Origin: Verrucomicrobiota bacterium
Lineage (GTDB): Bacteria > Verrucomicrobiota > Kiritimatiellia > CAIQIC01 > JAGNIJ01
Direction: 5' to 3'
Assembly (NCBI GenBank): GCA_036821485.1
Contig: DAISJM010000005.1
Location: forward strand, 16,815 to 80,814
Length of the DNA: 64,000 nt
Shown: positions 1 through 64,000 of the stretch, one piece after another
Position numbering within the stretch: the first letter of the stretch is position 1
How the letters are laid out: the number at the start of each line of letters is the position of its first letter
The notes under the pieces: model-generated
The model's input: only the letters and a program-made list of their open reading frames with translations
The model's database searches: none
What the model was told of the DNA's origin: nothing
Position numbers and translations under genes: made by a program

Positions 1-563
1 CGGGCGTCGGCGGGCAGGGGATTCTGACCATTGCCGGCCTGATCGGCATGGCCGCGCTGGATGCCGGCCTCCACGTGAAGCAGTCGGAAGTTCACGGCAT
101 GGCACAACGGGGTGGGGCGGTGGTGTCCCATCTGCGGCTGGGTTCCGACCCTGTGGCGTCTGACCTGATTCCGGTCGGCGGCGCGCATATCCTGCTCTCG
201 ATGGAGCCGATGGAGATTCTTCGTTACTTTCCGTATGCCCGCAAGGATGCGGCCATCGTAACGAACCGCAACCCGGTGAAGAACATCGTGGCCTATCCGG
301 AGCTTGAAACGATTCTGGCGCGCATCCGCAGCCGGGAACATCACGTCATCGTGGATGGCGAGGGGTTGGCCAAGAAGGCAGGTTCCGTCAAGACGGTGAA
401 TATTGTGCTGTTGGGCGCGTCATCGGGTTTCCTTGTGCTGACACCACGGGAAATCCGCGGGCAGATCGAGAAGTTCTTTGCCCGCAAGGGTGCCGAGATC
501 GTGGAACAGAATCTGAAGGCGTTCGAGCTCGGTCGCGAAGCGGCTGGGATCGCGCAGCCGTAG
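1..563 (+). CDS. Indolepyruvate/2-oxoacid:ferredoxin oxidoreductase, beta/gamma subunit (IorB-like); 5' end truncated by window edge
   Basis: The reading frame runs from base 1 (GVGGQGILTIAGLIGMAALDAGL) and contains the GMAQRGG motif typical of pyruvate/indolepyruvate:ferredoxin oxidoreductase gamma/IorB subunits. The provided ORF 48..563 is the in-window part. Confidence 0.7.
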   Translation, partial: GVGGQGILTIAGLIGMAALDAGLHVKQSEVHGMAQRGGAVVSHLRLGSDPVASDLIPVGGAHILLSMEPMEILRYFPYARKDAAIVTNRNPVKNIVAYPELETILARIRSREHHVIVDGEGLAKKAGSVKTVNIVLLGASSGFLVLTPREIRGQIEKFFARKGAEIVEQNLKAFELGREAAGIAQP

Positions 564-576
564 CGAGGAGGGGATC

Positions 577-1341
577 ATGGATACAGTAAGGGTTATACCG
601 TGCCTCGATATCAAGGACGGCCGCGTGGTCAAGGGTGTTCATTTCGTCGAACTCAAGGATGCGGCCGATCCCGTGGAGGCCGCGCAGGCCTACTCGGCGG
701 GCGGAGCAGACGAGATTGCCTTTCTCGACATCACGGCGACGATCGAAAACCGGCGCACGAAGTTCGACGTGATCAAGCGTGTTGCCGCGGCCATAAAGGT
801 TCCGCTGATTGCCGGGGGCGGCATCACCTGCAGCCTCGACATCGAAGAGGCGATGGCTGCGGGCGCGAGCGCGGTCACCATTTCCAGCGCGGCCTACCGG
901 AATCCGGAAATGATTGAGGAAGCCGCCAAGCGATTTGGCTCCGAGCATATCATCATCGCCATCGACGCGGATGTGAACGAATCCATGCCGTCCCAGCGCG
1001 AGGTATATATCGACGGCGGACGGACGCCCACAGGTGAAGATGCTGTTGAGTTTGCGCGCCGCATGATCGATGTGGGCGCGGGACAGATTCTGCCGACGAG
1101 CAAAGCGGCCGATGGCACCAAGGCCGGCTTTGACCTGCAGTTGACGCGTCAGATTGCGGACGCGACAAAGCGGCCGGTCATTGCCAGCGGTGGCGCGGGC
1201 ACGTTGGAGCATTTTCACCAGGCCGTGGCCGAAGGTCATGCCAAGGCCGTGCTGGCCGCGTCGGTCTTTCACTTCGGCATGTTCACGGTGCGCCAGGTCA
1301 AGGAGTACCTCGCGGCCCGGGGCGTGCCGGTCCGGTTGTGA
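577..1341 (+). CDS. hisF: Imidazole glycerol phosphate synthase cyclase subunit HisF
   Basis: 254 aa. N-terminal RVIPCLDIKDGRVVKG, GGADEI..LDI and a (beta/alpha)8 glycine-rich pattern classic for HisF. A possible RBS gaggagggg precedes the ATG. Confidence 0.9.
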   Translation: MDTVRVIPCLDIKDGRVVKGVHFVELKDAADPVEAAQAYSAGGADEIAFLDITATIENRRTKFDVIKRVAAAIKVPLIAGGGITCSLDIEEAMAAGASAVTISSAAYRNPEMIEEAAKRFGSEHIIIAIDADVNESMPSQREVYIDGGRTPTGEDAVEFARRMIDVGAGQILPTSKAADGTKAGFDLQLTRQIADATKRPVIASGGAGTLEHFHQAVAEGHAKAVLAASVFHFGMFTVRQVKEYLAARGVPVRL

Positions 1342-1529
1342 GGCAGGTCGTCGAAAGCCGAAGAAGAGGTTCCTCTGCCGCGAGAGCGGCATCGGAATGA
1401 CACATCTTGGGCCGCTTGTGTCATGCTGAGCAAAGCGAAGCATCTCCGTTTCGGTAACAAGTCGTTCATGCTTCACTTTGACGCCGGGTCTGTCCACTAT
1501 GGGGTGTGGTTCTTGCGAAAGGGCAACCG

Positions 1530-1964
1530 ATGATTCCTGATCTTCAATCCAGCATCTTGTGTGACGACGTGCGGCAGGAGCGCAACGGCAAGTTCATCCT
1601 GATCGGCTTGTTCGACGTCATCGGCAGTCCCAACTTCCCTCTGGTGTATCCGCGACTATTCATGGTTACGCGCTGGTGCAGCGGCGAAGGCGTATTCAAG
1701 CAGCGGACGCGCATCCTGCGGCCGGATCAGAAGACCGTGCTGGTTGAGGGGAAGGATATCCCGGTTCATCTGCCGGGCACGGAGTCGACGGCAACCAATG
1801 TGGAAGCATTTCTAAATGTGGCCTTCAAAGAAGAGGGTACACACTGGATTGAAGTGCTGCTGGACGGCGATCTGAAGATTCGATTCCCGTTGCGCGTCAA
1901 CCGAGTGAATCCGCCGCCGGGCACGATGCCACCGCCGCAGGATGTGGGCGGACAGGTTTCGTAA
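1530..1964 (+). CDS. Hypothetical protein (conserved-looking, ~144 aa)
   Basis: Clean ORF with gene-like codon usage (start MIPDLQSSILCDDVRQERNGKFILIGLFD). No motif I can assign. The upstream ATG at 1506 is also possible. Confidence 0.5.
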   Translation: MIPDLQSSILCDDVRQERNGKFILIGLFDVIGSPNFPLVYPRLFMVTRWCSGEGVFKQRTRILRPDQKTVLVEGKDIPVHLPGTESTATNVEAFLNVAFKEEGTHWIEVLLDGDLKIRFPLRVNRVNPPPGTMPPPQDVGGQVS

Positions 1965-2018
1965 GCAGACGGATAAGGATACCTTGGTCGACTCTGAGCG
2001 ACGCTACGGCACTTCCGG

Positions 2019-3374
2019 TCAGGATCCTTCCGCGTCGACATCGGTTTCGACGAGCCGGATTGTGCGGGGCTTGGCCAGCTCGCGGAGCATCTTGTCGGAT
2101 TCCCCGAGGTGTGAGCGGATGGCGTCCATCGTCTGCTTGAACTCCTCGGTCGAGGCGACGGCCTTCATGGTCTGTTCCACGGCGCCCTGCACGTGCAGCA
2201 CCTTCTCGATGTCCGCTTCCAGCGCGGCGATCTTGCCGAGCTGATCGGCGAGATTCTGGGATGCGGTGGTCATGCGGTTGATGCTCTCGCTGAGCACGGT
2301 CTGCAACTGGGTGCCCCAGTTTTCGCCCGCCTTGCCGATCTGCGTGACGCTGCCTTCGAGCGCTTCCTTCAGCTTCGTCAGTTCGAGGGATTGCATTTCC
2401 TTCACGCGGCCGGCGAGGGTGCCCATGGCCTTGTCGAGATCGTGCGTATGGGCTTGGAAAGCGGTCCTCATCTTGTCCATGTTCGAGCTGAGACCGCCGG
2501 TCAGGTCGTTCACAACGGCGGAGAGGGCCTTCTCTGCGCTCTTGAGATCCGTGGTGGTCGTGGTAGCGGCGTCCATCCATTTGCCGACCAGTTCCGACTG
2601 GCTCTTGGCGAGCGTCGTCTCCATTTTCTCAACCTGAAGTGCGACATCCTTGACGATGCCCTCGACGGCGCTCTTCATCGCATTGGCTGTCTGTTCCGGC
2701 TGGGGCACGTGATCTTTGAAGGCCTTGTTAATTGCACCGCCCAAGGCCCCGGCCAAGTCAGACGCCGTCATGGCGGTTTGGGAGATGTTGGCGGGCAACC
2801 GGCTCAGGAGCCGGCCCATGAGATACGCGTCGATCCGATCGAGGAGCACTTGCCGTGCGAGTACGGTCAACGCCAACACAATCAGCACGGACCAGGTGAG
2901 CAGTACATCCTCGTACAAGCCCATGGCCGGGATGAGTAAGAGAATAATGAAGGCGACGCCGATGCGGATCGGGGCTTTGGCGGCTGCACTCTGCATGGCG
3001 GCCAGCTCGGCGGTCGTGGAAGCGTCGCCGCCGTTGCACCAGGAAGCCATAAGTTGGTGGACACGCTCGGCCACCAGGTTGCCGCGCTTGATTGAGTCCA
3101 TGCGCTCGCGGACCGCAGCGCGATCCGCCACGTCGAGCGAATCGGGAATAGGGTTGGCGGCCAAGGCCATCGATTCGCCGATCATGGCTACCCATTCGAG
3201 GAAAAGGTAAGCCCAGGCGAGGCCGAGGCAGATGCCGATGATCAAAGCCCGCGGGTCAGCGTCGAGGACGTTGCCCACCATGACGCACCCCAACATGATG
3301 CCGATGACGAGGACATGGATGAAGTTGGGGCCGGGGTGAAACAGGGGTGCGGGGCGATCAGTCTTGGTCGTCAT
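2019..3374 (-). CDS. Membrane protein with 4 predicted TM helices (2+2 separated by a ~60-aa loop) and a ~270-aa C-terminal coiled-coil tail; MotA/ZorA-like topology
   Basis: TM1 FIHVLVIGIMLGCVMVGNVL, TM2 LIIGICLGLAWAYLFLEWVAMIG, loop, TM3 IRIGVAFIILLLIPAMGLY, TM4 LLTWSVLIVLALTVLA. The tail is heptad-like and rich in A/L/K/E/Q/T. No catalytic motif recognised. Confidence 0.6.
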   Translation of the reverse strand: MTTKTDRPAPLFHPGPNFIHVLVIGIMLGCVMVGNVLDADPRALIIGICLGLAWAYLFLEWVAMIGESMALAANPIPDSLDVADRAAVRERMDSIKRGNLVAERVHQLMASWCNGGDASTTAELAAMQSAAAKAPIRIGVAFIILLLIPAMGLYEDVLLTWSVLIVLALTVLARQVLLDRIDAYLMGRLLSRLPANISQTAMTASDLAGALGGAINKAFKDHVPQPEQTANAMKSAVEGIVKDVALQVEKMETTLAKSQSELVGKWMDAATTTTTDLKSAEKALSAVVNDLTGGLSSNMDKMRTAFQAHTHDLDKAMGTLAGRVKEMQSLELTKLKEALEGSVTQIGKAGENWGTQLQTVLSESINRMTTASQNLADQLGKIAALEADIEKVLHVQGAVEQTMKAVASTEEFKQTMDAIRSHLGESDKMLRELAKPRTIRLVETDVDAEGS

Positions 3375-3490
3375 AAAGGGACTCCCTCAGCTCAATACGT
3401 TCGATTGCTCATTCTAGGTAAACCCCTCGGGATTGTCAAAGTTAAGGGCTGTGGCTAAACTGCGCGAAACAGGAAGACCCACGGGCAAGT

Positions 3491-4288
3491 GTGAGCCGGA
3501 TGAGACACCATTTTCCTCCCAAATACATGCAGGGCGCTGCCATAGCCGCAGTGGGGCTGCTGCTGGCGGGCGCGGCGGCAGTTTTTCCAAGGGTTGGAAA
3601 AACAGGGGGTACCTTTTTCCAATCCTTGGAAAAAAGCACAGTTCCGATCACGGCGGGCACCGTTTTGGTGGGCAGCCGGACAGAGGAAGGGTTCCCAGCG
3701 CATCGGGCATGCTTAACACCTTATCGTATAGGTGTTTACGAAGTAACAGCCGACGAATATGCGATGTTTTTGACTGAGCAGGGCAGGAGGGATTGCCTTG
3801 CACCGCAGTTTGAGGTCCGGCGCGGCCGGATCGTGCCGAGGCGTGGGCAGGGGCGGAGGCCGGTGGCGCACGTAAGCCGGGACGAGGCGGTGGAGTACTG
3901 CCGCTGGCTGTCGGCGAAGTCCGGTGTGACGGTGCGGCTGCCGACGGAGGACGAGTGGGAGTGGGCTGCGCGAGGCGGCGTGGTGGGTGCGCGTTATCCG
4001 TGGGGGTGGGGTGCGCCGGAGGGGAAGGCGTCTTTTCGTGCGCGGCGCGTGGCGCGGGTGGGCGGGTTTGAGCCCAATGGTTTTGGGCTGTATGATGTGG
4101 CCGGTAATGTGTTCGAATGGTGCGCTACGTCGAATGGCGAGGCGGTCGTGCGCGGCGGCAGTTGGGCGGAGAGGGATGAGGCGTCGCTGCATGTGTTCCG
4201 GCGCGTGACGTTTCCGCAAGATTATCGCGGTGCGGACGTCGGGTTCCGCATCGTGGCGGAGGCCGCTGCGGCGCAGGGTGATGGCTGA
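3491..4288 (+). CDS. Formylglycine-generating-enzyme (FGE)/sulfatase-modifying-factor domain protein; N-terminal boundary uncertain
   Basis: The FGE-sulfatase domain starts at ~3660 (ITAGTVLVGSRTEEGFPAHRACLTPYRIGVYEVTADEY...GFRIV). The annotated N-terminus has a signal-peptide-like stretch, but 3582-3635 carries two AT-rich palindromes that look regulatory. The true start may therefore lie downstream. Confidence 0.7.
   Translation: MSRMRHHFPPKYMQGAAIAAVGLLLAGAAAVFPRVGKTGGTFFQSLEKSTVPITAGTVLVGSRTEEGFPAHRACLTPYRIGVYEVTADEYAMFLTEQGRRDCLAPQFEVRRGRIVPRRGQGRRPVAHVSRDEAVEYCRWLSAKSGVTVRLPTEDEWEWAARGGVVGARYPWGWGAPEGKASFRARRVARVGGFEPNGFGLYDVAGNVFEWCATSNGEAVVRGGSWAERDEASLHVFRRVTFPQDYRGADVGFRIVAEAAAAQGDG
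3582..3635. promoter_or_regulatory. Two phased copies of the palindrome TTTTTCCAA-N3-TTGGAAAAA (candidate operator array A)
   Basis: TTTTTCCAAGGGTTGGAAAAA (3582-3602) and TTTTTCCAATCCTTGGAAAAA (3614-3635). Centres are ~32 bp apart. The sites are strongly AT-rich in a ~64% GC background. The same motif occurs three times at 46227-46308. Confidence 0.6.
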
Positions 4289-4304
4289 GGCGGGTTGTTG
4301 ATTC

Positions 4305-5225
4305 ATGCGGTACAGACTGAAACATATTTTCGAATACGCAGTGTTGCGCAGCGTCATCGGCCTGGTGACGGTGGTGCCGTATCGCGTTGCGTTGGGACTC
4401 GGCTGGGTCATCGCGTCGATCAGCCGTCCGTTCCTCCGCAAGAAGATGAAGAGGACCGCGACCCGCATCCGATCGGTGCTGGGGCCGGAACCGAGCGACC
4501 GCGAGATCGAACGGATGGTGCGGCGTGCATGGCTCCAGTTGTGCTGGGTGGCGATCGAGGGCATGCGGACGTCGCGGATGACCGCCGATTGGATCCGGAA
4601 GATGGTGGACCTCCGTGACCTCCACATGATTGCCGACAACATGAAGGATGGGCGCGGCGTGATTGTGGCGGTGCCGCATCTGGGCAACTGGGAGTTGGCG
4701 GGCGTGGCGTGCACTCGGATGGGCGTTCGATTGATGACGATTGCCCGTTCCCAGCGGAACCCGTTGACGGATGCGTATCTTGAGCGGATGCGTGAACAAG
4801 CCGGACTTGAGTGCTACGAGAGCAGATCGGCGGCCTTTGTCGGCATCCTGCGTGGTTTGCGCGAGGGCAAGTCGCTGGCGATTCTTCCGGACCTGCGCGG
4901 GAAGGGCGGGGCGTATCGCTGCCGGTATCTTGGCGCGGAGACGGATATCCCGTCGGGCATGGCGCGGTTCGCACGCGAGGCGGGCGTACCGATCATTCCG
5001 GCGTTTACTTACCGCGAGGGCTGGGGCCGATACGTGCTGCGTGGGTTTGACCCGGTCTGGCCGGATACCTCGCTCGACCGGGACGAGGACGGGCGGCGGA
5101 TGACGCAGTACGTCATGGATTGTCTCGATCGCGCGGTGCGCGAGCACCCGGAGCAGTACTTCTGGTTCAACAATCGCTGGGTGCTGGGCAAGGAGACGAC
5201 CGGCGCTAATCCGCCGTCGAAGTGA
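4305..5225 (+). CDS. Lipid A biosynthesis lauroyl/myristoyl acyltransferase (LpxL/HtrB family)
   Basis: 306 aa with an N-terminal membrane anchor. The PHLGNWE motif is the HX4D-type acyltransferase signature of the LpxL/LpxM family. Confidence 0.75.
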   Translation: MRYRLKHIFEYAVLRSVIGLVTVVPYRVALGLGWVIASISRPFLRKKMKRTATRIRSVLGPEPSDREIERMVRRAWLQLCWVAIEGMRTSRMTADWIRKMVDLRDLHMIADNMKDGRGVIVAVPHLGNWELAGVACTRMGVRLMTIARSQRNPLTDAYLERMREQAGLECYESRSAAFVGILRGLREGKSLAILPDLRGKGGAYRCRYLGAETDIPSGMARFAREAGVPIIPAFTYREGWGRYVLRGFDPVWPDTSLDRDEDGRRMTQYVMDCLDRAVREHPEQYFWFNNRWVLGKETTGANPPSK

Positions 5226-6165
5226 CAAGCGTTTCCTCGCGGTGTGCCCTGTGGGTCTGGGCTTTGGCGACGACAAGGAACAGGCAACTGGCGACGAGTA
5301 TGAGTCCGCCGATCCACTGCAGGCTTCCCATCCGTTCGCCGAGCGCTCCGTACGCAAGGATTGCCGTGGCGAACGGAATGAAGAGCAGCGAGCCTTCCGA
5401 CGCGATGGGTCCGAGTGTGTGGATCGCGCGATAAAACAGCACATGACCGAGCGCAATGCCGGCGATGGCCGAGATCCAGATCAACACCCATATGCGCAGT
5501 GACAGGCTGAGCACGGGGTGCCAGTCGCCCACGCCGAACATCAGCGCGATGAGGCCGGGCGCGGCGTAGAGGCTGATAACCCCGAAGCTCACGCGCGGGG
5601 AGTAGCCATGCATAAACTTCCGGACGAGGACGGAGTAGAACCCCCAGCACGACGCCGTGACGATGAGGAGGATCATGCCCGCTGCCGATGTGGATGTGGT
5701 CCCGAGGCCGCCGATGTAGAGGGCGATGAGGCCGGCCGCGGTCCCGCCGAAGCCGACCCAGAACAACGGCCGACGTGCGAGAGGTCGTTCCTCGCGCAGG
5801 AGCGAGAATCCGAGCAGCGTTGTGAAAAGGAACGAACTTCGGCTCACAAAATTGATGACGGTGGCGTCGTTGAAATAGGGGGTGAGGCCGAAGAGCATCT
5901 GGCCGACAAGATGGATGATGGCGGGCGGCAGGGCATCCTTCCAGATGTTGCGTCCCGGTGGTACTTCGTGGACGTGACGCAGCACGTAAGGAAGCCAAAA
6001 GAGCGCGGCAAAGGTGTAACGCAGGCCGTTGACCGTCCACGCATCGAGCCGGTGAGAGAAGAACTTGAGCAGCAGCGGGACGCTGGACCAGAAAAAGATC
6101 GCCGTGGCGAGAGACAGTACGGCTGCGAGTGTGCCATTCCGATTCATGGATGTGCCTGCTGGCAT
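5206..6165 (-). CDS. EamA/DMT-superfamily transporter (10-TM permease)
   Basis: Polytopic hydrophobic protein with two EamA-like halves. The provided ORF extends to 6282, but the likely start is MPAGTSMNRNG (6165) or MNRNG (6147). Confidence 0.75.
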   Translation of the reverse strand: MPAGTSMNRNGTLAAVLSLATAIFFWSSVPLLLKFFSHRLDAWTVNGLRYTFAALFWLPYVLRHVHEVPPGRNIWKDALPPAIIHLVGQMLFGLTPYFNDATVINFVSRSSFLFTTLLGFSLLREERPLARRPLFWVGFGGTAAGLIALYIGGLGTTSTSAAGMILLIVTASCWGFYSVLVRKFMHGYSPRVSFGVISLYAAPGLIALMFGVGDWHPVLSLSLRIWVLIWISAIAGIALGHVLFYRAIHTLGPIASEGSLLFIPFATAILAYGALGERMGSLQWIGGLILVASCLFLVVAKAQTHRAHREETLVTSTAD

Positions 6166-6313
6166 GACGTGGAATCTACGACTGGGTGGGGACGGGGGCG
6201 AGGAAGAAAGTGAATAGAGAGGGGGCCGCCTTTGCAGTCTCGCCAAGGCTCGACTGACTACGGCGTGACAGGGGCTTGCCATCCGAAGCTCAAGCGAAGC
6301 GCGGAGCGAAGGA

Positions 6314-6389
6314 TGGTGGCTGGAGTCGGAATCGAACCGACGACCCAGGGCTTATGAGTCCCTTGCTCTGCCAACTGAGCTATCCAGCC
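6314..6389 (-). tRNA. tRNA-Met (anticodon CAT), elongator type
   Basis: The reverse complement folds as a 76-nt cloverleaf: acceptor GGCTGGA/TCCAGCC, D-arm GCTC-AGTTGGCA-GAGC, anticodon loop CTCATAA (CAT), T-arm GTCGG-TTCGATT-CCGAC, 3' ACCA encoded. G1-C72 is paired, so it is not an initiator. tRNA-Ile2 (lysidine) cannot be excluded. Confidence 0.85.
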
Positions 6390-6511
6390 ATGTTGTGCCG
6401 TGGAGAAACTAGGGAAGAGGGCGGCTTTTGTCAACACGCGCCGCACGGGGTGATACCCGCTTGTGTGGGCCCGCAGGAATTGGTATTTGGGTGCCTGACA
6501 AGGATGTAACG

Positions 6512-8179
6512 ATGCTGACAAATCTCCGCGTAAAGAACCTCGCGCTGGTGGAAAGTATCCGGGTGGAATTCGGGCCGGGCCTGAATGTCATTACCGGCGA
6601 GACCGGTGCGGGCAAGTCCATCCTGATCGGAGCGCTGAGCCTGCTGCTGGGCGACCGGGCCGATCGCGGCATGATTCGCGCGGGCGAGGATGCGTGTGGT
6701 GCGGAAGCAGCTTTTCAGCTCAAAGACTCCGCCGCGGTGGATGAGGTCCTCGAAAAATACGGGATCGATCCGTGTCAGGACGGGCAACTGATCATCCGCC
6801 GCATCATCAAGGCGTCAGGTTCTTCCCAGAGTCTCGTCAACGACAGCCCGATCACGCTGCAGGCGCTCAAGGAGATCGGCCAGTTGCTGGTCGACATGCA
6901 TGGGCCGCACGATCATCAGTCACTGTTGAGTCCCGAGTTTCAGATGGATCTGCTCGACGCGTTTGGTCACTCGTGGGATGAGCGCGCAGCTTACGAGGAG
7001 ACGTTCCGAAAAATCCAGGCCTTGGAAGAGCGGCGCGCCGCGTTGGAAGGCGCCGGTGAGAATGTGGCGGAACAGATCGACCTCTTGAGCTACCGCGTGA
7101 AAGACATCGAAGAAGCGGCGCCGGTGGAGGGCGAGGAGGAGAAGGTTGAGCAGGAGCAGCTGCTCGTGGGTAACGCGCAGCGCGTGTTAGAGCTGGGGCA
7201 GGCCGCTCTGCAGGCTCTCGCCGAGGGTGAGGGATCGGCCTTTGATTCGATGGCCCTTGCACAACGATCGCTCGATGAGCTGGCGCGGCTGATGCCGGAA
7301 GCGGAGGAGTGGAAGACGGAAATCCATTCGTGTGCGTCCCGTTTGCAGGAAGTGTCTGCCACCCTGCACGGTGCGCTGGATCGCGTGGAAGCCGATCCGT
7401 CCCGTCTGGATTGGTTGGATCAGCGGCTGGCGACCTATCAGAGGCTGAAGCGGAAGTATGCGCCGACGGTCGAGGGCGTGCTGAAGATTCTACAGGAATC
7501 GAAGGATCGACTTCGCAATCTGGAGACACGGGGCGAGCAGTTGGCGGAGATTGAAAAGGAGAAGGAAGCCCTGTTGCGGACCTTGCGTACACAAGGCGGG
7601 GCGCTGCGCGCGAAGCGCAGCGGGGCAGCCAATCGGTTAGCGTTGGCGGTGACGCAGGAACTTCGGGCGCTGGGATTCGCGCATGGATCATTCTCGGTTG
7701 AACTGCGCGATGCGGAGCCACATCTCTCGGGCTTGGATGACATCGAATTTGGATTTGCGCCCAACGTAGGCGAACCGATGCGACCGTTGCGCGCCATTGC
7801 CTCGAGCGGAGAAATCTCGCGTGTCATGTTGGCGTCCAAAGCGGTGCTGGCAGGCCATGATCGAATCCCGGTTATGGTGTTCGACGAAATCGATGCCAAC
7901 GTCGGCGGCGAAATGGGCAGTGCGGTGGGGCGGAAGCTTGCAGAAGTGGCGCGCCAGCACCAGGTGATTTGCATTACGCATCTTCCGCAGGTGGCGGTCC
8001 ACGGTGTCTCGCATCTCGCAGTGACCAAGTCCGTCAAAGACAGCCGGACGATGACCGAAGTGAAACAGCTCGACGAACGCGGCCGCGTGGAAGAACTGGC
8101 GCGAATGTTGGGCGGCCGGGATTTGACCAGCGTCACACTCAAGCATGCGCGCGAGATGCTGGATGGCGTGAAGCGCTGA
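6512..8179 (+). CDS. recN: DNA repair protein RecN
   Basis: N-terminus MLTNLRVKNLALVESIRVEFGPGLNVITGETGAGKSIL (Walker A) and long coiled-coil middle. The C-terminus VMVFDEIDANVGGE...ICITHLPQVA carries the SMC-like signature/Walker B. 555 aa from the internal ATG at 6512. Confidence 0.9.
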   Translation: MLTNLRVKNLALVESIRVEFGPGLNVITGETGAGKSILIGALSLLLGDRADRGMIRAGEDACGAEAAFQLKDSAAVDEVLEKYGIDPCQDGQLIIRRIIKASGSSQSLVNDSPITLQALKEIGQLLVDMHGPHDHQSLLSPEFQMDLLDAFGHSWDERAAYEETFRKIQALEERRAALEGAGENVAEQIDLLSYRVKDIEEAAPVEGEEEKVEQEQLLVGNAQRVLELGQAALQALAEGEGSAFDSMALAQRSLDELARLMPEAEEWKTEIHSCASRLQEVSATLHGALDRVEADPSRLDWLDQRLATYQRLKRKYAPTVEGVLKILQESKDRLRNLETRGEQLAEIEKEKEALLRTLRTQGGALRAKRSGAANRLALAVTQELRALGFAHGSFSVELRDAEPHLSGLDDIEFGFAPNVGEPMRPLRAIASSGEISRVMLASKAVLAGHDRIPVMVFDEIDANVGGEMGSAVGRKLAEVARQHQVICITHLPQVAVHGVSHLAVTKSVKDSRTMTEVKQLDERGRVEELARMLGGRDLTSVTLKHAREMLDGVKR

Positions 8180-8187
8180 GTGTTGGC

Positions 8188-11100
8188 TCAATTCTTCTGA
8201 AGTTCCTGCTGGGCGGTATAGCGCAGGCGGACGGCATCATCGCTGGTGAGCTCGCCCGACTTGGCCAGGCTGGGGACGGCGGCATAGACGAAATCGGCCA
8301 ACTGTTCGCGGGTCCAGCCCTTCTTCTCCTGCAGCAGGCGCAGGTATTCGATATCCTGCAGGGCGCGACGCAGGGTCTTCAGCCGGAGCGATGCATAGGG
8401 TTTGTCCTGGTTCGCGGGCATGCCGCAGTAGAACAGCGACTGCGGACTCCCGCGGAGCCAATGTTCGGGAAGACCGATGGTCTCGCGGATGCTCCATCCG
8501 TCCGCGCCTTCGCAGAAGCCGGCGAGAGCCGTGGCTTCGACATCCAGCGGGGTCCGGCCCAGCGGTGCGCCTTCCGTCATCAGCCACAGCGTTTCGTCGG
8601 ATAATTTCTGCCGTTCACGCAGGCGCTGCCACGACAGGGGATCGGTATCGCTCACCGTCAGCAGGGAGAAAACGCCGATGCCGTAGTTGCCGATCAGACT
8701 CCCGTCGGGGACCGTGACGCGGAAGACAAACTTGTTCTTGGGCCATGCCGAGGCATCCGATGCGGCGACCAAGGCATAGGATTCCAAGGCCATGAAGTCG
8801 TCACGGAACAGAGGCTCACCAAGAAACCATGGCGGTGCCTTGCCCTTGTACGCGGTGGTCGGGACGTTGTTCAGCCAGAGATGCGCTGCGGTGGTGGACC
8901 AACCGCGGGATCTCAGATGCTCGCGAAACTTCTGGAGCGACGAACGGAAAGCCCGCCAGTAGTTGTTGTCGAGGCAGCTATAGATGCCCTCGGCAGGTCC
9001 GCTGAACACCTTGCATCCCGAGGGGGTGATGACTTCCTGATCCGTGCAGAGAAATCCGTCGAGCAGTGAGGCCGGCCAATTCTCGAAGAGCGGAAGAATA
9101 AAATGCGAGGCGGGTTCGCTGCCTTGGTCCAGGCCGCTGAATACGGAGCCGTCGATCACCCCTGCGTATCGATCGTCCCACGCCTGCCACGAGGGGATGG
9201 TGAGGTCGACGCCCTTTCCTGCGACGCGCGGGGCGAAAGGTTCCGTTACCTCACCATTCCTCTGATAGGGCAGCACGGCCATGGTGCAGAGGTGCTCGCG
9301 AGCCATGCGGTAGTAGGCCTGTTCAACGGGCAGGGCGTCATCCCTGTTCATCGCATCCTTCTTGTAGAGGAGCGCGAGCGACGGTGGTGCAAGAAGTTCC
9401 GCGGTGAATTCCGGTCTCGGCAGCGTGATGGGCAGGACTTCGAGATTCACATTCAGTTCGCTGGAGGTTCCGTCATCGCGGGTGATCTGGATGGGGCCGC
9501 GATAGACGCCCGGTGCGGTGGACGCGGGTATGTACAATTCAGCCAGCACGGATTGGCACGTTTGATTCGGCAGCCGATTGGGCAGCGCGGAGAGGGTCAT
9601 ACTTCCGGAGAGTGGAAGCAGAAGGTCGGCCGTCCAAATGCCGCCATCCGCCGGTGTGGTGGTGTGCGTATACCACGCCCGGTAGAAACGGAAGCCGACA
9701 CCCGGCATGCCGCTCTTCCCCGCTTGGAGCGGCTGCGCGGAGAATTTGAGCGTGGGGAAATCGGCTCCTTTCTTCACCAGGGAAATGATGAAACTGACGG
9801 TCTCATTTCGCGCAGCGCGAAGCCGAATGGTGCGGGAGGTGCGGTCCCATATATGAGACGAGGTCAGCGGTGCGCGGGCACGCGTTGCGTCGGCGTAGGC
9901 GCCGTTGATTGGGTCCACAGCGGCGGTCTCGTCGATGACCTGGAGACCGAGGGCGTTGGCGGCCACATCGATCGGTGCCGCGTCATACGTGTCGAGCTTG
10001 GCGGTCTCGGGCAGGGAGAGCAACTGGGGCGTGCGCACGGTTACTTCATTGAATGGGCCGGCCTGACCTGCTTCGTCGACGGCGCGAACGAAGAAGATGT
10101 AGGACATGTCGGGCTCAAGCTCATCGACGATCATCTGATCCTTCTGGCCGCCGGGTTGCGGGAACGGGATCAGGTTGCGCGGCATGTCCTGTGCGCGATC
10201 GGCGGTGTTCGGGGCCAGGGCCCAGCGCACGTCGTAACGGAAAGCTTGTCCCTCCTTGCCGTCGTCGCCCGGCGCGGTCCATGTGAGGAGAATGCCCACG
10301 CGGTCTCGCCGACGGAGGGACGGATGCGCATAGGCGCAGAGGTCCGACACATCACCGGGTGGCGCCATATCGATGAGGGCACCCTCGACTTCCAGATAGT
10401 GGCTGTTTTCCGCATCCTCGCGGCTGGCCACGGAGAGGGGTGCGTCGAGCTGCCCCTTGGCGTCCGTGATGGCCACGCCGTAGGCGGCATCGGCGACAAG
10501 AGCTTGGATCACGATGGGGTCGAGCGAGATGGATATCCAACCGTCAGCGTTGGTGGATGTCGAACCGAGTTCGCCGAACGCGGTGATGGAGCCGCCATTT
10601 CCGCGGATGACGTGAGGCAATGACGCGCCGTCTTGTCGCCAGGGCCGGTTGCCATAGTTCGCCCAGCGGAAGGTAGCGCCGGCGGTGGTCATGTCCTGCG
10701 TTGTGCCCTTGCCTTCGTCCCATGGCGTGGGAAGTGTGCTGAAGCCGAGGGCACGGCCCCGCCCGGATTTCACTTTGGCGTTCCACGTTGCGCGGTTGAT
10801 GGTCCATCCGCGGATTCGGCTGATGTCAAATTGGGCCAGCACCATGGAATCGTTGCCCTGCAGGAGCAGTTCCGTGGCGGCGCCGACATTGTGATCTTCG
10901 TTTCGCGAGACGGATGTGTCTGCGACCGGCGTCAGGCGCGCCTGTTTGAGGTGGGCGCGCTCAATATAGCCGGGCGACCAGACCGTGGGCCGTGGCGGTT
11001 TGATGTCCGGTACGGTTGATGTGTCGGGCGCCGGCGATGCGGGAGCCGGTGCAGCCGTCGGGGCTGATGTGGTGGAAACAGGGGTGGCGACCTTGGGTGC

Positions 11101-11373
11101 CGGGGAAGGGGATTGAACAGCCGCAGGGGTTTCTACCCGCTCGGTCCGCCTGACCACCTTGGCACCCGGGGGCAGGTTGGGGTAGAACTCGGCCTCGCTC
11201 TTGGCTCCCTCGCGCGATTTCAGCTGTGCATTGCGGACGCCCTTGTAGAACAGGCCGCCGAGGGCAATGGAGACGATAACGGCTGAGGCGTAGACCAAGC
11301 CGGAAACGAAGTTGAACGGCATCACCGATTTGTGGCGGTGAGGCGTCACATGGCGTTTACGAATTTTCCGCAT
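8188..11373 (-). CDS. Large membrane-anchored exported protein with Pro/Ala/Thr-rich linker and fibronectin-III-like domain (hypothetical, ~1060 aa)
   Basis: Single N-terminal TM (VSGLVYASAVIVSIALGGLF), a PAPKVATPVSTTSAPTAAPAPASPAPD linker, and an fn3-like segment LTWTAPGDDGKEGQAFRYDVRWA. Last gene of the minus-strand cluster after wzm/wzt. Start is M at 11373 (ORF extends to 11448). Confidence 0.6.
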   Translation of the reverse strand: MRKIRKRHVTPHRHKSVMPFNFVSGLVYASAVIVSIALGGLFYKGVRNAQLKSREGAKSEAEFYPNLPPGAKVVRRTERVETPAAVQSPSPAPKVATPVSTTSAPTAAPAPASPAPDTSTVPDIKPPRPTVWSPGYIERAHLKQARLTPVADTSVSRNEDHNVGAATELLLQGNDSMVLAQFDISRIRGWTINRATWNAKVKSGRGRALGFSTLPTPWDEGKGTTQDMTTAGATFRWANYGNRPWRQDGASLPHVIRGNGGSITAFGELGSTSTNADGWISISLDPIVIQALVADAAYGVAITDAKGQLDAPLSVASREDAENSHYLEVEGALIDMAPPGDVSDLCAYAHPSLRRRDRVGILLTWTAPGDDGKEGQAFRYDVRWALAPNTADRAQDMPRNLIPFPQPGGQKDQMIVDELEPDMSYIFFVRAVDEAGQAGPFNEVTVRTPQLLSLPETAKLDTYDAAPIDVAANALGLQVIDETAAVDPINGAYADATRARAPLTSSHIWDRTSRTIRLRAARNETVSFIISLVKKGADFPTLKFSAQPLQAGKSGMPGVGFRFYRAWYTHTTTPADGGIWTADLLLPLSGSMTLSALPNRLPNQTCQSVLAELYIPASTAPGVYRGPIQITRDDGTSSELNVNLEVLPITLPRPEFTAELLAPPSLALLYKKDAMNRDDALPVEQAYYRMAREHLCTMAVLPYQRNGEVTEPFAPRVAGKGVDLTIPSWQAWDDRYAGVIDGSVFSGLDQGSEPASHFILPLFENWPASLLDGFLCTDQEVITPSGCKVFSGPAEGIYSCLDNNYWRAFRSSLQKFREHLRSRGWSTTAAHLWLNNVPTTAYKGKAPPWFLGEPLFRDDFMALESYALVAASDASAWPKNKFVFRVTVPDGSLIGNYGIGVFSLLTVSDTDPLSWQRLRERQKLSDETLWLMTEGAPLGRTPLDVEATALAGFCEGADGWSIRETIGLPEHWLRGSPQSLFYCGMPANQDKPYASLRLKTLRRALQDIEYLRLLQEKKGWTREQLADFVYAAVPSLAKSGELTSDDAVRLRYTAQQELQKN

Positions 11374-11476
11374 CAACCCCTCTCCCGACCCGTGGGGAAC
11401 CAAATGGCCTCCATCCGCAGGATACAACGAAACAGACCGTGGATACAAGGCCGGAGCGCGGGGTCAACGCAGCCTT

Positions 11477-12658
11477 TCAGTGTGCCGCATGGTGATCCCA
11501 TGCGGCGCTGAGCTGGAAAATGCCGATGGCCTGCGTCGGATTCTTTACGGCGAAGGGGTACCAGTCTTCCCGGCGGTGGAATTGCACGGCGTGGTCCCAT
11601 GAGTGGACGGAAAGCGAGAGGAAGAAATTGCCCTGCATGAGGGTCAGTGGATCGATGCGGAGGCGGACCGAACCCTCACCCTCAATGGAGGGGATGCGGT
11701 AGTTGGCAATCTGGGTGTTGGAGCCGAAGACGTAGAACCCATTGCCGGTCTTGATGGAGAACCCGAAAACGGGATTGTCGATTTTCTTGCCGGCGCGGTA
11801 GAAAATCTCTGCGACGAGCGGCTGTCCCGTGGTGAAGGTCGCGGCCTCATGGCCCGCTGCGTCGAGGAGTTTGACGTCGGTGATCTCCACGTCGCGGGTG
11901 CCATACTCCTGCGTGTAGAGATAGCCGCCTTCGCCCATGTAGGCCTTGATATACTTCAGGATCACGTCGGACGGGTTGCCGCGTTCCACGAGCCGGCCGT
12001 GGTGGATCAGAAATGCCTCGTCGCAGAATTCCTCGACGGTTTGCAGCGCGTGGGACACGAAGAGCAGCGTCTTGCCCTTGCGCTGAAATTCACGGATGCG
12101 ATCAAGACACCTGAGCTGGAAGGCGATGTCGCCGACGGCGAGCACCTCGTCGATCAGCAGGATGTCCGGGTTCATTTCGACGGCGACGGCAAAGCCGAGT
12201 CGGACATACATGCCGCTGGAGTAATGCTTCACCGGCATATCGATGAAGTCCTTCAGTCCGGCGAAATCGACGATGTGGTCGAAACGGCGGCGCACGTCCT
12301 CGCGCGCGATGCCGAGGATGGCCGCATTGAGAAAGACGTTTTCGCGACCGGTGAGGTCGGGGTGGAACCCCGCGCCCAGTTCCAGTAGCGAAGAGATGCG
12401 CCCGTCGGTGGTGATGGAGCCCTGCGTGGGCGTGATGGTGCCGGCCACGAGGCCCAGCAGGGAGCTTTTGCCCGAACCGTTGGGGCCGATAACGCCGACG
12501 GTGCGGCCCTTGGGAATGGTGAAATCGACGTCGTGCAGGGCCCAGAACGGCTCTGTCCGTGCGCCGCGAAGTGAGTTCAAAATGGAACCGAACAGCGTGG
12601 GCGGCGCGACGCCCTGCTTCCGGTAGCACTTGCTCACGTTTCTGGCTTCAATAGCGTT
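11477..12658 (-). CDS. wzt: ABC-2 type polysaccharide/O-antigen exporter ATP-binding protein with C-terminal substrate-binding domain (Wzt/TagH-like)
   Basis: Walker A GPNGSGKSSLL, signature YSSGM, Walker B LLIDEVLAVGD, H-loop FVSHA, plus a ~140-aa C-terminal beta-rich extension typical of Wzt. The start MNAIEARNVSKCY lies immediately after the wzm stop. Confidence 0.85.
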   Translation of the reverse strand, partial: NAIEARNVSKCYRKQGVAPPTLFGSILNSLRGARTEPFWALHDVDFTIPKGRTVGVIGPNGSGKSSLLGLVAGTITPTQGSITTDGRISSLLELGAGFHPDLTGRENVFLNAAILGIAREDVRRRFDHIVDFAGLKDFIDMPVKHYSSGMYVRLGFAVAVEMNPDILLIDEVLAVGDIAFQLRCLDRIREFQRKGKTLLFVSHALQTVEEFCDEAFLIHHGRLVERGNPSDVILKYIKAYMGEGGYLYTQEYGTRDVEITDVKLLDAAGHEAATFTTGQPLVAEIFYRAGKKIDNPVFGFSIKTGNGFYVFGSNTQIANYRIPSIEGEGSVRLRIDPLTLMQGNFFLSLSVHSWDHAVQFHRREDWYPFAVKNPTQAIGIFQLSAAWDHHAAH

Positions 12659-12660
12659 CA

Positions 12661-13461
12661 TCAGAGCATATCCGCAAAAAATCTCTGGGCGCGTTCGAAT
12701 ACTGCGCAGGCCACCGCAAACAGAACCAGCGGGATGGCCAGGCCGATGATGCTGGAGACGGTCCACGGAAAAACAGCGCCCGGCAGCGTGATCGCGCGGT
12801 AGGCGGTGATGATGACGGCCATCGGGTTCAGCAAATACAGATCCATGACCCACGGGGCCTTGCCCGCGAAGCGTTCGACAAAGGAAAGATTATACATCAC
12901 CGGGCTGACGAAGAACCATGCGCTGAGAAGTACGCCGACGAGGTGTTGCGTGTCGCGAAAGTAGACGTTGGAGCTGGAGAGCAGCAGGGCGATGGCGAGG
13001 TTGAAGATCGTGTGATAGAGCACGACCACGGGGAGAAGGAGCAGCCACCCGCTCATCGATGCGCCACGCACGTGCAGCAGCACGGCAACGATGACAAACT
13101 GGACGAGGAGCGAGAGAAGAAAATTCACGAGGTTTGCCAGTGTGTTCGCGGTGGGCAGGATGATGCGGGGGAAGAAGACCTTCTTCACCAGGTTCGAGTT
13201 GCCGGTGATGCTGGTCAGGCCGCCGCTGACGGAGAGCGCTGTGAACTGCCACGCAAAGACGCCGATGATGATTTCCTCGGTCGGAACGCCGCGCCCGGCG
13301 AGCAGGCGGAGAAAGAAGACATAGATGATGGCCATCAGGAGCGGGGTCAGAATGCTCCAGAGAAAACCAAGGAGGGAGCCCTTGTAGCGGCTCTTCAACT
13401 CGCGGGAGACGAGATTCGCCAGCAGCTCGCGTCGCCCGGACAATGTGCGAAGAAAACTCAT
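12661..13461 (-). CDS. wzm: ABC-2 type exporter permease (Wzm/TagG/KpsM family)
   Basis: 6-TM ABC-2 permease. Directly upstream of, and translationally coupled to, the Wzt-like ATPase. Confidence 0.8.
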   Translation of the reverse strand: MSFLRTLSGRRELLANLVSRELKSRYKGSLLGFLWSILTPLLMAIIYVFFLRLLAGRGVPTEEIIIGVFAWQFTALSVSGGLTSITGNSNLVKKVFFPRIILPTANTLANLVNFLLSLLVQFVIVAVLLHVRGASMSGWLLLLPVVVLYHTIFNLAIALLLSSSNVYFRDTQHLVGVLLSAWFFVSPVMYNLSFVERFAGKAPWVMDLYLLNPMAVIITAYRAITLPGAVFPWTVSSIIGLAIPLVLFAVACAVFERAQRFFADML

Positions 13462-13506
13462 TGAAACCTTGGCGCGACCCACGGGGTGCTGCGCGCGCTT
13501 TCCTTT

Positions 13507-14010
13507 CTACCGCGATCCGGACTTCTTTTCCAGCGCTTCGAGCACCAACGTGGCCCGGCCGAAGCCCGGCACCTGGTCCTGCGCGCTGATGTTGAGCTCG
13601 GCCAGCCGCCACGGCGGCCTGTTGCCGGACTCCGAGACGCGATCAAGCAATCGGGAAAGATCGGCCAGGCGGATACGATCGATGGTTACTTCCACGCTGC
13701 GCAGGGTCCAGCCTTCGGCTAGGGGACGCGACTCGCGGAGCCGTTGCTGGGTCTCGATGCCGGGGAAGGCGCTGCGGAGAAGGTTGTCCAGCGGCGCGGG
13801 TGTGTGCTGCGGCAGCTTTTCATATAGCTCGATTGCGGCAGTTTCCCGGTCGCAGCCGGCCTGCAGGACGCGCAGTTTTTCCAACGTGTCGATCCGGCTG
13901 CGGATCTGGCGCGCGGATTCCGGTGTAAGGCGCAGCGCCTGCACGGTGATGAGGATTCCGGCGGCGAACATCGCCGCCGACGCCATAAGAAACATGGAGC
14001 GCCGCGTCAC
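13507..14010 (-). CDS. gspM: T2SS protein M / PilO-like bitopic inner-membrane protein
   Basis: 167 aa with N-terminal TM (MFLMASAAMFAAGILITV), a coiled segment and a periplasmic domain. It lies immediately downstream of a GspL-like gene with a 4-bp overlap. Confidence 0.5.
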   Translation of the reverse strand: MTRRSMFLMASAAMFAAGILITVQALRLTPESARQIRSRIDTLEKLRVLQAGCDRETAAIELYEKLPQHTPAPLDNLLRSAFPGIETQQRLRESRPLAEGWTLRSVEVTIDRIRLADLSRLLDRVSESGNRPPWRLAELNISAQDQVPGFGRATLVLEALEKKSGSR

Positions 14011-15464
14011 GATGACGGCCCTCCTGCGGATCGCGCGCCCTTGATGGTGAAATGCACGCGTTCGTCCTCGAGCGCATCCTGCCGTTCGATACTGACGATG
14101 AACCCCGCGTTGCGCAGCGGCGCGGCGAGTCCGGCGCAGCGGTCCCAGTCGGGGGAGCTTCCGCGCAGCGTGGCTACGTCGTCGATCAGCGACAGCGCCT
14201 CGATGTCCATACCCGTGTCGCGCGCGATTTTCAGGATGTCGGACAGCAGGCTGGTGAGGGGTGGTTCAACATTCTGGAGAAAAGGCGTCAGGGTTGGCGC
14301 GCGTTGTTCGATCGCTCGCTGTACGGTCAGGATCTCCTGACCTTTCGGAATTCGCGACGTGCGCGCGAGTTTTGAGGCCAGGCTGCTGATGGATTCCTGC
14401 AGGAGGCCCCGACGCTGCTCCAGGAAAGCGCGCCAGGTCAGTCCCATACCGCAGAGGAGCAAGCCTGCGACAAGGCAGGTTGTGGCGGCCAGCGAGACTT
14501 GGCGTTCCTGCCACAACGCCGCCCGCGGATGCGCGAGGGCGCCCGACCGGAAGTTGCAGGAGAGGGGTGTACTCCGCAGGCTCCGGGCGGCAAGGGCCCG
14601 GGCGAGGAAGAGAGATGGGCGATCGTGTGTCGCAAAGCGAATGCTGCCGGTTCCGCCTAGCGCCGTCTGCAGCGCGGCGATCGCGGTGGATGTGGCGCCG
14701 GGGCCCGTCCATAGCCACAGGACCGGTTGACTGTTGGCGGCGGGTTGCGAGAGCAATACCTGTCGCGCGCGCTGGGCAAATTGGCGGATTCGGTCCGGGT
14801 CGGCTTCCAACTCGGCCCATCCCATTCGGATGGCATGGGAACTGGCGTAATCCAGACCGCGCCCGGTGACCAGTGCTGCATGTTCCGTGCCGAGGCAGGC
14901 CACGATGCGCACGGTGTCCCGCTCGGGAGGAATCTCCTCTGTGCTTTGGCTCCACAGCGCGAGACCTTCGTGGTCCAGCCGGTCCGGCGACACGCCCATG
15001 TCCTCAAGGGCGGCGAGACGTTGCTCGACATCTTCCGTGCGCGCGGCTACGCCGAGGGCGTCCACGGACCCGGCGCTGTTGCGACCTACGCCTACGAACT
15101 CGCACCGGCACGCCTCGATGGGGAAAGGCAACTGGATATCCAGCATGGACGGCAGCACCTTGCGCGCCTTGGTCACGGAGGACAGGGGTGTTTGTATCCA
15201 GCGGGTAAGGCTCTCGTGGACAGGCATGCAGGCCGAGACCAGCGCGTGGCCGGCTTCCGCCTCGGCCCGCACGCGGGCGAGGATGGCGGTGGTCGACGCA
15301 TCGGGCGGACCCGCGTGATCGAGCACCGCTTCTTCCTTCAGCCCGCGTCGTGTCCGCTCGGAGCGAACGACAACCAAGCGGTTGCGCGCGGCGTCGACGC
15401 CATAGCTGATGCTGCATTGCCGGGCTTCAAACATATCCATCTCGCGCTGTGTCAGAAGACCCAC
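14007..15464 (-). CDS. gspL: T2SS protein L-like (PilM-like cytoplasmic actin-fold domain + TM + PilN-like periplasmic domain)
   Basis: Cytoplasmic N-domain ~330 aa, one TM (LAATTCLVAGLLLCGMGLTW), then a periplasmic ~160-aa domain. The architecture matches GspL or a PilM-PilN fusion. Start uncertain (M at 15464 or 15440). Confidence 0.6.
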   Translation of the reverse strand: MGLLTQREMDMFEARQCSISYGVDAARNRLVVVRSERTRRGLKEEAVLDHAGPPDASTTAILARVRAEAEAGHALVSACMPVHESLTRWIQTPLSSVTKARKVLPSMLDIQLPFPIEACRCEFVGVGRNSAGSVDALGVAARTEDVEQRLAALEDMGVSPDRLDHEGLALWSQSTEEIPPERDTVRIVACLGTEHAALVTGRGLDYASSHAIRMGWAELEADPDRIRQFAQRARQVLLSQPAANSQPVLWLWTGPGATSTAIAALQTALGGTGSIRFATHDRPSLFLARALAARSLRSTPLSCNFRSGALAHPRAALWQERQVSLAATTCLVAGLLLCGMGLTWRAFLEQRRGLLQESISSLASKLARTSRIPKGQEILTVQRAIEQRAPTLTPFLQNVEPPLTSLLSDILKIARDTGMDIEALSLIDDVATLRGSSPDWDRCAGLAAPLRNAGFIVSIERQDALEDERVHFTIKGARSAGGPSS

Positions 15465-16762
15465 TGGATCGCGTCCACATCGCCTTGCGCATCGCGCCGG
15501 GCCAGCACGCGAAGGTGCTCGGTTCGGCCCTCGGCATACGCTTGCACGTCGACCACGAATGCGGAACTCTTCACATCAAGATACCTGCCTGCAGTGCGCA
15601 GGAACTGCGGGTCCGCGGAAATCGCGGAGGTTTCCACGGAGCGGATGGGGCCGAGGGCGCGCTGGAAAAGAATGGCCGCCACGAGATCTTCGCGATCGAG
15701 CCCGAGAACGCCAAGAAGGACCTCCTTGCTGGCGGTATTCACGTTGACCGGCAGCGGCCGCGCGCGCGGCAGCGGCACGACGGTAAGGCAGTCCACGAAG
15801 TCGGCGTTGAAGACTTCGAGCGCGCTGTGACGCGGATGCCGTTCAAAAAAGGCGCGTGAGAATCCCCGCACCTGCGCCCACTCACCCCACGAGTAAAGGA
15901 TACGGTTGGCAGGACGGTAGGGCGGCGTCAGCGTTTTGTAGTAGGCGGATTCGCCCGTGCCGTCATCGTCCCCGTCGATCCAGTCCTTGAGGGCTTCGAC
16001 GCGCTCAACGGGGGAGAAGTCGCCGCAGAGCGTCATGATGTCCATCACGATGTCGTCCGCCGTGCGGGTGGAGTTGCCGGTGGTGGTTACGGCGAGATTG
16101 TTGACGTCGAAACAGCGGCTCTCGTCGAGGATGCGCACGCGGGTGGTGATGCCGGAGGGATCCTTGACTTCGCGCGTGATGGCCCACGCCTCATTGGTGT
16201 GGTCCACGACGAGGTCCTCGTCATCGGCGAGCCGTTGGAGGGCGGCGTGTGCGGCGTCCGTGGCCGCATGCTGAAGCTGTGCGGTCAGCACCGAAGCCTG
16301 CCGCTGCCGCAACGCGGCGCGTGCGGCGGTCTGCGCCTGCAGGACGAGTCCGGCGACAAGTCCCAACATGATCAGCACGAGGATCAATACCGCGCCACTT
16401 TCATCGGAAGGGGTTGCCGGATCCGCTTCAACCGTCGCGGGAGTTGCCTCGCCGAACTTCGTATTGAGATAGGGTTGCGGACGGTGCTGGCTGGTGCCTG
16501 TGCCGCGGAATCGCTCCAGGATCAGCCGGAGCACAATGAGGAGGACCCCGACGACAAGGTAGCCGAGGCTGAACGCCGCCATGCGGTGATGATTGGCCGT
16601 GAACACGCGGAGGAAACTCAGCGCGAAGATGATGACGCTGCAGATCAGCGACAGGATGCCCACGACGAGGGACAGCAGCGACACCTTCTTAAAGAAACGT
16701 CGCCGGGCATGGTAAGCGTGGCCCTGTCTCTGCCGGCGTTCTCTGTCTCGGTGCTGCGTCAT
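15452..16762 (-). CDS. gspK: T2SS minor pseudopilin K-like protein (GspK) with an unusual ~110-aa N-terminal extension carrying two extra hydrophobic segments
   Basis: From ~aa 115 there is a hydrophobic pseudopilin-like segment (GAVLILVLIMLGLVAGLVLQAQTAARAALRQRQ), then ...EAWA..., and the GspK helix-hairpin-helix motif PVNVNTASKEVLLGV. The upstream in-frame extension, with two further hydrophobic segments, is atypical. An internal GTG start is possible. Confidence 0.65.
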   Translation of the reverse strand: MTQHRDRERRQRQGHAYHARRRFFKKVSLLSLVVGILSLICSVIIFALSFLRVFTANHHRMAAFSLGYLVVGVLLIVLRLILERFRGTGTSQHRPQPYLNTKFGEATPATVEADPATPSDESGAVLILVLIMLGLVAGLVLQAQTAARAALRQRQASVLTAQLQHAATDAAHAALQRLADDEDLVVDHTNEAWAITREVKDPSGITTRVRILDESRCFDVNNLAVTTTGNSTRTADDIVMDIMTLCGDFSPVERVEALKDWIDGDDDGTGESAYYKTLTPPYRPANRILYSWGEWAQVRGFSRAFFERHPRHSALEVFNADFVDCLTVVPLPRARPLPVNVNTASKEVLLGVLGLDREDLVAAILFQRALGPIRSVETSAISADPQFLRTAGRYLDVKSSAFVVDVQAYAEGRTEHLRVLARRDAQGDVDAIQWVF

Positions 16763-16882
16763 GGGGCCTTACTATGTCGGAAGCCTCCCGGCCGCGCCAC
16801 AAAAAATGGAGGCCCTGTATGACGTCACGGAGCCTGCGCTTGAACTCCGGAAGGCTTTGGAACACAATGCGGCGCGAAAGAA

Positions 16883-18121
16883 ATGACCATGTCACGCATT
16901 GCCTATCTTGTGTTGCCGGCGTTGGCGCTGATGGCGGGGTGCAAAACCACCACGTTGAAAAAGCCTGCGGTGCAGCCTGCTGCCGTGGTTCAGCCATTGC
17001 CTGCCGTCACCACGAATACCCCGGCCGCGGTGACACAGCCTTCACCCAAGGCCGCCCGGCGCCAGGCGGAGCGCGAGGCGGAACAGTATCGCGACGAGGT
17101 CCGTCGGCTGGAGAAAACGGTGGCCGGCCAGCGCGAGACCCAGGAGAAGCTCAACGCCAAGATTCGGGCTGTTCAGCAGCAGATTCAGCAGGCGCAGGAG
17201 GAATTGCAGCGGTTGCAGGGCGGTACGCTCGACTCGGACGTGCGCTTGGCGAGGAACGAGACAGCCCTTCAGAAGCTCAAGGACAATTCCGGCTTGCCGG
17301 AAGGGGCCGCTGGTCGCGAAGCAGCGCTGAAGAAGACGATCGCAGAAGAACAGCGGAAGGTCAGCACGCAGGAGATCCTGCTGGAACAGAAGGAGCGGGA
17401 AATACGCGATCTGCGAGAGGCGATTTCCGCTCGCGACGAGCAGTTGAAGCAGAAGACGCCGGTGGCGGAGCCGCCGTCCGTGGTTACCAATGCGCCCGCG
17501 CTCGCAGTGACGCCGAAACCCACGCCGGTTCCGCCGGCGGTGGTGTCGACCGCCGTACCGCCGCGCGTTGTCGCTGCCCGGTTGGTGACCGATGGACAGC
17601 AACTGGTGAAGGAAGGCAAACTGGCCGCGGCAGAAGATTGCTTCACGCGTGCGCTGGCGCTCAACCCCAAGCTGGATGATGCGCGATTTGGTTTTGCCTC
17701 GTGCCGCTATGCCACGGGAGATGTGGCGGGTGCAAAGAAGGCGCTCGATGAATTGCTGAAGAGGAATAAGAGGCACGGTCCCGCGCTGGGATTGGCCGGG
17801 ATCATCGCCCTCAAGCAAAACGATTTGCGTACGGCGAGGGACCGCTTTGAGCATGCGGTGAAGCGGAGCCCGAAAGATGCGCGGCTGCATACGAATCTGG
17901 CCATTGTCTATGATGGCATGAGGAAGAAGAAAGCAGCGCTGAGGGAATTGCGAAAGGCCGTAGCTCTTGATCCGAACCTGGCGGAGGCGCGGTTCAACCT
18001 CGCCATTCTCCTGGTGTCGGAGAAGCCGCCGAAATTGACCGAGGCCAAGCACCACTACCAGACCGCTCTGCAACTGGGGAGTACGCGTGATGAGAGACTT
18101 GAAAAGATTCTGTACCAGTAA
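16883..18121 (+). CDS. Lipoprotein with coiled-coil region and C-terminal TPR repeats
   Basis: Lipobox LPALALMAGC, a charged coiled-coil (AEREAEQYRDEVRRLEK...), a Pro-rich linker and TPR-like repeats (ALALNPKLDDARFGFA...; AVALDPNLAEARFNLA). Confidence 0.65.
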   Translation: MTMSRIAYLVLPALALMAGCKTTTLKKPAVQPAAVVQPLPAVTTNTPAAVTQPSPKAARRQAEREAEQYRDEVRRLEKTVAGQRETQEKLNAKIRAVQQQIQQAQEELQRLQGGTLDSDVRLARNETALQKLKDNSGLPEGAAGREAALKKTIAEEQRKVSTQEILLEQKEREIRDLREAISARDEQLKQKTPVAEPPSVVTNAPALAVTPKPTPVPPAVVSTAVPPRVVAARLVTDGQQLVKEGKLAAAEDCFTRALALNPKLDDARFGFASCRYATGDVAGAKKALDELLKRNKRHGPALGLAGIIALKQNDLRTARDRFEHAVKRSPKDARLHTNLAIVYDGMRKKKAALRELRKAVALDPNLAEARFNLAILLVSEKPPKLTEAKHHYQTALQLGSTRDERLEKILYQ

Positions 18122-18131
18122 TCAAAACCCG

Positions 18132-19466
18132 ATGAACCTGTGCTCGTGGGTGCTGGCCGCCGCGTTGTGGCTATCGGCGATGTCCGGGGCATGGGCGGAG
18201 GAAGGCGCCGTGCCGCCTTTGCAGGAGGCATCGGATGCCTATGTTGCGCTGGTGCAGGCCGACCAGGCACGGGATCGCAGCGATTGGAAGGCGGCGGCGC
18301 AGGGGTACCGCGAGGCCACCCAGCGTTACACCAAGTTGAACAAGCAATATCCAACATGGGAGCCCGACATCGTTCAGTATCGCGTGGCCTATTGCATGAA
18401 CCAGATCGAGGTGATCGGCCAGAAGACGGGGGTTTCCAATCCGATGCCCGCGACAACAGAGGTGACAGCCGCCCCGGTCGCGGCAGCGGCCACCGCCGCG
18501 ACCAAGGCGCCTGCCGGCGATTCATATCGCGAGCGCTACCTGGCGATGCTCGAAGAGAATCAGTACCTGCGCCAGCGCATGGCCGAATTGCAGGGCGCGG
18601 CGGATGAGGGCGGTGGGGACGCAGAGCTGCCGGCGCAAACCAATGCCGAGGTGATTGCAGATGGGGTTCAGGATGTGCCTGTGGAGCAGGAACTGGCCGA
18701 GGTATTGAAGGAGAACGCGGGGTTGAAGTCGCGCGTGCGTGAACTTGAAGCAAGCGCAGAGGGTGCGTCGGCAACCAATCCGGTCATGGAATCCCTGAAG
18801 GGACAGATGGATGCGGTGCGTCGCGAGAATGTTGAATTGAAGAAGGCGTTGCATGACGCCGTGTCCACGGGCGGGGCTGCTCCGGTGGCCTTGATGCCCG
18901 ATGCCACCGATGAATTCCCCAACCTTATGCGTGCAGCACTGGCGCAGGAGCGGCAGGGCAATTTCCCGGCAGCGCTCCATATCTACGAGCGTGCGGTGGC
19001 GCTGCGTCCGGCGCATGCAGAAGCGGCCCGGGCGAAAGCGCGATGTCTGCTCCAGCAGGATCGTGTCAGCGAGGCGATGGGCGTGTTGCAGGGCGTCCTC
19101 GCCCGAAATCCCGGCGACAACCGGGCGCGCCTGCTGATGGGTATTGCATCATGCAAGGCTGGGCTGTTCAGCGACGCTGCGGAAGTCTTGCGGCCGGTGC
19201 TGCAGACCGATCCATCGAACGCCCGGACGCAGAACGCGATGGGCGCGGCCTATATGGGGCTTGGGGATTTGCAGGCGGCGCGTGTAACGTTGGAGAAGGC
19301 GGTTTCGCTCGATCCCGGCTTGGGCGACGCCCAGCTCAACCTCGCGCAGGTGCTGGCGGTGGGGCCCCAGGCCGATCGCTTGAAGGCCCGGGAACATTAC
19401 GCCAAGGCGATCGAGCTGGGTATGTCGGCGGATCCCGCCCTTCAGCAGATTCTCAACACACCGTGA
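18132..19466 (+). CDS. Secreted coiled-coil/TPR repeat protein (paralogous architecture to preceding gene)
   Basis: Signal peptide MNLCSWVLAAALWLSAMSGAWA, a central coiled-coil and C-terminal TPR repeats (AVALRPAHAEAARAKARC...; AVSLDPGLGDAQLNLAQV). The ORF begins at 18087 and the signal-peptide Met is at 18132. Confidence 0.65.
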   Translation: MNLCSWVLAAALWLSAMSGAWAEEGAVPPLQEASDAYVALVQADQARDRSDWKAAAQGYREATQRYTKLNKQYPTWEPDIVQYRVAYCMNQIEVIGQKTGVSNPMPATTEVTAAPVAAAATAATKAPAGDSYRERYLAMLEENQYLRQRMAELQGAADEGGGDAELPAQTNAEVIADGVQDVPVEQELAEVLKENAGLKSRVRELEASAEGASATNPVMESLKGQMDAVRRENVELKKALHDAVSTGGAAPVALMPDATDEFPNLMRAALAQERQGNFPAALHIYERAVALRPAHAEAARAKARCLLQQDRVSEAMGVLQGVLARNPGDNRARLLMGIASCKAGLFSDAAEVLRPVLQTDPSNARTQNAMGAAYMGLGDLQAARVTLEKAVSLDPGLGDAQLNLAQVLAVGPQADRLKAREHYAKAIELGMSADPALQQILNTP

Positions 19467-19488
19467 AGTAGATCTCGGTGCGGCGCGG

Positions 19489-21207
19489 CTACTGATTCCA
19501 TCTGACCCGATCGGTCAGGAACAACTGGTCCATGTTGCCGAGGGGGAACCCCTGCGTCAGGGGGAAATCGCTCGGGATTCGGCCTTCCTGGATGGGGAAC
19601 CATGTCTTCTCGGGGCCCATGAGGAGCCCGCGAACAAAGGGTTTGTCCCTCGTGATCGTGGTGAAATAGAGGCCGCTGACCTTCTTGTGGAAATCGTTGA
19701 TCTCGTAGAAATCATCCACCGTATCCGGCAGGAGCAGCGAATTCCGGTTGCCGTACCAGGCCGTGGCCCATGGCATATCCGTGCAGATCATCTCCTCCGG
19801 CGTCAGCATCTTGCTCACGTGCATGATGAACGGCGGGAAGTAGGGTGGGTAAGGCATGGGCGCGCGCGGCGGCAACATGGTCAGGATGAGTGGCATGGCG
19901 CCCAGCAACATGAAGAGGGCGGTCAGCGCCAGGTTATATAGACGGACGCGCAGTTGCAGGCGGTCGAGCAGGATGAAGAAGAATGCAAGGCCGTAGACAA
20001 TGATCAGGGGCCAGAACATGTGAAGCAGGCGGATGGTGGATTCACCGAAAGCGCTGGCCACGATGGTGAGCAGTGCCATGGAAAGGGCCATGCCCCAGCG
20101 GAGCACGTGTACCGCGGTTCTCATGAAACGGTAGAAGAACGCGGTGAGGAAGAAGCAGATGAATAATCCGTCGCCGAGCGAGCGGATCGAGCCCTGGTAG
20201 AACTTCGCGATATTCTCCATGGCGCGGCCCTTGACCTCGCCGAGCAGCTTGCCGGGCGTGATGGCCGGGGAGAGGTCCCTCTCGAAGGTCGAGTTGCCGG
20301 GAGTCACGGAGGCATCGAGCGTGGTGTAGGGGGCGAGGCCGAAGGGGCTGCCGCTGACCATGACGTTACGCACAAGCCACGGCGAGGCCAGGACCAGGAA
20401 GACGACCACGAATCCGGTTGCCCATTTCCATCCGTTGCGCGGAAAGAGCAGGCCGATCATCAGCGCGATGCCGGGCACGAGCGTCGCCGCAGCATAACGG
20501 GTCCAGAACGCCATCGCGCACAGCACAACCGATGCGGCGAGCGCCATCATCCACTTCATGGCCGGCGCGTCTTCCTCGCGCAGGAGAACGGCCAGTGTCG
20601 TGGCGTAGAGGGCGGCGGTGGCCAGGAAGGTGACAAAGGAAACACTGAGGCCGGAGATGCTGTCGCTCCAGACGGTGTCGCTCAGGAAAAACATGGTTAC
20701 CGCGAGCAACGCCATGCGCCGGTCGAAGAGGCGACGTGTCATCAGGAAGAGGATGATGCCGGTGAGCAGCGTGAAGAGATGGCACATGGGGATGACCACC
20801 CATTGCTCGGGGGCGAACATGGCGGAGACCTTGTCGCTCACGAACGAGGTGCCTGAGAGTTTGAAGCCGGCGGCCAGCACGGCGGGCCAGAGCGGTGCGT
20901 GCAGAATGTCGGGATGCGCATCAATCTGTGCCTTGTGCTGACTCGAGTTCTTGACCAGGTACCACATGCTGGCCGGGCGGACACACTGGGTGATGAATCG
21001 GCCGTGCGTCATCAGGTTGCGGCCCAGTTGGGCGTTGTCCATCGCCTCGGGATCCTTCAATCCGCGGAACTGCGTCGCGGTGTAGAGGAGCATGACGATC
21101 AGGATGAAGAGGATATAGAGACCGCCCTTGATGAGGCGCAAGCCGATGCCCACGTCCACGTTGTAGACTAGGTTCTGAATCCTGTTCTCAAACGGTTTTG
21201 CGGCCAT
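19489..21207 (-). CDS. Polytopic membrane protein, GT-C fold glycosyltransferase-like (PMT/ArnT-like family 39/83)
   Basis: 572 aa, ~12 TM segments. The early periplasmic-loop motif DNAQLGRNLMTHGRF resembles the GT-C (ArnT/PMT) signature loop. No cytoplasmic catalytic domain. Confidence 0.55.
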   Translation of the reverse strand: MAAKPFENRIQNLVYNVDVGIGLRLIKGGLYILFILIVMLLYTATQFRGLKDPEAMDNAQLGRNLMTHGRFITQCVRPASMWYLVKNSSQHKAQIDAHPDILHAPLWPAVLAAGFKLSGTSFVSDKVSAMFAPEQWVVIPMCHLFTLLTGIILFLMTRRLFDRRMALLAVTMFFLSDTVWSDSISGLSVSFVTFLATAALYATTLAVLLREEDAPAMKWMMALAASVVLCAMAFWTRYAAATLVPGIALMIGLLFPRNGWKWATGFVVVFLVLASPWLVRNVMVSGSPFGLAPYTTLDASVTPGNSTFERDLSPAITPGKLLGEVKGRAMENIAKFYQGSIRSLGDGLFICFFLTAFFYRFMRTAVHVLRWGMALSMALLTIVASAFGESTIRLLHMFWPLIIVYGLAFFFILLDRLQLRVRLYNLALTALFMLLGAMPLILTMLPPRAPMPYPPYFPPFIMHVSKMLTPEEMICTDMPWATAWYGNRNSLLLPDTVDDFYEINDFHKKVSGLYFTTITRDKPFVRGLLMGPEKTWFPIQEGRIPSDFPLTQGFPLGNMDQLFLTDRVRWNQ

Positions 21208-21271
21208 AGCGTCTCCTCAATGATCCGGGCCAAGCGCGCATAGTAACTCGACCGGGCGGGATCGAAAAAGC

Positions 21272-22657
21272 CTAATCTCCGGGCGGTGTGTTGTCCGCAT
21301 CCTTCTCGCGCAGGCCATATTCGTTCAGCTTGCGGTGCAGGGTGCGGCGGCTGATGCCGAGTTGGGCGGCCGCCTTTGTGCGGTTGCCTGCGTGGTGTTT
21401 GAGTGCGTCGGCGATCATGCGTTTCTCGGCGTCCTGCAGGGACAACTCCGCGCCGGCGGTGGCCGCGGGGCGGTGGGGTAGCGCCGCCTTAAGCTGGGCT
21501 GGAATATCACGGACGCTGAGCTTGTCGCCCCGGCAGAGCACGACCATGCGCTCCATCGCGTTGCGGAGTTCGCGGACGTTGCCGGGCCACGGATAGGCGG
21601 CCAGCAGTTCCATGGCCTCGGGCGTGATGCCGGAAATAGCCTTGTTGTTCTCCCTCGCGAGCGTGGTCAGGAACTGCTGCACGAGCAAGGGGACATCGCC
21701 CGGCCGCTCGCGGAGCGGCGGCAGATGGATGACCATGACATAAAGACGGTAAAAGAGGTCTTCGCGGAAACGGCCTTCCTCCACGAGCTTCTTGAGGTCG
21801 CGGTTGGTGGCCGCGATGAGGCGGACGTCGACATCGACCGTGTCTTGCCCGCCGACACGTTCGAATTTCCGTTCCTCGAGCACGCGCAGGATTTTGACCT
21901 GGGTGTTCGGATCGATCTCGCCGATTTCATCGAGGAAGAGGGTGCCGCCGTCGGCGAGTTCAAACCGTCCGCGCCGGCGCTCCGCGGCGCCGGTGAAGGC
22001 GCCCTTCTCGTGTCCGAACAGTTCGCTCTCGAGAAGGTTGTGTGCAAGCGCGGCGCAATGGACGGGCACGAAGGGGCCCCGCGCCTGGGCGCTCATGCGG
22101 TGGATCGCCTGGGCCACCAGTTCCTTGCCGGTGCCGCTCTCGCCCTGGATCAGTACGGTCGCGCGCGAGGGCGCAACCTGGCGGATCGTGTCGAACACTT
22201 CTCTCATGGCCGGCGACTGGCCGATCATGCTTTCCATGCCGAACTTGGCATCGAGCTGTTCATGCAGCCGGCGATTTTCGGTCTCCATCTCGCGTCCGCG
22301 GAGCGCGCGCTGGAGCAGGAGCTCGAGGCGATCGAGGTGGACCGGCTTGGTGAGAAAATCGTAGGCGCCCCGCTTCATCGCCTCGACGGCAGTCTCGATG
22401 TTGCCGTAGGCGGTGAGCAGGATGCAGACAGGGGCGGGGGTGCGGGCGAGCGCCCGCTGCATCAGGGTCAGCCCGTCCATGCCGGGCATGCGGACATCGC
22501 TCAGCATGACGTCCACGTTGTGCTCGCCGAGCAGAGCCATCGCGCTTGTTCCGCTCTCGGCGAGGAGGATGTCGTAGTTGCGGCGGAGTGCGCGGGCGAG
22601 GCCCTCGCGTGTGTTCTTCTCGTCGTCGACAATGAGGATGAGAGGTTTGCGGTTCAT
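21272..22657 (-). CDS. Sigma-54-dependent response regulator (NtrC family: receiver + AAA+ + HTH)
   Basis: Receiver LIVDDE...DVRMPGMDG, AAA+ GESGTGKE, GAFTGA motif, ESELFGHEKGAFTGA, and C-terminal HTH RTKAAAQLGISRRTLHRKL. Confidence 0.9.
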   Translation of the reverse strand: MNRKPLILIVDDEKNTREGLARALRRNYDILLAESGTSAMALLGEHNVDVMLSDVRMPGMDGLTLMQRALARTPAPVCILLTAYGNIETAVEAMKRGAYDFLTKPVHLDRLELLLQRALRGREMETENRRLHEQLDAKFGMESMIGQSPAMREVFDTIRQVAPSRATVLIQGESGTGKELVAQAIHRMSAQARGPFVPVHCAALAHNLLESELFGHEKGAFTGAAERRRGRFELADGGTLFLDEIGEIDPNTQVKILRVLEERKFERVGGQDTVDVDVRLIAATNRDLKKLVEEGRFREDLFYRLYVMVIHLPPLRERPGDVPLLVQQFLTTLARENNKAISGITPEAMELLAAYPWPGNVRELRNAMERMVVLCRGDKLSVRDIPAQLKAALPHRPAATAGAELSLQDAEKRMIADALKHHAGNRTKAAAQLGISRRTLHRKLNEYGLREKDADNTPPGD

Positions 22658-23850
22658 GTGGAGACTCCGGGCGCAGTCTGTCCCGATGGGCGATGTGCCT
22701 TGAGCAGGCGGATGCGCCGCTCATCGCGGGGCAGGTACAGGGTGAACGTTGTGCCGATACGCGGCTCGCTTTGCACTTCGATCTGGCCGCCATGGTCCCG
22801 CACGATACGTTGGACGATCATCAATCCGAGGCCGGACCCCTCGGCCTTGCTTGAGTTGTAGGGTTCGAAGATGTGGCTCAGGTCCTCCGGGGGAATCCCC
22901 GGGCCGGTGTCCTTGAACGACACGGCGACAAACCGGTCCGTGGAGCCCGTCTGGATGCGGAGCAGCCCGCCCTTGGGCATGGCCTGGATCGCGTTGCGGA
23001 TGATGTTGAAGAAGGCCTGCTTGATCTGGGCGATGTCCATCTGGACGGCCGGCACATCGTCGGCCGGCTCCACTTCGACGAGCACGTCGCGGTCGTGGAT
23101 CTCGTGTTTCAGAAATTCGAGCGTATCCCGGAGGACCTGGCCCACGTGTGCCTTTTCGAAATGGGGTTGAGTCGGGCGGATCGCGCGCAGGAATTGCGAG
23201 ATGATGCGGTCGAGTCGCGACACTTCCTTCTTGGCGACCTCCACCAGTTCGCCCAGGTTCTGGCGGTCGCCCTCCGCGAGATGGGCGATATCGCGTTCGA
23301 TGAGCTGCAGATGGATGTTCAGCGAATTGAGCGGATTGCCGATCTCGTGGGCGACGCCCGCGGCAAGAAGCGTCAAGGCGTTGAGCTTTTCGGACTCGAT
23401 CGTCTGGGCCTCCTTCTCGCGTTCGCTGGTGATGTCGCGGAGGATGACGACGGCGCCGCGGCCATCCTGTTCGGCGGCGGCCAGCGGGACGACGTAGAAA
23501 TCCACGAAACGGTGTTCGGGGTAGGAAATCTCGATTTCGCGGCTGACGAGGTGTGCCCATTCCTCTTCGTCGAGCTGGAGGATACTCTCCCAGTCCATGT
23601 CGCGCAGGTAGCGACGGATGGGCTGCCCCTCCACGCCCTCGCGCGGCAGTCCGAGCATGGTGGCGGCGGCGCGGTTGGCATAGACCACGCGGGCCGCTCC
23701 ATCGAGCACGATCAACCCCTCGCGCACCGCGTTGAAAATGGTCTCGAGCAGACCCTTCTCGCGGGCGAGCCGGAGGAAGTGCGTTTGCAGGCTTCCGGGA
23801 TCCAGCTTGTCCAGCCGATCGATCAATTTATCGAGGAAAGCGGTCTTCAT
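22654..23850 (-). CDS. Sensor histidine kinase (PAS + HisKA + HATPase_c; cytoplasmic, NtrB-like)
   Basis: PAS-like N-terminal half, H-box AAGVAHEIGNPL, N-box FFNIIRNAIQAM, and G-boxes DTGPGI and GSGLGL. It overlaps the regulator gene by 4 bp (ATGA), so the two are translationally coupled. Confidence 0.85.
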   Translation of the reverse strand: MKTAFLDKLIDRLDKLDPGSLQTHFLRLAREKGLLETIFNAVREGLIVLDGAARVVYANRAAATMLGLPREGVEGQPIRRYLRDMDWESILQLDEEEWAHLVSREIEISYPEHRFVDFYVVPLAAAEQDGRGAVVILRDITSEREKEAQTIESEKLNALTLLAAGVAHEIGNPLNSLNIHLQLIERDIAHLAEGDRQNLGELVEVAKKEVSRLDRIISQFLRAIRPTQPHFEKAHVGQVLRDTLEFLKHEIHDRDVLVEVEPADDVPAVQMDIAQIKQAFFNIIRNAIQAMPKGGLLRIQTGSTDRFVAVSFKDTGPGIPPEDLSHIFEPYNSSKAEGSGLGLMIVQRIVRDHGGQIEVQSEPRIGTTFTLYLPRDERRIRLLKAHRPSGQTAPGVST

Positions 23851-23949
23851 GAAAACAAGGCAGCCTCAAGCTCGACTGCATATTGTTACATCATGTGAAA
23901 AGCGCAAATCAAAAATCCGGCTGTGCGGGTTCGGACCGCGTTCCGATCT

Positions 23950-23979
23950 TTGACATTCGGGGGCGGCGTATGCTATGTT
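23950..23979 (+). promoter_or_regulatory. Candidate sigma-70 promoter (TTGACA-N18-TATGTT) upstream of the HNH gene
   Basis: TTGACA at 23950-23955 and TATGTT at 23974-23979, in the AT-richer divergent region between the histidine kinase (-) and HNH (+) genes. Confidence 0.45.
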
Positions 23980-24012
23980 CCGCGCCTGTATATTGATGTT
24001 TGAGGGTGTGAG

Positions 24013-24627
24013 ATGTCGGAGTCTGCTGGTCAGCAACTGGTGCTTGTGCTGAACCGCCTGTGGCAGGCCGTCAATGTCTGTACGGCGGAGCGGGCACTCG
24101 CTTTGCTCTACACCGGCCACGCGCAAGTTGTCTACGAGGGCGAGACCGGATTCAACACCTTCTCCTTCCGCGAGTGGTGCGACTTCTCCGAGTCCTATAA
24201 CGACCAGGCCGCCGTCAGCACGATTTCGCTCCGGATCCGGGTGCCCCGCATCATCCTCCTGTTGTTCTTCGACCGTATACCGAACAAGGAGGTCAAGTTC
24301 ACCCGGCACAACGTGTTCGAGCGCGACAAGAACACGTGCCAATACTGCGGCCACAAGTTCGACCGCAAGGATCTCAACATCGACCACGTGGTGCCGCGTC
24401 TGCGTGGCGGGCTGACGACGTGGACCAACGTGGTCTGCAGTTGCGTCGACTGCAACCGCCGCAAGGGCAGCCGCTCCCCGGAGGCCGCGGGCATGCACCT
24501 GATCCGCAAGCCCAAGAAACCCCGGTGGCGTCCGTTCGTTGAAATCCAGTTCCTGAAGACGACGGATCACAGCTGGCGGCACTTCTTGGATTTGGCTTAC
24601 TGGAACGTGGAACTCGGCGACGACTGA
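24013..24627 (+). CDS. HNH endonuclease family protein (widespread ~200-aa family)
   Basis: N-terminal LVLVLNRLWQAVNV...ALALLYTGHAQVV domain followed by HNH zinc-finger nuclease motifs CQYCG...NIDHVVPRLRGGLTTWTNVVCSCVDCNRRKG. Confidence 0.8.
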   Translation: MSESAGQQLVLVLNRLWQAVNVCTAERALALLYTGHAQVVYEGETGFNTFSFREWCDFSESYNDQAAVSTISLRIRVPRIILLLFFDRIPNKEVKFTRHNVFERDKNTCQYCGHKFDRKDLNIDHVVPRLRGGLTTWTNVVCSCVDCNRRKGSRSPEAAGMHLIRKPKKPRWRPFVEIQFLKTTDHSWRHFLDLAYWNVELGDD

Positions 24628-24806
24628 GCCGCCCTTGGTGTCCCTCGTCTTTTCCACCCCGAAACCATGTTGACAGGAGGCCTCTTTTTTTGGTTGAGAG
24701 GGAAGGGGCGGGTCTATAGAGTCGCGCGAATAAATCGGCCGGGCCTCGTGGTGGGCGACGGGCCGCCACCGTGGTGCAGGCATTAAGTAAGATATGGAGG
24801 CGACCG

Positions 24807-25100
24807 ATGGCAGTGGACGATGAAGCTGGTGTGTATGCGATGGGGCAGGGCTGCTCCGTACATGGCGATGAGCACATGAGGGAGTGCAGCATGTGCGGCA
24901 CGGAATTCTGCCGCAAGTGTTTCCCGAAGACCTCTGTTTGTCCTGATTGCGCCGAATCGGATGAGGACGAGGATGAGGACGAGGAAGAAGATTTCGACGA
25001 CGAAGAGGATGAGAAGGACGAAAAGGAAGACAAGGAAGACGCCAGGGAGGACCTTCCGGGTGGCGGGATGATGGATGACGGGGACGACCGGCGTTACTAA
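24807..25100 (+). CDS. Small Cys-rich (zinc-ribbon-like) protein with poly-acidic C-terminal tail
   Basis: CSVHGDEHMRECSMCGTEFCRKCFPKTSVCPDC (four Cys pairs), then ESDEDEDEDEEEDFDDEEDEKDEKEDKED encoded by purine-rich GAN repeats, and its own strong terminator at 25126-25159. The opposite-strand poly-Ser ORF (24374..25033) is judged to be a shadow. Confidence 0.45.
   Translation: MAVDDEAGVYAMGQGCSVHGDEHMRECSMCGTEFCRKCFPKTSVCPDCAESDEDEDEDEEEDFDDEEDEKDEKEDKEDAREDLPGGGMMDDGDDRRY
24958..25050. repeat. Purine-rich GA(N) low-complexity triplet repeat (encodes the D/E tail)
   Basis: gaggacgaggatgaggacgaggaagaagatttcgacgacgaagaggatgagaaggacgaaaaggaagacaaggaagac. Confidence 0.8.
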
Positions 25101-25125
25101 ATTGTCCGGATAGACTTTACGGAGA

Positions 25126-25159
25126 CGGGCCGCGGCACAGCCGCGGCCCGTTTGTTTGT
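25126..25159 (+). terminator. Rho-independent terminator (11-bp GC stem, ACA loop, TTTGTTTGT tail)
   Basis: CGGGCCGCGGC-ACA-GCCGCGGCCCG followed by TTTGTTTGT. It sits between the small acidic protein gene and mutS. Confidence 0.8.
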
Positions 25160-25229
25160 GGGGCCGTGACAACGGACGCCCCTTCCGCTATCCTTTATCA
25201 CTCGCGCAGTCGCGGAGGTTCTGCGAAGC

Positions 25230-27752
25230 ATGTCCGACCAGACGACACCGATGATGGGGCAGTATCGGCGCATCAAGGGCGAGGTTTCCGCCGACACCAT
25301 TCTCTTTTTCCGGCTCGGCGATTTCTACGAAATGTTCTTCGAGGACGCGAAGGAAGCGTCCCAGATTCTCGACATCACGCTCACCAAGCGGCAGGGCGTG
25401 CCGATGTGCGGCGTGCCGTTTCATGCGGCGGAGTCCTACCTCGCCAAGCTCATCCGCGCGGGCCGCAAGGTGGCCATTTGCGACCAGGTCGAAGATCCTT
25501 CCGTGGCGCGCGGGATTGTCCGGCGCGAAATCACGCGGGTGGTTACGCCGGGCACAGTCCTCGAAGATCATGTGCTCGACTCGGGCCGTAACAACTACCT
25601 CGCGGGATTGTTTCTCGCAGGCGACGTGTTTGGTTTGGCCATGCTCGACGTTTCCACCGGCGCGTTCTGGATCGAAGAGAGCCGCGACCCGACGCAGGTG
25701 GCGGACAACCTCGCGCGCTATGCGCCCGCGGAATGCATCGTGCCGGAGGAGCACGAGGAGGATCCGGCCCTTCGCGCGTTGCTGCAGGGCGCGGGTTCGA
25801 GTTTGCTGACTGCGTACGAAGGCTGGACGTTTGAATACGACACGGCGGAAGACCTGCTGAAGCGGCACTTCAGCGTGCATTCGCTTTCCGGGTTTGGATG
25901 CGACGGGCATCGCGCGGGTGTGGGCGCGGCCGGCGCAATTCTGCACTATGTTTCCCACGAGCTGCGTCGCCAGGTCGCGCACGTGCGCCAGCTCAGCGTG
26001 CGGCACCCGGCTGATTACATGCTTCTGGACGATGCGACGATTTCCAATCTCGACCTGGTGGCCTCGCGCGGGACATCAAGAACCGGCAGTCCAACCACGC
26101 TGCTCGGTGTGCTCGACGCGACGAAGACCGCGATGGGCAGCCGCCTGCTGCGCGACTGGATGGTGCGGCCGTTGATGAAGCTCGACGAGATTAACCACCG
26201 GCACGATGCCGTGCAGGCGCTGGGCGAGGATCGCCGTTTGCTGGGCGACCTGCGCGACCGGCTGCTGCAGGTGAAGGATCTCGAGCGGTTGATCGCGCGG
26301 CTGGGCGCGGGCACGGGCAACGCGCGAGATCTGCGCGCGCTGGATCTCTCGCTGGCCGAACTGCCCGGGCTCAAGGAACAGTTTGCCTCGCACCCGGTTG
26401 CCACGTTGTCGTCCCTCGTGACAAAGATCGAGCCGCTACCCGATCTCGTGGCGCTGATTGATCGGGCGATTGTCGATGAGCCGCCGATTGCCGTGAAGGA
26501 CGGCGGGATGATCCGCAAGGGTTATCATGCCGAGTTGGACGAACTGAAGGCGGCGGCGACGGAAGGCCGCCAGTGGCTGGCCGATTTCCAGGCGCGCGAA
26601 CAGGAACGCACCGGCATCAAATCGCTGAAGGTCCGGCACAACAAGGTCTTCGGCTACTACATCGAAATCACCAAGGCCAATCTGGCCGATGCGCCGGCCG
26701 ACTACATTCGCAAGCAGACGTTGGTGAACGCGGAGCGGTTCATCACGCCCGAGTTGAAGGAATACGAGAACAAGATTCTTGGCGCGCAGGAGCGATCGTT
26801 ACAGCTCGAGTTGGAACTTTTCCAGGAGGTCCGCACGGCGGCCGTGGCCGAGACGGCACGCATTCAGCAATCGGCAGCGGCGATCGCCGCGCTGGACGCG
26901 CTCGGCGCGCTGGCCGATCGCGCCCTTGCGCTGAGCTATGTGCGGCCGCGCATGACCGATGCTGGTTTGATCCGCATCCGCGATGGCCGCCATCCGGTCA
27001 TCGAGCAGATGACCGATGCCGAGCGGTTCGTTCCCAACGACACGATTCTGGACAATCTCGACTGCCAGGTGGTCATCATCACCGGTCCGAACATGGCGGG
27101 TAAGTCCACCTATATCCGGCAGGTCGCACTGATCGTGATCATGGCGCAGATGGGTTCTTTCGTGCCCGCGGCCGAGGCGGAGATTGGCGTCGTGGACCGC
27201 GTGTTCACGCGGGTGGGCGCGAGCGACGATCTGGCGCGCGGCCGGAGCACGTTCATGGTGGAAATGCAGGAGACGGCGAACATCCTGAACAACGCGACAT
27301 CGAAGAGCCTGATCGTGCTGGATGAAATCGGGCGCGGCACGAGCACCTTCGACGGCATCAGCATCGCGTGGGCGGTCGCGGAATATCTGCACAACCAACC
27401 GCGTGTGAAGGCGAAGACGCTGTTTGCCACGCACTATCACGAATTGACGGACCTCGCGCTCGCGCTGCCCGGCGTGAAGAACTACAACGTGCTCGTGCGG
27501 GAAAAGAACGACAAGATTGCCTTCCTCCGCAAGATTGTGCCGGGTGCGGCCGACAAGAGTTACGGCATCCAGGTGGCGCGGCTCGCGGGGCTGCCCGCGG
27601 AAGTCATCGACCGCGCGAAGGAGATTCTCGGCAACCTTGAAGAAGGTGAATTTGAAGGCGGCCAGCCGAAGATCGCGAAGCACGAACCGAAGAAGCGGAA
27701 AGAAGATCCCGGCCAGTTGAACCTCTTCGGAGAACCGCCGCCATCCACGTGA
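25230..27752 (+). CDS. mutS: DNA mismatch repair protein MutS
   Basis: 840 aa. N-terminus TPMMGQYRRIKGEVSADTILFFRLGDFYEMFFEDA, Walker A GPNMAGKSTYIRQ, and STFMVEM...DEIGRGTST...ATHYHEL. Confidence 0.95.
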   Translation: MSDQTTPMMGQYRRIKGEVSADTILFFRLGDFYEMFFEDAKEASQILDITLTKRQGVPMCGVPFHAAESYLAKLIRAGRKVAICDQVEDPSVARGIVRREITRVVTPGTVLEDHVLDSGRNNYLAGLFLAGDVFGLAMLDVSTGAFWIEESRDPTQVADNLARYAPAECIVPEEHEEDPALRALLQGAGSSLLTAYEGWTFEYDTAEDLLKRHFSVHSLSGFGCDGHRAGVGAAGAILHYVSHELRRQVAHVRQLSVRHPADYMLLDDATISNLDLVASRGTSRTGSPTTLLGVLDATKTAMGSRLLRDWMVRPLMKLDEINHRHDAVQALGEDRRLLGDLRDRLLQVKDLERLIARLGAGTGNARDLRALDLSLAELPGLKEQFASHPVATLSSLVTKIEPLPDLVALIDRAIVDEPPIAVKDGGMIRKGYHAELDELKAAATEGRQWLADFQAREQERTGIKSLKVRHNKVFGYYIEITKANLADAPADYIRKQTLVNAERFITPELKEYENKILGAQERSLQLELELFQEVRTAAVAETARIQQSAAAIAALDALGALADRALALSYVRPRMTDAGLIRIRDGRHPVIEQMTDAERFVPNDTILDNLDCQVVIITGPNMAGKSTYIRQVALIVIMAQMGSFVPAAEAEIGVVDRVFTRVGASDDLARGRSTFMVEMQETANILNNATSKSLIVLDEIGRGTSTFDGISIAWAVAEYLHNQPRVKAKTLFATHYHELTDLALALPGVKNYNVLVREKNDKIAFLRKIVPGAADKSYGIQVARLAGLPAEVIDRAKEILGNLEEGEFEGGQPKIAKHEPKKRKEDPGQLNLFGEPPPST

Positions 27753-27756
27753 CGGG

Positions 27757-28269
27757 CTATTTCGCCCGCACGCCTGCCATCTTGTAGTTCTTCCCGACGA
27801 GGTAGAGGCGTTTCAGTTTTAGATTCTTGTTCTGGTGCGCGGCGACCACGCGGCCGACGATCAGCGGGCAGTCGCCGGGTTGAGTGATCGTCACGAGTTT
27901 GCATTCGAAATTCGCGACGGCGTCGGCGAGGAGCGGTGCTTTCACCTTCGATGCCTTTTGCAGGGCGAGTCCTGTCGCGGCAATCTTGTCCGTCTTGTGT
28001 CCGTGATGCGTGCCAGCGTGCAGCACCTGCCGTGCCATTCCTTCGTGCGGGAATGCGATTACGAACTCTTCCGTTTTGCGGATGTTCGCATAGGTCAACG
28101 CTTCGTCATCGATGCCGAGGACGAACATCGCCGGATCGAGCGACGCGCGGGTGACCCAGCCGACGGCCATGACGTTGAGCCGTCCGTCGGGGGCGTGCGT
28201 GGTGACGAGTACGACCTGCTCGGGATATTTGCGGGACAGGGCTTGTTCGGTGGTCGATTTCTTCTGCAT
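27757..28269 (-). CDS. Flavin reductase-like (FMN-binding split-barrel) domain protein
   Basis: ~170 aa from the internal Met (MQKKSTTEQALSRKYPEQVVLVTTHAPDGRLNVMAVGW...), a typical flavin reductase/HpaC-like core. The ORF extends to 28455, but that upstream part is low-complexity. Confidence 0.6.
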   Translation of the reverse strand: MQKKSTTEQALSRKYPEQVVLVTTHAPDGRLNVMAVGWVTRASLDPAMFVLGIDDEALTYANIRKTEEFVIAFPHEGMARQVLHAGTHHGHKTDKIAATGLALQKASKVKAPLLADAVANFECKLVTITQPGDCPLIVGRVVAAHQNKNLKLKRLYLVGKNYKMAGVRAK

Positions 28270-28285
28270 GGCGTCCTCCGCTGTT

Positions 28286-29104
28286 TCAGCTTCTCTTCCG
28301 CGCGATCCACGTGTCCTGCAGCATATCGCGGCCCACGCCGCCGGGCAGATGCTCGACCACGTCGAACCGGCTGAGCAGGTGACCGCGGACGTAGGCGGGC
28401 GGGTGGAAGGCGGTGAAGGTTTTGCGGCCCTCACGGCCGGCCGCGCGCGTGGCAAGATCGCCGCGGTCGTAGGCCGCGGCCTCGTCGGTGGTGAGCATCG
28501 ACCGGAAGTGATCGCCGTGCGTGGTGACGATGAGCAGGCCGCCGGGTTTCAGGACGCGGAGGAGTTCGGCGATCCACGCGTCGTGCATCGCGGCGGAGAG
28601 ATGGGTGAAGACCGAGCGCACGAGCATTGCATCGAAGAAGTTATCCTCGAACGGCAGCGGCGGTTCGAGTTCGTTGCGCATGAAGAAGATGCCGTGGAGG
28701 TGTTGCCGGCACCAGTCGATGGTTTCCGGGTTGTAGTCGGTTCCGTAGAGTTCGACCTTGCCGTAGCCGGGCAGGTGGTCGCGCAGGTGGCGGAGAATGC
28801 GGGCGGGTCCGCAGCCCCACTCGCAGAAACGAAGCGACGGAACATCCGCATGCTTACGGATGAGGGCGCCGAAGTAGCGTGCGTGTGCGATGCCGGTGTC
28901 GAAGTAGAGGGGCCAGTTCACGTGGTGGTAGGCGTCGTAGGCGAGTTCGGCCGGCGGCGGCGTGAAGTCCGGATGCGCGGCGAGAAAATCCCGGTTGGCG
29001 CGCGCATGGCGGAGAACTTCAAACGTCAGCAGGGCGCGATCCAGGATCGGGCCGAGGCCGATGCGCCGCAGCGCGAGGCCGAGTTGTTCCTTCGCACGGC
29101 TCAT
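28286..29104 (-). CDS. Class I SAM-dependent methyltransferase
   Basis: Motif I LRFCEWGCGPARILRHL and post-I acidic YGTDYNPE. Rossmann-like methyltransferase fold pattern. Confidence 0.7.
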   Translation of the reverse strand: MSRAKEQLGLALRRIGLGPILDRALLTFEVLRHARANRDFLAAHPDFTPPPAELAYDAYHHVNWPLYFDTGIAHARYFGALIRKHADVPSLRFCEWGCGPARILRHLRDHLPGYGKVELYGTDYNPETIDWCRQHLHGIFFMRNELEPPLPFEDNFFDAMLVRSVFTHLSAAMHDAWIAELLRVLKPGGLLIVTTHGDHFRSMLTTDEAAAYDRGDLATRAAGREGRKTFTAFHPPAYVRGHLLSRFDVVEHLPGGVGRDMLQDTWIARKRS

Positions 29105-30702
29105 GGAGTGGTCTCCTTCGACTCGCTGTGCGGCACGCGATAGATGCGGATGGCGGGGCCGGCGCGCAATGGCGTTGCCGTGAATTCAGCGGCAAGTGGA
29201 GCGTGGCTGAACAGCCACTGGTAGACGGCGACTTCCCTGGGGTACCGTTCAGGTTCGGCGAAATAGCGGATAAACATCCGTTCGTTGGCGATGATGTAGT
29301 CGTAGTTGAGGTATTGCGCGGGCTGCTCGAGCCATTGCGGCGCGAGGGCATAGTAGCCGTCCGCCACGTAAGGTTCGTCCTGGAAGGTGACGGACTCACC
29401 TTCCTGAAAGAATCGCGAGCCGGGTGGAACGTTGCGGAGCACCCATTCGAGCGCAGCCGTGCGCGTGCCCGGGTGTGCGTACTGGATGCTTTCGCGGAGG
29501 GTGCGGGCGAAGCCGTGGGTGGATACGAGAAGCGCCAGCAGCGTGAGCGCCAGTGCAGGATGGGGCAGCAGGTTTGGCCAACGCTCGCGGCACCAGCGGA
29601 CGATGACGACCATGGCCCATGCGGCGAAGAGGAAGAGAAGGGGGAGTGCGGGAATGATCCATCGATCCCAATGCAGGTGCGGCAGGCAGATGGCGACCAT
29701 GAAGAGGCCGGCGTTTGCGGCGAGGATCAGGCTGCCGGGCTGCCGTTGACGAAGGACGAAGAGCAGGCCGGGCGCCATGAGCAGGATGGCGGCCCAGGAA
29801 ATGTGATGCGGCAGGAGCGTGCCGAAATACCAGAGCAGGTTGCCCGCCGGGGTCAGGCCGTCGGCCCCGAGGTGTGTGTGCCGCGACTCGCGTGCGAGGT
29901 TCTTCAGCGTGACGTCGTAGCGGATGATGGCGTAGGGGCTGGTGAGGGCGAATCCGATGAACGCGATCAATCCGAGCGCGGCAGACCAACCGATCCAGCG
30001 GAGTACGCGGCGTGACGAGGCGGGGTAGTTTCGCGCTGCGGCCATTTCGGCCAGTGGCAGGACGGGCAACATTGCCGCCATGAAATACCGCGACGACAGG
30101 GCGAGGCCGGCGGCAAGGCCCGCGAGGATGCGGTTCTGCATCGACGGCTTCTCGATATGGCGAAGACAAAACCACAGGCAGAGCAGGCCGAAGAACGTCG
30201 CGGCCAAATCGGTGCGGATGATGGAAGCGTAGGCGTAGACGAAGGGGGTGGTGGCGAATAACCACGCGCCGATGAGGGCGGTGGCGTTGTCGAAGGCGCG
30301 GCGGCCGACCAGCCAGAGCATGAGGATGCAGCCGAGCATGTAGATGATGTTTACGACCCGGCCGGCGAGATAGAAGGGCCACGCCTTGCGCTCGAACGTG
30401 CTGCGGCCGCGGGGCGGGGCTTCGAGGACGCCCCAGGATGGAGCGACCTTGTGCATGACGGCGTACAGCCCGGCGAGCGGATAGATGATGGTCGAGCCGG
30501 GGTGGCCGAACCAGTGAGGGTTGAGGGACCCCGTCTGTGCCATGCGAATGGCCTTGCAGGCAAATTCCGCCTCGTCCACTTCTGCCGCGAACGGGAGATC
30601 CTTTCGCAATCCGGTGATCAGCAACACGGCGGCCACGGTCAGGATCAGCAGGAGGAGAAGCCTGCTGGTGCGTCCGGGGCCATCTGGTAGTGCTGTTTCC
30701 AT
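29101..30702 (-). CDS. GT-C glycosyltransferase, ArnT/PMT-like (family 39/83) polytopic membrane protein
   Basis: ~533 aa from METALPDGPG (30702), with multiple TMs and an ArnT-like N-terminal loop. Overlaps the downstream methyltransferase by 4 bp. The ORF extends to 30954. Confidence 0.65.
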   Translation of the reverse strand: METALPDGPGRTSRLLLLLILTVAAVLLITGLRKDLPFAAEVDEAEFACKAIRMAQTGSLNPHWFGHPGSTIIYPLAGLYAVMHKVAPSWGVLEAPPRGRSTFERKAWPFYLAGRVVNIIYMLGCILMLWLVGRRAFDNATALIGAWLFATTPFVYAYASIIRTDLAATFFGLLCLWFCLRHIEKPSMQNRILAGLAAGLALSSRYFMAAMLPVLPLAEMAAARNYPASSRRVLRWIGWSAALGLIAFIGFALTSPYAIIRYDVTLKNLARESRHTHLGADGLTPAGNLLWYFGTLLPHHISWAAILLMAPGLLFVLRQRQPGSLILAANAGLFMVAICLPHLHWDRWIIPALPLLFLFAAWAMVVIVRWCRERWPNLLPHPALALTLLALLVSTHGFARTLRESIQYAHPGTRTAALEWVLRNVPPGSRFFQEGESVTFQDEPYVADGYYALAPQWLEQPAQYLNYDYIIANERMFIRYFAEPERYPREVAVYQWLFSHAPLAAEFTATPLRAGPAIRIYRVPHSESKETTP

Positions 30703-30861
30703 ATCGGGAACCTGGGCCGCAAGTGTGGCGTGAGGCCGGGGCAAGCGCAAGGGTTTTGCGGCGCGGGCTCGCCGGAAAATGCTGTCCTCGGCGCGCCGGG
30801 TGACGTAACATCCAACGGCCATACGGCAGAGACGTGCGCCGGAAAAAGGTGGAGCGTTGTC

Positions 30862-32238
30862 ATGAGAAAAGAGCGCGATTCGCTGGGTGAAAAAGAGGTC
30901 CCCGACGAGGCTTGGTACGGCGTTCATACCGTCCGCTCGCTGGAGAATTTTCATGTCATGGGCGAGCGTGTGCCGCTGGAAATCGTCTACGGCATGGTCA
31001 AGCTGAAGTGGGCTTGCGCCAAGACCAACCGGACGCTGGGCCTCCTGTCCCCCGAGAAAGCCGAAGCCATCTCCAAGGCCTGTCGTCGAATTCTTGCCGG
31101 CGGGTTTGAATCACAATTCGCGATCGACGTCTTCCAGGCCGGTTCGGGTACGTCGTCCAACATGAACGTCAACGAAGTCGTTGCCAATGTCGCGTGCGAG
31201 GAACTGGGCGCAGCACGCGGTGACCGGAAGGCGATCCATCCGAACGACGACGTGAACATGGGGCAGTCGACGAACAATGTATTTCCCTCCGCGATCAAGA
31301 TTGCCGGGGTGGAACTGAGCGGCAAATTGCTGGCCGCGGCGCGCAAGCTGCGCGCGGAGCTTCGCAAGAAGGAAGGTGAGTTCGCCGACGTCATCAAGAG
31401 CGGCCGGACGCACCTGCAGGATGCAGTGCCGATCACGCTGGGACAGGAATTTGGGGCCTATGCGCGCGCGATCGAAAAAGACATCAAGCGGGTCGAGGCC
31501 GCCAAGCTCAAACTGCATGAACTGGGCGCGGGCGGCAATGCGATTGGCACGGGCGTCAACACGAAGAAGGAGTTCCGCCCTGTCATCATCCGCGAGCTGA
31601 GTCTGATCACCAACGAGACCTACGAGGGCGCGGAGAACGGGATCGAGATCACGCAGTTCCTCACGGATGTGGCCGAGATGTCGAGCGCGGTGAAACTGCT
31701 GGCGCTGGACTTGCAGAAGATATGCAACGATCTGCGGCTGCTGGCGTCGGGGCCGAACACGGGTCTGCGGGAAATCGATCTGCCCGCGGTTGAGCCGGGT
31801 TCATCGATCATGCCGGGCAAGATCAACCCGAGCATCTGCGAAGCGGCCAATATGGCCTGCATGGCGGTGATGGGGTATGACCACGCATTGGTGTTGGCCT
31901 GCGGCGCAGGGCAGTTGGAACTCAACACGCACATGCCGCTGATCGGCTACAACCTGGTGAAGGCGATGCAGATCATGGCGCGGGCGTGCGACATGCTGGC
32001 TGAGAAATGTGTCGCCGGAATCGTGGCCCATCGCGAGACGTGCACGAAGTACTTCGAGACCAGCGCGGGACTCGCGACCGTGCTGAACCCGAAGCTCGGC
32101 TATGACCGTGTCGCGGAGTTGGTCAAGGAATCGCTGGCCACGAAGAAGACACTGCGGCAGCTTGTGCTTGAGAAACAAATCCTGAGCGTGGAAGCGCTCA
32201 ACGAGCTGCTCAAGAAATCGACCGGGCCGAATCTGTAG
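30862..32238 (+). CDS. aspA: Aspartate ammonia-lyase / class II fumarase family (AspA-like)
   Basis: Fumarate-lyase signature GSSIMPGKINPS. An aspartase-like N-terminus RKERDSLGEKEVPDEAWYGVHTVRSLENF and TNNVFPSA favour aspartase over FumC. 458 aa from the Met at 30862. Confidence 0.8.
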   Translation: MRKERDSLGEKEVPDEAWYGVHTVRSLENFHVMGERVPLEIVYGMVKLKWACAKTNRTLGLLSPEKAEAISKACRRILAGGFESQFAIDVFQAGSGTSSNMNVNEVVANVACEELGAARGDRKAIHPNDDVNMGQSTNNVFPSAIKIAGVELSGKLLAAARKLRAELRKKEGEFADVIKSGRTHLQDAVPITLGQEFGAYARAIEKDIKRVEAAKLKLHELGAGGNAIGTGVNTKKEFRPVIIRELSLITNETYEGAENGIEITQFLTDVAEMSSAVKLLALDLQKICNDLRLLASGPNTGLREIDLPAVEPGSSIMPGKINPSICEAANMACMAVMGYDHALVLACGAGQLELNTHMPLIGYNLVKAMQIMARACDMLAEKCVAGIVAHRETCTKYFETSAGLATVLNPKLGYDRVAELVKESLATKKTLRQLVLEKQILSVEALNELLKKSTGPNL

Positions 32239-32240
32239 GA

Positions 32241-32259
32241 CCGGGGTCATCGCCCCCGG
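32241..32259. terminator. GC hairpin between convergent aspA and OMP genes (candidate bidirectional terminator, no U-tract)
   Basis: CCGGGG-tcatcgc-CCCCGG. Confidence 0.4.
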
Positions 32260-32281
32260 CTACAGAACAAGGTGATGCGGC

Positions 32282-32803
32282 TTAGTAGAAATACCGCATG
32301 CCGACTTCGAGCTTGATGTTCGTCTTGCTCGTGTTGGCGTCGTCTTCCGGATAGATGTCCTTGGTCGCGCGCTCGACCACCAGTGCGGTCGAAACAGCCA
32401 GCGATTCGGTGATGAAGTACTTCGCGCCGCCCTGAATGCCAAGTACGCCGGCGGTTTCGTCGTTGTCCTCTGCCGTATTGTGGAAATCAATGCTGACCAG
32501 GTCGAGCGATGCGCCGACGAAGGGCATCAGTTCGATGCCGAGGTCGAAGTTGTATTCCGCGAAACCGCCCAACGAGTAGGCTGTGTGGGCATCGTCATCC
32601 TCCAGACCAACGCGCCAGCCGGTTTCCAGGTAATCGACAAAGAAGTAGCCGTAGCCGAAGTTGAGGTCGATGAGCGTGTCATTGGCGGTCTCAAGGTCCA
32701 GCATGCCCGTGACGAACACTTCGGCGGTGTCCGCGGGGAGCATGGAGGCATAGGAACCGGCGGCGCAGAGGGCAACAAGGGCGATGACCAGCAGCTTCTT
32801 CAT
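32282..32803 (-). CDS. Small outer-membrane beta-barrel protein (OmpW/OmpA-like 8-strand barrel)
   Basis: Signal peptide MKKLLVIALVALCAAGSYA, alternating amphipathic beta-strands, and the C-terminal aromatic OMP signature ...LEVGMRYFY. Confidence 0.65.
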   Translation of the reverse strand: MKKLLVIALVALCAAGSYASMLPADTAEVFVTGMLDLETANDTLIDLNFGYGYFFVDYLETGWRVGLEDDDAHTAYSLGGFAEYNFDLGIELMPFVGASLDLVSIDFHNTAEDNDETAGVLGIQGGAKYFITESLAVSTALVVERATKDIYPEDDANTSKTNIKLEVGMRYFY

Positions 32804-32906
32804 CAGAATCTCCTTTTATGAAATCGATGCCTGACGTGGCCTTGAAATTACTACGATCCAGCCGGGGCTGCAACAAGGGTTTTAGCCGTTGGTCGTGCGG
32901 GGACGG

Positions 32907-33884
32907 TCAGGCCATGGGGGTGTGCAGCGAGCGGTTCCCGAGGATGTCCTCGCGGAGCAGGCGGCTGAGTTCACGGAACGCGGGGCCGGGCTTGCCGCTG
33001 CCGACGGAGCGGCCGTCGAATTCGATCACGGCAGTAACGTCCGGCGTGGTGCCGAAGATGAGAACCTCGGCGGCGGCATCCACGGCGGCCCGCGGGATAT
33101 CCTCGTGCGCGACGCGACGAATGAGGCCGCCGGGCGGCAGGGCGCGTGCAAGATCAAGCACGCGTATCATGGTGGTGCCGGCGAGAATACGTTCCAGCTT
33201 TGGAACAAGCAGCGCGCCGTCGCGCGTCACGATGCCGGCGTTCTCGGTGGGGCCCTCGGCGAGATGGCCGTTCTCATCAAAGGACACCACGAAATCGACG
33301 CCGGCGTCGACGGCCTCTTTCTTCATGAGGACATTGAAGAGATAGTTGACGCTCTTGATCCGGGCGAATGGGGCGGCCTTCACCGGCAGGGCGCTGGCCC
33401 GGACGCGCGCGCCTTCCGGATGTGCCTCCATGAATGGCTTCTTGTATCCGGAAACCACAACGTAGAAGGCGGGCTTCGGGCATTCGTACGGGCTCACGCC
33501 GAGGCTGCCGGGGCCGCGTGAGAGCAGGATGCGAATTAGCGCGTCGGGCTGGCCGGCGGCGCGCGTGGTTTCGACGATGACGTTTGTCATCTCTTGCATC
33601 GTGGCGGGCATCGCAATGTGCAGGCCCTTGGCCGAGGAGCAGAGCCGGTCGAGATGGGCGCGGAGATTGTAGATGTTGCCTGCGACGCATTTGGCGGTTT
33701 CGAATACAGCGTCGCCGCGATGGACCATGTGATCATCCACCGGCACCAGCATCAGTGCGGGATCGGTGACAACCGCTCCGAAGACGCTCGAATACATGGC
33801 GAGGTAGTGTTGCTGGTAGGGCTGACGGTTCTTCCGCGCCCAGTCTGCAAACCCGTCGAGATCAAGTTGTGGCAAGGAGGACAT
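32907..33884 (-). CDS. Class IV aminotransferase (branched-chain/D-amino-acid aminotransferase or ADC lyase family)
   Basis: 325 aa from MSSLPQLDLDGF. Fold-type IV PLP pattern (…RGDAVFET…, …ENGHLAEGPTENAGIV…, …ILAGTTMIRVL…). The provided ORF to 34556 has a low-complexity Arg-rich N-terminal extension that I reject. Confidence 0.75.
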   Translation of the reverse strand: MSSLPQLDLDGFADWARKNRQPYQQHYLAMYSSVFGAVVTDPALMLVPVDDHMVHRGDAVFETAKCVAGNIYNLRAHLDRLCSSAKGLHIAMPATMQEMTNVIVETTRAAGQPDALIRILLSRGPGSLGVSPYECPKPAFYVVVSGYKKPFMEAHPEGARVRASALPVKAAPFARIKSVNYLFNVLMKKEAVDAGVDFVVSFDENGHLAEGPTENAGIVTRDGALLVPKLERILAGTTMIRVLDLARALPPGGLIRRVAHEDIPRAAVDAAAEVLIFGTTPDVTAVIEFDGRSVGSGKPGPAFRELSRLLREDILGNRSLHTPMA

Positions 33885-33905
33885 TTCGGGTAATCTAACG
33901 GCCGC

Positions 33906-34619
33906 ATGCACTCCGAGATCAAGCCAATAAGGGACCCGGCGCACGAAGCGTTCATGCGCCACGTCATTCCGTTCGCCGTCTGGCTCCTGCTGATGGCGGG
34001 TCTCGGTGCGCCCGCCGGCTGGAAGTATGCCGTGCGGGTTGTGGTGGCCTTGGGGGCCTTGCTGGTGCTGAGGCCGTTCCGCGATTATACGCCGCCGCGC
34101 ATCAAGAATCTCCCGCTGGCGCTGGTGGCCGGCGTGGCGGTTTTTGCCATATGGGTGGTTCCGGAGATGGGCGGCGCGGGACCTTGGGCGGCGCTGAGCG
34201 ACTTCTACCTCAAGTACGCGGTGCTTCCGTTCGGGCGTATTCCTGCCGTGCCGACCCCGCCGCCGTATGCGCCTGAAGTGTGCGGCTGGCCGTTGGCGCT
34301 CGTCCGGCTGGCCGGCTCGGCGTTCGTGATTGCGGTGATCGAGGAGTTCTTCTGGCGGGGGTTGATCTACCGGCGGCTGACGGCGCGTGATTTCCTCGCG
34401 GTGGATCCCGGCGTCTTTCATGCGGGCGCGTTCCTGGCCACGATGCTCTGTTTCGGGTTTGAGCACGACCGTTGGCTGGCGGGCGCGCTGGCCGGCGCGG
34501 TTTACGGATGGATATATCTTCGTACCCGCGACATCTGGGCGGCGTGCTTGGCCCACGTGGTGACGAACCTGTTGCTGGGACTCTACGTGCTGGCGGTGGG
34601 CGCGTACGCGTTCTGGTGA
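33906..34619 (+). CDS. CPBP family intramembrane metalloprotease (CAAX protease / Abi family)
   Basis: Motif 1 EEFFWRG, motif 2 FGFEH, motif 3 HVVTNLL, within a multi-TM protein. Confidence 0.8.
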   Translation: MHSEIKPIRDPAHEAFMRHVIPFAVWLLLMAGLGAPAGWKYAVRVVVALGALLVLRPFRDYTPPRIKNLPLALVAGVAVFAIWVVPEMGGAGPWAALSDFYLKYAVLPFGRIPAVPTPPPYAPEVCGWPLALVRLAGSAFVIAVIEEFFWRGLIYRRLTARDFLAVDPGVFHAGAFLATMLCFGFEHDRWLAGALAGAVYGWIYLRTRDIWAACLAHVVTNLLLGLYVLAVGAYAFW

Positions 34620-35591
34620 TCAGATCCGGCCGACCACTTCGTCGAGCACATCTTCCAACGTGACCAGGCCGACGACCTCTGTCTTGCCGTCGGCCACCAA
34701 CACCATCGGCTGCCGCGTCACACGCATCCGCGGGAGCACGTGGTCCACCGGCGTTTCGATGGAGACGAGCTGCGGCGGCCGCATGTAGTCGCTGGCCTTC
34801 TTGGTCTCGTGGTCGGGGTCGGACAGAATGCTGAAGATATAGATGATGCCCGCGATCTTGCCGGTGCCGCGGTCGAATACGGGGAACCGGTTGAATTCCT
34901 TCGCGCGGGCGAGATCGAGAACCTCGGATGCGGGCTGGTCCGCGAACACGGATGTGATGTTGGCGCGCGGTACCATGATCTCGCCGCACGTCGTGGTCTT
35001 CAGTTCCATGACGTTGTTGATCATGCGCCGTTCGTCGAGGGTCAGTACGCCCGAGCGCTCGCCTTCCTCGGCGAGGTGAACCAGTTCCTCGCGCGTGACG
35101 AACGGCTGGGTCTTGCCCTTCTCCTGTGCCGGGGTGGGGACGACGACCTTGGACACGGCGATGAATGCGGTGCTGAGCGGATAGAGTACGCGCGAGACGG
35201 CGAGGAGGAGCGGGGCCAGCGGCAGGGTTCGCCGCGCGGGAAACGCCTGGAACCAGGCCTTGGGCAGGTATTCGCCGACGATCAGCAGAACCACGGTGAA
35301 TAGTATGGCGGCGATGGTGGTGCCAGCCGCACCACCGAGCCGATAGCCCATGCTCGCGGCCACAATGGACGACGAGATGGCACAGAGATTGTTGCCCACC
35401 AGCGTTGTGCCGAGGAGCAGGTCGGGCTTGAGCAGGAACATCTCGACGATTTTCGCACCGCGAACGTTGTGACGCACGAGGTGGCGCAGGCGCAGCCGGT
35501 TGACCGAAATCACGCCGGTCTCCATGCCGGCGAAAAAGACACAGCCGGCCATGCAGAAGGTGAGGATGAAGAGACCCAGGAAGAAGCTCAT
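34620..35591 (-). CDS. CNNM/CorC/HlyC-family membrane protein (DUF21 + CBS pair)
   Basis: DUF21 TM domain followed by a CBS pair. Start MSFFLGLFILTF (35591). It overlaps the upstream paralog by 4 bp. Confidence 0.8.
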   Translation of the reverse strand: MSFFLGLFILTFCMAGCVFFAGMETGVISVNRLRLRHLVRHNVRGAKIVEMFLLKPDLLLGTTLVGNNLCAISSSIVAASMGYRLGGAAGTTIAAILFTVVLLIVGEYLPKAWFQAFPARRTLPLAPLLLAVSRVLYPLSTAFIAVSKVVVPTPAQEKGKTQPFVTREELVHLAEEGERSGVLTLDERRMINNVMELKTTTCGEIMVPRANITSVFADQPASEVLDLARAKEFNRFPVFDRGTGKIAGIIYIFSILSDPDHETKKASDYMRPPQLVSIETPVDHVLPRMRVTRQPMVLVADGKTEVVGLVTLEDVLDEVVGRI

Positions 35592-36826
35592 GCCGGTTCC
35601 TCCTCGAGTTTCTCTATCATCACCAGCGTCACGCGCCGCTTGAGCATCTGCATAACCGTGGCGCGGCAACCCTGCGCTTCGACCACATCGTCGCGTTCGG
35701 GCAGATGCCCGATCTGCGCCGCGATCCAGCCGGCGAGCCGGTCGACATCTTCCGACTCGAGATTGAGCCCCAGTTTGCGGTTCAGGTCGGCGAGGCTGAT
35801 TTCCGCGTCGACCAGCCAGCGATTTGGCCCGGCGGCCTGGAACAGTGCGCGGGGCTTGCTCAGCTCGTTGTAAATCTCGCCGCTGATCTCCTCGAGAATA
35901 TCGCCGCGGGTCATGACGCCGGCGATACCGCCGTATTCATCCACGACCACGGCGATACGTCGGCGCTCGGCCTGCAGTTGCGGCAGCAGGCGCCCGAGAT
36001 CGACCGTTTCCGGGACGAAGTAAGGGGGCATCTTCGCCACCTCGAGCCGGTGTTGGGGATCGAGCAGGAACTTGCGGACGTCCACGAACCCTTCCACTTC
36101 GTCGAGTTGATTGCGGTAGAGAAGGAGGTAATTCACCTGCGACTTGCGCGCGATGTCGACCCATGTCGCCGGGTCGGATGAGAGATCGATGCCGACGAGG
36201 TCCACGCGGGGCGTCATCACGTCGCTCGCGCGGAGATCGTCGAGGCGGATGATGGACTTGATCATCGCCAGCTCGTCGCCGTTGAGAATGCCCTCTTCGG
36301 CGCTGATATCGACGACCGTCTCGAATTCCTCTGCGCTCAGGGTGCGGCCGTGCGGCCGGAAATAGTGTTCGAACTGGCGGGTGATCCTATCGAGTACGAT
36401 GCGCAGTGGGGTGACGGCCACAGTGAGGATCTCCACGGCGCGGTAGTAGTGTGCGGCAAGATTGCAGGCGAGAAACATACCGATGCGTTTGGGGCCGATC
36501 TCGCCGAAGATGATGATGAGGATGGTCATGGCCGGGATGGCGATCGATTCGCCGTGCGACTGGAAGTAGTACTCGGCGATGCGATACCCGACCGAGGAGG
36601 CGGCCACGTTGACGATGGTGTTACCGATTAGGATGGAGGACAGCAGGCGCGTCGGGTTGGACAGGATGGCGTGGATATGAGTGCCGGCGGCGGGTTTGGT
36701 CTGACCGATGCGGCGAATTTGGAGCGGATTAAGCGAAAAGAAGGCCGTTTCGGCGCTCGAGCAGAACGCCGAGCACACCAGCAATACGACCAGAACTGCG
36801 AAAAGCGCCAATACGTACACCGTCAA
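35588..36826 (-). CDS. CNNM/CorC/HlyC-family membrane protein (DUF21 + CBS pair + CorC_HlyC)
   Basis: 412 aa with the same architecture plus a C-terminal transporter-associated domain. Tandem paralog of the downstream gene. Confidence 0.8.
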   Translation of the reverse strand: MTVYVLALFAVLVVLLVCSAFCSSAETAFFSLNPLQIRRIGQTKPAAGTHIHAILSNPTRLLSSILIGNTIVNVAASSVGYRIAEYYFQSHGESIAIPAMTILIIIFGEIGPKRIGMFLACNLAAHYYRAVEILTVAVTPLRIVLDRITRQFEHYFRPHGRTLSAEEFETVVDISAEEGILNGDELAMIKSIIRLDDLRASDVMTPRVDLVGIDLSSDPATWVDIARKSQVNYLLLYRNQLDEVEGFVDVRKFLLDPQHRLEVAKMPPYFVPETVDLGRLLPQLQAERRRIAVVVDEYGGIAGVMTRGDILEEISGEIYNELSKPRALFQAAGPNRWLVDAEISLADLNRKLGLNLESEDVDRLAGWIAAQIGHLPERDDVVEAQGCRATVMQMLKRRVTLVMIEKLEEEPA

Positions 36827-36857
36827 ACCCCGTTCTCGATGGAAAACCGTCTCAAAC

Positions 36858-36885
36858 TTGAGTGAGTACCAGTAAACTATATAAT
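36858..36885 (+). promoter_or_regulatory. Candidate sigma-70 promoter (TTGAGT-N16-TATAAT) upstream of the yjbQ-like gene
   Basis: AT-rich stretch cttgagtgagtaccagtaaactatataat. It ends only ~9 nt before the ATG at 36895, so the transcript would be near-leaderless. Low confidence. Confidence 0.3.
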
Positions 36886-36894
36886 ACGCAGCCC

Positions 36895-37278
36895 ATGAAG
36901 CCTATTTCTATCCGGACGCGTCAGCACACGGAATTCGTCAATATCACGGCCCAGGTGCGGGAGGCTGCCGTGGCCCTGGGTCTGAAGGACGGGGCCGTCA
37001 CCGTGTTCGTGCCGCACACCACGGCGGGAGTCACCATCAACGAGAATGCGGACCCCGATGTCGTTTCCGATATGATCGCCGCACTGGAACGCATGGTGCC
37101 GTGGGAGGCGGGATACGCGCACGGCGAGGGGAACGCGGCGGCCCACGTGAAGGCCAGTCTTATGGGTTCCTCGGTCCGGGTGCTCGTCGAGGACGGCGCG
37201 CTCCAGCTCGGCACCTGGCAGGGCATCTACTTTTGCGAGTTCGACGGTCCCCGCCAGCGCCAGGTCTGGATCTCCTGA
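36895..37278 (+). CDS. YjbQ/UPF0047 family protein (secondary thiamine-phosphate synthase-like)
   Basis: ~127 aa. Sequence MKPISIRTRQHTEFVNITAQV...VFVPHTTAGVTINENADPDV...GHVKASLMGSSV characteristic of YjbQ. Confidence 0.75.
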   Translation: MKPISIRTRQHTEFVNITAQVREAAVALGLKDGAVTVFVPHTTAGVTINENADPDVVSDMIAALERMVPWEAGYAHGEGNAAAHVKASLMGSSVRVLVEDGALQLGTWQGIYFCEFDGPRQRQVWIS

Positions 37279-37354
37279 CCGCCCGCCTCATTGGCTTGCG
37301 ATGGGGTGTGTGCTGCAGTAACATGCGACAACTGATTTGGGTCCCGAGGTATTC

Positions 37355-39394
37355 ATGCACAGAAGTTTTTGGGCTGCGTTGGTGTTGGCTGCGTTGGTGA
37401 TCGGACTTCCGTTCGGTTGCGGCGGCCGCCCCGGCGAGCGCGACTTTCGTAATGGCGTCAAGGAGATCGATCGCGGCAACTATGTCCGCGGTATCACGCT
37501 GCTCGAAAAATCCATCACCAAGCGGCCCGGCAGCGACGACAACGCCATTGCCTACAATCTTCTCGGCGTCGCCTGTTGGAAGTTGGGCCAGGTTCAGCGC
37601 GCGACTGAAGCGTTTGAGTACAGCCGCCGGCTGAGTCCGACATTGTTCGAACCCACCTACAATCTGGCCTCGCTGCTGTTCGAGGGCGGCGACCTCGCCC
37701 GCGCGGCGACGCTGTTGGAAGAGGCGGCTGTGCTTGATACGCAGGACCCGCGCGCGCTGGAACTTCTCGGGAAGATTCACATGGACAAGGGCGAGTGGCA
37801 GGAGGCGCGTCGCGTGCTCTTCGGTGCGTACGCGCGCAGCCCGCAATCGCCCCGCGTGCTGACCGCGCTCGGCGTCATCGAAAGCAGAACCGGCGGCGCG
37901 GACAAGGCGATCTTCTATCTCATGCAGGCGTTGGAGAAGAAGCCGAGCTACGCGCCCGCGATTTTCAACCTGGCGGTTCTCTATCAGCGGGAACTGAAGG
38001 ATAACGAACAGGCGATCGCCTACTATCGTCGCTTTCTCGAATCGCCCGGCATCGATGCCGCGCATGTCGAGCAGGCGATGCAGGGACTCGAAGAGCTTGG
38101 CGCCGGTCAGCCCAAGCCGCCGCCCGCTCCGGAGCCGGTTGTTGCACCGCCTGTCGCTCAGCCGGTGGTGACGCCGCCGCCCGCGCCAGCGGCTGTCCCG
38201 CAGCCGGTTGCGGCACCCGTTCCCCCGCCTGCTGCCGAGCCCGCTACGCGCACCGCGGAAACCATCTTGAAGGAAGCGGCAGACGAAGCGTCGAAAGGGA
38301 AAGCGCAGTCGGCGTTGAACCTGTGTTTTGAAGCTGCGGCTCGCGCAGAGCGATCAAAGGACACGGCGCTGCAGGAGAAGGCGCTTCGCGAGGCCGTGCG
38401 TTTGTGCTTCGACCAAACGCGCGCGCATTACGCGCTCGGTCGGTTTCTTCTTGGGCAGAACGATGCGGAAGGGGCCGCGAAAGCCTACAAACAGGCCTTG
38501 GTGCTCGATCCAAAGTTCGCCATGGCCTATAGCGGCCTGGCCGAGGCGGCCGTGAAGACGGGCGAATTGGACACGGCGCTTGCGGCGATCAAGCAGGCCA
38601 CGCAGCTTGAGCCGAACAATCCGGATGTCTGGTGGACGCAGGCCGCCCTCTACGATCAGTTCAAACTTTCCGAGAAAGCCGTGCAGGCTTACCGCGATTT
38701 CGAAAAGCGCTTTCCGGGCGACGCGCGCGTGCTGAAGGCGGGTGAACGGATCAAGACCCTGGAACCGCCGCTGGCGCCTGCACCGGTTGTCACTCCGCCG
38801 CGTGCTGCGCCGACTCCCCGTGCCGCGGCGCCTGCGCCGATTCCGCCGGTGACGCCTCTGGCCGTGCCGGCGCGCGCTGCAGCGCCCGCATCAGGCCGGA
38901 CGCTGACCATCCGCAAGCCGCTCTTCCGCAATACGCATGCGGCGGTCCAGGCTTACAATCGCGGCGTGATTTATCAACAGCAGCAGGATTGGGACCGAGC
39001 GATCTACTACTACACACGTGCGGTGGAAAACGACGATACGTTCGCGACAGCGTTCTTCAACCTCGGGGCCGTCTACTGGAGCCGCGGCGAGTTGGACCTG
39101 GCACGCGATGCGTATGCGCATGCGGTGGAACTCCGGCCGGACATGGTCTCGGCGCGATACAATCTCGCCCTGGTGTTGCGTGAGCGGAAGGATCGTGCCG
39201 GTGCGATGGAGCAATTCAATGCCCTGCTGAAACTGAAGCCCGACTACGCGCCTGCACACTACGCGCTGGGCATGATGTATGCCGAGGATACGGGAACGCT
39301 CGCGCAAGCGAAGCGACACTACCAGGAATTCCTCAAACTGGCGCCGACGGATCCCTCCGCGCCGACCGTCAAGGGCTGGCTCGATACGCACTGA
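37355..39394 (+). CDS. Large TPR-repeat lipoprotein with Pro-rich linkers
   Basis: Lipobox-like LVIGLPFGCGG, more than 10 TPR-like repeats, and Pro/Ala/Val-rich spacers (PPPAPEPVVAPPVAQPVVTPPPAPAAVP...). ORF from 37337. Confidence 0.6.
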   Translation: MHRSFWAALVLAALVIGLPFGCGGRPGERDFRNGVKEIDRGNYVRGITLLEKSITKRPGSDDNAIAYNLLGVACWKLGQVQRATEAFEYSRRLSPTLFEPTYNLASLLFEGGDLARAATLLEEAAVLDTQDPRALELLGKIHMDKGEWQEARRVLFGAYARSPQSPRVLTALGVIESRTGGADKAIFYLMQALEKKPSYAPAIFNLAVLYQRELKDNEQAIAYYRRFLESPGIDAAHVEQAMQGLEELGAGQPKPPPAPEPVVAPPVAQPVVTPPPAPAAVPQPVAAPVPPPAAEPATRTAETILKEAADEASKGKAQSALNLCFEAAARAERSKDTALQEKALREAVRLCFDQTRAHYALGRFLLGQNDAEGAAKAYKQALVLDPKFAMAYSGLAEAAVKTGELDTALAAIKQATQLEPNNPDVWWTQAALYDQFKLSEKAVQAYRDFEKRFPGDARVLKAGERIKTLEPPLAPAPVVTPPRAAPTPRAAAPAPIPPVTPLAVPARAAAPASGRTLTIRKPLFRNTHAAVQAYNRGVIYQQQQDWDRAIYYYTRAVENDDTFATAFFNLGAVYWSRGELDLARDAYAHAVELRPDMVSARYNLALVLRERKDRAGAMEQFNALLKLKPDYAPAHYALGMMYAEDTGTLAQAKRHYQEFLKLAPTDPSAPTVKGWLDTH

Positions 39395-39455
39395 GCCCGG
39401 ACATCGCACGAGCAGAAATGGCGATGGGGTGGATGGCTGCGGAGATTCCTCGTCA

Positions 39456-39474
39456 CCCCGATGCGGCATCGGGG
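39456..39474. terminator. GC hairpin between convergent TPR gene and dnaE (candidate bidirectional terminator, no U-tract)
   Basis: CCCCGAT-gcggc-ATCGGGG. Confidence 0.35.
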
Positions 39475-39506
39475 CTTCTCGGAATGACAGATCGTAGGCT
39501 CAACTG

Positions 39507-42500
39507 TCAGCCCGACTGGGTTCGGCGCGCGGCCCATTGTTTTCCGTTGCGGCCGCTGTTGGGTTTGCGGCAAGGGCGCTTGCAGACACCGATGTAGACG
39601 CTGTCCTCACCGATGGCGTGTTCGATCTCGCGCACAAACTTCTCGGTGGCCGCGGCCTTGTACTGGCGGTTGGTTTCGACGAAGACTTTCTCGCCGGTTG
39701 GAAATTCCAGGCAGATATGCACGGCCGTCTCGCCCGGATGGCGGCCGAGAATCTCCTTCACCTTCAGCAGCTTGCCGTCGTCGAGGCCCGCGGCGGGCAG
39801 ATGGACGCTGATGCGCTCGGTGAAATAGCGGTGTACTTCCTTGAGGGGGTAAACCTCGTAAGCCTTGATGCGGACGCCCTGTTCCTCCTTCGAGACTTCG
39901 CCGCAGACCATGACCGGCGCGGCCTCCTGCAGGTAGACGCCGAACTCGCGGTAGGTGTCGGGAAAGGCCACGACTTCGACGGAGCCGTTGAGATGTTCCA
40001 GTCTGAACACGCCGAAGGGCTCCTGCTTGGCCTTGGTGAACCGCTTCTGGAGTTGCGTGGCAAGTCCACCGACGCGCGTCACCGTGCCGGGCTCAAGTGT
40101 CTCCAGATGCTTTGCCTCGACCAGGCTGAATTTCGTCAGCGCCCATTCGTGCGCCGTCAGCGGGTGGCCGGAGATGTAGAAGCCGAGCAGTTCGCGCTCG
40201 GCCGCCAGCATATCGCTCTCGGGCCACGGGTCACCCGGCGGCAACTCGTCGGGGGATGCCGAACCGGCGGTGGTGCCCAGCATATCGAAGAGAGAAGTCT
40301 GTCCGGACTGTTGATCGCGATGCTGTTCGGCCGCGCGGTTGATGGCGAAGTCGAGCCCGGCAGAGAGGCGGCCGCGTGACATGCCGGTAAAGTCAAAGGC
40401 CCCGCACTTGATCAGGCTTTCCAGCGTCTTGCGATTCACGAGTTGGGAATCGATGCGCAGGCAAAAATCCACAAGACCCAGGAAAGGTCCGCGGGCCTCA
40501 CGTTCGCGGATGATAGCCTCCACGGCGCCGACGCCCACGTTCTTGATGCCGGCCATGCCGTAGCGGATGCCGTTGCCGACGGGTTTGAAACGAACATCGC
40601 TGTCGTTGACGTTGGGCGGCAGTACCTCGATGCCCATCTCCTGCGCTTCGGCCACGAGCACGGGGAGCTTGTCCGTGTTGCCGATTTCGCTGGAGAGCAG
40701 GGCGGACACGAACTCGACGGGGTAGTGGGCCTTGAGATAGGCGGTCTGCCACGACACGACCGCGTAGGCGGCGCTGTGCGACTTGTTGAAGCCATAGCCC
40801 GCAAACTTCTCGATGTTGTCGAAAATCTTTTCGGCGATGCGCGCCGGAATCTTGTTGGTCTTGGCGCAGCCCTGCACGAACTTGTCGCGCATCGACGCCA
40901 TTTCCTTCGGGTCCTTTTTGCCCATCGCGCGGCGGAGAACATCGCCCTGACCGAGGCTGAATCCCGCGAGCACGTTGGCCGCCTGCTGGACCTGCTCCTG
41001 GTAGAGCATGACGCCGTGCGTTTCCTTGAGGATGGGTTCGAGGAGCGGGTGATCGTACGCGAGTTTGACCTTGCCGTGCTTGCGGTTGACGTAATCGTCG
41101 AGCATCTTCATCGGGCCCGGCCGGAAGAGCGCGATCATGGCGATCAGGTCCTCGAACCGCGTCAAACCGATGCGGCGGAGGAGGTCCCTCATGCCCTTAC
41201 TTTCCACCTGGAACACGCCGACGGTATCGCCGCGGTTGAGCAGCTCGAATGTCGCGGCGTCGTCCATCGGCAGGGCCGCCATGTCCAATTTGACGTTCTT
41301 ACAGCGGGCGATGTGTTCGACGGCTTCCTGGATGACCGTGAGCGTTTTCAGGCCGAGGAAGTCCATCTTGAGCAGGCCGATGAGGCCGAGAGGCTTCATC
41401 TCAAGTTGGGTGATGGTCTGGCCGTCTTTATCGCGCGTGAGCGGGACGATATCGATCAGCGGCCGTTCGCCGATCACGACGCCGGCGGCATGGGTGCCCT
41501 GGTTGCGCGGCAGGCCCTCGAGCACCGTCGCATATTTCATGATCCGCCGCGCGTTCGGATCTTTCTCCACGGCTTCGCTGAACTCGGGATTTGCCTTGAG
41601 CGCCTTCTCCAGCGTCATGTTCGGGTCTTCCGGGATCATCTTGGCGAGGCGGTCGCACTCGCTGAGCGGAATTTCGAGGGCCCGCCCGATGTCGCGGATC
41701 ACGGTCTTGGCGCCGAGCGTGCCGAAGGTGATGATCTGGGCCACGTTGTCGCGGCCATACTTCTGCCGGACATATTCGATCACCTCGCCGCGCCGGACCT
41801 GGCAGAAATCGATATCGAAATCCGGCGGGGATACGCGCTCGGGATTCAGGAATCGCTCAAAGATGAGGTTGTAGCGGAGCGGGTCGATGCCGGTGATGCC
41901 GAGGGCGTAGGCGACGATGCTGCCGGCGCCGGAACCGCGCCCGGGGCCGACCGGAATGTTCTGTTCATGGGCGAAGCGGATGAAATCCCAGACCACCAGG
42001 AAATAGTTGATGAACCCGGTCTTCTCGATGACGTCCATTTCGAAGAGGAAGCGGTCGCGGATACGCCGTTCCTCGTCGTTGGCGGGCTTCTCGATGTTGG
42101 TCACGCCGTAGCGTTGCTTCAGCCCGTCGATGGCCAACTGGGTCAGGTACTGCTTTTCATGAAGATTGCCCGGGATGTCGAATTTCGGGAAGTGCAAATC
42201 CTTGTCCAGCCGCAGGTCGACATTGCAGCGCGCGGCGATGGCCACGGTGTTCTCGATGGCCCCGGGGTAGTCGCCGAACAGTTCCTGCATCTCCGCGCCG
42301 CTCTTCATATAGAACTGGTCGGAGGAATACTTCATGCGGTTTGGATCGGTCATCACGGTCTGCGTCTGGAGGCAGAGGAGGACCTCATGCGCCTCGGCGT
42401 GCTCCTTCTTAAGGTAATGCACGTCGTTGGTGGCGATGAGGGGCAGGCCGGTCCGCTTGGCCACTTCGAGCACGCCGCGATTCACGATCCGCTGCTCGGG

Positions 42501-43049
42501 AATGCCGTGGTCCTGCACCTCGAGGAAGAAGTTGTTCTTACCGAAAATCTCGCTGTACTCGTTGGCCACGCGCACCGCGCCGTCCAAATCGTTGGCCAGA
42601 CAGAGGCTGGCCACTTCGCCCTTCAAACAGCTCGACAGGGCGATCAGTCCCTTGGAATGCTTGCGTAGCAACTCCTTGTCAACACGAGGCTTATAATAGA
42701 ATCCTTCGAGGGATGCGAGGGAGATGAGGCGGATGAGATTGCTATAGCCCGCATCGTTTTCCGCGAGCAGCACGAGGTGGTGCATGGGGGTCCGGCCCGT
42801 GGCGGATTTCCGTTCCAGCATGCTGCCGGCCGTGACGTAGGTTTCGCAGCCCAGCACGGGCTTGATGCCGCTGCTCTTGGCCTTCTTGTAGAAATCGACT
42901 ACGCCATAGAGCGTGCCGTGGTCGGTGATGGCCACGGAATTCATGCCCAGTTCGTGCGCCGTCTCCATCACGCGATCGATCTGGCAGGCGCCATCGAGCA
43001 GGCTGTATTCCGTATGGAAATGAAGATGTACGAACGGTACGTTTTTCAC
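39507..43049 (-). CDS. dnaE: DNA polymerase III alpha subunit DnaE
   Basis: 1180 aa. PHP N-terminus VHLHFHTEYSLLDGA, and polymerase core motifs GPGRGSGAGS and FERFLNPERVSPPDFDIDF. Confidence 0.95.
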   Translation of the reverse strand: MKNVPFVHLHFHTEYSLLDGACQIDRVMETAHELGMNSVAITDHGTLYGVVDFYKKAKSSGIKPVLGCETYVTAGSMLERKSATGRTPMHHLVLLAENDAGYSNLIRLISLASLEGFYYKPRVDKELLRKHSKGLIALSSCLKGEVASLCLANDLDGAVRVANEYSEIFGKNNFFLEVQDHGIPEQRIVNRGVLEVAKRTGLPLIATNDVHYLKKEHAEAHEVLLCLQTQTVMTDPNRMKYSSDQFYMKSGAEMQELFGDYPGAIENTVAIAARCNVDLRLDKDLHFPKFDIPGNLHEKQYLTQLAIDGLKQRYGVTNIEKPANDEERRIRDRFLFEMDVIEKTGFINYFLVVWDFIRFAHEQNIPVGPGRGSGAGSIVAYALGITGIDPLRYNLIFERFLNPERVSPPDFDIDFCQVRRGEVIEYVRQKYGRDNVAQIITFGTLGAKTVIRDIGRALEIPLSECDRLAKMIPEDPNMTLEKALKANPEFSEAVEKDPNARRIMKYATVLEGLPRNQGTHAAGVVIGERPLIDIVPLTRDKDGQTITQLEMKPLGLIGLLKMDFLGLKTLTVIQEAVEHIARCKNVKLDMAALPMDDAATFELLNRGDTVGVFQVESKGMRDLLRRIGLTRFEDLIAMIALFRPGPMKMLDDYVNRKHGKVKLAYDHPLLEPILKETHGVMLYQEQVQQAANVLAGFSLGQGDVLRRAMGKKDPKEMASMRDKFVQGCAKTNKIPARIAEKIFDNIEKFAGYGFNKSHSAAYAVVSWQTAYLKAHYPVEFVSALLSSEIGNTDKLPVLVAEAQEMGIEVLPPNVNDSDVRFKPVGNGIRYGMAGIKNVGVGAVEAIIREREARGPFLGLVDFCLRIDSQLVNRKTLESLIKCGAFDFTGMSRGRLSAGLDFAINRAAEQHRDQQSGQTSLFDMLGTTAGSASPDELPPGDPWPESDMLAAERELLGFYISGHPLTAHEWALTKFSLVEAKHLETLEPGTVTRVGGLATQLQKRFTKAKQEPFGVFRLEHLNGSVEVVAFPDTYREFGVYLQEAAPVMVCGEVSKEEQGVRIKAYEVYPLKEVHRYFTERISVHLPAAGLDDGKLLKVKEILGRHPGETAVHICLEFPTGEKVFVETNRQYKAAATEKFVREIEHAIGEDSVYIGVCKRPCRKPNSGRNGKQWAARRTQSG

Positions 43050-43256
43050 GAATAAATCCGGAGCCGGGTCCCTGAAACCATTGTACGCTCTGATGTCGAG
43101 TTATACCGCATCTCGACGTCAAAGCAACCCCAAGTCCGCGCGCAGCCGGGCCATTCTCTCCAAGCACTTGATGTGGCGGCGCTTCGGAGCGAAGAAAAGC
43201 CGGGGCATCGGACGCCCCCTGTTTCCAGCCTTTTCGGACGCCGGCCAACTTTGCTA

Positions 43257-43285
43257 TTGACCTTTCACGCGCTGGGGGCGATATT
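43257..43285 (+). promoter_or_regulatory. Candidate sigma-70 promoter (TTGACC-N17-GATATT) upstream of fusA
   Basis: Lies in the 277-bp divergent region between dnaE and fusA, ~50 nt upstream of the ATG, with an RBS-like gaggtgg. Confidence 0.4.
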
Positions 43286-43338
43286 CCCGCCCCTTTTGAA
43301 CGGCTTCAGGTGCCGTTCGTTATCGGGTGAGGTGGATC

Positions 43339-45426
43339 ATGGCTAGACAGATACCTATTTCGAGGATCAGGAACATCGGCATCATGGCGCATATCGATGC
43401 CGGCAAGACCACGGTCAGCGAGCGCATCCTCTTTTACACGGGGAAAACGCACAAGCTGGGCGAGGTCCATGAGGGCGCCACGCAGCTCGACTGGATGCCC
43501 CAGGAGCGCGAGCGCGGTATCACCATTACGTCGGCCGCCACGACCACCACCTGGAAGGATCACCAGATTACGCTGATCGACACCCCAGGGCACGTGGACT
43601 TCACGGTCGAAGTCGAACGCAGTCTGCGCGTGCTCGATGGCGCCATCGCACTCTTCTGCGCGGTCGGCGGCGTCGAACCCCAGTCCGAGAAGGTCTGGCA
43701 CCAGAGCGAGAAGTACAATGTGCCCAAGATCGCCTTTATCAACAAGATGGACCGTACCGGCGCCGACTTCTTCGGCGTGCTGGGGGAGATTCAGAATGAA
43801 CTGGGCGCCAACGCCGTGCCCGTCGTTGTTCCCATCGGCAAGGAAGAGAATTTCTGCGGCATCATCGACCTCGTTATGATGAAAGCCGTGTTCTACGATG
43901 AAGACTCCCAGGGCACCCGTTTCCGCGAGGAAGAAATCCCCGCGGACAAGATGGAAAAGGCGCGGAAGTGGCGTGCCAACCTCGTGGAAAAGTGCGCCGA
44001 ACAGGACGATTCGTTGATCGAGAAGTTTCTCGAAACGGGCGATCTAACCCAGGAGGAGATCATCGGCATCCTGCGCAAGGCGACCATGGCGCGCCGCGTG
44101 GTTCCCGTTTATTGCGGTTCCGCGTTCAAGAACAAGGGTATCCAGCGCCTGCTCGACGGCGTGCTCCGTTGCCTGCCGGCGCCCAACGAGATTCCGCCCA
44201 TCATTTGCGCCAAGGAGCAGGAAGCCAACATCCGCGAGCCGACCGATGACTCGCCGTTCTCCGCCGTGGCGTTCAAGATCATGGCCGACAAGCACATGGG
44301 CAAGTTGACGTACTGCCGCATCTACTCCGGCACCCTCTCGCAGGGCGACACCGTCTACAACAGCACGCGCGACAAGACCCAGCGCATTGGCCGCATCCTC
44401 CGCATGCATGCGAATCGACAGGAGCCGATCGAGAAGGCGTTCTGCGGCGACATTGTCGCCATCGTTGGCCTGAGCGACACCAAGACCGGTGACACGATTT
44501 GCCACGAAGATCATCCGATCCACCTGGAAGCCATCGAGTTCCCGGCACCTGTTGTGTCCATCAGCATCTCGCCGGAGAGCACCGCCGACAACGAGCGGCT
44601 GGGCGAGGCCCTGCACCGGCTGGCCGACGAGGATCCGACGTTCACGGTTTCTTTCGACAAGGAAACCAACGAGACGATCATCTCCGGCATGGGCGAACTC
44701 CACCTGGAAATCATCGTGGACCGGCTCAAGCGCGAGTTCAACGTCTCCGCCAAGGTGGGCCGGCCGGAAGTTGCGTACCGCGAAACCACCACCGTGGCGA
44801 CCGAAGGTCAGGGCAAGTACGTCAAGCAGTCCGGCGGTCACGGCCAATACGGCGACGTTTGGCTGCGGCTTGAACCATTGGATGCCGGTGGCGGCTACGA
44901 GTTCGTCGACGATATCGTCGGCGGCAGCATCCCGCAGAACTTCATTCCGGCCGTCCAGAAGGGCGTCGTCAAGGCCATGGCCCACGGCCCGTTCGCGGGG
45001 TACCCCGTGGTGGACCTGCGCGTCACGCTGTTCGACGGTTCGTACCACGACGTCGATTCGAGCGACATCGCCTTCCAGGAAGCGGCGCGTATCGCGTTCA
45101 AGAATCTGTTCCTCAAGGGCCAGCCGGAATTGATCGAGCCCATCATGTCGATCGAAGTGGTCACGCCCGAGGAGTTCATGGGTCCGGCCACCAGCTCGAT
45201 CTGTCAGCGCCGCGGTCGCATCGAATCGATGGAGCGCAAGGGCGAGCTGCAGATCATCCACGGCATGGTGCCGCTGGCGGAAATGTTCGGCTACTCCAAC
45301 GCGCTCCGGACCCTGACGCAGGGCCGCGCCAACTTCAGCATGCACTTCGAACACTACGAAGCCGTGCCGGATGCTCTCGCGACGACGATTGTCGAAAAGC
45401 GCCGCCTCGAGAAGAAAGTTCGCTGA
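43339..45426 (+). CDS. fusA: Elongation factor G (EF-G)
   Basis: [22 protein letters not shown] and NKMDR GTPase motifs. Full five-domain length of 695 aa from the Met at 43339. Confidence 0.95.
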
Positions 45427-45530
45427 TCATCCGCGTGTTCCGCGGTTACTGACGGCTGTCTGTGGCGTCAAAACGCCGCAGATGCACTTTCTTCTTGCGC
45501 GGGGGGGCGGTGAGGGATAGACATAGGGTC

Positions 45531-46208
45531 ATGAGCGCGGACATTGCTTATCCTACTTCCAGCGGCCCCCGAAAAATCAACATCCTGGTTTTGTGCATTC
45601 ATCCCGAGTTGGGTGAGGCCTTTTTGCAGAGCGTGTGCACCGGCGCGTCTGGGACCAGTGGCGAAACGGTGGTCGAAAACCGCCCGATCCAGATGGAAGT
45701 GCTCGCGGGCGACCCCCGCCTCACGCCCACCTGGGACGAGAGCCTGAAGAAAGCCGATGCGATTGCGCTCCTCGTCCGCTTTCTCGATGTCATCTCGCTC
45801 GACAAGATCCGCGCCATTTACCGCCGGCTCCCCAGCGAGCGGACTTCCCCGATGTCTGTCGTCCTCTTCCGCGAGGAAGGGGAAATCGATTTCAAGATGA
45901 GCTGCCCCGCGTGCGGCCAGAAGCTGTGGGTGCGCGATACGGACATCGGCAAACGCGGCCGTTGCCCGAACTGCAAGAAGGCCTTCAAGCTTCCGTCGCA
46001 GGCCGGCCATCTCAAGTCTCAGCTCATGCTGCCCGACGCCGTGCCCGCGCTGACCGTCGTGCGCGGCAAGCCGGCCACCTGCCGCGGCGCCCTCGCGAGC
46101 CTTCTGGCCTACCTCAGCGGCACCATCGTGCCGGGGGCCGAGAAGCTCGACCAGGAAACGCTCAAGAAGACCACCGTCCGCGTCCAGATTCAGGACACGG
46201 AGAGCTGA
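45531..46208 (+). CDS. Hypothetical protein: N-terminal alpha/beta (pseudo-receiver/pseudo-GTPase-like) domain + MJ0042-type zinc ribbon
   Basis: Alternating beta-strand/helix pattern (KINILVLC..., ADAIALLVRF..., MSVVLFREEG) with no P-loop or phospho-acceptor Asp pair. Zinc ribbon CPACGQKLWVRDTDIGKRGRCPNCKKAFKLP. Start chosen at MSADIAY (ORF from 45462). Confidence 0.45.
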   Translation: MSADIAYPTSSGPRKINILVLCIHPELGEAFLQSVCTGASGTSGETVVENRPIQMEVLAGDPRLTPTWDESLKKADAIALLVRFLDVISLDKIRAIYRRLPSERTSPMSVVLFREEGEIDFKMSCPACGQKLWVRDTDIGKRGRCPNCKKAFKLPSQAGHLKSQLMLPDAVPALTVVRGKPATCRGALASLLAYLSGTIVPGAEKLDQETLKKTTVRVQIQDTES

Positions 46209-46226
46209 TCGGGCGGTTCGACACCT

Positions 46227-46308
46227 GTTTTTCCAAGCATTGGAAAAAGTGTCGCCATTTTTTCCAACCCTTGGAAATTTTGCCCCCGGTTTTTCCAAGG
46301 ATTGGAAA
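46227..46308. promoter_or_regulatory. Three phased copies of palindrome TTTTTCCAA-N3-TTGGAAAAA (candidate operator array B) immediately upstream of the thioesterase gene
   Basis: TTTTTCCAAGCATTGGAAAAA (46227-46247), TTTTTTCCAACCCTTGGAAATTTT (46257-46280) and TTTTTCCAAGGATTGGAAAA (46289-46308). Centres are 31 bp apart. The array ends 21 bp before the ATG at 46330. Confidence 0.65.
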
Positions 46309-46329
46309 AGTTGTTGAGAGGTCCCGATC

Positions 46330-46833
46330 ATGACACACGCAACGCGAAAACTTACCGGTAAACTTCCCTGGACCCGCTCCTGCTTCGTCTGCGGCGAGAG
46401 CAATCCGCACGGCCTCCACTCCCGGTCGCGTATTGAGGACGGCCGCGTGATGCTGGATTACACGACCCGCGAGTCGGACCGCGGCTATCGCCACATCATG
46501 CACGGCGGCATCGCCGTGACGTTGCTGGACGAGGTGATGACCTGGGCCGCGATCTCCGCCACGGGCCGCGTCTGTGTCGCCGCGGAGCTCGGCGCCCGCC
46601 TCAAGCAGCCGATCCGCGTACCGGAACAACTTCGCGTCGAAGGGTGGACGACCCGGGTAACGTCCAGATTGATCATGACGGAAGGCCGCATCATCGGCCC
46701 CGACGGTGCGGAACGCCTTACGGCCACGGGCAAATATGTGCCGATGCCGGAGGATCAGTTGGAGCTGACCGAGAAGGACTTCGTGCTTTCGGGCGACACG
46801 ATTCCGCCCAAAGAAATCATGGGCGGGCACTGA
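46330..46833 (+). CDS. PaaI/YbgC-type hotdog-fold acyl-CoA thioesterase
   Basis: 167 aa. Sequence ...SCFVCGESNPHGLH...HIMHGGIAVTLLDEVMTWA... typical of the PaaI thioesterase family. Confidence 0.7.
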   Translation: MTHATRKLTGKLPWTRSCFVCGESNPHGLHSRSRIEDGRVMLDYTTRESDRGYRHIMHGGIAVTLLDEVMTWAAISATGRVCVAAELGARLKQPIRVPEQLRVEGWTTRVTSRLIMTEGRIIGPDGAERLTATGKYVPMPEDQLELTEKDFVLSGDTIPPKEIMGGH

Positions 46834-46904
46834 CGTTTTGGTAGGGCGAGGCGTCCCTGCCGAGCCGGAAAGCGAAACGGATCACCGCGGAGGGTTCGCC
46901 CTAC

Positions 46905-47741
46905 CTACTTCTTCTTTATCGGTGGCGGTTGGCGGCCGAGTTTGGCAAGGACGGCTTTCATGTCTTCCCAGACGAACTTCTTGCCCGCCGAATTTCTCAA
47001 CAGGTAGGCCGGGTGATAGGTCGGCATTACGTCGATGCCCTGATGGGTCATCCACTGGCCGCGCAGCCGCGTGATGCCCGTCTCGACGTTCAGCAGGCCG
47101 CGTACTGCGGTTGCCCCGAGCGCGACAATAACCTTCGGCTGAAGCAGCGCAATCTGTTCCGTGAGATAGGGCATGCACGCCTGCATTTCATCCGGCGTGG
47201 GCGTCCGGTTTTCCGGCGGGCGGCATTTCACGATGTTGCCGATGAAGACCTGCTCGCGCGTGAGGCCCATGGCTTCGATGATTTTCGTCAGGAGCTGGCC
47301 TGCGCGGCCGACAAAGGCCAGGCCCTGCGCATCTTCATCTGCTCCCGGGCCTTCGCCGATGAACATGATCTCGGGCGTGGGTGTGCCCTGGCCCGGCACG
47401 GTGTTCGTCCGGGTCTTGTGCAGGCGGCATTTCTCGCACGCGGCGACGCGGCCGGCGATCTTCTTCAGACCGGCGGTGACATCGCTCGCGGGCAGCCGGG
47501 GGGTGTCCTCTGCGGGTGCAGGAGCGGGCGCGGAAGCGGGTTGAGCAAAGAGCGATTCCTGTGGCTGCGCCTGCGAGCGCGGCGGAACCATGCCCAGCTC
47601 CTTGAGGTTCGTGGCGGACACCTCGACCTGTGTCACGCCTTCGTCCTTGAGGTGTTGAAGGTAGTCACCGAGTTGACCGATCACGCGGCCAAGTTGTTCG
47701 CGCGGTGTATTGCTGGAGGCTTCAGTCGTCATCACGGCCAT
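46905..47741 (-). CDS. Uracil-DNA glycosylase family 4 (UdgA-type, 4Fe-4S) with N-terminal extension
   Basis: The C-terminal 190 aa carry [51 protein letters not shown]...HPAYLLRN, the family-4 UDG signature. The N-terminal ~90 aa are Pro/Ala-rich. Confidence 0.85.
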
Positions 47742-48675
47742 TTTGCATGGATGTCTTCAGTGCGGCCAGCAGGTTTTTCATATCGTCCGGCATTGGCGAG
47801 ACGAATTCCAGGTCTTTGCCGGTACGCGGGTGCTGGAACGCGAGGCGTTCGGCGTGGAGCATCTGGCGCTCGGCGGGGGCCGGAAGTTTGGTTTGGCGCG
47901 CGCGGCCGTACTGGCGATCGCCGACGACGGGGTGGCCGATGTGGGCGAGATGGACGCGAATCTGATGGGTACGTCCCGTCTCGATGCGCACGCGAAGAAA
48001 GGAAACATCGGCAAATGTGGCGACAGTTTCGTAGTTGGTCACCGCCGGTTTGCCAGAGTGCGGGCTGGCGCTCATTTTTTTGCGGTTGTGAGGGTTGCGG
48101 CCGACGAGCGTTTCAATCCGGCCCGTGGGTGGGCGCGGCCGGCCCCAGACGAGAGCGACGTATTCCTTCCGCACGCTGCGGCCTTTGAACTGTGCGGCGA
48201 GATTCATCATCGCCTGTTCATTCTTCGCGACGACGAGCGTGCCGCTCGTATCAAGGTCGAGCCGGTGAACGATGCCGGGCCGAAGTTCGCCGCCGATGCC
48301 CTTCAGGTCGGTGCAGTGGTGGAGCAGGGCGTTGACGAGAGTGCCCGAGTCGTGGCCGGGCGCGGGATGCACGACGAGGCCGGGCGGTTTGTTGATGACG
48401 ATGAGGTCGGCGTCCTCGTAGAGGATGTTCAGCGGGATGGCTTCGGGCGCGACTTCCACGGAGACGGGCGGGGGGATGTGGATGTCGATGACGTCACCCT
48501 CGCGGATTTCCTGGCTGGGTTTGCGGACCTGCGCGTTGACGGTGACGAGGCCGGCCTTGATCAGTTCCTGCCAGCGGGCGCGGGAATGTTCGGGAAACTG
48601 GCTGCTGAGCCATGCGTCCAGACGCGAGGGCGGACCCGGCATGCGGAGGGATTGGTGGGTACCGCCTGATTCCAT
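47722..48675 (-). CDS. rluD: 23S rRNA pseudouridine synthase, RluD/RluA family
   Basis: S4-like N-terminus (RLDAWLSSQFPEHSRARWQELIKAGLVTVNA) and catalytic HRLDLDTSG motif. It overlaps the downstream UDG gene by 20 bp. Start may be at 48642. Confidence 0.85.
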   Translation of the reverse strand: MESGGTHQSLRMPGPPSRLDAWLSSQFPEHSRARWQELIKAGLVTVNAQVRKPSQEIREGDVIDIHIPPPVSVEVAPEAIPLNILYEDADLIVINKPPGLVVHPAPGHDSGTLVNALLHHCTDLKGIGGELRPGIVHRLDLDTSGTLVVAKNEQAMMNLAAQFKGRSVRKEYVALVWGRPRPPTGRIETLVGRNPHNRKKMSASPHSGKPAVTNYETVATFADVSFLRVRIETGRTHQIRVHLAHIGHPVVGDRQYGRARQTKLPAPAERQMLHAERLAFQHPRTGKDLEFVSPMPDDMKNLLAALKTSMQNGRDDD

Positions 48676-48690
48676 CGGGTTGTTGCTCCG

Positions 48691-49431
48691 TTACGGGTTG
48701 GGTGCTTTTCTCCGTCGCAGCACAAGCCAGAGGATCACGCCAGTGATGAAAAGCACGACGCTGACTTCCTGTGCGATATCGAGGCCGGACCAGCGCATGC
48801 GCTGATCGCCGCGAAGATACTCGAGCAGGAATCGGCCGACGGGATACGTCATGAGATAGGTGGCGAGCACCATGCCGTTGGTCTTGCGGCGACGGTAGAT
48901 GCGGAGCAGGAGCAGGTAGACGCCGATGTTGAGGGCGGCCTCGATCAGTTGCACGGGGTAGCGGTAGTCATCGGCGTTGAAGATGGCCCACCGGCAAGTG
49001 GTGGCGAGGCCGTAGCAGCAGCCGTTCATGAAGCAGCCGAGTCGACCGAGCGCATGGCCGAGGGGCAGGGCGCTGACGGCGAGGTCGGCGATGGAGAGGA
49101 GGGGGAGCTTGCGCAGGCGGGCGAAAAGGATGATGCCCAGCGCGGCGCCGATGAATCCGCCGTAATAGATCAGGCCGCCGCGGTCGATACGGAGGATTTC
49201 CAGCGGGGCATCGCGGAAATAGTCGAGATTGGCCAGAATATAGGCCACGCGGGCGCCGAGAATGCCGGACAGCATGACCCAGAAGCCCAGTTCGGAACCA
49301 AAGCCCTCAGGGCGTTTCTCTCGGCGGGCGATGAAGGTCCAGTGCGTGACGGCGGCGAGAAAGCCGAGGGCCACGAAAACGCCGTACCAATAAATGGGTC
49401 GGCTGCCGATGTAGAAACATACGGGGTCCAT
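48691..49431 (-). CDS. lgt: Prolipoprotein diacylglyceryl transferase Lgt
   Basis: 246 aa, 7 TMs. Lgt signature GHALGRLGCFMNGCCYG and conserved Y/R positions. Confidence 0.85.
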   Translation of the reverse strand: MDPVCFYIGSRPIYWYGVFVALGFLAAVTHWTFIARREKRPEGFGSELGFWVMLSGILGARVAYILANLDYFRDAPLEILRIDRGGLIYYGGFIGAALGIILFARLRKLPLLSIADLAVSALPLGHALGRLGCFMNGCCYGLATTCRWAIFNADDYRYPVQLIEAALNIGVYLLLLRIYRRRKTNGMVLATYLMTYPVGRFLLEYLRGDQRMRWSGLDIAQEVSVVLFITGVILWLVLRRRKAPNP

Positions 49432-49561
49432 GGGGGGGACTTATACCAGACAGGGGTGGGGATGGACAACCGCGCGGGTGATGGATTGCTGTGCGCCGTG
49501 ATTCGGCGTTGAACAATGGCTTCTGCGTTGCTACGCTCTCGGTGGTTATAAGGGGATTACC

Positions 49562-52036
49562 GTGGCAGAGCACGAGGCCATCGACGTCATAGCCGATCAG
49601 GTAGAGAAAATCGCCTGTCGCAAGTGCGGTCGTCACCTCGACGTCTCCAAGCTGCCGATGTTCTCCAAGGTCGAGTGTCCCGACTGCAAAACCCAGCAAA
49701 CCGTTCCCGCGCGTCTCGGCCAATTTCTGCTTCTTGAAGTGCTCGGCGCGGGCGGCATGGGCGCTGTGTACCAGGCACTCGATCAATCGCTGGGCCGCTA
49801 TGTGGCCATCAAGGTGATGCGGCGCGCGATGGGCGAGGATCCGGCGTTCGTCGAGAATTTCATGCGCGAAGCGCGCGCAGCGGCGGCATTGAATCATCGC
49901 AACGTGGTGCAGATCTATTCCTGCGGGCAGGAAAAGGGTCAGCCGTACATCGTGATGGAACTCGTTTCCGGTGGCCGGCTTGACGAGATGATTGCCCAGG
50001 GCAATCCGATCGAGGAAGTGCGCGCCCTGGAAATCGGCATCGATGTGACGGAAGGTCTGAAGGCGGCCAATGACGTGGGGCTGATCCACGGCGACGTGAA
50101 GCCGGCCAACATTCTTTTCGACAAGAACGGCATTGCGAAGGTGGCAGACTTTGGCCTGGCGCGGTTCGTCGCATGGCAGCAGGACCGCGGGGAGGTATGG
50201 GGCACGCCGTATTACATCGCGCCGGAAAAGGCGCGCGGCCAGAAGGTCGATCATCGGTCCGATATCTACAGCCTCGGGGCGACGCTGTATCACGCTCTCG
50301 GCGCGAAGCCGCCGTTTGACGGCAAGACCGCGACGGATGTGGTGCTGGCGCGTTTGAAGAATCCGGCCATCGGTCTCCGCGTGATTCGTCCCTCGCTTCA
50401 GCCGGAGACGGCCGATGTGATCGCGCGCACGTTGGAATCAGATCCCTTCATGCGCTATCCGACGTACTCATCACTGCTGGCGGATCTTCGCGAAGCGCTT
50501 CGCGTGGCGAAGCAGGAGCAGCGCTCTGTCCACACGAAGGTGAAGAAATCGCCGACGGGTCCAGTGGTGGCCATCGTGCTGATGCTGCTGGCGGCACTGG
50601 CGATTGTCATCGGCAGTCTGCAGTGGACCAGCGGGCGGAAGGAAAAGGCGAAGGAAAAGGCTGGCGAGACGGTTGCGCCCGCCGTGACCAACGCACAGGA
50701 AGCAGCCCAGGTGACCACGGGCGAGCAGGAAAACGTGCAGGCCCAGGCCCAGAAGGTGGCGGCCATTGTTCAGCCCTTCACGCCGGCGCATGAGCAGGCG
50801 CTCAACGAAGCCGTGGCGCAGTTGGTCCGCGGAAATCCCACGGCGATGCGCGATCAATTGCAGGATTTGTACGACAAATCGTCAGCGATCGGTATGGGGC
50901 GGTTCTGGATCCGTCTTTTCCAGGCGGTGGCGTGCTGGGCGGGGCAGCGCGATCAGGATGCCGTGATCTATCTTCAGGAGGTGCGCAACGCGTTGTTCGA
51001 GTCGCCGGATCCGTCGCGGCCGCATCCCGGCAACATGCCGCAGACGCTGGCCAAGCTGATGCTCAAGCAGGTGGATGAGGGGGCCGTATCCTTCGAGGCG
51101 GCGCGCCGACCGCCTTGGTATGGGGATTTCGCCGAGTTCTACCTTGGGCTGGATTTCCTGCGCGAGGGCAACGTGAAACGGGCCAAGGATTTCTTCAGCT
51201 CCTATCTCTCCAAGCAGGGCAAGGATCCGACATGGCCCTACAGCTTCCAGCCCATTGCAAAAATGTGTGTGGAACAGATTGATGAGTTCGCACAGGTCCA
51301 GGACAAGGCAGCCCAACTCATTGCCAACAAGCAGGCCGCGAAGGCCCGCGCGTTGCTCGAGGAGTTCCGGTTCAAATCGAGCGCGCTGATGTTCCCCTTG
51401 GCGGAATTGGCGCTTACGCGCGTCAAGGCCGCCGAGTCGAAGGAATTGGAAGAGCAGCGCCGGGCGGATCGGATTGCCCACCGCGAATTGGTGCAGGTGG
51501 ACTTGGATCGCATCGAGGAGGTTCGCACCGCAAACCTCCCGTTTGTGGCGCAGAAAGATTTCCGGAAAGCCAGCGCGGCGCTGTCCAAGGTGTTGTCTGA
51601 ACTGAAGACCAGCGAGGGTCAGCAGACCTACATGGGCCTTCGGGAGATGTACGACCGGATGGATGGATTGAAGCGTTTTCTGATCACGCGGATTTCAGCG
51701 TCTCCCTATCGCGGCGGGGCAAGGACGGAGTTGGGTGGTGACGCCGTCGGCGCCGACTTAAATGGCATTCGCGTGGCGCTGGGCTCGCATGGCGAGATGG
51801 TTCTGCCGTGGCCGGAAATCAGCCCCCGCTTGCTGGCGCAACTGTTCGGTTATTATGTCACCGACACGTCGTTGTCGGATGCGGACCGGGCAGACGAGAA
51901 TCTCTCCATGGCCGTCTTCTGCTACGAGACGACGGCCTTCCGTGCGGCCGCCCAGTACGCGGAACAGGCGGTCAAGCTGGACCCTGCCATCAAGGTCAAA
52001 GTTCGCCGGCTGATGCCGAGCCTCCTGCCGGACTGA
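49562..52036 (+). CDS. Membrane-anchored Hanks-type Ser/Thr protein kinase with N-terminal zinc ribbon and large extracytoplasmic C-terminal domain
   Basis: Zinc ribbon CRKCGRHLDV...CPDCKTQ. Kinase motifs GAGGMGAVY, AIKVM, HGDVKPANILF, DFG and APE. TM VVAIVLMLLAALAIVIGSL. The ~460-aa C-terminal domain is helical/TPR-like. Confidence 0.85.
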   Translation: MAEHEAIDVIADQVEKIACRKCGRHLDVSKLPMFSKVECPDCKTQQTVPARLGQFLLLEVLGAGGMGAVYQALDQSLGRYVAIKVMRRAMGEDPAFVENFMREARAAAALNHRNVVQIYSCGQEKGQPYIVMELVSGGRLDEMIAQGNPIEEVRALEIGIDVTEGLKAANDVGLIHGDVKPANILFDKNGIAKVADFGLARFVAWQQDRGEVWGTPYYIAPEKARGQKVDHRSDIYSLGATLYHALGAKPPFDGKTATDVVLARLKNPAIGLRVIRPSLQPETADVIARTLESDPFMRYPTYSSLLADLREALRVAKQEQRSVHTKVKKSPTGPVVAIVLMLLAALAIVIGSLQWTSGRKEKAKEKAGETVAPAVTNAQEAAQVTTGEQENVQAQAQKVAAIVQPFTPAHEQALNEAVAQLVRGNPTAMRDQLQDLYDKSSAIGMGRFWIRLFQAVACWAGQRDQDAVIYLQEVRNALFESPDPSRPHPGNMPQTLAKLMLKQVDEGAVSFEAARRPPWYGDFAEFYLGLDFLREGNVKRAKDFFSSYLSKQGKDPTWPYSFQPIAKMCVEQIDEFAQVQDKAAQLIANKQAAKARALLEEFRFKSSALMFPLAELALTRVKAAESKELEEQRRADRIAHRELVQVDLDRIEEVRTANLPFVAQKDFRKASAALSKVLSELKTSEGQQTYMGLREMYDRMDGLKRFLITRISASPYRGGARTELGGDAVGADLNGIRVALGSHGEMVLPWPEISPRLLAQLFGYYVTDTSLSDADRADENLSMAVFCYETTAFRAAAQYAEQAVKLDPAIKVKVRRLMPSLLPD

Positions 52037-52049
52037 AGCCCCTCTTTCC

Positions 52050-52778
52050 CTACGCCTTCCGACCGGGATAGCCCTTCGGCACGTTGATCTGTTCCACGGG
52101 CAGCTTGCGCAGGCACATGAACCAGTCGAGACACTCGTAGTCCTTGCCCGCGTTGTCGACACGATCCTTGGCGGTGCCGCAGGAGCCGGGCGGAGGGATG
52201 ATGACCGGGTCACCGGGTTCCCAGTCGGCCGGCGTGGCGCATTGCTGCGCATCCGAGGTCTGCATGGCAATGAGCAGCCGGAGCACTTCGTGGAAATTAC
52301 GACCATTGGACAGCGGGTAGTAGACGAGCGCCCGAATCTTGCTCTTCGGATCGATGAAGAAGACGGCGCGCACGGCCTTGGTATCGGCTGCCGCGGGTTG
52401 GAGCATGCCGTATGCGCGGGCGACGTCCATCTTGAGATCCGCGATGACGGGGAAGGTCACCTCCATGTTCGACATGCCCTTGTACGTGATCTTCTCCTTG
52501 ATCGTGCGGAGCCAGGCGATATGGCTGTAGGTACTGTCGATGGAGAGACCGACAAGTTTGCAGTTCAGCGCCTCGAACTCCGGCATGAGCTTGGCGAATG
52601 TCATGAACTCTGTCGTACAGACAGGCGTGAAGTCCGCCGGGTGGCTGAAGAGAATCACCCACTTGCCTTTGTAATCGGCAGGAAAGTTGATGATGCCCTG
52701 CGTGGTTTCCGCAGTGAACGACGGGGCGTCCTCGCCGATCAGGGGAATGCGCGTTGATGGTGTTTGTACCGTATCCAT
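52050..52778 (-). CDS. Peroxiredoxin (1-Cys Prx / Prx6-like subfamily) with C-terminal extension
   Basis: Peroxidatic-Cys motif FTPVCTTE within a thioredoxin fold, plus a ~40-aa Cys-containing C-terminal extension. Confidence 0.85.
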   Translation of the reverse strand: MDTVQTPSTRIPLIGEDAPSFTAETTQGIINFPADYKGKWVILFSHPADFTPVCTTEFMTFAKLMPEFEALNCKLVGLSIDSTYSHIAWLRTIKEKITYKGMSNMEVTFPVIADLKMDVARAYGMLQPAAADTKAVRAVFFIDPKSKIRALVYYPLSNGRNFHEVLRLLIAMQTSDAQQCATPADWEPGDPVIIPPPGSCGTAKDRVDNAGKDYECLDWFMCLRKLPVEQINVPKGYPGRKA

Positions 52779-52869
52779 TTTATCTCCTCCTTGTGGCGGC
52801 AGCCGAACGCCGCCATGCGTTCAATAGACACCATCCCCGGTGTTTTGCAAGGGGGCGACGGAAGGAAAT

Positions 52870-53607
52870 CTAGCGGGCAGGATTGGAGCTGATGACGCGT
52901 TCGTCGTACGTGGCAAACACGCCCTGGCCGGGTTGGACCACGAGAAACTCGGAATCGCTCCAGGGTCCGTCGATGAGCCGTTGGATGAGCCCCATATCGC
53001 CACGGATCTTCTGGAACGGCCAGTGGTGCTCGTCGGCCTCCTGGGTGGCCATGCGCTCAAAGCGATCGTCAGGCTCCGCGCCGGTTTCGATGTAGACCAG
53101 GCTGGAGCAGCGATGCGCGGCCGGCCCGAGCAGGTCAAGAATCTGCCGGGCGTTGTCTGCGCCGTAACGCGCTGCGAGTTCTTCATAACGGCGGTCGAAA
53201 CCGAGTCTCATGGCGGCGGTTTCTTTCCCCGCGGCCGGCCGGTGCTCGAGCCAGCCACTCGTCCGGTAGATGGCGCCACGGTGCGCGTCGTAGAAATCCT
53301 GGCAGCCAGCGGCGTTGCCGAAGAAGATCGAGATGCAGTCGTGTGCGCGGGGAACGACCAGCGGTATTTCACGCGCCTGAAGTCCGGCGACGCTGTTACC
53401 GCACAGGCCGTAGCCGAGCACGACGCTGTCATGCCTGGATGCATCCGCCCCATCGATGATGTTCTGAATCTTGCCGCGCAGGACCGAACGTTCCTCGTCG
53501 TGGAGGCTCATGGGCAGAAACTCGAGATCGATTTGGTTGTGCGAGCGGGCTGCGGCGGCCTGCATCTCGCGGGTCAGGACTTCGCAACTGATGACCTTAA
53601 GCCTCAT
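52870..53607 (-). CDS. DUF1638-like protein (family usually adjacent to MtaC-type corrinoid proteins)
   Basis: 245 aa. Assignment is by overall similarity to DUF1638 and by its position immediately downstream of a B12-binding protein. No catalytic motif known. Confidence 0.5.
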   Translation of the reverse strand: MRLKVISCEVLTREMQAAAARSHNQIDLEFLPMSLHDEERSVLRGKIQNIIDGADASRHDSVVLGYGLCGNSVAGLQAREIPLVVPRAHDCISIFFGNAAGCQDFYDAHRGAIYRTSGWLEHRPAAGKETAAMRLGFDRRYEELAARYGADNARQILDLLGPAAHRCSSLVYIETGAEPDDRFERMATQEADEHHWPFQKIRGDMGLIQRLIDGPWSDSEFLVVQPGQGVFATYDERVISSNPAR

Positions 53608-53616
53608 GGGGGTTCC

Positions 53617-54252
53617 TCATGCCTTATCGTTCACGGACGGCATCAGTGTGTCAAGCAGGCGCACCGCCTCGAATGCGTCGGCGCCGTAGGTTGCACCGGA
53701 GCTGCGCGCAAAATCGGCCGTGACGGCCGCTCCGCCGACGAGGACGATAAGTTCGGGGCGGCCGGCGAAGTGGTACACCAGCTCGCGCAGGTTCTTCATC
53801 CCATTGGTCATCAACGCGCTGCACAGTACGGCCCGGCAGCCGCCGCGGACGGCCTCTTCATATTGCTCGATGGTGCAATCGTCGCCGAGGTCCTGCACGT
53901 CGTAACCCGCGGCGCGGAGCACGAGGGCGACGATGTTCTTGCCGATGGTGTGATGCTCGCCGCGGACGGTGCCGATGCACACGCGGGGCCTGGAGCGGCT
54001 GTGAGGGGTGGTCATCGAGGGTTCGAGAATCGCCAGTCCGGCCTGCATGGCCCGCGCGCCGACAAGCAGGTCGGGCACACCGAGTTCTTTCCGGGAAAAC
54101 CGGGAGCCCAGTTCATACATGGCAGGAATCATGGTCTCGTTCAGCAGAAGCTTGGGGTCGGCGCCGGTCGCCAGGGCGTCGTGCGCGGCGGCCTCCGTGG
54201 CGCTGCGGTCTCCAACAAGTATGGCCTCGTACAGCTTGTCCTGTCTTGGCAT
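53617..54252 (-). CDS. Corrinoid (cobalamin)-binding protein, MtaC/MtbC-like (B12-binding_2 helical cap + Rossmann B12-binding domain)
   Basis: Helical cap (LYEAILVGD...LLVGARAMQAGLAIL) then RVCIGTVRGEHHTIGKNIVALVLRAAGYDV (an ExHxxG variant of DxHxxG), ...LCSALMT..., ...LIVLVGGAAVT. Start M at 54252 (ORF extends to 54339). Confidence 0.7.
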   Translation of the reverse strand: MPRQDKLYEAILVGDRSATEAAAHDALATGADPKLLLNETMIPAMYELGSRFSRKELGVPDLLVGARAMQAGLAILEPSMTTPHSRSRPRVCIGTVRGEHHTIGKNIVALVLRAAGYDVQDLGDDCTIEQYEEAVRGGCRAVLCSALMTNGMKNLRELVYHFAGRPELIVLVGGAAVTADFARSSGATYGADAFEAVRLLDTLMPSVNDKA

Positions 54253-54283
54253 GCCAACTCCCCCTTGCTTGTCGCCGGGCCCG

Positions 54284-56737
54284 TCAGATGAAAAGCGTTG
54301 TTCCCGACTGATCGGCCTCGGAAAGAAACGAAGCCACACCGCCCAGATCGATGCCGTCGATGAGCTCTTCCCGGTGGAGGCCCATCACATCCATGGACAT
54401 CGTGCAGGCGACGAGTTTCACGCCTGCCTTGCGCGCGGATTCGATGAGCGACGGCAGGCTGTCGACCTGCTTCTGTTTCATCACGTGCTTCATCATCATC
54501 GTGCCGAGTCCGAGCATGTTCATCTTGGAAAGTTTCAGGGCGGCCGCTCCGCGCGGCATCATCATGCCGAACATGCGATCGAGCAGCGGTTTGTTCGTTG
54601 GCGAGGGGTTGCTCTTGCGCAAAGCGTTCAAGCCCCAGAAGGTGAAGAACATGGTGACTGCGCTGCCCATGGCGGCGGCGCCATTGGCGATAACGAATGC
54701 GGCAAGAACCTTATCGAGGTCGCCGGAGAACACGACCATGGACTTCTTGGTCGGGCCGGTGGAGGCAGTTGAGGCGCCGGTCGGGCATGGGCTGCCCTTG
54801 CGGATGTGCGCCTCAACGCGCGAGCCGTTTTGGCGAATGTCGATGAGCGTGTGGCCGTTGCTGAGACACCATGCCGGCGCATCGGTCAGGAAGCCGGGAT
54901 CGCTGGCGCACACGGAGAGTTCGTCGCCCACGTTCATGCCCTGGACGGCTTCCTTCAGGCGCATGATGGGGCCGGGGCATTGCAGGCCGCAGCAATCGAG
55001 TTCCACGGTGCGGCCGGTTGGCGCGGCGGTCTCGGCCATCTTCTCCTCGGCGTAAGCGAGGAACGGCGGGCTCTGGGTCTGGCTGCAGACGGCGCCGCCG
55101 TGATACGAGCAGAACGTGGAGGAGCCGCCCGCGAGGGTGAGGACTTGTCCAAACCCACGCTGGAGAAGCAGTCGGTAGGCGAGGTAGCTGCGGAACCCGA
55201 CTTTGCAGTAGACGAAGAGGGGACGATCCTTGGGCAGTTCCGCGACGCGCTGGCGCAGCTCACCCAGCGGAATGTTGATGGCGCCTGGAATGTGCCAGAT
55301 GTCGAATTCCACTTTGCCGCGGACGTCGATCAGCACGCCCCCCTCCGTCTTGGCGGGGTAATCCTCGGCGTACCAGAAGCGGATATCGCCGCGCAGAAGA
55401 TTAGCGGCGATGAAGCCGGACATGTTGACCGGATCCTTGGCCGAGCCGTAGGGCGGTGCATAGGCGAGTTCAAGATTTTCCAGATCGTATACGGTCAGCT
55501 TCGCGCGAAGAGCCGTGGCGAATACATCCAGGCGCTTGTCCACGCCGTCGAAGCCGACGACCTGGGCTCCGAGCAGACGGCCTGTGTCGGGGGCGAAGAG
55601 GACCTTGATGTGCAGTGGTGCCGTGCCGGGGTAGTAGCCGGCATGGCCGGACGGATGCAGGTAGACCTTGTGATAAGGTATCTTCAGCTTCAGCAGTTGC
55701 TTTTCTGACGCGCCGGTGCCGCCCGCCGTCATCGTGAAGACTTTCACGATGGCCGTGCCCTGCGTGGACGAGTAGGTGGTCTTACGTCCGCAGATGTTTT
55801 CCGCCGCGATGCGTCCTTGACGGTTGGCCGGACCGGCCAACGGGATGACCCATGAGTCCGGCAGGACTTCGTGCGAGACTTCGACCACGTCACCTGCGGC
55901 GTAGATGTGCGGGTCCGAGGTCCGCATATGTTCGTCCACGCGGACGCCGCCACGTGGTCCAAGTTCCAGGCCTGCTGCGCGGGCGAGGGTGGTTTCCGGG
56001 CGGACGCCTGCAGCAAGGATCACAAAGTCGGCCGTGACCACCTCAAGGTTCTTCAACTCCACGGCGACTTTCCCGCCCGTTGCATCGCGAAACGCAGCGG
56101 CGGCGGTCCCGAGATGAAACCGTATGCCGTGCTGTTCCATGTGGGTCTGAAGGTCGCGGACCATCTCGCGGTCCAGCGGGGGCATGATCTGGTCGAGCAT
56201 CTCGACGAGGTCGACGGTCAGGCCCCGCTCCCTCAGGCTCTCTGCCATCTCAACCCCGATGTAGCCACCGCCGATCACGACCGCACTCTTGGCGCTGCCA
56301 TCGACCATGGCTTTGATTTGGTCCATGTCTTCGATATTGCGCAGGACACATACGCGGGGATGGTTGATGCCGGGCAGGTCGGGCTTCAACGGGATGGCAC
56401 CCGGACAGAACACAAGCTTGTCGTATGTCTCATCATACTCGCGGCCGGAAGCGAGTTCGCGAATGCGCACGCGTTGGGCCTTGCGGTCGATGGAGAGCAC
56501 CTCGTGACCGGTACGGACATCGAGATTCAGCGAGGCCTTGAGGCTTTCCGGTGTCTGGAGGAGAAGCTGCTCGCGGTTCTTGATGTCGCCGCCGATATGG
56601 TAGGGCAGGCCACAGTTGGCAAAGGAGACGTAGTTGCTCTTCTCGAGCATGATGATCTCCGCGCGTTCGTCCAACCGCCGCGCCCTTGCCGCTGCCGATG
56701 CGCCGCCTGCCACTCCGCCAATGACCACGATCTTCAT
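54284..56737 (-). CDS. Four-domain sulfur-trafficking oxidoreductase: CoA-disulfide/persulfide reductase (FAD/NAD(P)H) + rhodanese + TusA + DsrE/DsrF-like
   Basis: 817 aa. FAD motif KIVVIGGVAGGASAA, CoADR Cys in SFANCGLPY, NAD site VVIGGGYIGVEMA. Rhodanese (...LFVYCKVGFRS...). TusA CPxP motif CCGLQCPGPIMRLKEA. C-terminal DsrE-like (VVFSGDLDKVLAAFVIANGAA...KLVACTMSMDVMG). Confidence 0.8.
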   Translation of the reverse strand: MKIVVIGGVAGGASAAARARRLDERAEIIMLEKSNYVSFANCGLPYHIGGDIKNREQLLLQTPESLKASLNLDVRTGHEVLSIDRKAQRVRIRELASGREYDETYDKLVFCPGAIPLKPDLPGINHPRVCVLRNIEDMDQIKAMVDGSAKSAVVIGGGYIGVEMAESLRERGLTVDLVEMLDQIMPPLDREMVRDLQTHMEQHGIRFHLGTAAAAFRDATGGKVAVELKNLEVVTADFVILAAGVRPETTLARAAGLELGPRGGVRVDEHMRTSDPHIYAAGDVVEVSHEVLPDSWVIPLAGPANRQGRIAAENICGRKTTYSSTQGTAIVKVFTMTAGGTGASEKQLLKLKIPYHKVYLHPSGHAGYYPGTAPLHIKVLFAPDTGRLLGAQVVGFDGVDKRLDVFATALRAKLTVYDLENLELAYAPPYGSAKDPVNMSGFIAANLLRGDIRFWYAEDYPAKTEGGVLIDVRGKVEFDIWHIPGAINIPLGELRQRVAELPKDRPLFVYCKVGFRSYLAYRLLLQRGFGQVLTLAGGSSTFCSYHGGAVCSQTQSPPFLAYAEEKMAETAAPTGRTVELDCCGLQCPGPIMRLKEAVQGMNVGDELSVCASDPGFLTDAPAWCLSNGHTLIDIRQNGSRVEAHIRKGSPCPTGASTASTGPTKKSMVVFSGDLDKVLAAFVIANGAAAMGSAVTMFFTFWGLNALRKSNPSPTNKPLLDRMFGMMMPRGAAALKLSKMNMLGLGTMMMKHVMKQKQVDSLPSLIESARKAGVKLVACTMSMDVMGLHREELIDGIDLGGVASFLSEADQSGTTLFI

Positions 56738-56868
56738 GTAACCATCCTTGGTAAAATGATGCCCCGCCGATGTGGCAAGACCCCGCCAGAATACTCCCCT
56801 GAAGATGCCTCAACAAACGCGTTTTTCAATGGGCGGTGGCCGAATGTCGGACGGCGAGAATCCAAACC

Positions 56869-59800
56869 TTAGGGGAAAGTGACGCGTGAACGGTAGTAGG
56901 ACGATGCGGGCTGGTTGCTGACGGAGATGGTGATGACGGAGTTGTCGCCCGCCAGGTTGGTGCGGAAGAGGGTCCAGTCGCCCAGGCTGATGTTGGTCCG
57001 CCAATAGATGTTGTAGAGACGGTTGGAGACCGAGCCGAACTGGAGCACGGCCGCGGTATTGGAGCGGCCGGCCTCGATGGCAAAGAAGGACAGACCGTTG
57101 GTCGGTATGGTGCCGGCGACGTATTCGGCGTAGTTGTTGAAGCCGTCGTTGTCCGGATCGGCGTCGGATGTGGCATTCGTGGCTCCGCTGAAGTAGGCCG
57201 ATTCCCACGTGTCCGGCAACCCGTCGCCGTCCAAATCGCCACTGCAGGCGGTGATGAACTGCCCGGCGTTGAGGGCGCCCATGGACATATCGTTGGTGGG
57301 TCCGGCCCAGACAAACTGGGCATACGATGAGCCCGTGCCACGCAGTTGAAGCGACTTGTTTGTTTCGTTGCCGGTTTCCATTACGCCGAGGTCGACGGCG
57401 GTCATGCCTGCGGCGGGGCCATTGGTCGCGGTCATCACGCCCTCATAACTGAGGAACTGGACGACCTGTCCGCTGTGCACGAGCGCGACGGCATCGGACG
57501 GCCCGTTCTGGAGACCAGCCATCGCAAACCAGAGGGCGCCGTAGCCGCATCCCTCGTCGTCGATGGTGCCGGAGATGGCATTGCTGGCGTAGTAGGCCCC
57601 GTTACCGCCGTTGTAGGCGAGGAGGTAGTAGGCGCCCAAGTCGGTTCCTGCGGGGCCGGCGACTTCGACACCTTCGTTGGAGTCGGTGCTGGCATTGTCG
57701 TAGTGGATCTCGTTAATCCAGACCGATGATGTGACGGCGGAATTCACGGTGATCACGATCTCTTCCCAATCGACGCCGTCATCGCCGACGGCCCAGAAGA
57801 GGCTGGTATAGGCGCCGAGGGGCGAGGCGTTGGCCCACGTGAACGTTCCGGCGCCGTTGGTGGTGCCGAACGTGGAGCCGGCCGGGGCGTTGCTGACGGA
57901 AAGGGTGATGGGTTCGCCGTCGATATCCGTGGCGGTGACCGAGAACTGCAGCGTGTTGTTCAGGATGACGGAGCGGTTGCCGATGGCTTGTAGGACCGGC
58001 GGATTCGTGGCTGTGTCGAGGACGCGGAGGACGACGGCCTCGCTGTCCGCGCCGTCCTTATCCGCCGCGTAGAACAGGGAGGTGTAAATGCCGACGGGGG
58101 CGGCGTTGGACCAGGTGAACGTGCCATTGGTGCCGGTGGCGGAGAACTGTGCACCCGCGGGCAGATTGCTGGCGGTCAGGGTCACCGTATCGCCGTCGTG
58201 TTCGGTGGCGGTCACCGTGAAGGTCAGGAGATTGCTCAGGGCCACGTCGCGGTTGCCAATGAGGAATAGGAACGGCGGCTGGTCGGTGGTTCCGCCGCAG
58301 GGATAAATCCACTGCGATGCGTTCAGCGTGTCGCGCGATGCAACATTCGTGGCGGCGCTCCAGACAAACTGCACGTAGCTGGTGCCGACGCCGGACAGTT
58401 GCAGCGAGTTGCCGACGGGCGTCGTGGTGGTTTCCGCGACGTTCAGTTTCTCCGCCGTTACGCCTGCAGCAGGGCCGTTGGATGCGATGACGGTCGCGCC
58501 ATAGCTGACAAACTGAACGAGATTGCTGCCCAGTTCAACCAGGGCGACGCCGTCCGGCCCGTTTTGGAGGCCGGTCATGGGTACCCACACTGCGCCATAG
58601 CCGCATCCCTCGTCGTCGATCGTGCCGGCGAGTGCATTACTCATGTATTGCAGACCGTCGGCGCCGTTGTAGGCGATCAACGAGAAGAGGCTGAGGTCCG
58701 TGCCGGCGGTACCCGCGACTTCGACGCCTTCGTTGGTGTCGGTGCTGGTGTTGTCGTAGTGGAGTTCGTTGATCCAGATGGAGCCGTTGAGCAACACGCG
58801 GAGGATGGCGGGCTGGGACACCGCGCCATCATTGTCCACCGCGTAGAAGCGTGCGGTATAGACGCCGACAGGCGTAGCGTTGGTCCATGTGAACGTGCCG
58901 CTGGCCCCGGACGAGTTGAACGAGGCACCGGCTGGAGCATTGCTCATGCTGAGCGTGATGGCATCGCCATCGGCATCGGTGGCGGTCACGGGGAACGTCA
59001 GCGTGCCGCCGGCTTTCACGTACGCGGTGCCAAAGGGCGCCATCACAGGCAGGTTGGTTGGCGCCATGACGTAGAAGCGGACTATTTCGGAATCCACACC
59101 GTGTATGTCGGAGGCGTAGAAGCGGGACGTGTAGACCCCGACAGGCGTCGGATTGGCCCAGGTGAACGTGCCGTTGCCGTTGGTGGAGGTGAAGGTTGAT
59201 CCGGCGGGTGCATTGCTGATCGTGAGGGTGATCGGATCGCCCTCTGCATCGGTCGCCGTGACGTCGAAAGTCAGCAGATGAGATTCGATCACGGACTTGT
59301 TGCCGATCGTCTGGAGCACAGGCGGTTCGGTCCCCGTCAGGACGCTGATGCGGATGATTTCCCAATCCGTGCCGTCCTTGTCTGCCGCGTAGACGGTACA
59401 GGTGTAGACGCCGACGGGGGTGGGGGTGGTCCAAGTGAATGTGCCGGTGCCGTTGGTAGTGCCGAATGTGGAGCCTGCGGGTGCGTTGCTGATACTGAGC
59501 GTGATGGCGTCGCTGTCGACGTCCCATGCCGCGACCGAGAAGCTGAGCAGATTGCTTTGCACCACGGATTTGTCGCCGATGGCCGACAACACGGGCGGCT
59601 GGTTGGAGCCCTCGCCGCACGGGAAGACGACTTGGCGGCTATTCATAGAACCGCGTGATGGGGCATTGGTCGGGCCGCCCCATGCGAACTGCGTGTAGTT
59701 GGTGCCGACGCCCGTCAGTTGCAGGGAGCGATCCACTTCGGTGCCGGCCTCGGCAACGCCGATGTCCGTGGACGAGAGTTCGATCGCAGGGCCGTCGATG

Positions 59801-62325
59801 GCCACGACGGGGCCTTCATAACTCAGGAACTGCACAACACCGGTTGGATCCTGGACGAGGGCAATCGCATCCGGTCCGTTTTGAAGTCCCTCGATAGGGA
59901 ACCAGACCGCGCCGAATCCGCAGCCTTCGTCATCGATCGTGCCCGAAAGCGAGTTGCTGATGTAGACCGTTCCGTCGCCTCCGTTGTAGGCGTAGATGGA
60001 GTAGAGGCTGAGGTCGACACCGGCGGCGCCCGCGATTTCGACGCCCTCGTTGGTGTCGGTGCTGGCGTTGTCGTAGTGGATTTCGTTGATCCATATCTGA
60101 CCGTCGACCAGCACGCGGATGAGCATGGTTTCGCTCTCGATGCCATCGGTATCAGCGGCATAGAAACTGGTGGTGAAGACGCCGACGGGGCTGGCGTTGG
60201 TCCAAACAAAAGAGCCGTATTCGTTGGTCGAGTTGAACGTGGCGCCCGCAGGCAGGTTGCTGGCGGTCAACGTCACCGTATCGCCGTCTGTCGGTGTGGC
60301 AAAGACATCGAATTGCAGCGTGTTGTGGTCGAAGACATTCCGGGTGCCGATGTGCTGGAGCGCCGGCGGGGTCTTTCCGAGGCTGAAGGCCTTCATGATG
60401 GCCATATGGTCGGCGTTCACGGCGGCGGAGTCGTTGGTCAGGATGGGCGCAGGCGGGTTGGTCCAGAGGCGGCTGTCGAAAACGATGCCGTTCACGAAGT
60501 TGCTGCCGCCCACCACGACCGTGGTGTGGTTCGAGTTCAGCGAAGGGCCTGGCAAGACATAATCGAACGGCTTGGTGCGGGTGGAATTGGAGTCCGTGTC
60601 GCCATATTGATCCGCCGGCTTGCGGCTGTCGGAAACAATGTTGGTGAGGACCAGAACGGCTGGATCGGTCCGTGTATTCACGTTGAGGTCGCCGCAGATG
60701 ACGACGTAATCGTTGGAGGGCCAGCCCGCCGCGGCGACGTAGTTGGTGATATAGGATGCTTCCTCAGCGCGGTCGGCATCGGTACCGCTGGCGTAAAGAT
60801 GGACGCAGACCACGTGCAGGTCGCGGTCGCCGGGGATGTCAATGGTCGCCCAGGCAAAATCCCGCGTCGAAACGATGGGGTCTGCCCATTCGCCCGAGGC
60901 CTTGATCGGCCACCGGCTGATAATGCCGTTGGGGATCGGGAAGTAGTTCGTGGCCTGCGGTTCGATGTAGTACGAGAAGTTGGTGCCGAAATTGACGTCC
61001 ACGAAATTGCGGAAACTCACGTTCGTGATGTTCCATTCCTGGATGCCGACGATGTCCGGCTTCAGGCCGCGCATGATCCGGGTCCCGGGGTCGTAGTACT
61101 TCGAGTCGGCGCCCGTCACCAGGTTGGCCGACATGATTGTAATCGCATCGTTGTCGCGGAGATAGCCGGTGAACTGCGAGGGCGAGCCGGCTTTCGCGGC
61201 GACGAAATTCGTGAGTGTAAGGATGACGGATTCGATCGGTTCGGTCAGGCTGTCGTTGACGACATGGATGGTGGCGATGAGTTGTGTAGGCCCGGTGGCG
61301 GTGAAAACGAGTGTCGTGGGTGACACCGTGTAGTCGCCGTTGGTGCCCCACGTGGCCGTGCCGGCCGCGGTGACCTCGACCGTGGCGCTCGCCGCGCGCG
61401 AGATGACGACGGATACGGCTTGCGTGATGACGTCTTCGCCGAAAGTCAGTTCGGACAGCAGGAAGCGAATCTGGGGCGGGTCAAGAACGCTGATGACGAC
61501 CGCCTGCCATGACGCGCCATCCTTGTCGGCGGCATAGACGAGGCTGGTATAGACGCCGATGGGCATGGCGTTGGTCCATGCAAACGTTCCGCTGCCGTTC
61601 GTGGAACTGAAGGTCGAGCCAGCCGGCGCGTTGCTGACCGACAGGGTGATGGCATCGCCGTCTGTGGGGGTGGCGGACACGCTGAACTGAAGGCTATTGC
61701 TGACGGTCACTGATTGATTGGGGATGGCCAGAAGCACGGGGGGCACATTCGAGGCCGCGCCGATCGAATCATAATACAACTCGACAAATTCGTAGGAGAA
61801 ACTGCTGCTGTCGGAGTACTCGTTGATGACCAACCCTCCCGTGCCGTCGCCCGCGCCACCGGAGCCGGGCGCGCCTGCTGAACTTGCGGTGACGTACCAG
61901 CTTGTGCTTGAGCCGGCGGGGTAGGTGGCCTTCTTCCGTTGCACGGAACGATTGACCGGATCGATCGTGGACGGTGTCATGGCGTCGATATTCGTGCCGC
62001 CCGCATCGTGCAGCGAGAAACGCTCGGCGCCGTCGATCTTCGGGAACGTGTTCGCGGCGTTGAGGTAGACGACGTTGGTGCTCAGTGTCACGCCCCAGGC
62101 GGATTCAAACGAAGCCTTTGTCGCATTGCGTCCGATGACGACATAACCGCCGGGGTTCACGATGGTGCTGGCGGGGATGGTGTAGGTTCGGACCGAGTTG
62201 GTCTGGCGGACGACATAGCCACCGATATCCAGGCCCTGCGCGCCTGCAGCAGAAAGGAGAAGACAGACCAACGTCGTCCATCCTCTCCATGAAGTTCTCA
62301 ACCCCGGTCGATACATCTTGAACAA
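56869..62325 (-). CDS. Giant secreted ExeM/NucH-like extracellular nuclease: signal peptide, multiple lamin-tail domains (LTD), multiple Ig-like (He_PIG/cadherin-like) repeats, endonuclease/exonuclease/phosphatase (EEP) domain, C-terminal Ca-binding DxDxDG region
   Basis: Signal peptide WTTLVCLLLSAAGAQG. LTD-like units (IWINEIHYDNASTDTNEGVEIAG..., SIWINELHYDNTSTDTNEGVEVAG..., SVWINEIHYDNASTDSNEGVEVAG...). Repeated Ig-like units (...ITLT.SN.PAGSTF..TNG.GTFTW....PVGVYT...YA.D.DG). EEP domain (ITIMSANL...DIVGIQEW...LHVVCVHL...VICGDLNV). C-terminal GDLDGDGLPDTWE...DADPDNDGFNNYAEY. Confidence 0.75.
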   Translation of the reverse strand: MFKMYRPGLRTSWRGWTTLVCLLLSAAGAQGLDIGGYVVRQTNSVRTYTIPASTIVNPGGYVVIGRNATKASFESAWGVTLSTNVVYLNAANTFPKIDGAERFSLHDAGGTNIDAMTPSTIDPVNRSVQRKKATYPAGSSTSWYVTASSAGAPGSGGAGDGTGGLVINEYSDSSSFSYEFVELYYDSIGAASNVPPVLLAIPNQSVTVSNSLQFSVSATPTDGDAITLSVSNAPAGSTFSSTNGSGTFAWTNAMPIGVYTSLVYAADKDGASWQAVVISVLDPPQIRFLLSELTFGEDVITQAVSVVISRAASATVEVTAAGTATWGTNGDYTVSPTTLVFTATGPTQLIATIHVVNDSLTEPIESVILTLTNFVAAKAGSPSQFTGYLRDNDAITIMSANLVTGADSKYYDPGTRIMRGLKPDIVGIQEWNITNVSFRNFVDVNFGTNFSYYIEPQATNYFPIPNGIISRWPIKASGEWADPIVSTRDFAWATIDIPGDRDLHVVCVHLYASGTDADRAEEASYITNYVAAAGWPSNDYVVICGDLNVNTRTDPAVLVLTNIVSDSRKPADQYGDTDSNSTRTKPFDYVLPGPSLNSNHTTVVVGGSNFVNGIVFDSRLWTNPPAPILTNDSAAVNADHMAIMKAFSLGKTPPALQHIGTRNVFDHNTLQFDVFATPTDGDTVTLTASNLPAGATFNSTNEYGSFVWTNASPVGVFTTSFYAADTDGIESETMLIRVLVDGQIWINEIHYDNASTDTNEGVEIAGAAGVDLSLYSIYAYNGGDGTVYISNSLSGTIDDEGCGFGAVWFPIEGLQNGPDAIALVQDPTGVVQFLSYEGPVVAIDGPAIELSSTDIGVAEAGTEVDRSLQLTGVGTNYTQFAWGGPTNAPSRGSMNSRQVVFPCGEGSNQPPVLSAIGDKSVVQSNLLSFSVAAWDVDSDAITLSISNAPAGSTFGTTNGTGTFTWTTPTPVGVYTCTVYAADKDGTDWEIIRISVLTGTEPPVLQTIGNKSVIESHLLTFDVTATDAEGDPITLTISNAPAGSTFTSTNGNGTFTWANPTPVGVYTSRFYASDIHGVDSEIVRFYVMAPTNLPVMAPFGTAYVKAGGTLTFPVTATDADGDAITLSMSNAPAGASFNSSGASGTFTWTNATPVGVYTARFYAVDNDGAVSQPAILRVLLNGSIWINELHYDNTSTDTNEGVEVAGTAGTDLSLFSLIAYNGADGLQYMSNALAGTIDDEGCGYGAVWVPMTGLQNGPDGVALVELGSNLVQFVSYGATVIASNGPAAGVTAEKLNVAETTTTPVGNSLQLSGVGTSYVQFVWSAATNVASRDTLNASQWIYPCGGTTDQPPFLFLIGNRDVALSNLLTFTVTATEHDGDTVTLTASNLPAGAQFSATGTNGTFTWSNAAPVGIYTSLFYAADKDGADSEAVVLRVLDTATNPPVLQAIGNRSVILNNTLQFSVTATDIDGEPITLSVSNAPAGSTFGTTNGAGTFTWANASPLGAYTSLFWAVGDDGVDWEEIVITVNSAVTSSVWINEIHYDNASTDSNEGVEVAGPAGTDLGAYYLLAYNGGNGAYYASNAISGTIDDEGCGYGALWFAMAGLQNGPSDAVALVHSGQVVQFLSYEGVMTATNGPAAGMTAVDLGVMETGNETNKSLQLRGTGSSYAQFVWAGPTNDMSMGALNAGQFITACSGDLDGDGLPDTWESAYFSGATNATSDADPDNDGFNNYAEYVAGTIPTNGLSFFAIEAGRSNTAAVLQFGSVSNRLYNIYWRTNISLGDWTLFRTNLAGDNSVITISVSNQPASSYYRSRVTFP
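57300..61700. repeat. Diverged intragenic tandem repeats (Ig-like/LTD-encoding units) inside the giant nuclease gene
   Basis: Recurrent DNA blocks such as ccaggtgaacgtgcc(a/g)ttg..gccggtggc..gaa appear at ~57836, 58119, 58890, 59161, 59431 and 61571. They correspond to the protein repeats GTFTWTN(A)xPxGVYT. Confidence 0.7.
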
Positions 62326-62394
62326 CCGATACTTCTTGAGGAATAACGCCTAACCTACACCCGGGGTTCCTGCGTGTTAAACTGCCGGTCTTCG

Positions 62395-62625
62395 TCAGTT
62401 ATTCCACGGACAGGTCCCGGAGGGACACGCCGCTGTCCCGCAGGATCCCGATGCGCACGGCGATGTCCCCGCAACGGGAGCGGTCCCCGCTGCAAACGAT
62501 GAGAACTGTTTCACCGGCGCCCCTGCGCCGCACTTCGGACATTTCTTTGCGCCGTCCGAGGCTTTCAGGACGAGCTTCTCGAAGGCGTGCCCACATTTCT
62601 TGCACTGGTATTCGTAAATCGGCAT
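62395..62625 (-). CDS. FmdB-family zinc-ribbon protein (CxxC_CxxC_SSSS putative regulatory protein)
   Basis: Diagnostic N-terminus [16 protein letters not shown]...KCPKCG followed by a Gly/Ser/Cys-rich tail. Confidence 0.8.
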
Positions 62626-62637
62626 GGCACAAAATCC

Positions 62638-62874
62638 CTAGTTCGATTTTCCGCCGCAGCACCCTTCGGTGGATTTCAGTCCGAGCTTCTTCAGCAGCAT
62701 CGCTGCGGGGCAGAACCCCGTAAACGCCGATTGGATCAGGTTGAAACCCACAAAGGCTGTGAACAGGAGCCAGTAGGGGTTCACCCACACACCCAGCGCC
62801 AAACTTGCCAGCACGAAGACCCCGGCCACTACGCGCACACCATTATCTACGGTCATGATCCACCTCCATTGCAT
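62638..62874 (-). CDS. DUF2892 (YgaP C-terminal-like) small inner-membrane protein
   Basis: Two TM helices with the conserved ...FTGFCPAAMLLKKLGL motif of DUF2892, the membrane module found in rhodanese-YgaP proteins. Start may be the internal Met (MTVDNG). Confidence 0.6.
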   Translation of the reverse strand: MQWRWIMTVDNGVRVVAGVFVLASLALGVWVNPYWLLFTAFVGFNLIQSAFTGFCPAAMLLKKLGLKSTEGCCGGKSN

Positions 62875-62878
62875 CAGC

Positions 62879-63049
62879 TTACTTGCCCGAGGCGATGAGG
62901 AAGCCCATCAGGCCCCAGATCACCATGGCGATATAGGGATTGCCGGTCAACGGGCACGCGCCCGTCCGGCAGCCGACAAAGCGGTACATCAGCAGGCCGA
63001 CCCCCGCGCCTGCCACACCGCCGATAATTGATCTCAACAGCATGCTCAT
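62879..63049 (-). CDS. Small (56-aa) two-TM membrane protein with CxxxxC motif (not in supplied ORF track; below 60-aa cutoff)
   Basis: Reverse-strand translation MSMLLRSIIGGVAGAGVGLLMYRFVGCRTGACPLTGNPYIAMVIWGLMGFLIASGK. It sits tightly between the DUF2892 and PII-like genes in the same orientation. The VGCxxGxCP motif resembles small proteins seen next to DUF2892 genes. Confidence 0.4.
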   Translation of the reverse strand: MSMLLRSIIGGVAGAGVGLLMYRFVGCRTGACPLTGNPYIAMVIWGLMGFLIASGK

Positions 63050-63087
63050 TTTACACCTCTCTCAACATACTCCGGCCGTCAGGTTCT

Positions 63088-63378
63088 TCAAATGGACGAC
63101 TCGACCGGCATGACGAAGGCCTTCAAGCCTTCGCTGGGATATAGCTTCGACTGGAACTCCTTCAGGGCGGCCATCAGTTCCGCTGTCTTGTTCTTCTCCA
63201 CCACGGTAAAGATCAGCGTGGACGCACCCGGCCATGTATGGGTTCCCATGTGGCGGCCCGTGGCGCCCGCGCCAAGGACCTGCGGCAGTTCCGTGTACGC
63301 GTGCACCTTGTGCCGGTCGATCAACGTGCGCACTTCCTCCTGCCGCGCTTCCGGACAGATAATCATGACCATGTTCAT
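63088..63378 (-). CDS. PII-like (DUF3240-like) small protein commonly found next to RND heavy-metal efflux pumps
   Basis: ~96 aa from MNMVMIICPEARQEEVRTLIDRHKVHAYTELPQVLG..., a ferredoxin-like beta-alpha-beta pattern. Immediately downstream of an RND pump gene. The ORF extends to 63504. Confidence 0.5.
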   Translation of the reverse strand: MNMVMIICPEARQEEVRTLIDRHKVHAYTELPQVLGAGATGRHMGTHTWPGASTLIFTVVEKNKTAELMAALKEFQSKLYPSEGLKAFVMPVESSI

Positions 63379-63392
63379 GGATGTCTCCTTTC

Positions 63393-64000
63393 TCAGGCTT
63401 CCGCCGTATTGGGCGCAGTCTTCCCATAGATCAGCGCATAGACCACCGGTATGACCACCAGCGTAAAGACGGTCGATACAAACAAGCCGAAGATGATCGA
63501 CCACGCCAGCCCGCTGAAGATGGGATCAAACGTGATCGGCCACGCGCCGAGCATGGTCGTCCCCGCTGTCAGGAAGATCGGGCGCAGGCGCACCGCGCCC
63601 GCTTCGATGATCGCCTCGCGCAGTGACTGACCTCGCGCCGTCGCGCTTCGGATGAAGTCGATCAGGATGATCGCGTTTCGCTGGACGATACCGCCCAGGG
63701 CGATCATGCCGATCATCGCCGTCGCGGTGAAGAACACGGGATTGCTGAATCCGCCGACCGGGTGGTTGCTGATCAGGTTGATCAGCCAGAAGCCGGGCAT
63801 GATGCCGATCATCGTCAGCGGGATGGACATCATGATGACCAGCGGCAGCAGGTACGAACCCGTCTCGTAAACCAACAGCACGTAGATGGCCATCAGCGCT
63901 GCGGAGAACGCGATGCCCAAGTCGCGGAACACATCCACGGTGATCTTCCATTCACCCTCGCCGCCCCAGTCGGCTCGCAGGCCTTCGGGCAGAGGGTGCT
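63393..64000 (-). CDS. RND-family efflux transporter (AcrB/CzcA-like), C-terminal part only; continues beyond window end
   Basis: TM10-12 region of RND permeases (...MSIPLTMIGIMPGFWL..., ...AIILIDFI...REAIIEAGAVRLRPIFLTAGTTMLGA...). Two nested frames are given in the ORF track; the 63393..63938 frame carries the RND-like sequence. Confidence 0.75.
   Translation of the reverse strand, partial: HPLPEGLRADWGGEGEWKITVDVFRDLGIAFSAALMAIYVLLVYETGSYLLPLVIMMSIPLTMIGIMPGFWLINLISNHPVGGFSNPVFFTATAMIGMIALGGIVQRNAIILIDFIRSATARGQSLREAIIEAGAVRLRPIFLTAGTTMLGAWPITFDPIFSGLAWSIIFGLFVSTVFTLVVIPVVYALIYGKTAPNTAEA

Follow-up and report, generated by a model that had tools for sequence, protein, structure and literature searches.

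Helically phased palindrome arrays across Kiritimatiellales, an apparently undescribed family of candidate protein-binding sites

The window analysed here is a stretch of 64,000 nucleotides from a Verrucomicrobiota bacterium (class Kiritimatiellia; contig DAISJM010000005.1) and carries two arrays of short palindromes, to which, like the spacer between the first two, no strand is assigned. Array A lies inside a gene for an FGE/SUMF1-type protein on the + strand (3527-4288, starting at ATG 3527 or, alternatively, at in-frame GTG 3491 or ATG 3500). Its first palindrome, A1 (3582-3602, centre 3592), reads TTTTTCCAAGGGTTGGAAAAA, that is TTTTTCCAA-GGG-TTGGAAAAA. It is followed by a GC-rich spacer of 11 bp (3603-3613, CAGGGGGTACC), which differs between orthologs, and by a second palindrome, A2 (3614-3634, centre 3624), reading TTTTTCCAATCCTTGGAAAAA or TTTTTCCAA-TCC-TTGGAAAAA, with one extra A after it at 3635; the two centres are 32 bp apart. 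Array B is intergenic, between a stop at 46208 and the ATG of a 4HBT thioesterase gene at 46330. It holds palindromes B1 (46228-46248, centre 46238, TTTTTCCAA-GCA-TTGGAAAAA), B2 (46258-46278, centre 46269, TTTTTTCCAA-CCC-TTGGAAAT; 31 bp from the B1 centre) and B3 (46290-46310, centre 46300, TTTTTCCAA-GGA-TTGGAAAAG; 31 bp from the B2 centre), the last about 20 nt upstream of the thioesterase start. An earlier, sequence-only reading of this DNA had pointed out the two palindromes with centres 32 bp apart inside the open reading frame 3491-4288, and their recurrence near 46.2 kb as three units with 31-bp phasing; we re-derived both, coordinates and sequence included. Perfect TTTCCAA-N3-TTGGAAA dyads number exactly five in the window (3582-3634, two; 46228-46310, three), and perfect TTCCAA-N3-TTGGAA sites likewise number exactly five, where composition predicts about 0.001 per 64 kb; the observed count was not reached in any of 100 dinucleotide shuffles of the window. 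Since the best remaining site already has two mismatches, the window is free of decayed copies.

The FGE gene encodes, in this order, a signal-peptide-like N-terminus (3527-3581), a linker specified by the array, and a complete FGE-sulfatase domain. Translated in frame, array A gives 18 residues between signal peptide and domain, with A1 read as V-FPRVGK-T and A2 as FFQSLEK. The Pfam domain covers residues 48-255 of the reading frame that begins at 3491, and its first residue is the last codon of A2. The sequence-only reading had correctly placed the domain just downstream of the array, but its distance of about 25 bp was too large. It had also proposed that the array is non-coding and that the gene start may be mis-set. 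Neither proposal agrees with the gene itself: the array is translated, a complete domain begins at residue 48, and the sole in-frame start candidate beyond the onset of the array is a TTG at 3626, within A2. Moreover, at least 11 of 22 aligned FGE homologs (47-97% identity, four of them confirmed as syntenic) encode signal peptide, array and domain as one reading frame, while differing in the number and spacing of units. An exact-sequence look-up of the frame from GTG 3491 returned no match, the gene probably having been called from a different start.

Upstream of the gene we predict two sigma-70-like promoters arranged back to back (3411-3461, both strands), one serving FGE and the other the divergent gene, built on the common block ATTGTCAAAG: TTGTCA-17-TAAACT on the + strand (3433-3461) and TTGACA-17-TAGAAT on the - strand (3439-3411). 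The pair is kept in ortholog loci with the array and in those without it; it is context, outside the repeat. Array A begins about 120 bp downstream of the + promoter, and the idea that it forms a control region shared with the divergent gene had to be abandoned, the promoters being retained even in an array-less ortholog locus. If occupied, array A would act at most as a roadblock some 120-170 bp downstream of the FGE promoter; within the gene it is simply read through by the ribosome and supplies the linker that follows the signal peptide. A promoter inside the array was discarded on inspection: 17 nt after TTGGAA, the -10 element would read TTCCAA, a poor match.

The palindromes belong to a family with the consensus TTTTCCAA-K-S-M-TTGGAAAA, in which 9-bp half-sites flank a central G·C pair. 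Because loci entered our sample through pairs of exact palindromes, core conservation and the preference for arrays are partly built in. Of 470 sites, 99% have G or C as the centre base, in a 46/53 split, as would fit a symmetric protein that reads a G·C pair on double-stranded DNA. The inner positions favour T or G on the left and A or C on the right, apparently independently for each half-site, as far as visual inspection of the five sites in the window shows; an inner T..A or G..C extends the dyad and leaves one unpaired base, which is unfavourable for a hairpin. Where the centre is asymmetric its orientation is random between neighbours (identical pairs, 72 vs 73.7 expected; reverse-complement pairs, 48 vs 40 expected), and REPIN-like inverted pairing of neighbouring units was rejected as not significant. 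Arrays comprise 2-6 units, most often 31-32 bp apart (three helical turns) and less often 21-22 bp apart (two turns). Centre-to-centre distances of 31 bp (n=123) and 32 bp (n=103) dominate, followed by 21-22 bp (n=12) and by 30 and 33 bp (n=5 each), with none from 23 to 29 bp; the spacers, of 0-1 or 10-11 bp, are unconserved in sequence. The sequence-only reading had proposed cooperative dimer sites acting as a local operator. Of this, the non-random dyads and their spacing by whole helical turns, as cooperative dimer binding predicts, have stood, but the local role has not.

At least 46 species-level Kiritimatiellia-type genomes carry the motif (fragments of 2-21 kb were sampled per genome), among them the cultured Tichowtungia aerotolerans (CP047593.1). 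Genomes with the dyad system also have an array at FGE, whereas in two related genomes that lack the FGE array the sampled loci (L226, 20.7 kb; L227, 14 kb) contain neither a perfect dyad nor a half-site; this all-or-none pattern fits dependence on a trans-acting factor. Positions flanking the centre follow a genome-specific dialect, for instance TGA/TCA in 78 of 79 sites of one genome. We did not find the motif in the literature on Kiritimatiellia, Lentisphaerae and Verrucomicrobia, and the phased palindrome arrays across Kiritimatiellales are apparently an undescribed family.

Arrays occur in tandem, divergent and convergent intergenic regions and inside genes. Most are intergenic, an enrichment of 10-20 times, and they often abut stop and start codons. 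With crude gene calls, occupancy per region is 0.30 for convergent, 0.20 for tandem and 0.21 for divergent regions (4.2, 3.1 and 1.8 per kb). All positional statistics rest on such approximate calls: a codon-model caller misses the FGE gene and a GC3-based caller mis-called genes. Many intragenic arrays fall within the first 17% of the reading frame, and sites in coding sequence use the three frames equally (48/55/45). Among 230 array-adjacent genes no family recurs; the neighbours include a phosphoribosyltransferase, a YggS-like protein, MFS transporters, fucosidases, GH97, mnmE and aroB, and intragenic arrays are found in the housekeeping genes mnmE, aroB and pyrD. Several candidate associations were tried and rejected. 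A sulfatase/FGE regulon was dropped because only two of the array genes encode sulfatases and the arrays have heterogeneous neighbours, a link to secreted proteins because a hydrophobic N-terminus is present in 40% of array genes vs 45% of others (p=0.54), and a viral origin because 2.9 million viral contigs gave only 11 matches, of which about 5 are apparently genuine.

Conservation at orthologous positions is that of the stems. The syntenic FGE orthologs at loci L129, L131, L133 and L228 (53-72% identity) share perfect or near-perfect stems with the window, their centres and spacers differing. In mnmE, arrays are present in about 100 of 120 orthologs, and the array arose by substitution without indels, VLPGIAAKL..AQAEQLE having become VFPNLGKKL..SFQTLE. 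When mnmE of locus L099 is compared with that of T. aerotolerans, the codons of identical residues agree at 15 of 18 positions within palindromes vs 133 of 325 elsewhere (Fisher p=4.5e-4). Synonymous sites are therefore constrained within mnmE palindromes, an unusually clean case in a housekeeping gene of selection or drive at the DNA level overriding codon choice. Equal use of the three frames likewise places the constraint on the DNA and not on the peptide. Locus L230 retains the peptides and has lost the palindromes, leaving 'fossils' in a lineage that seemingly lost the system.

From the anatomy, spacing, distribution and conservation of the family, its in-frame translation and the synonymous constraint, we infer binding, cooperativity and the function of a complex. 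Our preferred reading, held tentatively and with somewhat less than even confidence, is that a putative DNA-binding protein, dimeric, specific to the clade and acting genome-wide, binds the arrays cooperatively. Each dyad would be bound by a symmetric dimer of a sequence-specific protein particular to Kiritimatiellales, and adjacent dimers, sharing one face of the helix, would bind cooperatively and build a nucleoprotein complex. Such complexes might serve genome-wide as architectural, nucleoid-associated structures or as general roadblocks or boundaries, not in the regulation of single genes. Selection at the DNA level would maintain the perfection of the sites even in coding sequence, something that a dyad free of stop codons in every frame permits. 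Convergent, tandem and divergent regions are occupied about equally, which speaks against the binding model in that a regulatory logic is not obvious. A bolder version of this reading is conceivable, though we think it rather unlikely: a hitherto unrecognised genome-wide DNA-protein system of Kiritimatiellales with about a hundred or more arrays per genome (extrapolated from two arrays in a 64-kb window, with more in denser genomes), read by a clade-specific oligomerising protein, in which selection rewrites mnmE, aroB and pyrD codons and the arrays are architectural, boundary or roadblock elements of the chromosome. If true, it would amount to sequence-coded nucleoid organisation without a described bacterial counterpart. 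If a dedicated protein reads the arrays, these anaerobic polysaccharide degraders, a clade that has received little study, would possess a new DNA-protein system, sequence-specific and genome-wide in reach. Both can be addressed directly, since T. aerotolerans is in culture, has a complete genome and carries arrays.

Known regulators offer partial parallels to the proposed protein. The NrdR-box consensus, acaCwAtATaTwGtgt, differs from that of the arrays. NrdR nevertheless binds paired palindromic boxes, with linkers of 15-16 bp and about three turns from centre to centre, as a tetramer and in a helix-phase-dependent manner, and variants one turn longer exist (PMC12051234, PMC13584703); two palindromic boxes about three turns apart match the quantisation of the arrays at 31-32 and 21-22 bp. 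However, NrdR sites are few per genome and confined to nrd promoters, whereas the arrays, extrapolated to at least a hundred sites per genome, have up to six units and occupy all kinds of position, coding sequence included; no nrd gene was found among the array neighbours checked with Pfam. Proteins of the Lrp/AsnC (FFRP) family recognise odd-centred AT-rich dyads, such as TGAAA-N3-TTTCA for archaeal FL11, and several of their sites about three helical turns apart wrap an octamer, in a global nucleoid-like role. The resemblance to multi-site dyads is a lead, although the consensus differs. CRISPR loci, in which a leader and cas genes accompany repeats whose unique spacers are comparable to them in length (at least about 26 bp), differ from the present arrays of 2-6 units with spacers of 0-1 or 10-11 bp, and no cas-like domain was seen among array-neighbour genes with Pfam hits.

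The binding model is rivalled by selfish repeats of the REP kind, by drive resembling that of uptake signals and by hairpins in RNA. The first, unlikely in our estimate yet the likeliest of the three, holds that the arrays are selfish or neutral hairpin-forming interspersed repeats (REP/REPIN- or MITE-like), spread by a transposase, expanded by slippage and surviving where they are tolerated, that is in intergenic regions, gene ends and linkers. The 10-20-fold intergenic enrichment, with occupancy slightly highest between convergent genes, is what such repeats would give. Array-bearing intergenic regions, otherwise tiny, exceed array-less ones by about the length of the array, and the intergenic site of array B holds from 0 to 3 units between related species; both resemble repeat insertion or expansion, and count against binding. 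The FGE array adds some 18-30 codons relative to array-less orthologs. Whole genomes have or lack the repeats, with genome-specific centre variants, related spacers within some arrays suggest tandem duplication, and pairs of units can form a 21-bp stem. The likeness extends to RAYT-mobilised REPs and BIMEs as short, many-copy, clustered palindromes, mostly intergenic and occasionally inside genes (PMC3733652). By definition, though, REPs are imperfect palindromes with a GTAG or CGTC tag at one end (PMC3733652), and in 470 sites we found neither tag nor any conserved flank, the position-frequency table showing no conserved tetranucleotide beyond the T and A runs. REPs are also GC-rich and vary by species, whereas our dyads are perfect, symmetric and AT-rich and share one core order- or class-wide in at least 46 species. 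REPs lie mainly downstream of genes; the arrays, by our approximate gene calls, seem to occur in all intergenic types. Random orientation of the centres does not suit REPIN-like inverted pairs, and spacing is quantised in helical turns despite the unconserved spacers. In mnmE, pyrD and aroB the arrays leave gene length unchanged, the mnmE array being traceable to the ancestral sequence by substitution alone; the synonymous constraint and the lack of decayed copies in the window also weigh against this origin. Rickettsia palindromic elements, mobile insertions of about 100-150 bp, are comparable as in-frame palindromic repeats translated into an extra peptide (mentioned in PMC3733652), but the array units are 21 bp with a period of 31-32 bp, and some intragenic copies replace sequence instead of adding it.

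Molecular drive, which we regard as improbable, would maintain the motif either as a DNA-uptake signal for a competence receptor or through biased repair or gene conversion, by analogy with the USS of Pasteurellaceae, the DUS of Neisseriaceae and HIP1 of cyanobacteria. Like these, the array motif is over-represented genome-wide, in coding sequence and conserved genes too, is conserved in its clade with lineage dialects, arose in place by substitution at positions tolerant of change, and persists at orthologous positions; the decay to fossils in L230 also fits. The dialects are a difficulty for the binding model, which would need a coordinated turnover of hundreds of sites where copying or drive explains them more easily. 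On the other side, all of these are single motifs without obligatory phased arrays (asymmetric in USS and DUS, an 8-bp palindrome in HIP1), whereas here perfect dyads are strictly phased; the intergenic enrichment is also far above that known for USS/DUS. To our knowledge, competence is undocumented in this clade.

Slightly less probable still are hairpins acting at the RNA level, on mRNA stability or on translation initiation or termination at gene boundaries. The arrays do hug stop and start codons, and their transcripts fold far better than shuffled sequence (z -5 to -6). In array A the pair of units can form a long hairpin with a 21-bp stem at -32 kcal/mol, a capacity of unit pairs that tells against the binding model. 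Adjacent units can also pair with each other, right arm to following left arm, which makes alternative pairings possible, and a weak excess of C over G centres (131 to 93) is seen on the sense strand. Yet both centre orientations are common relative to transcription, and a single unit is a poor hairpin (-6 kcal/mol, z about -1.5 to -2), its stem made of five A·U pairs plus CCAA/UUGG and its centre-adjacent positions tending to be complementary, which would leave a 1-nt loop. The stems are not those of intrinsic terminators, which have a GC-rich stem and a U-tract; here the spacer, and no U-tract, comes after. At the gathering thresholds of its families, Rfam has no match at the arrays, the window's only matches (tRNA and V_AS7) lying elsewhere. 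Stem covariation is slight, the stem sequence itself being fixed: the variant TTCCAG..CTGGAA occurs five times, with symmetric double mismatches in 3 of 5, a signal that is ambiguous because the mirrored positions are both third-codon positions in the FPxxGK frame. Nor do hairpins require spacing in multiples of 10.5 nt.

A slipped-strand switch, in which units of 31 or 32 bp would be gained or lost, shifting the frame of genes with arrays near their 5' ends and producing phase variation, is very improbable: the unit length is no multiple of 3, unit number differs between species and many intragenic arrays lie early in the reading frame, but the majority of arrays are intergenic, others sit in the essential housekeeping genes mnmE and aroB, the unit number of array B does not vary across 10 independent same-species metagenome contigs, and the 97%-identical cluster P0001 shows no change in array A. 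We give just as little credence to a local operator of a nearby NtrC-like regulator for FGE and the divergent membrane-protein gene, or to a mis-annotated start, as put forward in the sequence-only reading: dyad symmetry, helical phasing and retention of the array at the FGE 5' region in several species speak for it, yet the array is downstream of both promoters, overlaps or adjoins neither and is translated, and the model is largely refuted by the distribution of the motif in at least 46 genomes, without a coherent target set, beside unrelated genes, in convergent gaps and in housekeeping genes. By that reading's own test, a lack of bias toward 5' ends or loss of the motif from otherwise conserved orthologs would tell against it; we saw no exclusive 5'-end bias, and array-less orthologs retain promoter and signal peptide, an outcome that answers the test in part only.

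For annotation, the family means that FSxxWK, FQxLEK and FPxxGK, the peptides of the three frames, recur in predicted proteins of Kiritimatiellales, and that arrays confuse the choice of start codons and can mimic local operators. Many arrays, like that of FGE, abut signal peptides.

Palindromes A1 (TTTTTCCAAGGGTTGGAAAAA, 3582-3602) and A2 (TTTTTCCAATCCTTGGAAAAA, 3614-3634), which form array A in the 5' part of the FGE gene, are each 21 bp long as read from the window, and their centres lie 32 bp apart. The sequence-only reading had described such a pair, with centres about 32 bp apart, and a threefold recurrence of the motif near 46.2 kb with 31-bp phasing. Both descriptions are borne out, as array B (46228-46310) contains three palindromes with centres 31 bp apart. 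Perfect TTCCAA-N3-TTGGAA occurs exactly five times in the window, a count matched by 0 of 100 dinucleotide shuffles (chance expectation from base composition, ~0.001 perfect sites per 64 kb). Since the best remaining match has two mismatches, window copies are either perfect or absent. A lone half-site without a partner arm (TTTTTCCAAC, 13875-13884) is the sole other TTTTCCAA in the window.

A scan for two phased palindromes, with one genome per species, returned at least 118 stretches from at least 46 assemblies. Named matches among those listed carry only Kiritimatiellia, Kiritimatiellales, Pontiella, 'Lentisphaerae', 'Spartobacteria' or 'Verrucomicrobiota' labels, and a few bear only the title 'uncultured bacterium'. 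Its homologs indicate that the window, too, derives from a Kiritimatiellia-type organism. In ~0.94 Mb of fetched DNA, from loci ascertained on exact palindrome pairs in genomes sampled as fragments, 395 of 947 perfect 6-3-6 palindromes had TTCCAA as their arm, versus 10 for the runner-up arm. The position-frequency table of 470 sites gives the consensus TTTTCCAA-K-S-M-TTGGAAAA, with G or C at the centre in 99% (0.53 and 0.46), T (0.49) or G (0.31) before it, A (0.50) or C (0.28) after it, and GC-rich, unconserved spacers. Clusters hold 1-6 units, and neighbouring centres lie at quantised distances (31 bp, n = 123; 32 bp, n = 103; 30 and 33 bp, n = 5 each; 21-22 bp, n = 12), with none at 23-29 bp. 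The orientation of asymmetric centres is random between neighbours, and centre-flanking variants are genome-specific (TGA/TCA at 78 of 79 sites in CAIVKH01, mostly GCC/GGC in CAISWQ01). The cultured Tichowtungia aerotolerans, with a 50% GC genome, carries 11 palindromes with at most one mismatch, mostly intragenic, in 21 kb (L229; CP047593.1, 2973313-2994677), and would lend itself to experimental work on the arrays. Typical arrays are also borne by viral contigs L217, L220-L222 and L225, which may represent prophages or pieces of host DNA. IMG/VR contig UViG_3300018422_000008 (L224, 7607-7846) has another repeat family, TTCCAAAGTTTGGAAC, with six copies spaced 36-60 bp apart.

We tentatively propose that the arrays are cooperative dimer sites for a trans-acting protein that works genome-wide, inferring the protein as well as its binding and function. 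A symmetric dimer would recognise the dyad as duplex DNA, as suggested by the obligatory central G·C pair, accepted in either orientation, by half-site preferences at inner positions that look independent by eye, and by neighbouring units being oriented at random. Dimers would contact each other cooperatively along one helix face, since only whole helical turns are used as spacing while the spacer sequence is free. Exactly this helical spacing rule has a precedent in NrdR, a system examined by experiment (PMC12051234, PMC13584703). The factor would act genome-wide and not on single genes, because 14-21 kb stretches sampled from related genomes contained no copy, sites persist at orthologous positions and synonymous sites are constrained.

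Persistence and constraint are seen in conserved genes. Relative to solved homologs, the palindrome-encoded segments of MnmE (two arrays), a PyrD-like enzyme and AroB show no net insertion; MnmE and PyrD have single-residue gaps at most, and AroB is shorter there by five residues. About 100 of 120 MnmE orthologs (69-100% identity) contain VFPxLGKKLDESFQxLE, and most also contain SxVWKIADEIFQxLE. In the most distant orthologs that position reads VLPGIAAKLDAQAEQLE, with unchanged length, so the array version arose by substitution. The DNA palindromes of mnmE are kept between the Kiritimatiellales MAG L099 and T. aerotolerans, where identical residues use the same codon at 15 of 18 positions in palindromes versus 133 of 325 elsewhere (odds ratio 7.2, p = 4.5e-4). 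They are absent from the array-less L231 (zero sites in 21 kb), and in a third genome (L230, 10001-11365; Kiritimatiellaceae MAG JABFQY01) they are decaying: the peptides FPNLGK and FQCLE are retained, the DNA is degraded to TTCCGAACCTCGGAA, the first array is gone, and the whole 21-kb locus has one perfect site. These apparent 'fossil' arrays may mark a lineage that lost the array system.

Array B, which separates the genes of a zinc-ribbon protein and a 4HBT thioesterase, is constant in ten same-species contigs from independent metagenomes except for two single-base variants, both in spacers. At this site, among related species with the same gene order, L135 has a pair of units, L137 and L138 each have a single unit with remnants, the only unit of L139 is degenerate, and L136 has none; no palindromes were found in distant homologs with other gene contexts. 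The conserved 248-aa zinc-ribbon protein (45462-46208, + strand; C-terminal CPACGQK...CPNCKK) always lies between EF-G and array B or the 4HBT gene in related genomes.

Position statistics come from a self-trained codon-model gene caller and are approximate; it misses the FGE gene because of its atypical codon usage and GC3 (0.69 versus ~0.75-0.85 in neighbouring genes), a gene that may be horizontally acquired or under relaxed codon selection. By these calls, arrays of at least two units are intergenic between tandem (71), convergent (23) and divergent (16) genes or lie inside ORFs (42: 25 of them within the initial 17% of the ORF, several at the extreme C-terminus). Occupancy per region is 0.20, 0.21 and 0.30 for tandem, divergent and convergent regions, and density per kb is 3.1, 1.8 and 4.2, versus 0.21 in coding DNA. 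Several convergent arrays have high-scoring ORFs on both sides, with stop codons 4-30 nt away. Array-bearing intergenic regions exceed array-free ones by about the array length. A selfish REP-like repeat would account for this added length and the intergenic enrichment, as well as for varying unit numbers and genome-specific variants. It is nevertheless unlikely, as the GTAG/CGTC tag that belongs to the REP definition (PMC3733652) is missing from the dyads, and as it does not fit their symmetry, the identical core clade-wide, the in-place origin or the codon constraint. An uptake-signal-like or repair-driven motif would fit the in-place origin, the dialects and the fossils but leaves the obligatory phased dyads unexplained, and we consider it quite improbable. 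The arrays are very unlikely to act as RNA hairpins: single units fold weakly, U-tracts are missing, no Rfam match falls on the window's arrays, and strand bias is weak (centre C 131 to G 93 relative to transcription). In coding DNA the three reading frames are equally used (48, 55, 45). The combination of properties differs from REP/BIME, USS/DUS, HIP1 and RPE, and no description of the motif, exact strings included, was found in the open-access literature; in kind, the arrays fall among palindromic repeats, or arrays of binding sites, that are interspersed through a genome.

A local operator at FGE and the divergent membrane-protein gene, as first suggested, is scarcely credible. Genes adjoining arrays are functionally unrelated, which argues for a genome-wide role, and their hydrophobic N-termini are not enriched. 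Nor is the FGE start mis-set. The product of the ORF (3491-4288, + strand) has an FGE-sulfatase domain that is complete (residues 48-255 against profile positions 3-254 of 255) and starts with the final codon of A2. Past the array beginning, the sole in-frame start codon is a TTG within A2 that lacks a ribosome-binding site at plausible spacing. The signal-peptide-like segment MQGAAIAAVGLLLAGAAA lies upstream in the same frame, and array A translates as VFPRVGKTGGTFFQSLEK. FGE homologs of 47-76% identity likewise have a hydrophobic signal peptide, palindrome-type peptides (FFQxLE, FPxxGK and SxxWK, the three reading frames) and then the domain; in others, 18-30 residues shorter there, a signal peptide or lipobox abuts it directly. 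At the DNA level, four homologs (L129, 72% identity; L131, 59%; L133, 53%; L228, 51%) share the gene order membrane protein, FGE, lipid-A acyltransferase with the window and have two or three palindromes each at the equivalent place, perfect except for a single stem mismatch in one L228 unit. Centres, spacers and 31- versus 32-bp spacing vary; the frame is always kept. Predicted back-to-back sigma-70-like promoters towards FGE (3433-3461, + strand, TTGTCA-17-TAAACT) and the membrane-protein gene (3439-3411, - strand, TTGACA-17-TAGAAT) have in common a near-palindromic -35 block, ATTGTCAAAG. These positions place array A in transcribed and translated DNA, starting ~120 bp past the FGE promoter. 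The block is kept in L129, L131, L228 and the array-less L226 (as TTGTCAAAG in L133), hence with or without an array, so the promoter is independent of the array. The array-less FGE loci L226 (20.7 kb) and L227 (14 kb) contain no perfect dyad or half-site, the best dyad match in L227 having one mismatch. That the arrays serve as a slipped-strand switch is likewise hardly tenable.

Finally, an Rfam match to the Vibrio antisense RNA V_AS7 (RF02819; 56550-56718, + strand; 98.6 bits, above the gathering score) runs antisense to an 817-aa Pyr_redox/Rhodanese/TusA/DrsE gene (54284-56737, - strand) and probably reflects conserved coding sequence, not an RNA gene.

Follow-up and report, generated by a model that had tools for sequence, protein, structure and literature searches.

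Results

The window, by which we mean the whole 64-kb stretch of DNA analysed, carries between positions 8188 and 16762 six consecutive minus-strand genes, encoding a GspK, a GspL-type and, tentatively, a PilO/GspM-like protein (K, L and M below), Wzm, Wzt and a large membrane-anchored protein. A preliminary description had proposed this array; all six genes are present at the proposed positions, and the identifications agree with the family evidence (Pfam and NCBIfam models, profile comparisons with the PDB, AlphaFold and Foldseek). The features discussed are as follows.

8188..11373, minus strand: accessory 1,061-aa protein, membrane-anchored (profile, fold, motif alignment)
11477..12661, minus strand: Wzt, ABC ATPase with the C-terminal glycan-cap-binding domain Wzt_C (ABC_tran, Wzt_C)
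12661..13461, minus strand: Wzm, ABC-2 permease of a glycan exporter (ABC2_membrane, 57.6 bits)
13507..14010, minus strand: M, tentatively a PilO/GspM-like bitopic protein (alignment, AlphaFold, Foldseek)
14007..15440 (or to 15464 with a GTG start), minus strand: L, GspL-type platform protein, a PilM-PilN fusion (PilM_2, profile against the PDB)
15452..16762, minus strand: K, GspK-type minor pseudopilin (Pfam, NCBIfam, profile against the PDB)
16763..16882, no strand: divergent intergenic region of 120 bp between K and the first TPR lipoprotein gene, presumed promoter region
16883-18121 and 18087-19466, plus strand: two TPR proteins, weakly resembling PilW/Tgl-type pilotin TPR lipoproteins
19489..21207, minus strand: GT-C membrane glycosyltransferase of the PMT_2 family (PMT_2)
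21272-22657, minus strand: response regulator with a sigma-54 activator domain, upstream of the GT-C gene
22654-23850, minus strand: PAS histidine kinase, upstream of the GT-C gene

The L/M overlap proposed earlier is real, 4 nt (GTGA) with a GGAGGG ribosome-binding site in front. That between K and L exists if L begins at its GTG codon but disappears with the ATG preferred by gene callers, which lies 12 nt past the K stop. The wzm and wzt genes, said to abut, are indeed tightly joined and in fact share 1 nt (TGATG). The gap between M and wzm, put at ~45 bp, measures 24 or 45 nt, and that between wzt and the gene of the large protein, put at ~100 bp, is 103 nt; no terminator-like sites were found in the gaps of the window. 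The single operon suggested previously is backed by comparison, as M and wzm lie a median of ~25 nt apart over 38 loci, with a gap of at most 100 nt in 35 of them and an overlap in 9, and we infer that the block would be co-transcribed. Within 16763..16882, a search for sigma-70 and sigma-54 consensus sequences found neither.

K scores 45.6 bits against Pfam T2SSK_1st (cut-off 26.2) and 123.6 bits, just below the cut-off of 130, against the NCBIfam equivalog model T2SS_GspK, covering positions 2-307 of 307, and its family profile retrieves XcpX (5vtm_X, E=7e-23) and GspK (3ci0_K, E=1e-11) from the PDB. An N-terminal extension containing two TM helices spans residues 1-115; a prepilin-like segment then follows the invariant G123 (AVLILVL, hydrophobic at +5), and behind it come the alpha-domain typical of GspK and an HhH region. 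In the latter, the PVNVNTAS motif noticed before is present, with N340, N342, T343 and A344 invariant. K thus has the marks of a GspK: the alpha-domain, full-length similarity to solved GspK/XcpX and a prepilin segment without Glu at +5. Two TM helices ahead of the prepilin-like segment are unusual; the exception is the lineage of locus L005 (loci carry numbers after an L, unrelated to the L protein), in which a separate 127-aa gene encodes the extension, its product being built alike, with a basic tail, a pair of TM helices and a charged tail.

In L, a cytoplasmic domain with a PilM-like actin fold is linked through a TM helix to a periplasmic part resembling PilN. Among Pfam and NCBIfam models, only PilM_2 (weakly, 26.3 bits; cut-off 27) and TIGR01175 pilM (26.3 bits; cut-off 133) matched it, and no T2SSL model did so at E<=0.01. 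With the family profile, the N-terminal half (residues 39-195) finds PilM (2ych, 1.4e-7; 5eox, 2.5e-4) and the C-terminal half (residues 306-438) PilN (3jc8_N, 0.021), so that the GspL/PilM-PilN architecture is present, marginally so in its PilN part. Sequence searches of Pfam, NCBIfam and the PDB with M gave no match. Its AlphaFold model (pLDDT 72) has a TM helix, a long helix and a ferredoxin-like domain, the PPW motif is invariant in the alignment, and Foldseek returns weak matches to PilO (5uvr, TM 0.70 on the target; 2rjz; 3jc8_O) and Amuc_1100 with E ~1e-2; in an hhalign comparison with the L family, the TM helix was the sole matched part. The predicted fold weakly suggests a PilO/GspM-like protein. 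The HMM confirmation called for in the preliminary description was thus obtained for T2SSK and Wzt_C but not for L and M against GspL and GspM models.

Wzt matches ABC_tran (75.8 bits) and Wzt_C (103 bits), and all matches of Wzm and Wzt exceed the Pfam cut-offs; the resemblance of Wzm to the galactan Wzm/RfbD model is weak. Between related loci, Wzm is 52-72% identical and Wzt 63-79%, its Wzt_C domain being highly conserved, in contrast to 28-49% for K and L. The window's wzm and wzt are not placed in a polysaccharide biosynthesis cluster. In clades lacking K-L-M, the two genes adjoin epimerase/MocA (sugar-nucleotide) or GT4 genes, and in one such Wzt clade, sugar-nucleotide genes lie directly upstream of wzm.

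The rest of the type II secretion machinery is missing from the neighbourhood. The 64 kb contain no gene for GspD, GspE, GspF or GspG, as had been claimed, nor any further core gene of type II secretion or of a pilus, and a prepilin motif and a secretion ATPase Walker box were searched for throughout the window without a hit. Neither the secretin GspD nor GspE, GspF or the major pseudopilin GspG was found at any locus with the K-L-M block, and gspKLM contiguous with gspD-J, the arrangement that would have spoken against the earlier proposal, was seen at none of these loci. At L027, where the most divergent K-like gene stands without L or M, gspE and gspF lie 5-8 kb off. We assume that the partners of K-L-M are encoded elsewhere in the genome; a type II secretion system and LPS genes have been reported for Kiritimatiella glycovorans (PMC5148204).

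The order K-L-M-wzm-wzt recurs in ~38 loci from independent Kiritimatiellia assemblies, with differing flanks; the synteny check envisaged earlier thus finds the block kept and the surrounding gene order scrambled. A search from K recovered it amid unrelated flanks in L004, L005 and L007, and it is present in 11 of the 17 species-representative genomes with readable DNA after M; a search from the Wzt_C domain added 24 loci with K-L-M upstream. The linkage is scattered over the whole L-protein tree. In the Wzt tree, 2 loci lacking K-L-M are nested among 37 linked ones, and there are separate Wzt clades without K-L-M. K-L-M occurs without wzm/wzt in L016, L017, L018, L021, L026 and L030, the large protein directly following M in L016 and L018, and a toxin-antitoxin pair separates M from wzm in L007. 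In L005, L087 and L098, K-L-M fills precisely the space between an epimerase gene and wzm, which neighbour each other in one sister clade. The pairing of K-L-M with wzm-wzt does not appear to have been described before.

The large protein had been counted as part of the block; it is not conserved core, being missing from L004, L005 and many other loci and adjoining the block only in the window, L007, L009, L013, L016, L018, L034, L047 and L055. Its length, given as 1,086 aa, is 1,061 aa from the likeliest start, an ATG at 11373 behind a GGGAGAGGGG site. The fn3 and Pro-rich elements described previously are both there, but the protein is more than these: an N-terminal TM anchor is followed by a Pro-rich linker, a DNRLRE/CBM96-like domain, fn3 and a GH123-like beta-sandwich and barrel. 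Structure prediction, which had been called for, reveals this GH123-like fold (pLDDT 60.6, moderate), with a Foldseek match to BvGH123 at 2.7e-13 and a profile match to PDB 8k2f at 6e-13; the Pfam GH123 N-domain match scores 20 against a cut-off of 27. In common with the GH123 beta-N-acetylgalactosaminidases (BvGH123, 5l7r; CpNga123, 5fqe; NgaCa, 8k2f), it has the N-terminal beta-sandwich, the barrel and a C-terminal SLRLKxxRRxxQDxEY motif. Unlike those secreted enzymes, it is anchored by a TM helix and Pro-rich linker, and it has lost the Asp-Glu pair (MDERP in GH123; MD361E362RP in BvGH123), reading WFLGEP and WLNN where its relatives have W..DEP. The DEP motif, equated with the catalytic pair by motif similarity and a low-scoring alignment, is kept in ~120 of ~130 relatives and absent from 31/31 members of the protein's own clade, which have W.LG.P and L-N-N. 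An active GH123 enzyme was rejected because the catalytic pair is missing; as judged from the sequence, the protein probably binds a glycan instead of acting as an enzyme, making it in effect a pseudo-enzyme.

On the other side of the divergent region, the first TPR protein carries a lipoprotein signal (LMAGC). TPR homologues are neighbours of K in L004, L007, L009, L010, L012, L019, L025, L031 and L057, and TPR genes beside K or M also in L027, L028 and L030. Copies of the GT-C gene, 46-62% identical, occur upstream of K in seven loci, directly so in L014, L026, L028 and L029 and close by, as in the window, in L007, L012 and L017. The array of histidine kinase, response regulator, GT-C and K is repeated in L007, L012, L017, L026, L028 and L029, and in L029 it continues without interruption through L, M, wzm and wzt.

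Discussion

With slightly better than even confidence, we read the block as a conserved Kiritimatiellia operon in which the last three gsp genes have been joined to a Wzm/Wzt exporter, the two being coupled by expression and the remaining secretion partners lying elsewhere. The preliminary description had offered, as one option, that a gsp operon had simply been split and its tail joined to a neighbour; its other option, a module dedicated to assembling a surface structure, is possible. A split tail fits best, because gsp operons canonically carry K, L and M in this order at their 3' end and because K-L-M is placed precisely between the epimerase gene and wzm in three loci; the word "simply" does not hold, however, as the fusion is old and retained despite scrambled flanks. 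The best reading of the comparisons is that the fusion would be ancient and stable and form one co-expressed envelope unit.

K, L and M stand in the order known from the canonical gsp operon of type II secretion (gspC-O, for instance Klebsiella pul, Pseudomonas xcp and Vibrio eps). The similarity of K to XcpX/GspK spans the whole protein, L combines an actin-like domain in the cytoplasm with a TM helix and a domain in the periplasm, and M would be a small bitopic partner. The differences are that the block stands apart from gspD-J, E, F and G, which are missing from the window and, L027 excepted, from 100+ related loci; that K carries, or follows, a two-TM module; that L is nearer to PilM/PilN than to GspL and M matches no GspM/PilO sequence model; and that the operon runs on into wzm/wzt. 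The exporter resembles O-polysaccharide exporters of the E. coli O9a type in its ABC-2 permease and Wzt_C-bearing ATPase and, in sister clades, in adjoining sugar-nucleotide and GT4 genes; in contrast to that type, the window's wzm/wzt lie outside any glycosyltransferase-rich O-antigen cluster, with secretion-platform genes immediately upstream.

Mechanistically, K, L and M would work with a secretin, ATPase, platform protein and major pseudopilins supplied from elsewhere, L and M forming the inner-membrane assembly platform and K capping the pseudopilus. Wzm/Wzt would separately carry a lipid-linked polysaccharide across the inner membrane, its capped end recognised by Wzt_C. Both modules would come from one transcript, translationally coupled in many genomes, so that cells would produce the secretion platform along with surface glycan export. 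Joint expression, rather than a shared channel, is the likeliest form of coupling. The 1,061-aa protein would be an optional inner-membrane-anchored accessory, kin to secreted CBM96-fn3-GH123-like enzymes, that probably binds, and does not cut, a GalNAc/HexNAc-type glycan in the periplasm.

Several points speak against this reading: L and M fall short of the GspL and GspM models of Pfam and NCBIfam, M matches PilO weakly in structure (E ~1e-2), and a GspD, E, F, G, H, I or J gene was not found for this organism in the DNA covered, which makes partners elsewhere an assumption. Likewise, the deep retention of the linkage and the M/wzm start/stop overlaps exceed what mere co-expression would lead one to expect and could reflect a physical or pathway link; physical coupling of K-L-M and Wzm/Wzt is possible. 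The GT-C glycosyltransferase and the glycan-binding pseudo-enzyme that recur nearby moreover point to a glycan theme around K-L-M itself.

In one alternative, K-L-M with its two-TM extension, Wzm/Wzt and, optionally, the GH123-like lectin and TPR lipoproteins would make up one envelope-spanning apparatus, in which the pseudopilus-type platform would help to move a glycan or glycoconjugate over the periplasm and outer membrane, replacing the PCP/OPX proteins of capsule ABC systems. The ancient linkage with its kept order and overlaps would suit this, as would the large protein directly after M at two loci and the lack of a KpsE/KpsD-like partner beside wzm/wzt among annotated loci. There is also a precedent in Myxococcus xanthus, where the ABC transporter genes pilG-pilH-pilI lie inside the type IVa pilus cluster (PMC6060248). 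The likeness is one of gene placement, and the cluster there, unlike ours, has a complete pilus gene set. Reportedly, as Wu et al. described in 1998, pilH is required for piliation. Against a single apparatus, each module is found alone in related genomes, the toxin-antitoxin insertion between M and wzm is tolerated, and Wzm and Wzt are of ordinary size and domain content; we think it rather unlikely.

Alternatively, a split gsp tail may have landed once upstream of wzm/wzt and been kept solely through the dependence of wzm/wzt on the promoter in front, the co-expression having no functional meaning. The precise position at the epimerase-wzm junction, a linkage broken at least 6 times, the insertion in L007 and the unequal conservation of the modules fit this, but the linkage has been retained in ~38 loci while other flanking synteny is gone, stop/start overlaps have evolved or been kept in 9 loci, and unlinked Wzt genes number only 2 of 39 within linked clades. 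We consider neutral adjacency unlikely. An equally small chance goes to a pared-down pseudopilus platform (the two-TM module and GspK, GspL-type and GspM-type proteins) that would be a dedicated partner of Wzm/Wzt and, with the GT-C enzyme and the dead GH123-like lectin, would assemble or export a surface glycoconjugate; if true, type IV filament and ABC-dependent glycan export machinery would be combined here in a hybrid for which no counterpart has been described.

Least credible is a glycosylation pathway, comparable to that by which TfpW or TfpO/PilO glycosylates pilins in Pseudomonas, in which Wzm/Wzt would flip a lipid-linked glycan and the GT-C (PMT_2) enzyme transfer it in the periplasm to K, other pseudopilins or secretion substrates: the GT-C genes at or near K, the contiguous array of L029 and a sigma-54 two-component pair recalling PilS/PilR suggest it, but many block loci (e.g. 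L004, L005, L047, L057, L102) have no GT-C gene in the 3 kb upstream, no major pseudopilin gene is nearby, and the donors of PMT_2 enzymes (ArnT/PMT families) are normally monosaccharide polyprenyl-phosphates, with no need for Wzm/Wzt.

As envelope systems, type II secretion and the ABC-dependent export of polysaccharides are regarded as distinct. A translationally coupled operon that joins the secretion platform to a glycan exporter throughout a class would mean either co-regulation as a single surface-biogenesis programme or a physical link. Kiritimatiellia are specialists in the breakdown of complex, often sulfated, polysaccharides and rely on secreted enzymes; the block supplies specific candidates for the secretion platform of the Planctomycetes-Verrucomicrobia-Chlamydiae (PVC) superphylum, about which little is known. 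The same superphylum has a type IV filament-like platform in the pilus-like cluster Amuc_1098-1102 of Akkermansia, which includes a secretin and is not known to have an ABC exporter; the M model, without sequence similarity, matches Amuc_1100 structures about as well as PilO. The clade of the 1,061-aa protein, for its part, appears from its motifs to be a family of membrane-anchored pseudo-glycosidases.

Identity and arrangement of the genes

K, the first gene of the set (436 aa), had been called GspK-like in the preliminary description, and this is borne out: the Pfam model T2SSK_1st scores 45.6 bits against a cut-off of 26.2, the GspK equivalog model of NCBIfam spans the protein end to end (123.6 bits, slightly below its cut-off of 130), and a profile of the K family matches the solved structures of XcpX (7e-23) and GspK (1e-11). 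By these profiles, K is a real GspK. For L, the claimed PilM-PilN likeness stands, with an N-terminal half resembling PilM (1.4e-7) and residues 306-438 resembling PilN (0.021), whereas the GspL sequence models gave no match; as judged from its two halves, L is a fusion with GspL architecture. The GspM/PilO likeness of M (167 aa) holds at the level of the predicted fold: the AlphaFold model (pLDDT 72) shows a TM helix, a long helix and a ferredoxin-like domain, which Foldseek groups weakly with PilO and the PilO-like Amuc_1100, but M has no sequence match, its family profile retrieved noise only from the PDB sequences, and hhalign aligned the M and L families over the TM helices alone. The identities of Wzm and Wzt are clear-cut on sequence, and the C-terminal binding domain ascribed to Wzt is recovered as Wzt_C at 103 bits. 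Every part of the locus is of a known kind.

Gene set and junctions in the window
8188..16762, minus strand: six-gene set (K, L, M, wzm, wzt and the giant gene)
K stop to L start: 12 nt to the ATG
L/M: GTGA overlap, with GGAGGG ahead
M to wzm: 24 or 45 nt
wzm/wzt: 1 nt in common (TGATG)
wzt to giant gene: 103 nt, then ATG 11373 with GGGAGAGGGG ahead

The junctions are thus as tight as first described at L/M and wzm/wzt, but K and L do not overlap if L starts at its ATG; the earlier figure of ~100 nt for the wzt-giant gap stands, and that of ~45 nt for M-wzm is one of two possible values. Scanned by consensus, the interval 7900-17100 has no sigma-70 promoter or intrinsic terminator in any intergenic gap, and its terminator-like sites (8 against 6.6 expected) all lie within genes. 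The sigma-54 pattern TGGCAC-N5-TTGC, with up to two mismatches, had fewer matches than expected by chance and none ahead of either K or the GT-C glycosyltransferase gene, and Rfam and tRNA scans gave no match in the region. As had been noted, GspD, GspE, GspF and GspG are missing from the window: Pfam scans of the remainder and motif scans detected no secretin, secretion ATPase, GspF or prepilin-type gene. The G+C content of the window is 62%; contigs from digester metagenomes match it exactly, and a protein identical to M is labelled Kiritimatiellia bacterium at NCBI.

Recurrence of the block

Synteny in relatives had been named as a check, and the K-L-M-wzm-wzt block does recur. Among the distant K homologues looked up first (38-44% identity), the related loci L004 and L005 carry the block as in the window within wholly different flanks, and at L007 a HEPN/nucleotidyltransferase toxin-antitoxin pair (L007:13335-14329) lies between M and wzm, so the M-wzm junction tolerates a 1-kb insertion. 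A scan with K, restricted to one genome per species, yielded 23 K loci; their MAGs carry the labels Kiritimatiellia, Verrucomicrobiota or Lentisphaerota, save for a few bins that are unclassified or probably mis-assigned. K, L and M stand together in all of these but the two most divergent, and wzm-wzt follow M directly in 11 of the 17 genomes with readable DNA past M.

Genes following M in place of wzm
L016, L018: giant gene
L017: convergent amidase gene
L021 (7133-8518): phage-type integrase gene; wzm/wzt absent at the site
L026: AraC-type regulator gene
L030: TPR gene

At L021, a mobile element may have broken the link. In the L-protein tree, linked loci occupy the deepest branches as well as inner ones, which indicates that the linkage is old and has been lost several times. 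Across 38 linked loci, the M-wzm spacing (stop to start) has a median of ~25 nt, with at most 100 nt in 35 and an overlap in 9. Independent ENA, JGI and NCBI assemblies agree in gene order, which rules out an assembly artefact or a chimeric MAG.

In the reverse test, metagenomes were scanned with the Wzt_C domain, which revealed K-L-M upstream in 24 further loci and no K-L-M in 19 loci with sufficient upstream DNA. The K-L-M-less loci form mostly separate clades in the Wzt tree, only 2 being nested among 37 linked ones. Sugar-nucleotide and glycosyltransferase genes beside wzm/wzt are the usual setting of such exporters; in one K-L-M-less clade, genes for a MocA-type oxidoreductase and an NAD epimerase/dehydratase precede wzm, and at another such locus a GT4 transferase follows. 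The order at L005, L087 and L098 is epimerase, two-TM gene, K, L, M, wzm, wzt, which places the K-L-M block exactly at the epimerase-wzm junction. A convergent recN/SMC-type gene (6428-8179, plus strand, in the window) lies downstream of wzm-wzt both with and without K-L-M, so that this synteny either predates the K-L-M linkage or is independent of it.

Membrane module of K and wider neighbourhood

Most members of the K family begin with a module of two TM helices that precedes the invariant Gly of the prepilin-like segment; in the window, it comprises the first ~115 residues of K (16418-16762, minus strand). At L005, L087 and L098, which form one lineage, this module is encoded apart from K by a 127-aa gene (L005:9618-10001) that ends at the start of a short, 324-aa K. 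Such fusion or splitting of genes suggests that GspK has a small, conserved membrane partner.

Upstream of K, genes for a PAS histidine kinase, a sigma-54-type response regulator and a PMT_2-family GT-C glycosyltransferase recur in seven lineages (window 19489-23850, minus strand; L007, L012, L017, L026, L028 and L029), and at L029:5369-14870 all eight genes, from the kinase gene through K-L-M to wzt, are contiguous. TPR proteins with weak PilW/Tgl likeness recur beside K, the first one in the window having a lipoprotein signal. The window holds a second PMT_2-family GT-C glycosyltransferase of 617 aa (29101-30954, minus strand). At L027 (1533-4519 and 9800-10861), the most divergent, low-GC locus, 5-8 kb separate the K-like gene from gspE and gspF, which adjoin dnaN and dnaA; neither L nor M was recognisable there. 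This arrangement is consistent with K-L-M serving a type II secretion system.

The large protein

The most likely start, ATG 11373 behind GGGAGAGGGG, makes the large protein 1,061 aa long and not 1,086 aa as first given. It is missing from many linked loci and lies outside the operon core. The TM helix, Pro-rich linker and fn3 domain described earlier are present, the first two at the N-terminus and the fn3, together with a DNRLRE/CBM96-like domain, ahead of the C-terminal part; what had been missed is this C-terminal part of 550 residues, which resembles GH123 beta-N-acetylgalactosaminidases (profile 6e-13, fold search 2.7e-13). Among 1.84 billion representative proteins, a profile search retrieved 2,576 relatives, and in an alignment of the best 150 of these, about 120 of the ~130 proteins outside the protein's own clade carry W..DEP, whereas 31/31 clade members carry W.LG.P (residues ~833-860 in the window). 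The catalytic Asp361-Glu362 of BvGH123 sits in a similar motif, MDERP, to which we infer W..DEP to be equivalent; HMMER instead pairs MDERP with the end of a WLNN strand, an uncertain placement (-2.6 bits), and the clade has no acidic pair at either candidate position. Given the motif change and the likeness to MDERP, we take the large protein to be anchored in the membrane and to bind glycans, probably without hydrolysing them. The K-L-M-linked W.LG.P clade would consist of anchored pseudo-glycosidases and so far appears confined to Kiritimatiellia.

Origin of the linkage

K-L-M is the canonical order at the 3' end of gsp operons. Of the two readings offered at the outset, the tail of a split gsp operon joined to a neighbour is the most economical: a gsp operon would have been split, its tail fused to a wzm-wzt unit early in Kiritimatiellia, and the fused genes retained since as one expression unit. 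Each module stands alone in some relatives, which argues against obligate physical coupling; on the other hand, a functional link may exist, in view of how far back the linkage has been retained, the overlapping codons and the glycan-related genes that recur nearby. We found no description in the literature of a conserved operonic GspK-L-M tail paired with Wzm/Wzt, and a topic search for Kiritimatiellota and type II secretion/T2SS returned no paper. Kiritimatiella glycovorans has been reported to possess LPS genes as well as a type II secretion system (PMC5148204). The nearest precedent for the pairing comes from myxobacteria, whose type IVa pilus clusters include the ABC transporter pilGHI (PMC6060248).

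Other features of the window

A lamin-tail domain and an endonuclease/exonuclease/phosphatase domain occur together with TSP3 repeats and many Ig-like ones (He_PIG, Big_9) in a protein of 1,818 aa (56869-62325, minus strand), a candidate nuclease or phosphatase that would be secreted or lie at the surface. The Rfam model V_AS7, a Vibrio antisense RNA, matches at 98.6 bits (56550-56718, plus strand), antisense inside a pyridine-nucleotide disulfide oxidoreductase/rhodanese/TusA/DsrE fusion gene (54284-56737); the match probably reflects conserved coding sequence and not an RNA gene.

Follow-up and report, generated by a model that had tools for sequence, protein, structure and literature searches.

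The gap in front of a thioesterase gene of a Kiritimatiellia-type bacterium holds three copies of one palindrome, which raises the question of whether these are operators of a regulator dedicated to this locus or members of a larger family of repeats. They had been described in an earlier note along with two further copies in the same window, that is, the whole stretch of 64,000 nucleotides of DNA analyzed here. The five copies were taken there as the sites of a dimeric transcription factor that would link the thioesterase gene and an FGE-domain gene into one candidate regulon, with the caveat that they might instead be an unrecognized repeat element. The named homologues of the proteins encoded by these two genes are from Kiritimatiellae and Verrucomicrobia, which places the window in that group.

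Two arrays of palindromes in the window

The array at the thioesterase locus (array B) consists of three TTCCAA-N3-TTGGAA palindromes, none of which is assigned a strand, in the gap that separates a Zn-ribbon ORF from a 4HBT/PaaI-like gene. Copy 1, TTTTTCCAAGCATTGGAAAAA, is located at 46228..46248 (TTTTT-CCAA-GCA-TTGG-AAAAA), copy 2, TTTTTTCCAACCCTTGGAAATTTT, at 46258..46281 (TTTTTT-CCAA-CCC-TTGG-AAATTTT) and copy 3, TTTTTCCAAGGATTGGAAAA, at 46290..46309 (TTTTT-CCAA-GGA-TTGG-AAAA). Their 15-bp cores start at 46231, 46262 and 46293 and are centered at 46238, 46269 and 46300, in steps of exactly 31 bp. These coordinates confirm the phasing as previously described as well as an end about 21 bp before the thioesterase gene. 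The start, however, had been placed at 46227, which is one base early and on a G. The array had also been said to fill the whole intergenic space. It does occupy most of it, 82 of the 121 bases that follow the upstream stop codon at 46206-46208, but not all. The 20-21 nt from its end to the paaI ATG at 46330 include a Shine-Dalgarno-like GAGAGG at 46316-46321, and copy 1 is flanked by an additional outer inverted repeat (CGACAC at 46219-46224 and GTGTCG at 46249-46254). Spacer 1 (46249..46257) and spacer 2 (46282..46289), likewise without strand, are unconstrained, as each carries a same-species SNP and is unrelated in sequence to its counterpart in the orthologous locus of a relative (L127). 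Ten same-species contigs from anaerobic-digester and other metagenomes had array B unchanged, differing at the two spacer positions only.

The gene upstream of array B (45531..46208, + strand) encodes a 225-aa protein that weakly matches an MJ0042-type CxxC zinc ribbon and has no Pfam assignment. The synteny of this gene with fusA and the thioesterase gene holds in every relative examined. The downstream gene (46330..46833, + strand) encodes a 4HBT/PaaI-like hotdog thioesterase. A consensus scan of the gap between the two detected no promoter-like or terminator-like site, and fusA, the ORF and paaI probably form one transcription unit that contains array B. The 131-nt region around the array folds better than its shuffled versions, with a z of -4.6.

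The other two copies (array A) are at 3582..3602 (TTTTT-CCAA-GGG-TTGG-AAAAA) and 3614..3635 (TTTTT-CCAA-TCC-TTGG-AAAAAA), again with no strand, and their cores at 3585 and 3617 are 32 bp apart. They reside within the FGE-sulfatase-domain gene (3500..4288, + strand), where they are read as FPRVGK and FFQSLEK, respectively. Array A is therefore coding rather than intergenic, a detail missed in the earlier note: its VFPRVGKTGGTFFQSLEKS is situated between a hydrophobic N-terminus and the FGE domain, which begins at residue 45. The locus is syntenic in relatives, and orthologues with 72% and 59% identity have an array at the corresponding position, following the hydrophobic N-terminus. The centers in these arrays are flipped, and L130 has a third copy, which is split by an insertion. 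Motif peptides were present at this position in 38 of 120 listed FGE homologues. A separate and strongly conserved non-coding block lies upstream of the FGE gene. The flanks shared by the first copies of arrays A and B (CCTG...sTGyCGCC) were dismissed as a coincidence since they are absent from orthologues and from other genomes.

Abundance, range and context of the word

The palindrome can be written as a 21-bp word, TTTTTCCAA-NSN-TTGGAAAAA, which occurs in many copies per genome across Kiritimatiellia-type bacteria. In the 64-kb window, TTCCAANNNTTGGAA had five matches, the same number when one mismatch was allowed, against 0.10 expected from dinucleotide-preserving shuffles, none of 100 of which reached five. 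The range of the word was examined by a scan for exact TTTTTCCAANNNTTGGAAAAA with one genome per species, which returned at least 116 genomic stretches. Among the matches listed, 105 are from Kiritimatiellae/-ales, Pontiellaceae, Tichowtungia, Lentisphaerae, Verrucomicrobia(ota) or Spartobacteria by label; the NCBI labels of many MAGs are loose and unreliable, so the true phylogenetic range, including any extension beyond Kiritimatiellia, is uncertain. The labeled stretches usually came several to a genome, while another 11 among the matches listed are single occurrences in unrelated taxa, as predicted by chance.

The 15-bp core was found 326 times in the 737 kb of the 105 listed stretches, which were taken from some 45 Kiritimatiellia-type MAGs and isolates. 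By comparison, 89 palindromic control words matched in composition occurred 0.03 times on average, so that the word is roughly 10^4-fold above them. Since 204 of the 326 core sites are outside the search pattern, this abundance is not an artefact of ascertainment. The caveat about an unrecognized repeat element turned out to be the key point. The word is not limited to five unconserved copies, as there are hundreds in relatives and the orthologous arrays are conserved; neither terminal repeats nor target-site duplications were found at the copies, nor was a transposase signature. Among 2.9 million viral contigs there were only 10 single matches, mostly in low-GC contigs, and a phage or mobile origin was rejected on this near-absence.

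The density of the word varies. The window has two clusters in 64 kb, or 0.3 per 10 kb, and related genomes have 0-3.7 extra clusters per 10 kb. In rumen MAGs the arrays are long and other sites few, and in several genomes of 51-56% GC there are 2-4 extra clusters for every 10 kb. Lineages prefer different center triplets, giving rise to what may be called dialects. A literature search indicates that the word is undescribed: neither its sequence nor the encoded peptides were found in any paper. The papers that join Kiritimatiell* to palindromes are concerned, by their titles and abstracts, with CRISPR, viruses or microbiomes, and no paper was found that joins it to intergenic repeats. No Rfam family was matched at the gathering threshold, the sub-threshold matches being to miRNA and other eukaryotic RNA models only.

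The genomic context of the clusters was examined with a simple GC3-based ORF caller, and the counts are consequently rough. Once ORFs that had swallowed upstream arrays were trimmed, the gaps between genes contained 59 clusters where the neighbors are co-directional, 30 where they diverge and 16 where they converge, and a further 53 were deep within ORFs. An apparent 2:1 convergent excess, which would have suggested depletion from divergent promoter regions as for REPs, vanished after this trimming. Convergent gaps with arrays or single copies were verified by Pfam for Fe-hydrogenase/Rex, Lon/MCP, ClpB/DsbD and BamB-like/MFS. Many arrays end 1-50 nt 5' of a start codon, or are found before or after a segment resembling a signal peptide. 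All-against-all BLAST of 270 flanking ORFs revealed no recurrent neighbor family, transposase or cas gene, and Pfam searches of the flanks of the largest arrays returned unrelated housekeeping genes only. The L049 array has a canonical terminator directly beside it, indicating that the array itself is not the terminator. A promoter or an intrinsic terminator was rejected on this separate terminator, the weak stems described below and the clean scan of the array B gap.

These contexts bear directly on the proposed regulon. The word is next to unrelated genes, between convergent stop codons, at which no promoter lies, and inside coding sequences, and because it is shared genome-wide in all contexts, its presence at both the FGE and the thioesterase loci says nothing specific about the two. 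The regulon link between them was therefore spurious and can be removed.

Constraint, phasing and the origin of sites within genes

Folding both half-sites together gave the consensus tTTTTCCAA-N-S-N-TTGGAAAAa, 19-21 bp in length. The arms TTCCAA and TTGGAA are invariant and the gap between them is always exactly 3. At the central position, 96-100% of the sites have C or G. T is enriched at positions -8, -9 and -10 even in single sites outside the search trigger, and the flanks are flat past about -10, with no conservation beyond position -11. The word has no orientation relative to the flanking genes, with C at the center in 45 cases and G in 43. The center triplets within an array are mostly uniform and do not alternate, and a perfect palindrome has no definable orientation in any event.

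The copies stand singly or in arrays of up to seven. Among independent arrays, the center-to-center distance is 31 bp in 54, 22 bp in 18, and 30 bp and 32 bp in 14 each. A distance of 42 bp was found in 4 arrays and one of 53 or 62 bp in a few, while none of the arrays measured had distances of 23-28 or 34-40 bp. The values of 22, 31, 42 and 53 bp correspond approximately to 2, 3, 4 and 5 helical turns. Spacer identity is 44% within an array and 29% between arrays. The latter is the background level, so the arrays share their spacing without descent from a single mobile 31-bp unit. Some arrays, as in L125, contain identical spacer pairs, which show recent tandem duplication.

We next consider whether it is the sequence or the base pairing of the palindrome that is conserved. 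Degenerate copies include 98 mutated in a single arm versus 8 that are compensated, and deviations in the T/A flanks are complementary in only 8-15% of the cases. Single hairpins are weak (-4.6 to -6.2 kcal/mol), their stems being at most 9 bp long and containing two G:C pairs. The invariant dyad arms, the uncompensated changes and the weak hairpins together argue that recognition of the double-stranded DNA sequence is conserved and not base pairing.

Around array B, relatives retain the gene order fusA, Zn-ribbon ORF, thioesterase and UDG. L127 (83% protein identity) has all three copies, spaced by 31 bp as in array B. Its arms are identical to those of the window at 36 of 36 positions, the T/A flanks at 15 of 18, the centers at 3 of 9 and the spacers at 8 of 22 (36%). 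In the same comparison, 38 of the 82 four-fold degenerate sites in paaI (46%) are identical. The center triplet and the spacers thus drift freely. L129 (67%) retains two copies at a distance of 31 bp, of which one is perfect and the other degenerate, and L128 (71%) has remnants only, along with a different, G+C-rich hairpin, in spite of intact synteny. With neutral sites near saturation at such a divergence, it is constraint or continuous homogenization that holds the arms. A dedicated homogenizing enzyme could mimic purifying selection on the arms.

Sites within genes provide information on how the word comes about. The palindrome is free of stop codons in every frame, with the exception of a TGA center in phase 0, and is read according to phase as FFQxLEK, FPxxGK or FSNxWK, each 31-bp step shifting the phase by one. 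Multi-copy arrays that seem intragenic are mostly 5' of the first Pfam domain (L068, L082 and L112) and are thus probably in 5' non-coding sequence. Truly intradomain sites, single or double, are present in MnmE, ManC and Mfd. The MnmE of L036 has SGSNVWKI where the Thermotoga enzyme has SGPDSWKI, and its VFPNLGKK..SFQTLEN can be aligned with no more than two one-residue gaps on the Thermotoga side, much less than the 21-52 nt that would come with an inserted copy or pair. In ManC of L100, IFQGLEK aligns with NFEELKK with no indel. Between two Mfd orthologues that are 74% identical, four sites in one are matched by unrelated sequence of the same length in the other, give or take one residue at one site, and a fifth site differs by one base. 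Orthologues from two genomes, L048 and L064, have a site in common at the same residue.

Among ORFs of at least 250 aa with their first 100 codons left out, FQxLE was observed 29 times against 1.1 expected. In 24 of these cases the codons spell the exact DNA word, versus 0.95% predicted from codon usage. This excess and its encoding indicate that the DNA word drives the peptide and that sites arise without insertion. A protein-level motif such as a sorting signal behind signal peptides is ruled out, since the DNA is read in all three frames and is also found in non-coding and convergent regions. The in-gene word is tolerated even in genes for secreted proteins.

Two classes of repeats were eliminated on structural grounds. 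MITEs are excluded by the absence of shared flanks and target-site duplications, by the unrelated spacers and by the lack of indels at coding sites. In CRISPR arrays the repeats are set apart by unique spacers of some 26-72 nt, cas genes are adjacent, and a genome has few such loci. The spacers here are 1 or 9-11 nt, with many small arrays per genome and flanks without cas. To our knowledge, none of sigmaN, ECF-type, DnaA-box and parS/NBS sites fits the observed spacing.

Possible functions of the word

We tentatively favor the explanation that the word is the site of a lineage-conserved dimeric double-stranded DNA-binding protein, distributed genome-wide and in helical phase; it accounts for more of the observations than any other, and we give it somewhat less than an even chance. 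Each TTTCCAA half-site would be taken by one monomer of the predicted protein, and the arrays would seat several dimers on one face of the helix, permitting cooperative binding. Such a protein would be architectural or nucleoid-associated, or else a very global regulator, rather than the repressor of a small regulon. At array B, three dimers would cover most of the 121-bp gap from the Zn-ribbon ORF to the ribosome-binding site of paaI. It may be speculated that they serve as a roadblock or insulator against read-through into paaI. There are observations that fit less well. Two clusters in a 64-kb window are sparse for an architectural protein, arrays abutting the start codons or first codons of secreted proteins could mean a function in the mRNA leader, and simple binding sites do not explain the patch-like replacement in Mfd. 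The last of these hints at an active process of "writing" beyond a simple binding-site model. A bolder version, which we regard as rather unlikely, is that of an unrecognized genome-wide DNA "code" of Kiritimatiellia, in which a dimeric protein would polymerize on phased TTTTTCCAA-NSN-TTGGAAAAA to organize or mark the chromosome. The word would possibly be installed actively at the 22/31-bp register, and such installation would explain both the length-neutral patches in Mfd and the unrelated spacers.

Several known systems resemble the word in part. The sites of Noc (NBS), SlmA (SBS) and MatP (matS) are palindromes of 12-16 bp that are bound by dimers and scattered over the chromosome, including within genes, and they number in the tens rather than the hundreds. 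F sopC and plasmid iterons are tandem arrays with periods of roughly 22 or 43 bp that load many dimers. We know of no system that combines dispersed single sites with many small phased arrays, nor of a ParB-, Noc- or SlmA-type partner linked to the word. As a selected and lineage-wide palindrome, HIP1 (GCGATCGC) of cyanobacteria is the nearest precedent. Like the word, it is over-represented throughout a lineage, and it is conserved in ORFs as well as between them (PMC5861425, PMC4390886). It is kept by selection and not by transposition, and a role in nucleoid structure has been proposed for it (PMC5861425, PMC4390886). HIP1 differs in that it is an 8-mer, is tied to orphan methyltransferases (PMC4390886) and has more than one copy per gene, whereas the word is 19-21 bp, bipartite with a free center, much rarer per kb, and arranged in tandem arrays with helical phasing. 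What is unusual about the word is its phased arrays, its class-wide range and its in-frame persistence in genes for secreted proteins.

The model that started this analysis, in which a dimeric factor specific to these loci would use the sites as operators to control the FGE-domain and thioesterase genes together, now appears highly improbable. Its dimeric part has stood up well: the half-sites form a dyad around a free center, the copies are phased, and they are conserved in two other species in front of paaI and in two species at the FGE gene. It is the locus-specific and promoter-confined part that fails, on account of the hundreds of copies beside unrelated genes, the sites between convergent stops and inside coding regions, the placement of array A in the FGE coding sequence instead of a promoter, and the loss of the array from L128 despite kept synteny. 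The sites are a repeat element and probably palindromes bound by a protein, but not a local regulon. If repetition were the primary property, the word could be a palindromic repeat similar to REP/BIME of Enterobacteria and Pseudomonads, whose copies a dedicated and perhaps domesticated enzyme would disperse and keep alike. REP/BIME elements are likewise short palindromes interspersed in the genome, with copy numbers above 100. They often occur as clusters of regular spacing that occupy the gaps in operons and at gene ends (the BIME layout), and they are known targets of host proteins (PMC2817692, PMC3733652). Recent tandem duplication within arrays, as seen in the L125 spacers, and the uniformity of the arms over hundreds of copies are also in line with such an origin. 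A REP carries a tag, the tetranucleotide GTAG or CGTC, at one end (PMC3733652), and a RAYT is a Y1 transposase gene flanked by REP copies (PMC2817692). Neither signature was found for the word: GTAG (8 of 330) and CGTC (15 of 330) within 12 nt are at the level of chance, and there is no RAYT-like motif in about 1 Mb, a weak test by regular expression only, and no recurrent flanking gene. Furthermore, the stems are A+T-rich and weak rather than G+C-rich, and the perfect-palindrome arms are conserved by sequence and not by pairing, with flank changes uncompensated. Copies in conserved genes lack indels when compared with PDB homologues and orthologues, the unrelated spacers between arrays leave no common mobile unit, and orthologous positions have been stable past synonymous saturation in a range that is class-wide instead of a species group. 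It is thus unlikely that the word is a repeat of this kind, for which host effects such as mRNA 3'-end protection or binding of gyrase or an IHF-type protein would be secondary.

Accumulation within genes by substitution could also result from an uptake signal, a "self" word that becomes enriched everywhere, genes included, through the preference of a competence DNA receptor. Known uptake sequences, USS and DUS, have a density of about 1 per kb, which the 0.3-3.7 clusters per 10 kb of the word are well under; they are asymmetric and are not known to form helically phased arrays of 2-7 copies. We know of no description of competence in the Kiritimatiellia lineage, although genes for a pseudopilus and T2SS/T4P-like genes are present, which speaks for this explanation. 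Its other attractions are that nearly all frames of the word are free of stops and that the word is essentially absent from viral contigs. DUS of Neisseriaceae and USS of Pasteurellaceae have also accumulated within genes by substitution and inflated peptides, as is the case with FQxLE here (PMC2817400). They are frequent between convergent genes and have dialects by lineage comparable to those of the center triplet (PMC2817400, PMC3630211), and their genome totals are consistent with about 1 per kb (PMC2817400). As 9-12-mers, however, they have no palindrome with a 3-bp center and no phased arrays at 22/31 bp. The strict G:C center and the dyad symmetry of the word better suit a dimeric binder of double-stranded DNA, and we consider an uptake signal quite doubtful. 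The alternative that the word functions as RNA is quite unlikely as well. Transcribed hairpins with 9-bp stems and 3-nt loops would be bound or cut by an RNA-binding protein or an RNase to tune the translation or stability of a neighboring cistron. Array B is well placed for such a role, being within the probable fusA-ORF-paaI transcript and abutting the Shine-Dalgarno box in a region that lacks promoter- or terminator-like sites and folds better than shuffles. Many other arrays are also 1-50 nt before start codons or in first codons, and a perfect palindrome would yield identical RNA from either strand. What an RNA function does not account for is the lack of covariation with invariant arms and uncompensated flanks, the weakness of lone hairpins and the discrete spacings of 22, 31 and 42 bp, which have no obvious rationale in RNA. 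The middle of the loop is C or G equally whatever the direction of transcription, which argues against a reader of the loop. In addition, the L049 array is next to a separate canonical terminator, and there is no Rfam family.

If the binding-site explanation is correct, a whole class of bacteria that are abundant in sediments, digesters and the rumen as degraders of polysaccharides would share a conserved cis-element in many copies per genome. The word would then offer a handle on nucleoid organization or global regulation in Kiritimatiellia, as REP, HIP1 and DUS have for other phyla. It is also a simple taxonomic marker in the binning of such MAGs. The word affects gene prediction as well. 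Its lack of stops and the presence in it of TTG, and of ATG as well in certain dialects, lead gene callers to run ORFs through its copies or to misplace their starts, and the predicted proteomes of the group are filled with FFQxLEK, FPxxGK and FSNxWK peptides by such miscalls.

Motif sites and arrays within coding sequence

The palindrome word, a dyad of about 21 bp with a TTCCAA-N3-TTGGAA core, lies within coding sequence in Mfd and FGE-domain genes, among others. Mfd orthologues from two related genomes (L099 235-3471 vs L103 2758-6036) are 74% identical overall, and the four motif sites of one of them occupy the places of unrelated sequence of the same length in the other, with one site off by one residue. 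On comparison of the two sequences, these sites look like the product of patch replacement rather than stepwise mutation. In L130, an orthologous FGE locus, an insertion of ~33 nt at ~2805-2865 separates the two arms of copy 3 of the FGE array, so that the split copy reads TTTTTCC...[insert]...TTGGAAAAA; the reading frame is intact despite this insertion.

Gene calls among the FGE homologues, P0129, P0143 and P0180 included, differ with respect to the array (compare position 3626 of the window). Some homologues are called from a TTG or ATG within the palindrome and begin MEK... or MIGK..., and in others the calls place the array within the coding sequence. In this lineage, the palindrome word therefore systematically leads gene callers to misplace start sites and to extend ORFs.

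Hairpins, terminators and other elements at the arrays

The gap orthologous to that of array B, the three copies before the thioesterase gene, lacks the array in the relative L128. It holds instead a perfect G+C-rich hairpin at 3955-3990, TAGTAGAAGCGGTC-TCCA-GACCGCTTCTACTA, which is adjoined by decayed remnants of the palindrome word. The ends of this hairpin, GTAG...CTAC, make it similar to a classical GTAG-tagged REP. In the window, copy 1 of array B is surrounded by an extra outer 6-bp inverted repeat, CGACAC/GTGTCG (46219-46254), which is absent from the other copies of the array and from the orthologues. Elsewhere, the copies in L104 (362-460) are spaced at 42 bp with small G+C hairpins within the spacers, and a canonical intrinsic terminator lies directly after the two-copy array of L049 (6257-6345).

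The region upstream of the FGE-domain gene and other genes of the window

A conserved non-coding block of ~70 nt (window 3394-3470) lies between the FGE-domain gene and a divergent 451-aa gene (2019-3374, minus strand). The block, which reads CGATTGCTsATTCTAGGTAAACCCCnCGGGATTGTCAAAGTyAAGGGCTG, is ~85-90% conserved, as estimated by eye, at the orthologous loci L130 and L131, where protein identity is 72% and 59%, respectively. An Rfam search of the block returned zero matches. The block probably serves these two genes as their actual promoter or regulatory region.

An 1818-aa protein encoded on the minus strand (56869-62325) combines Lamin-tail and Exo_endo_phos domains with many He_PIG/Big_9 Ig-like repeats, and the DNA of its gene carries 257-268-nt repeats in 7 and 3 copies. 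Together, window 14007-16762, 25230-27752, 6428-8179 and 21272-23850 encode PilM-like and T2SS-K-like pseudopilus proteins, MutS, a RecN/SMC-like protein and a sigma-54 response-regulator and histidine-kinase pair.
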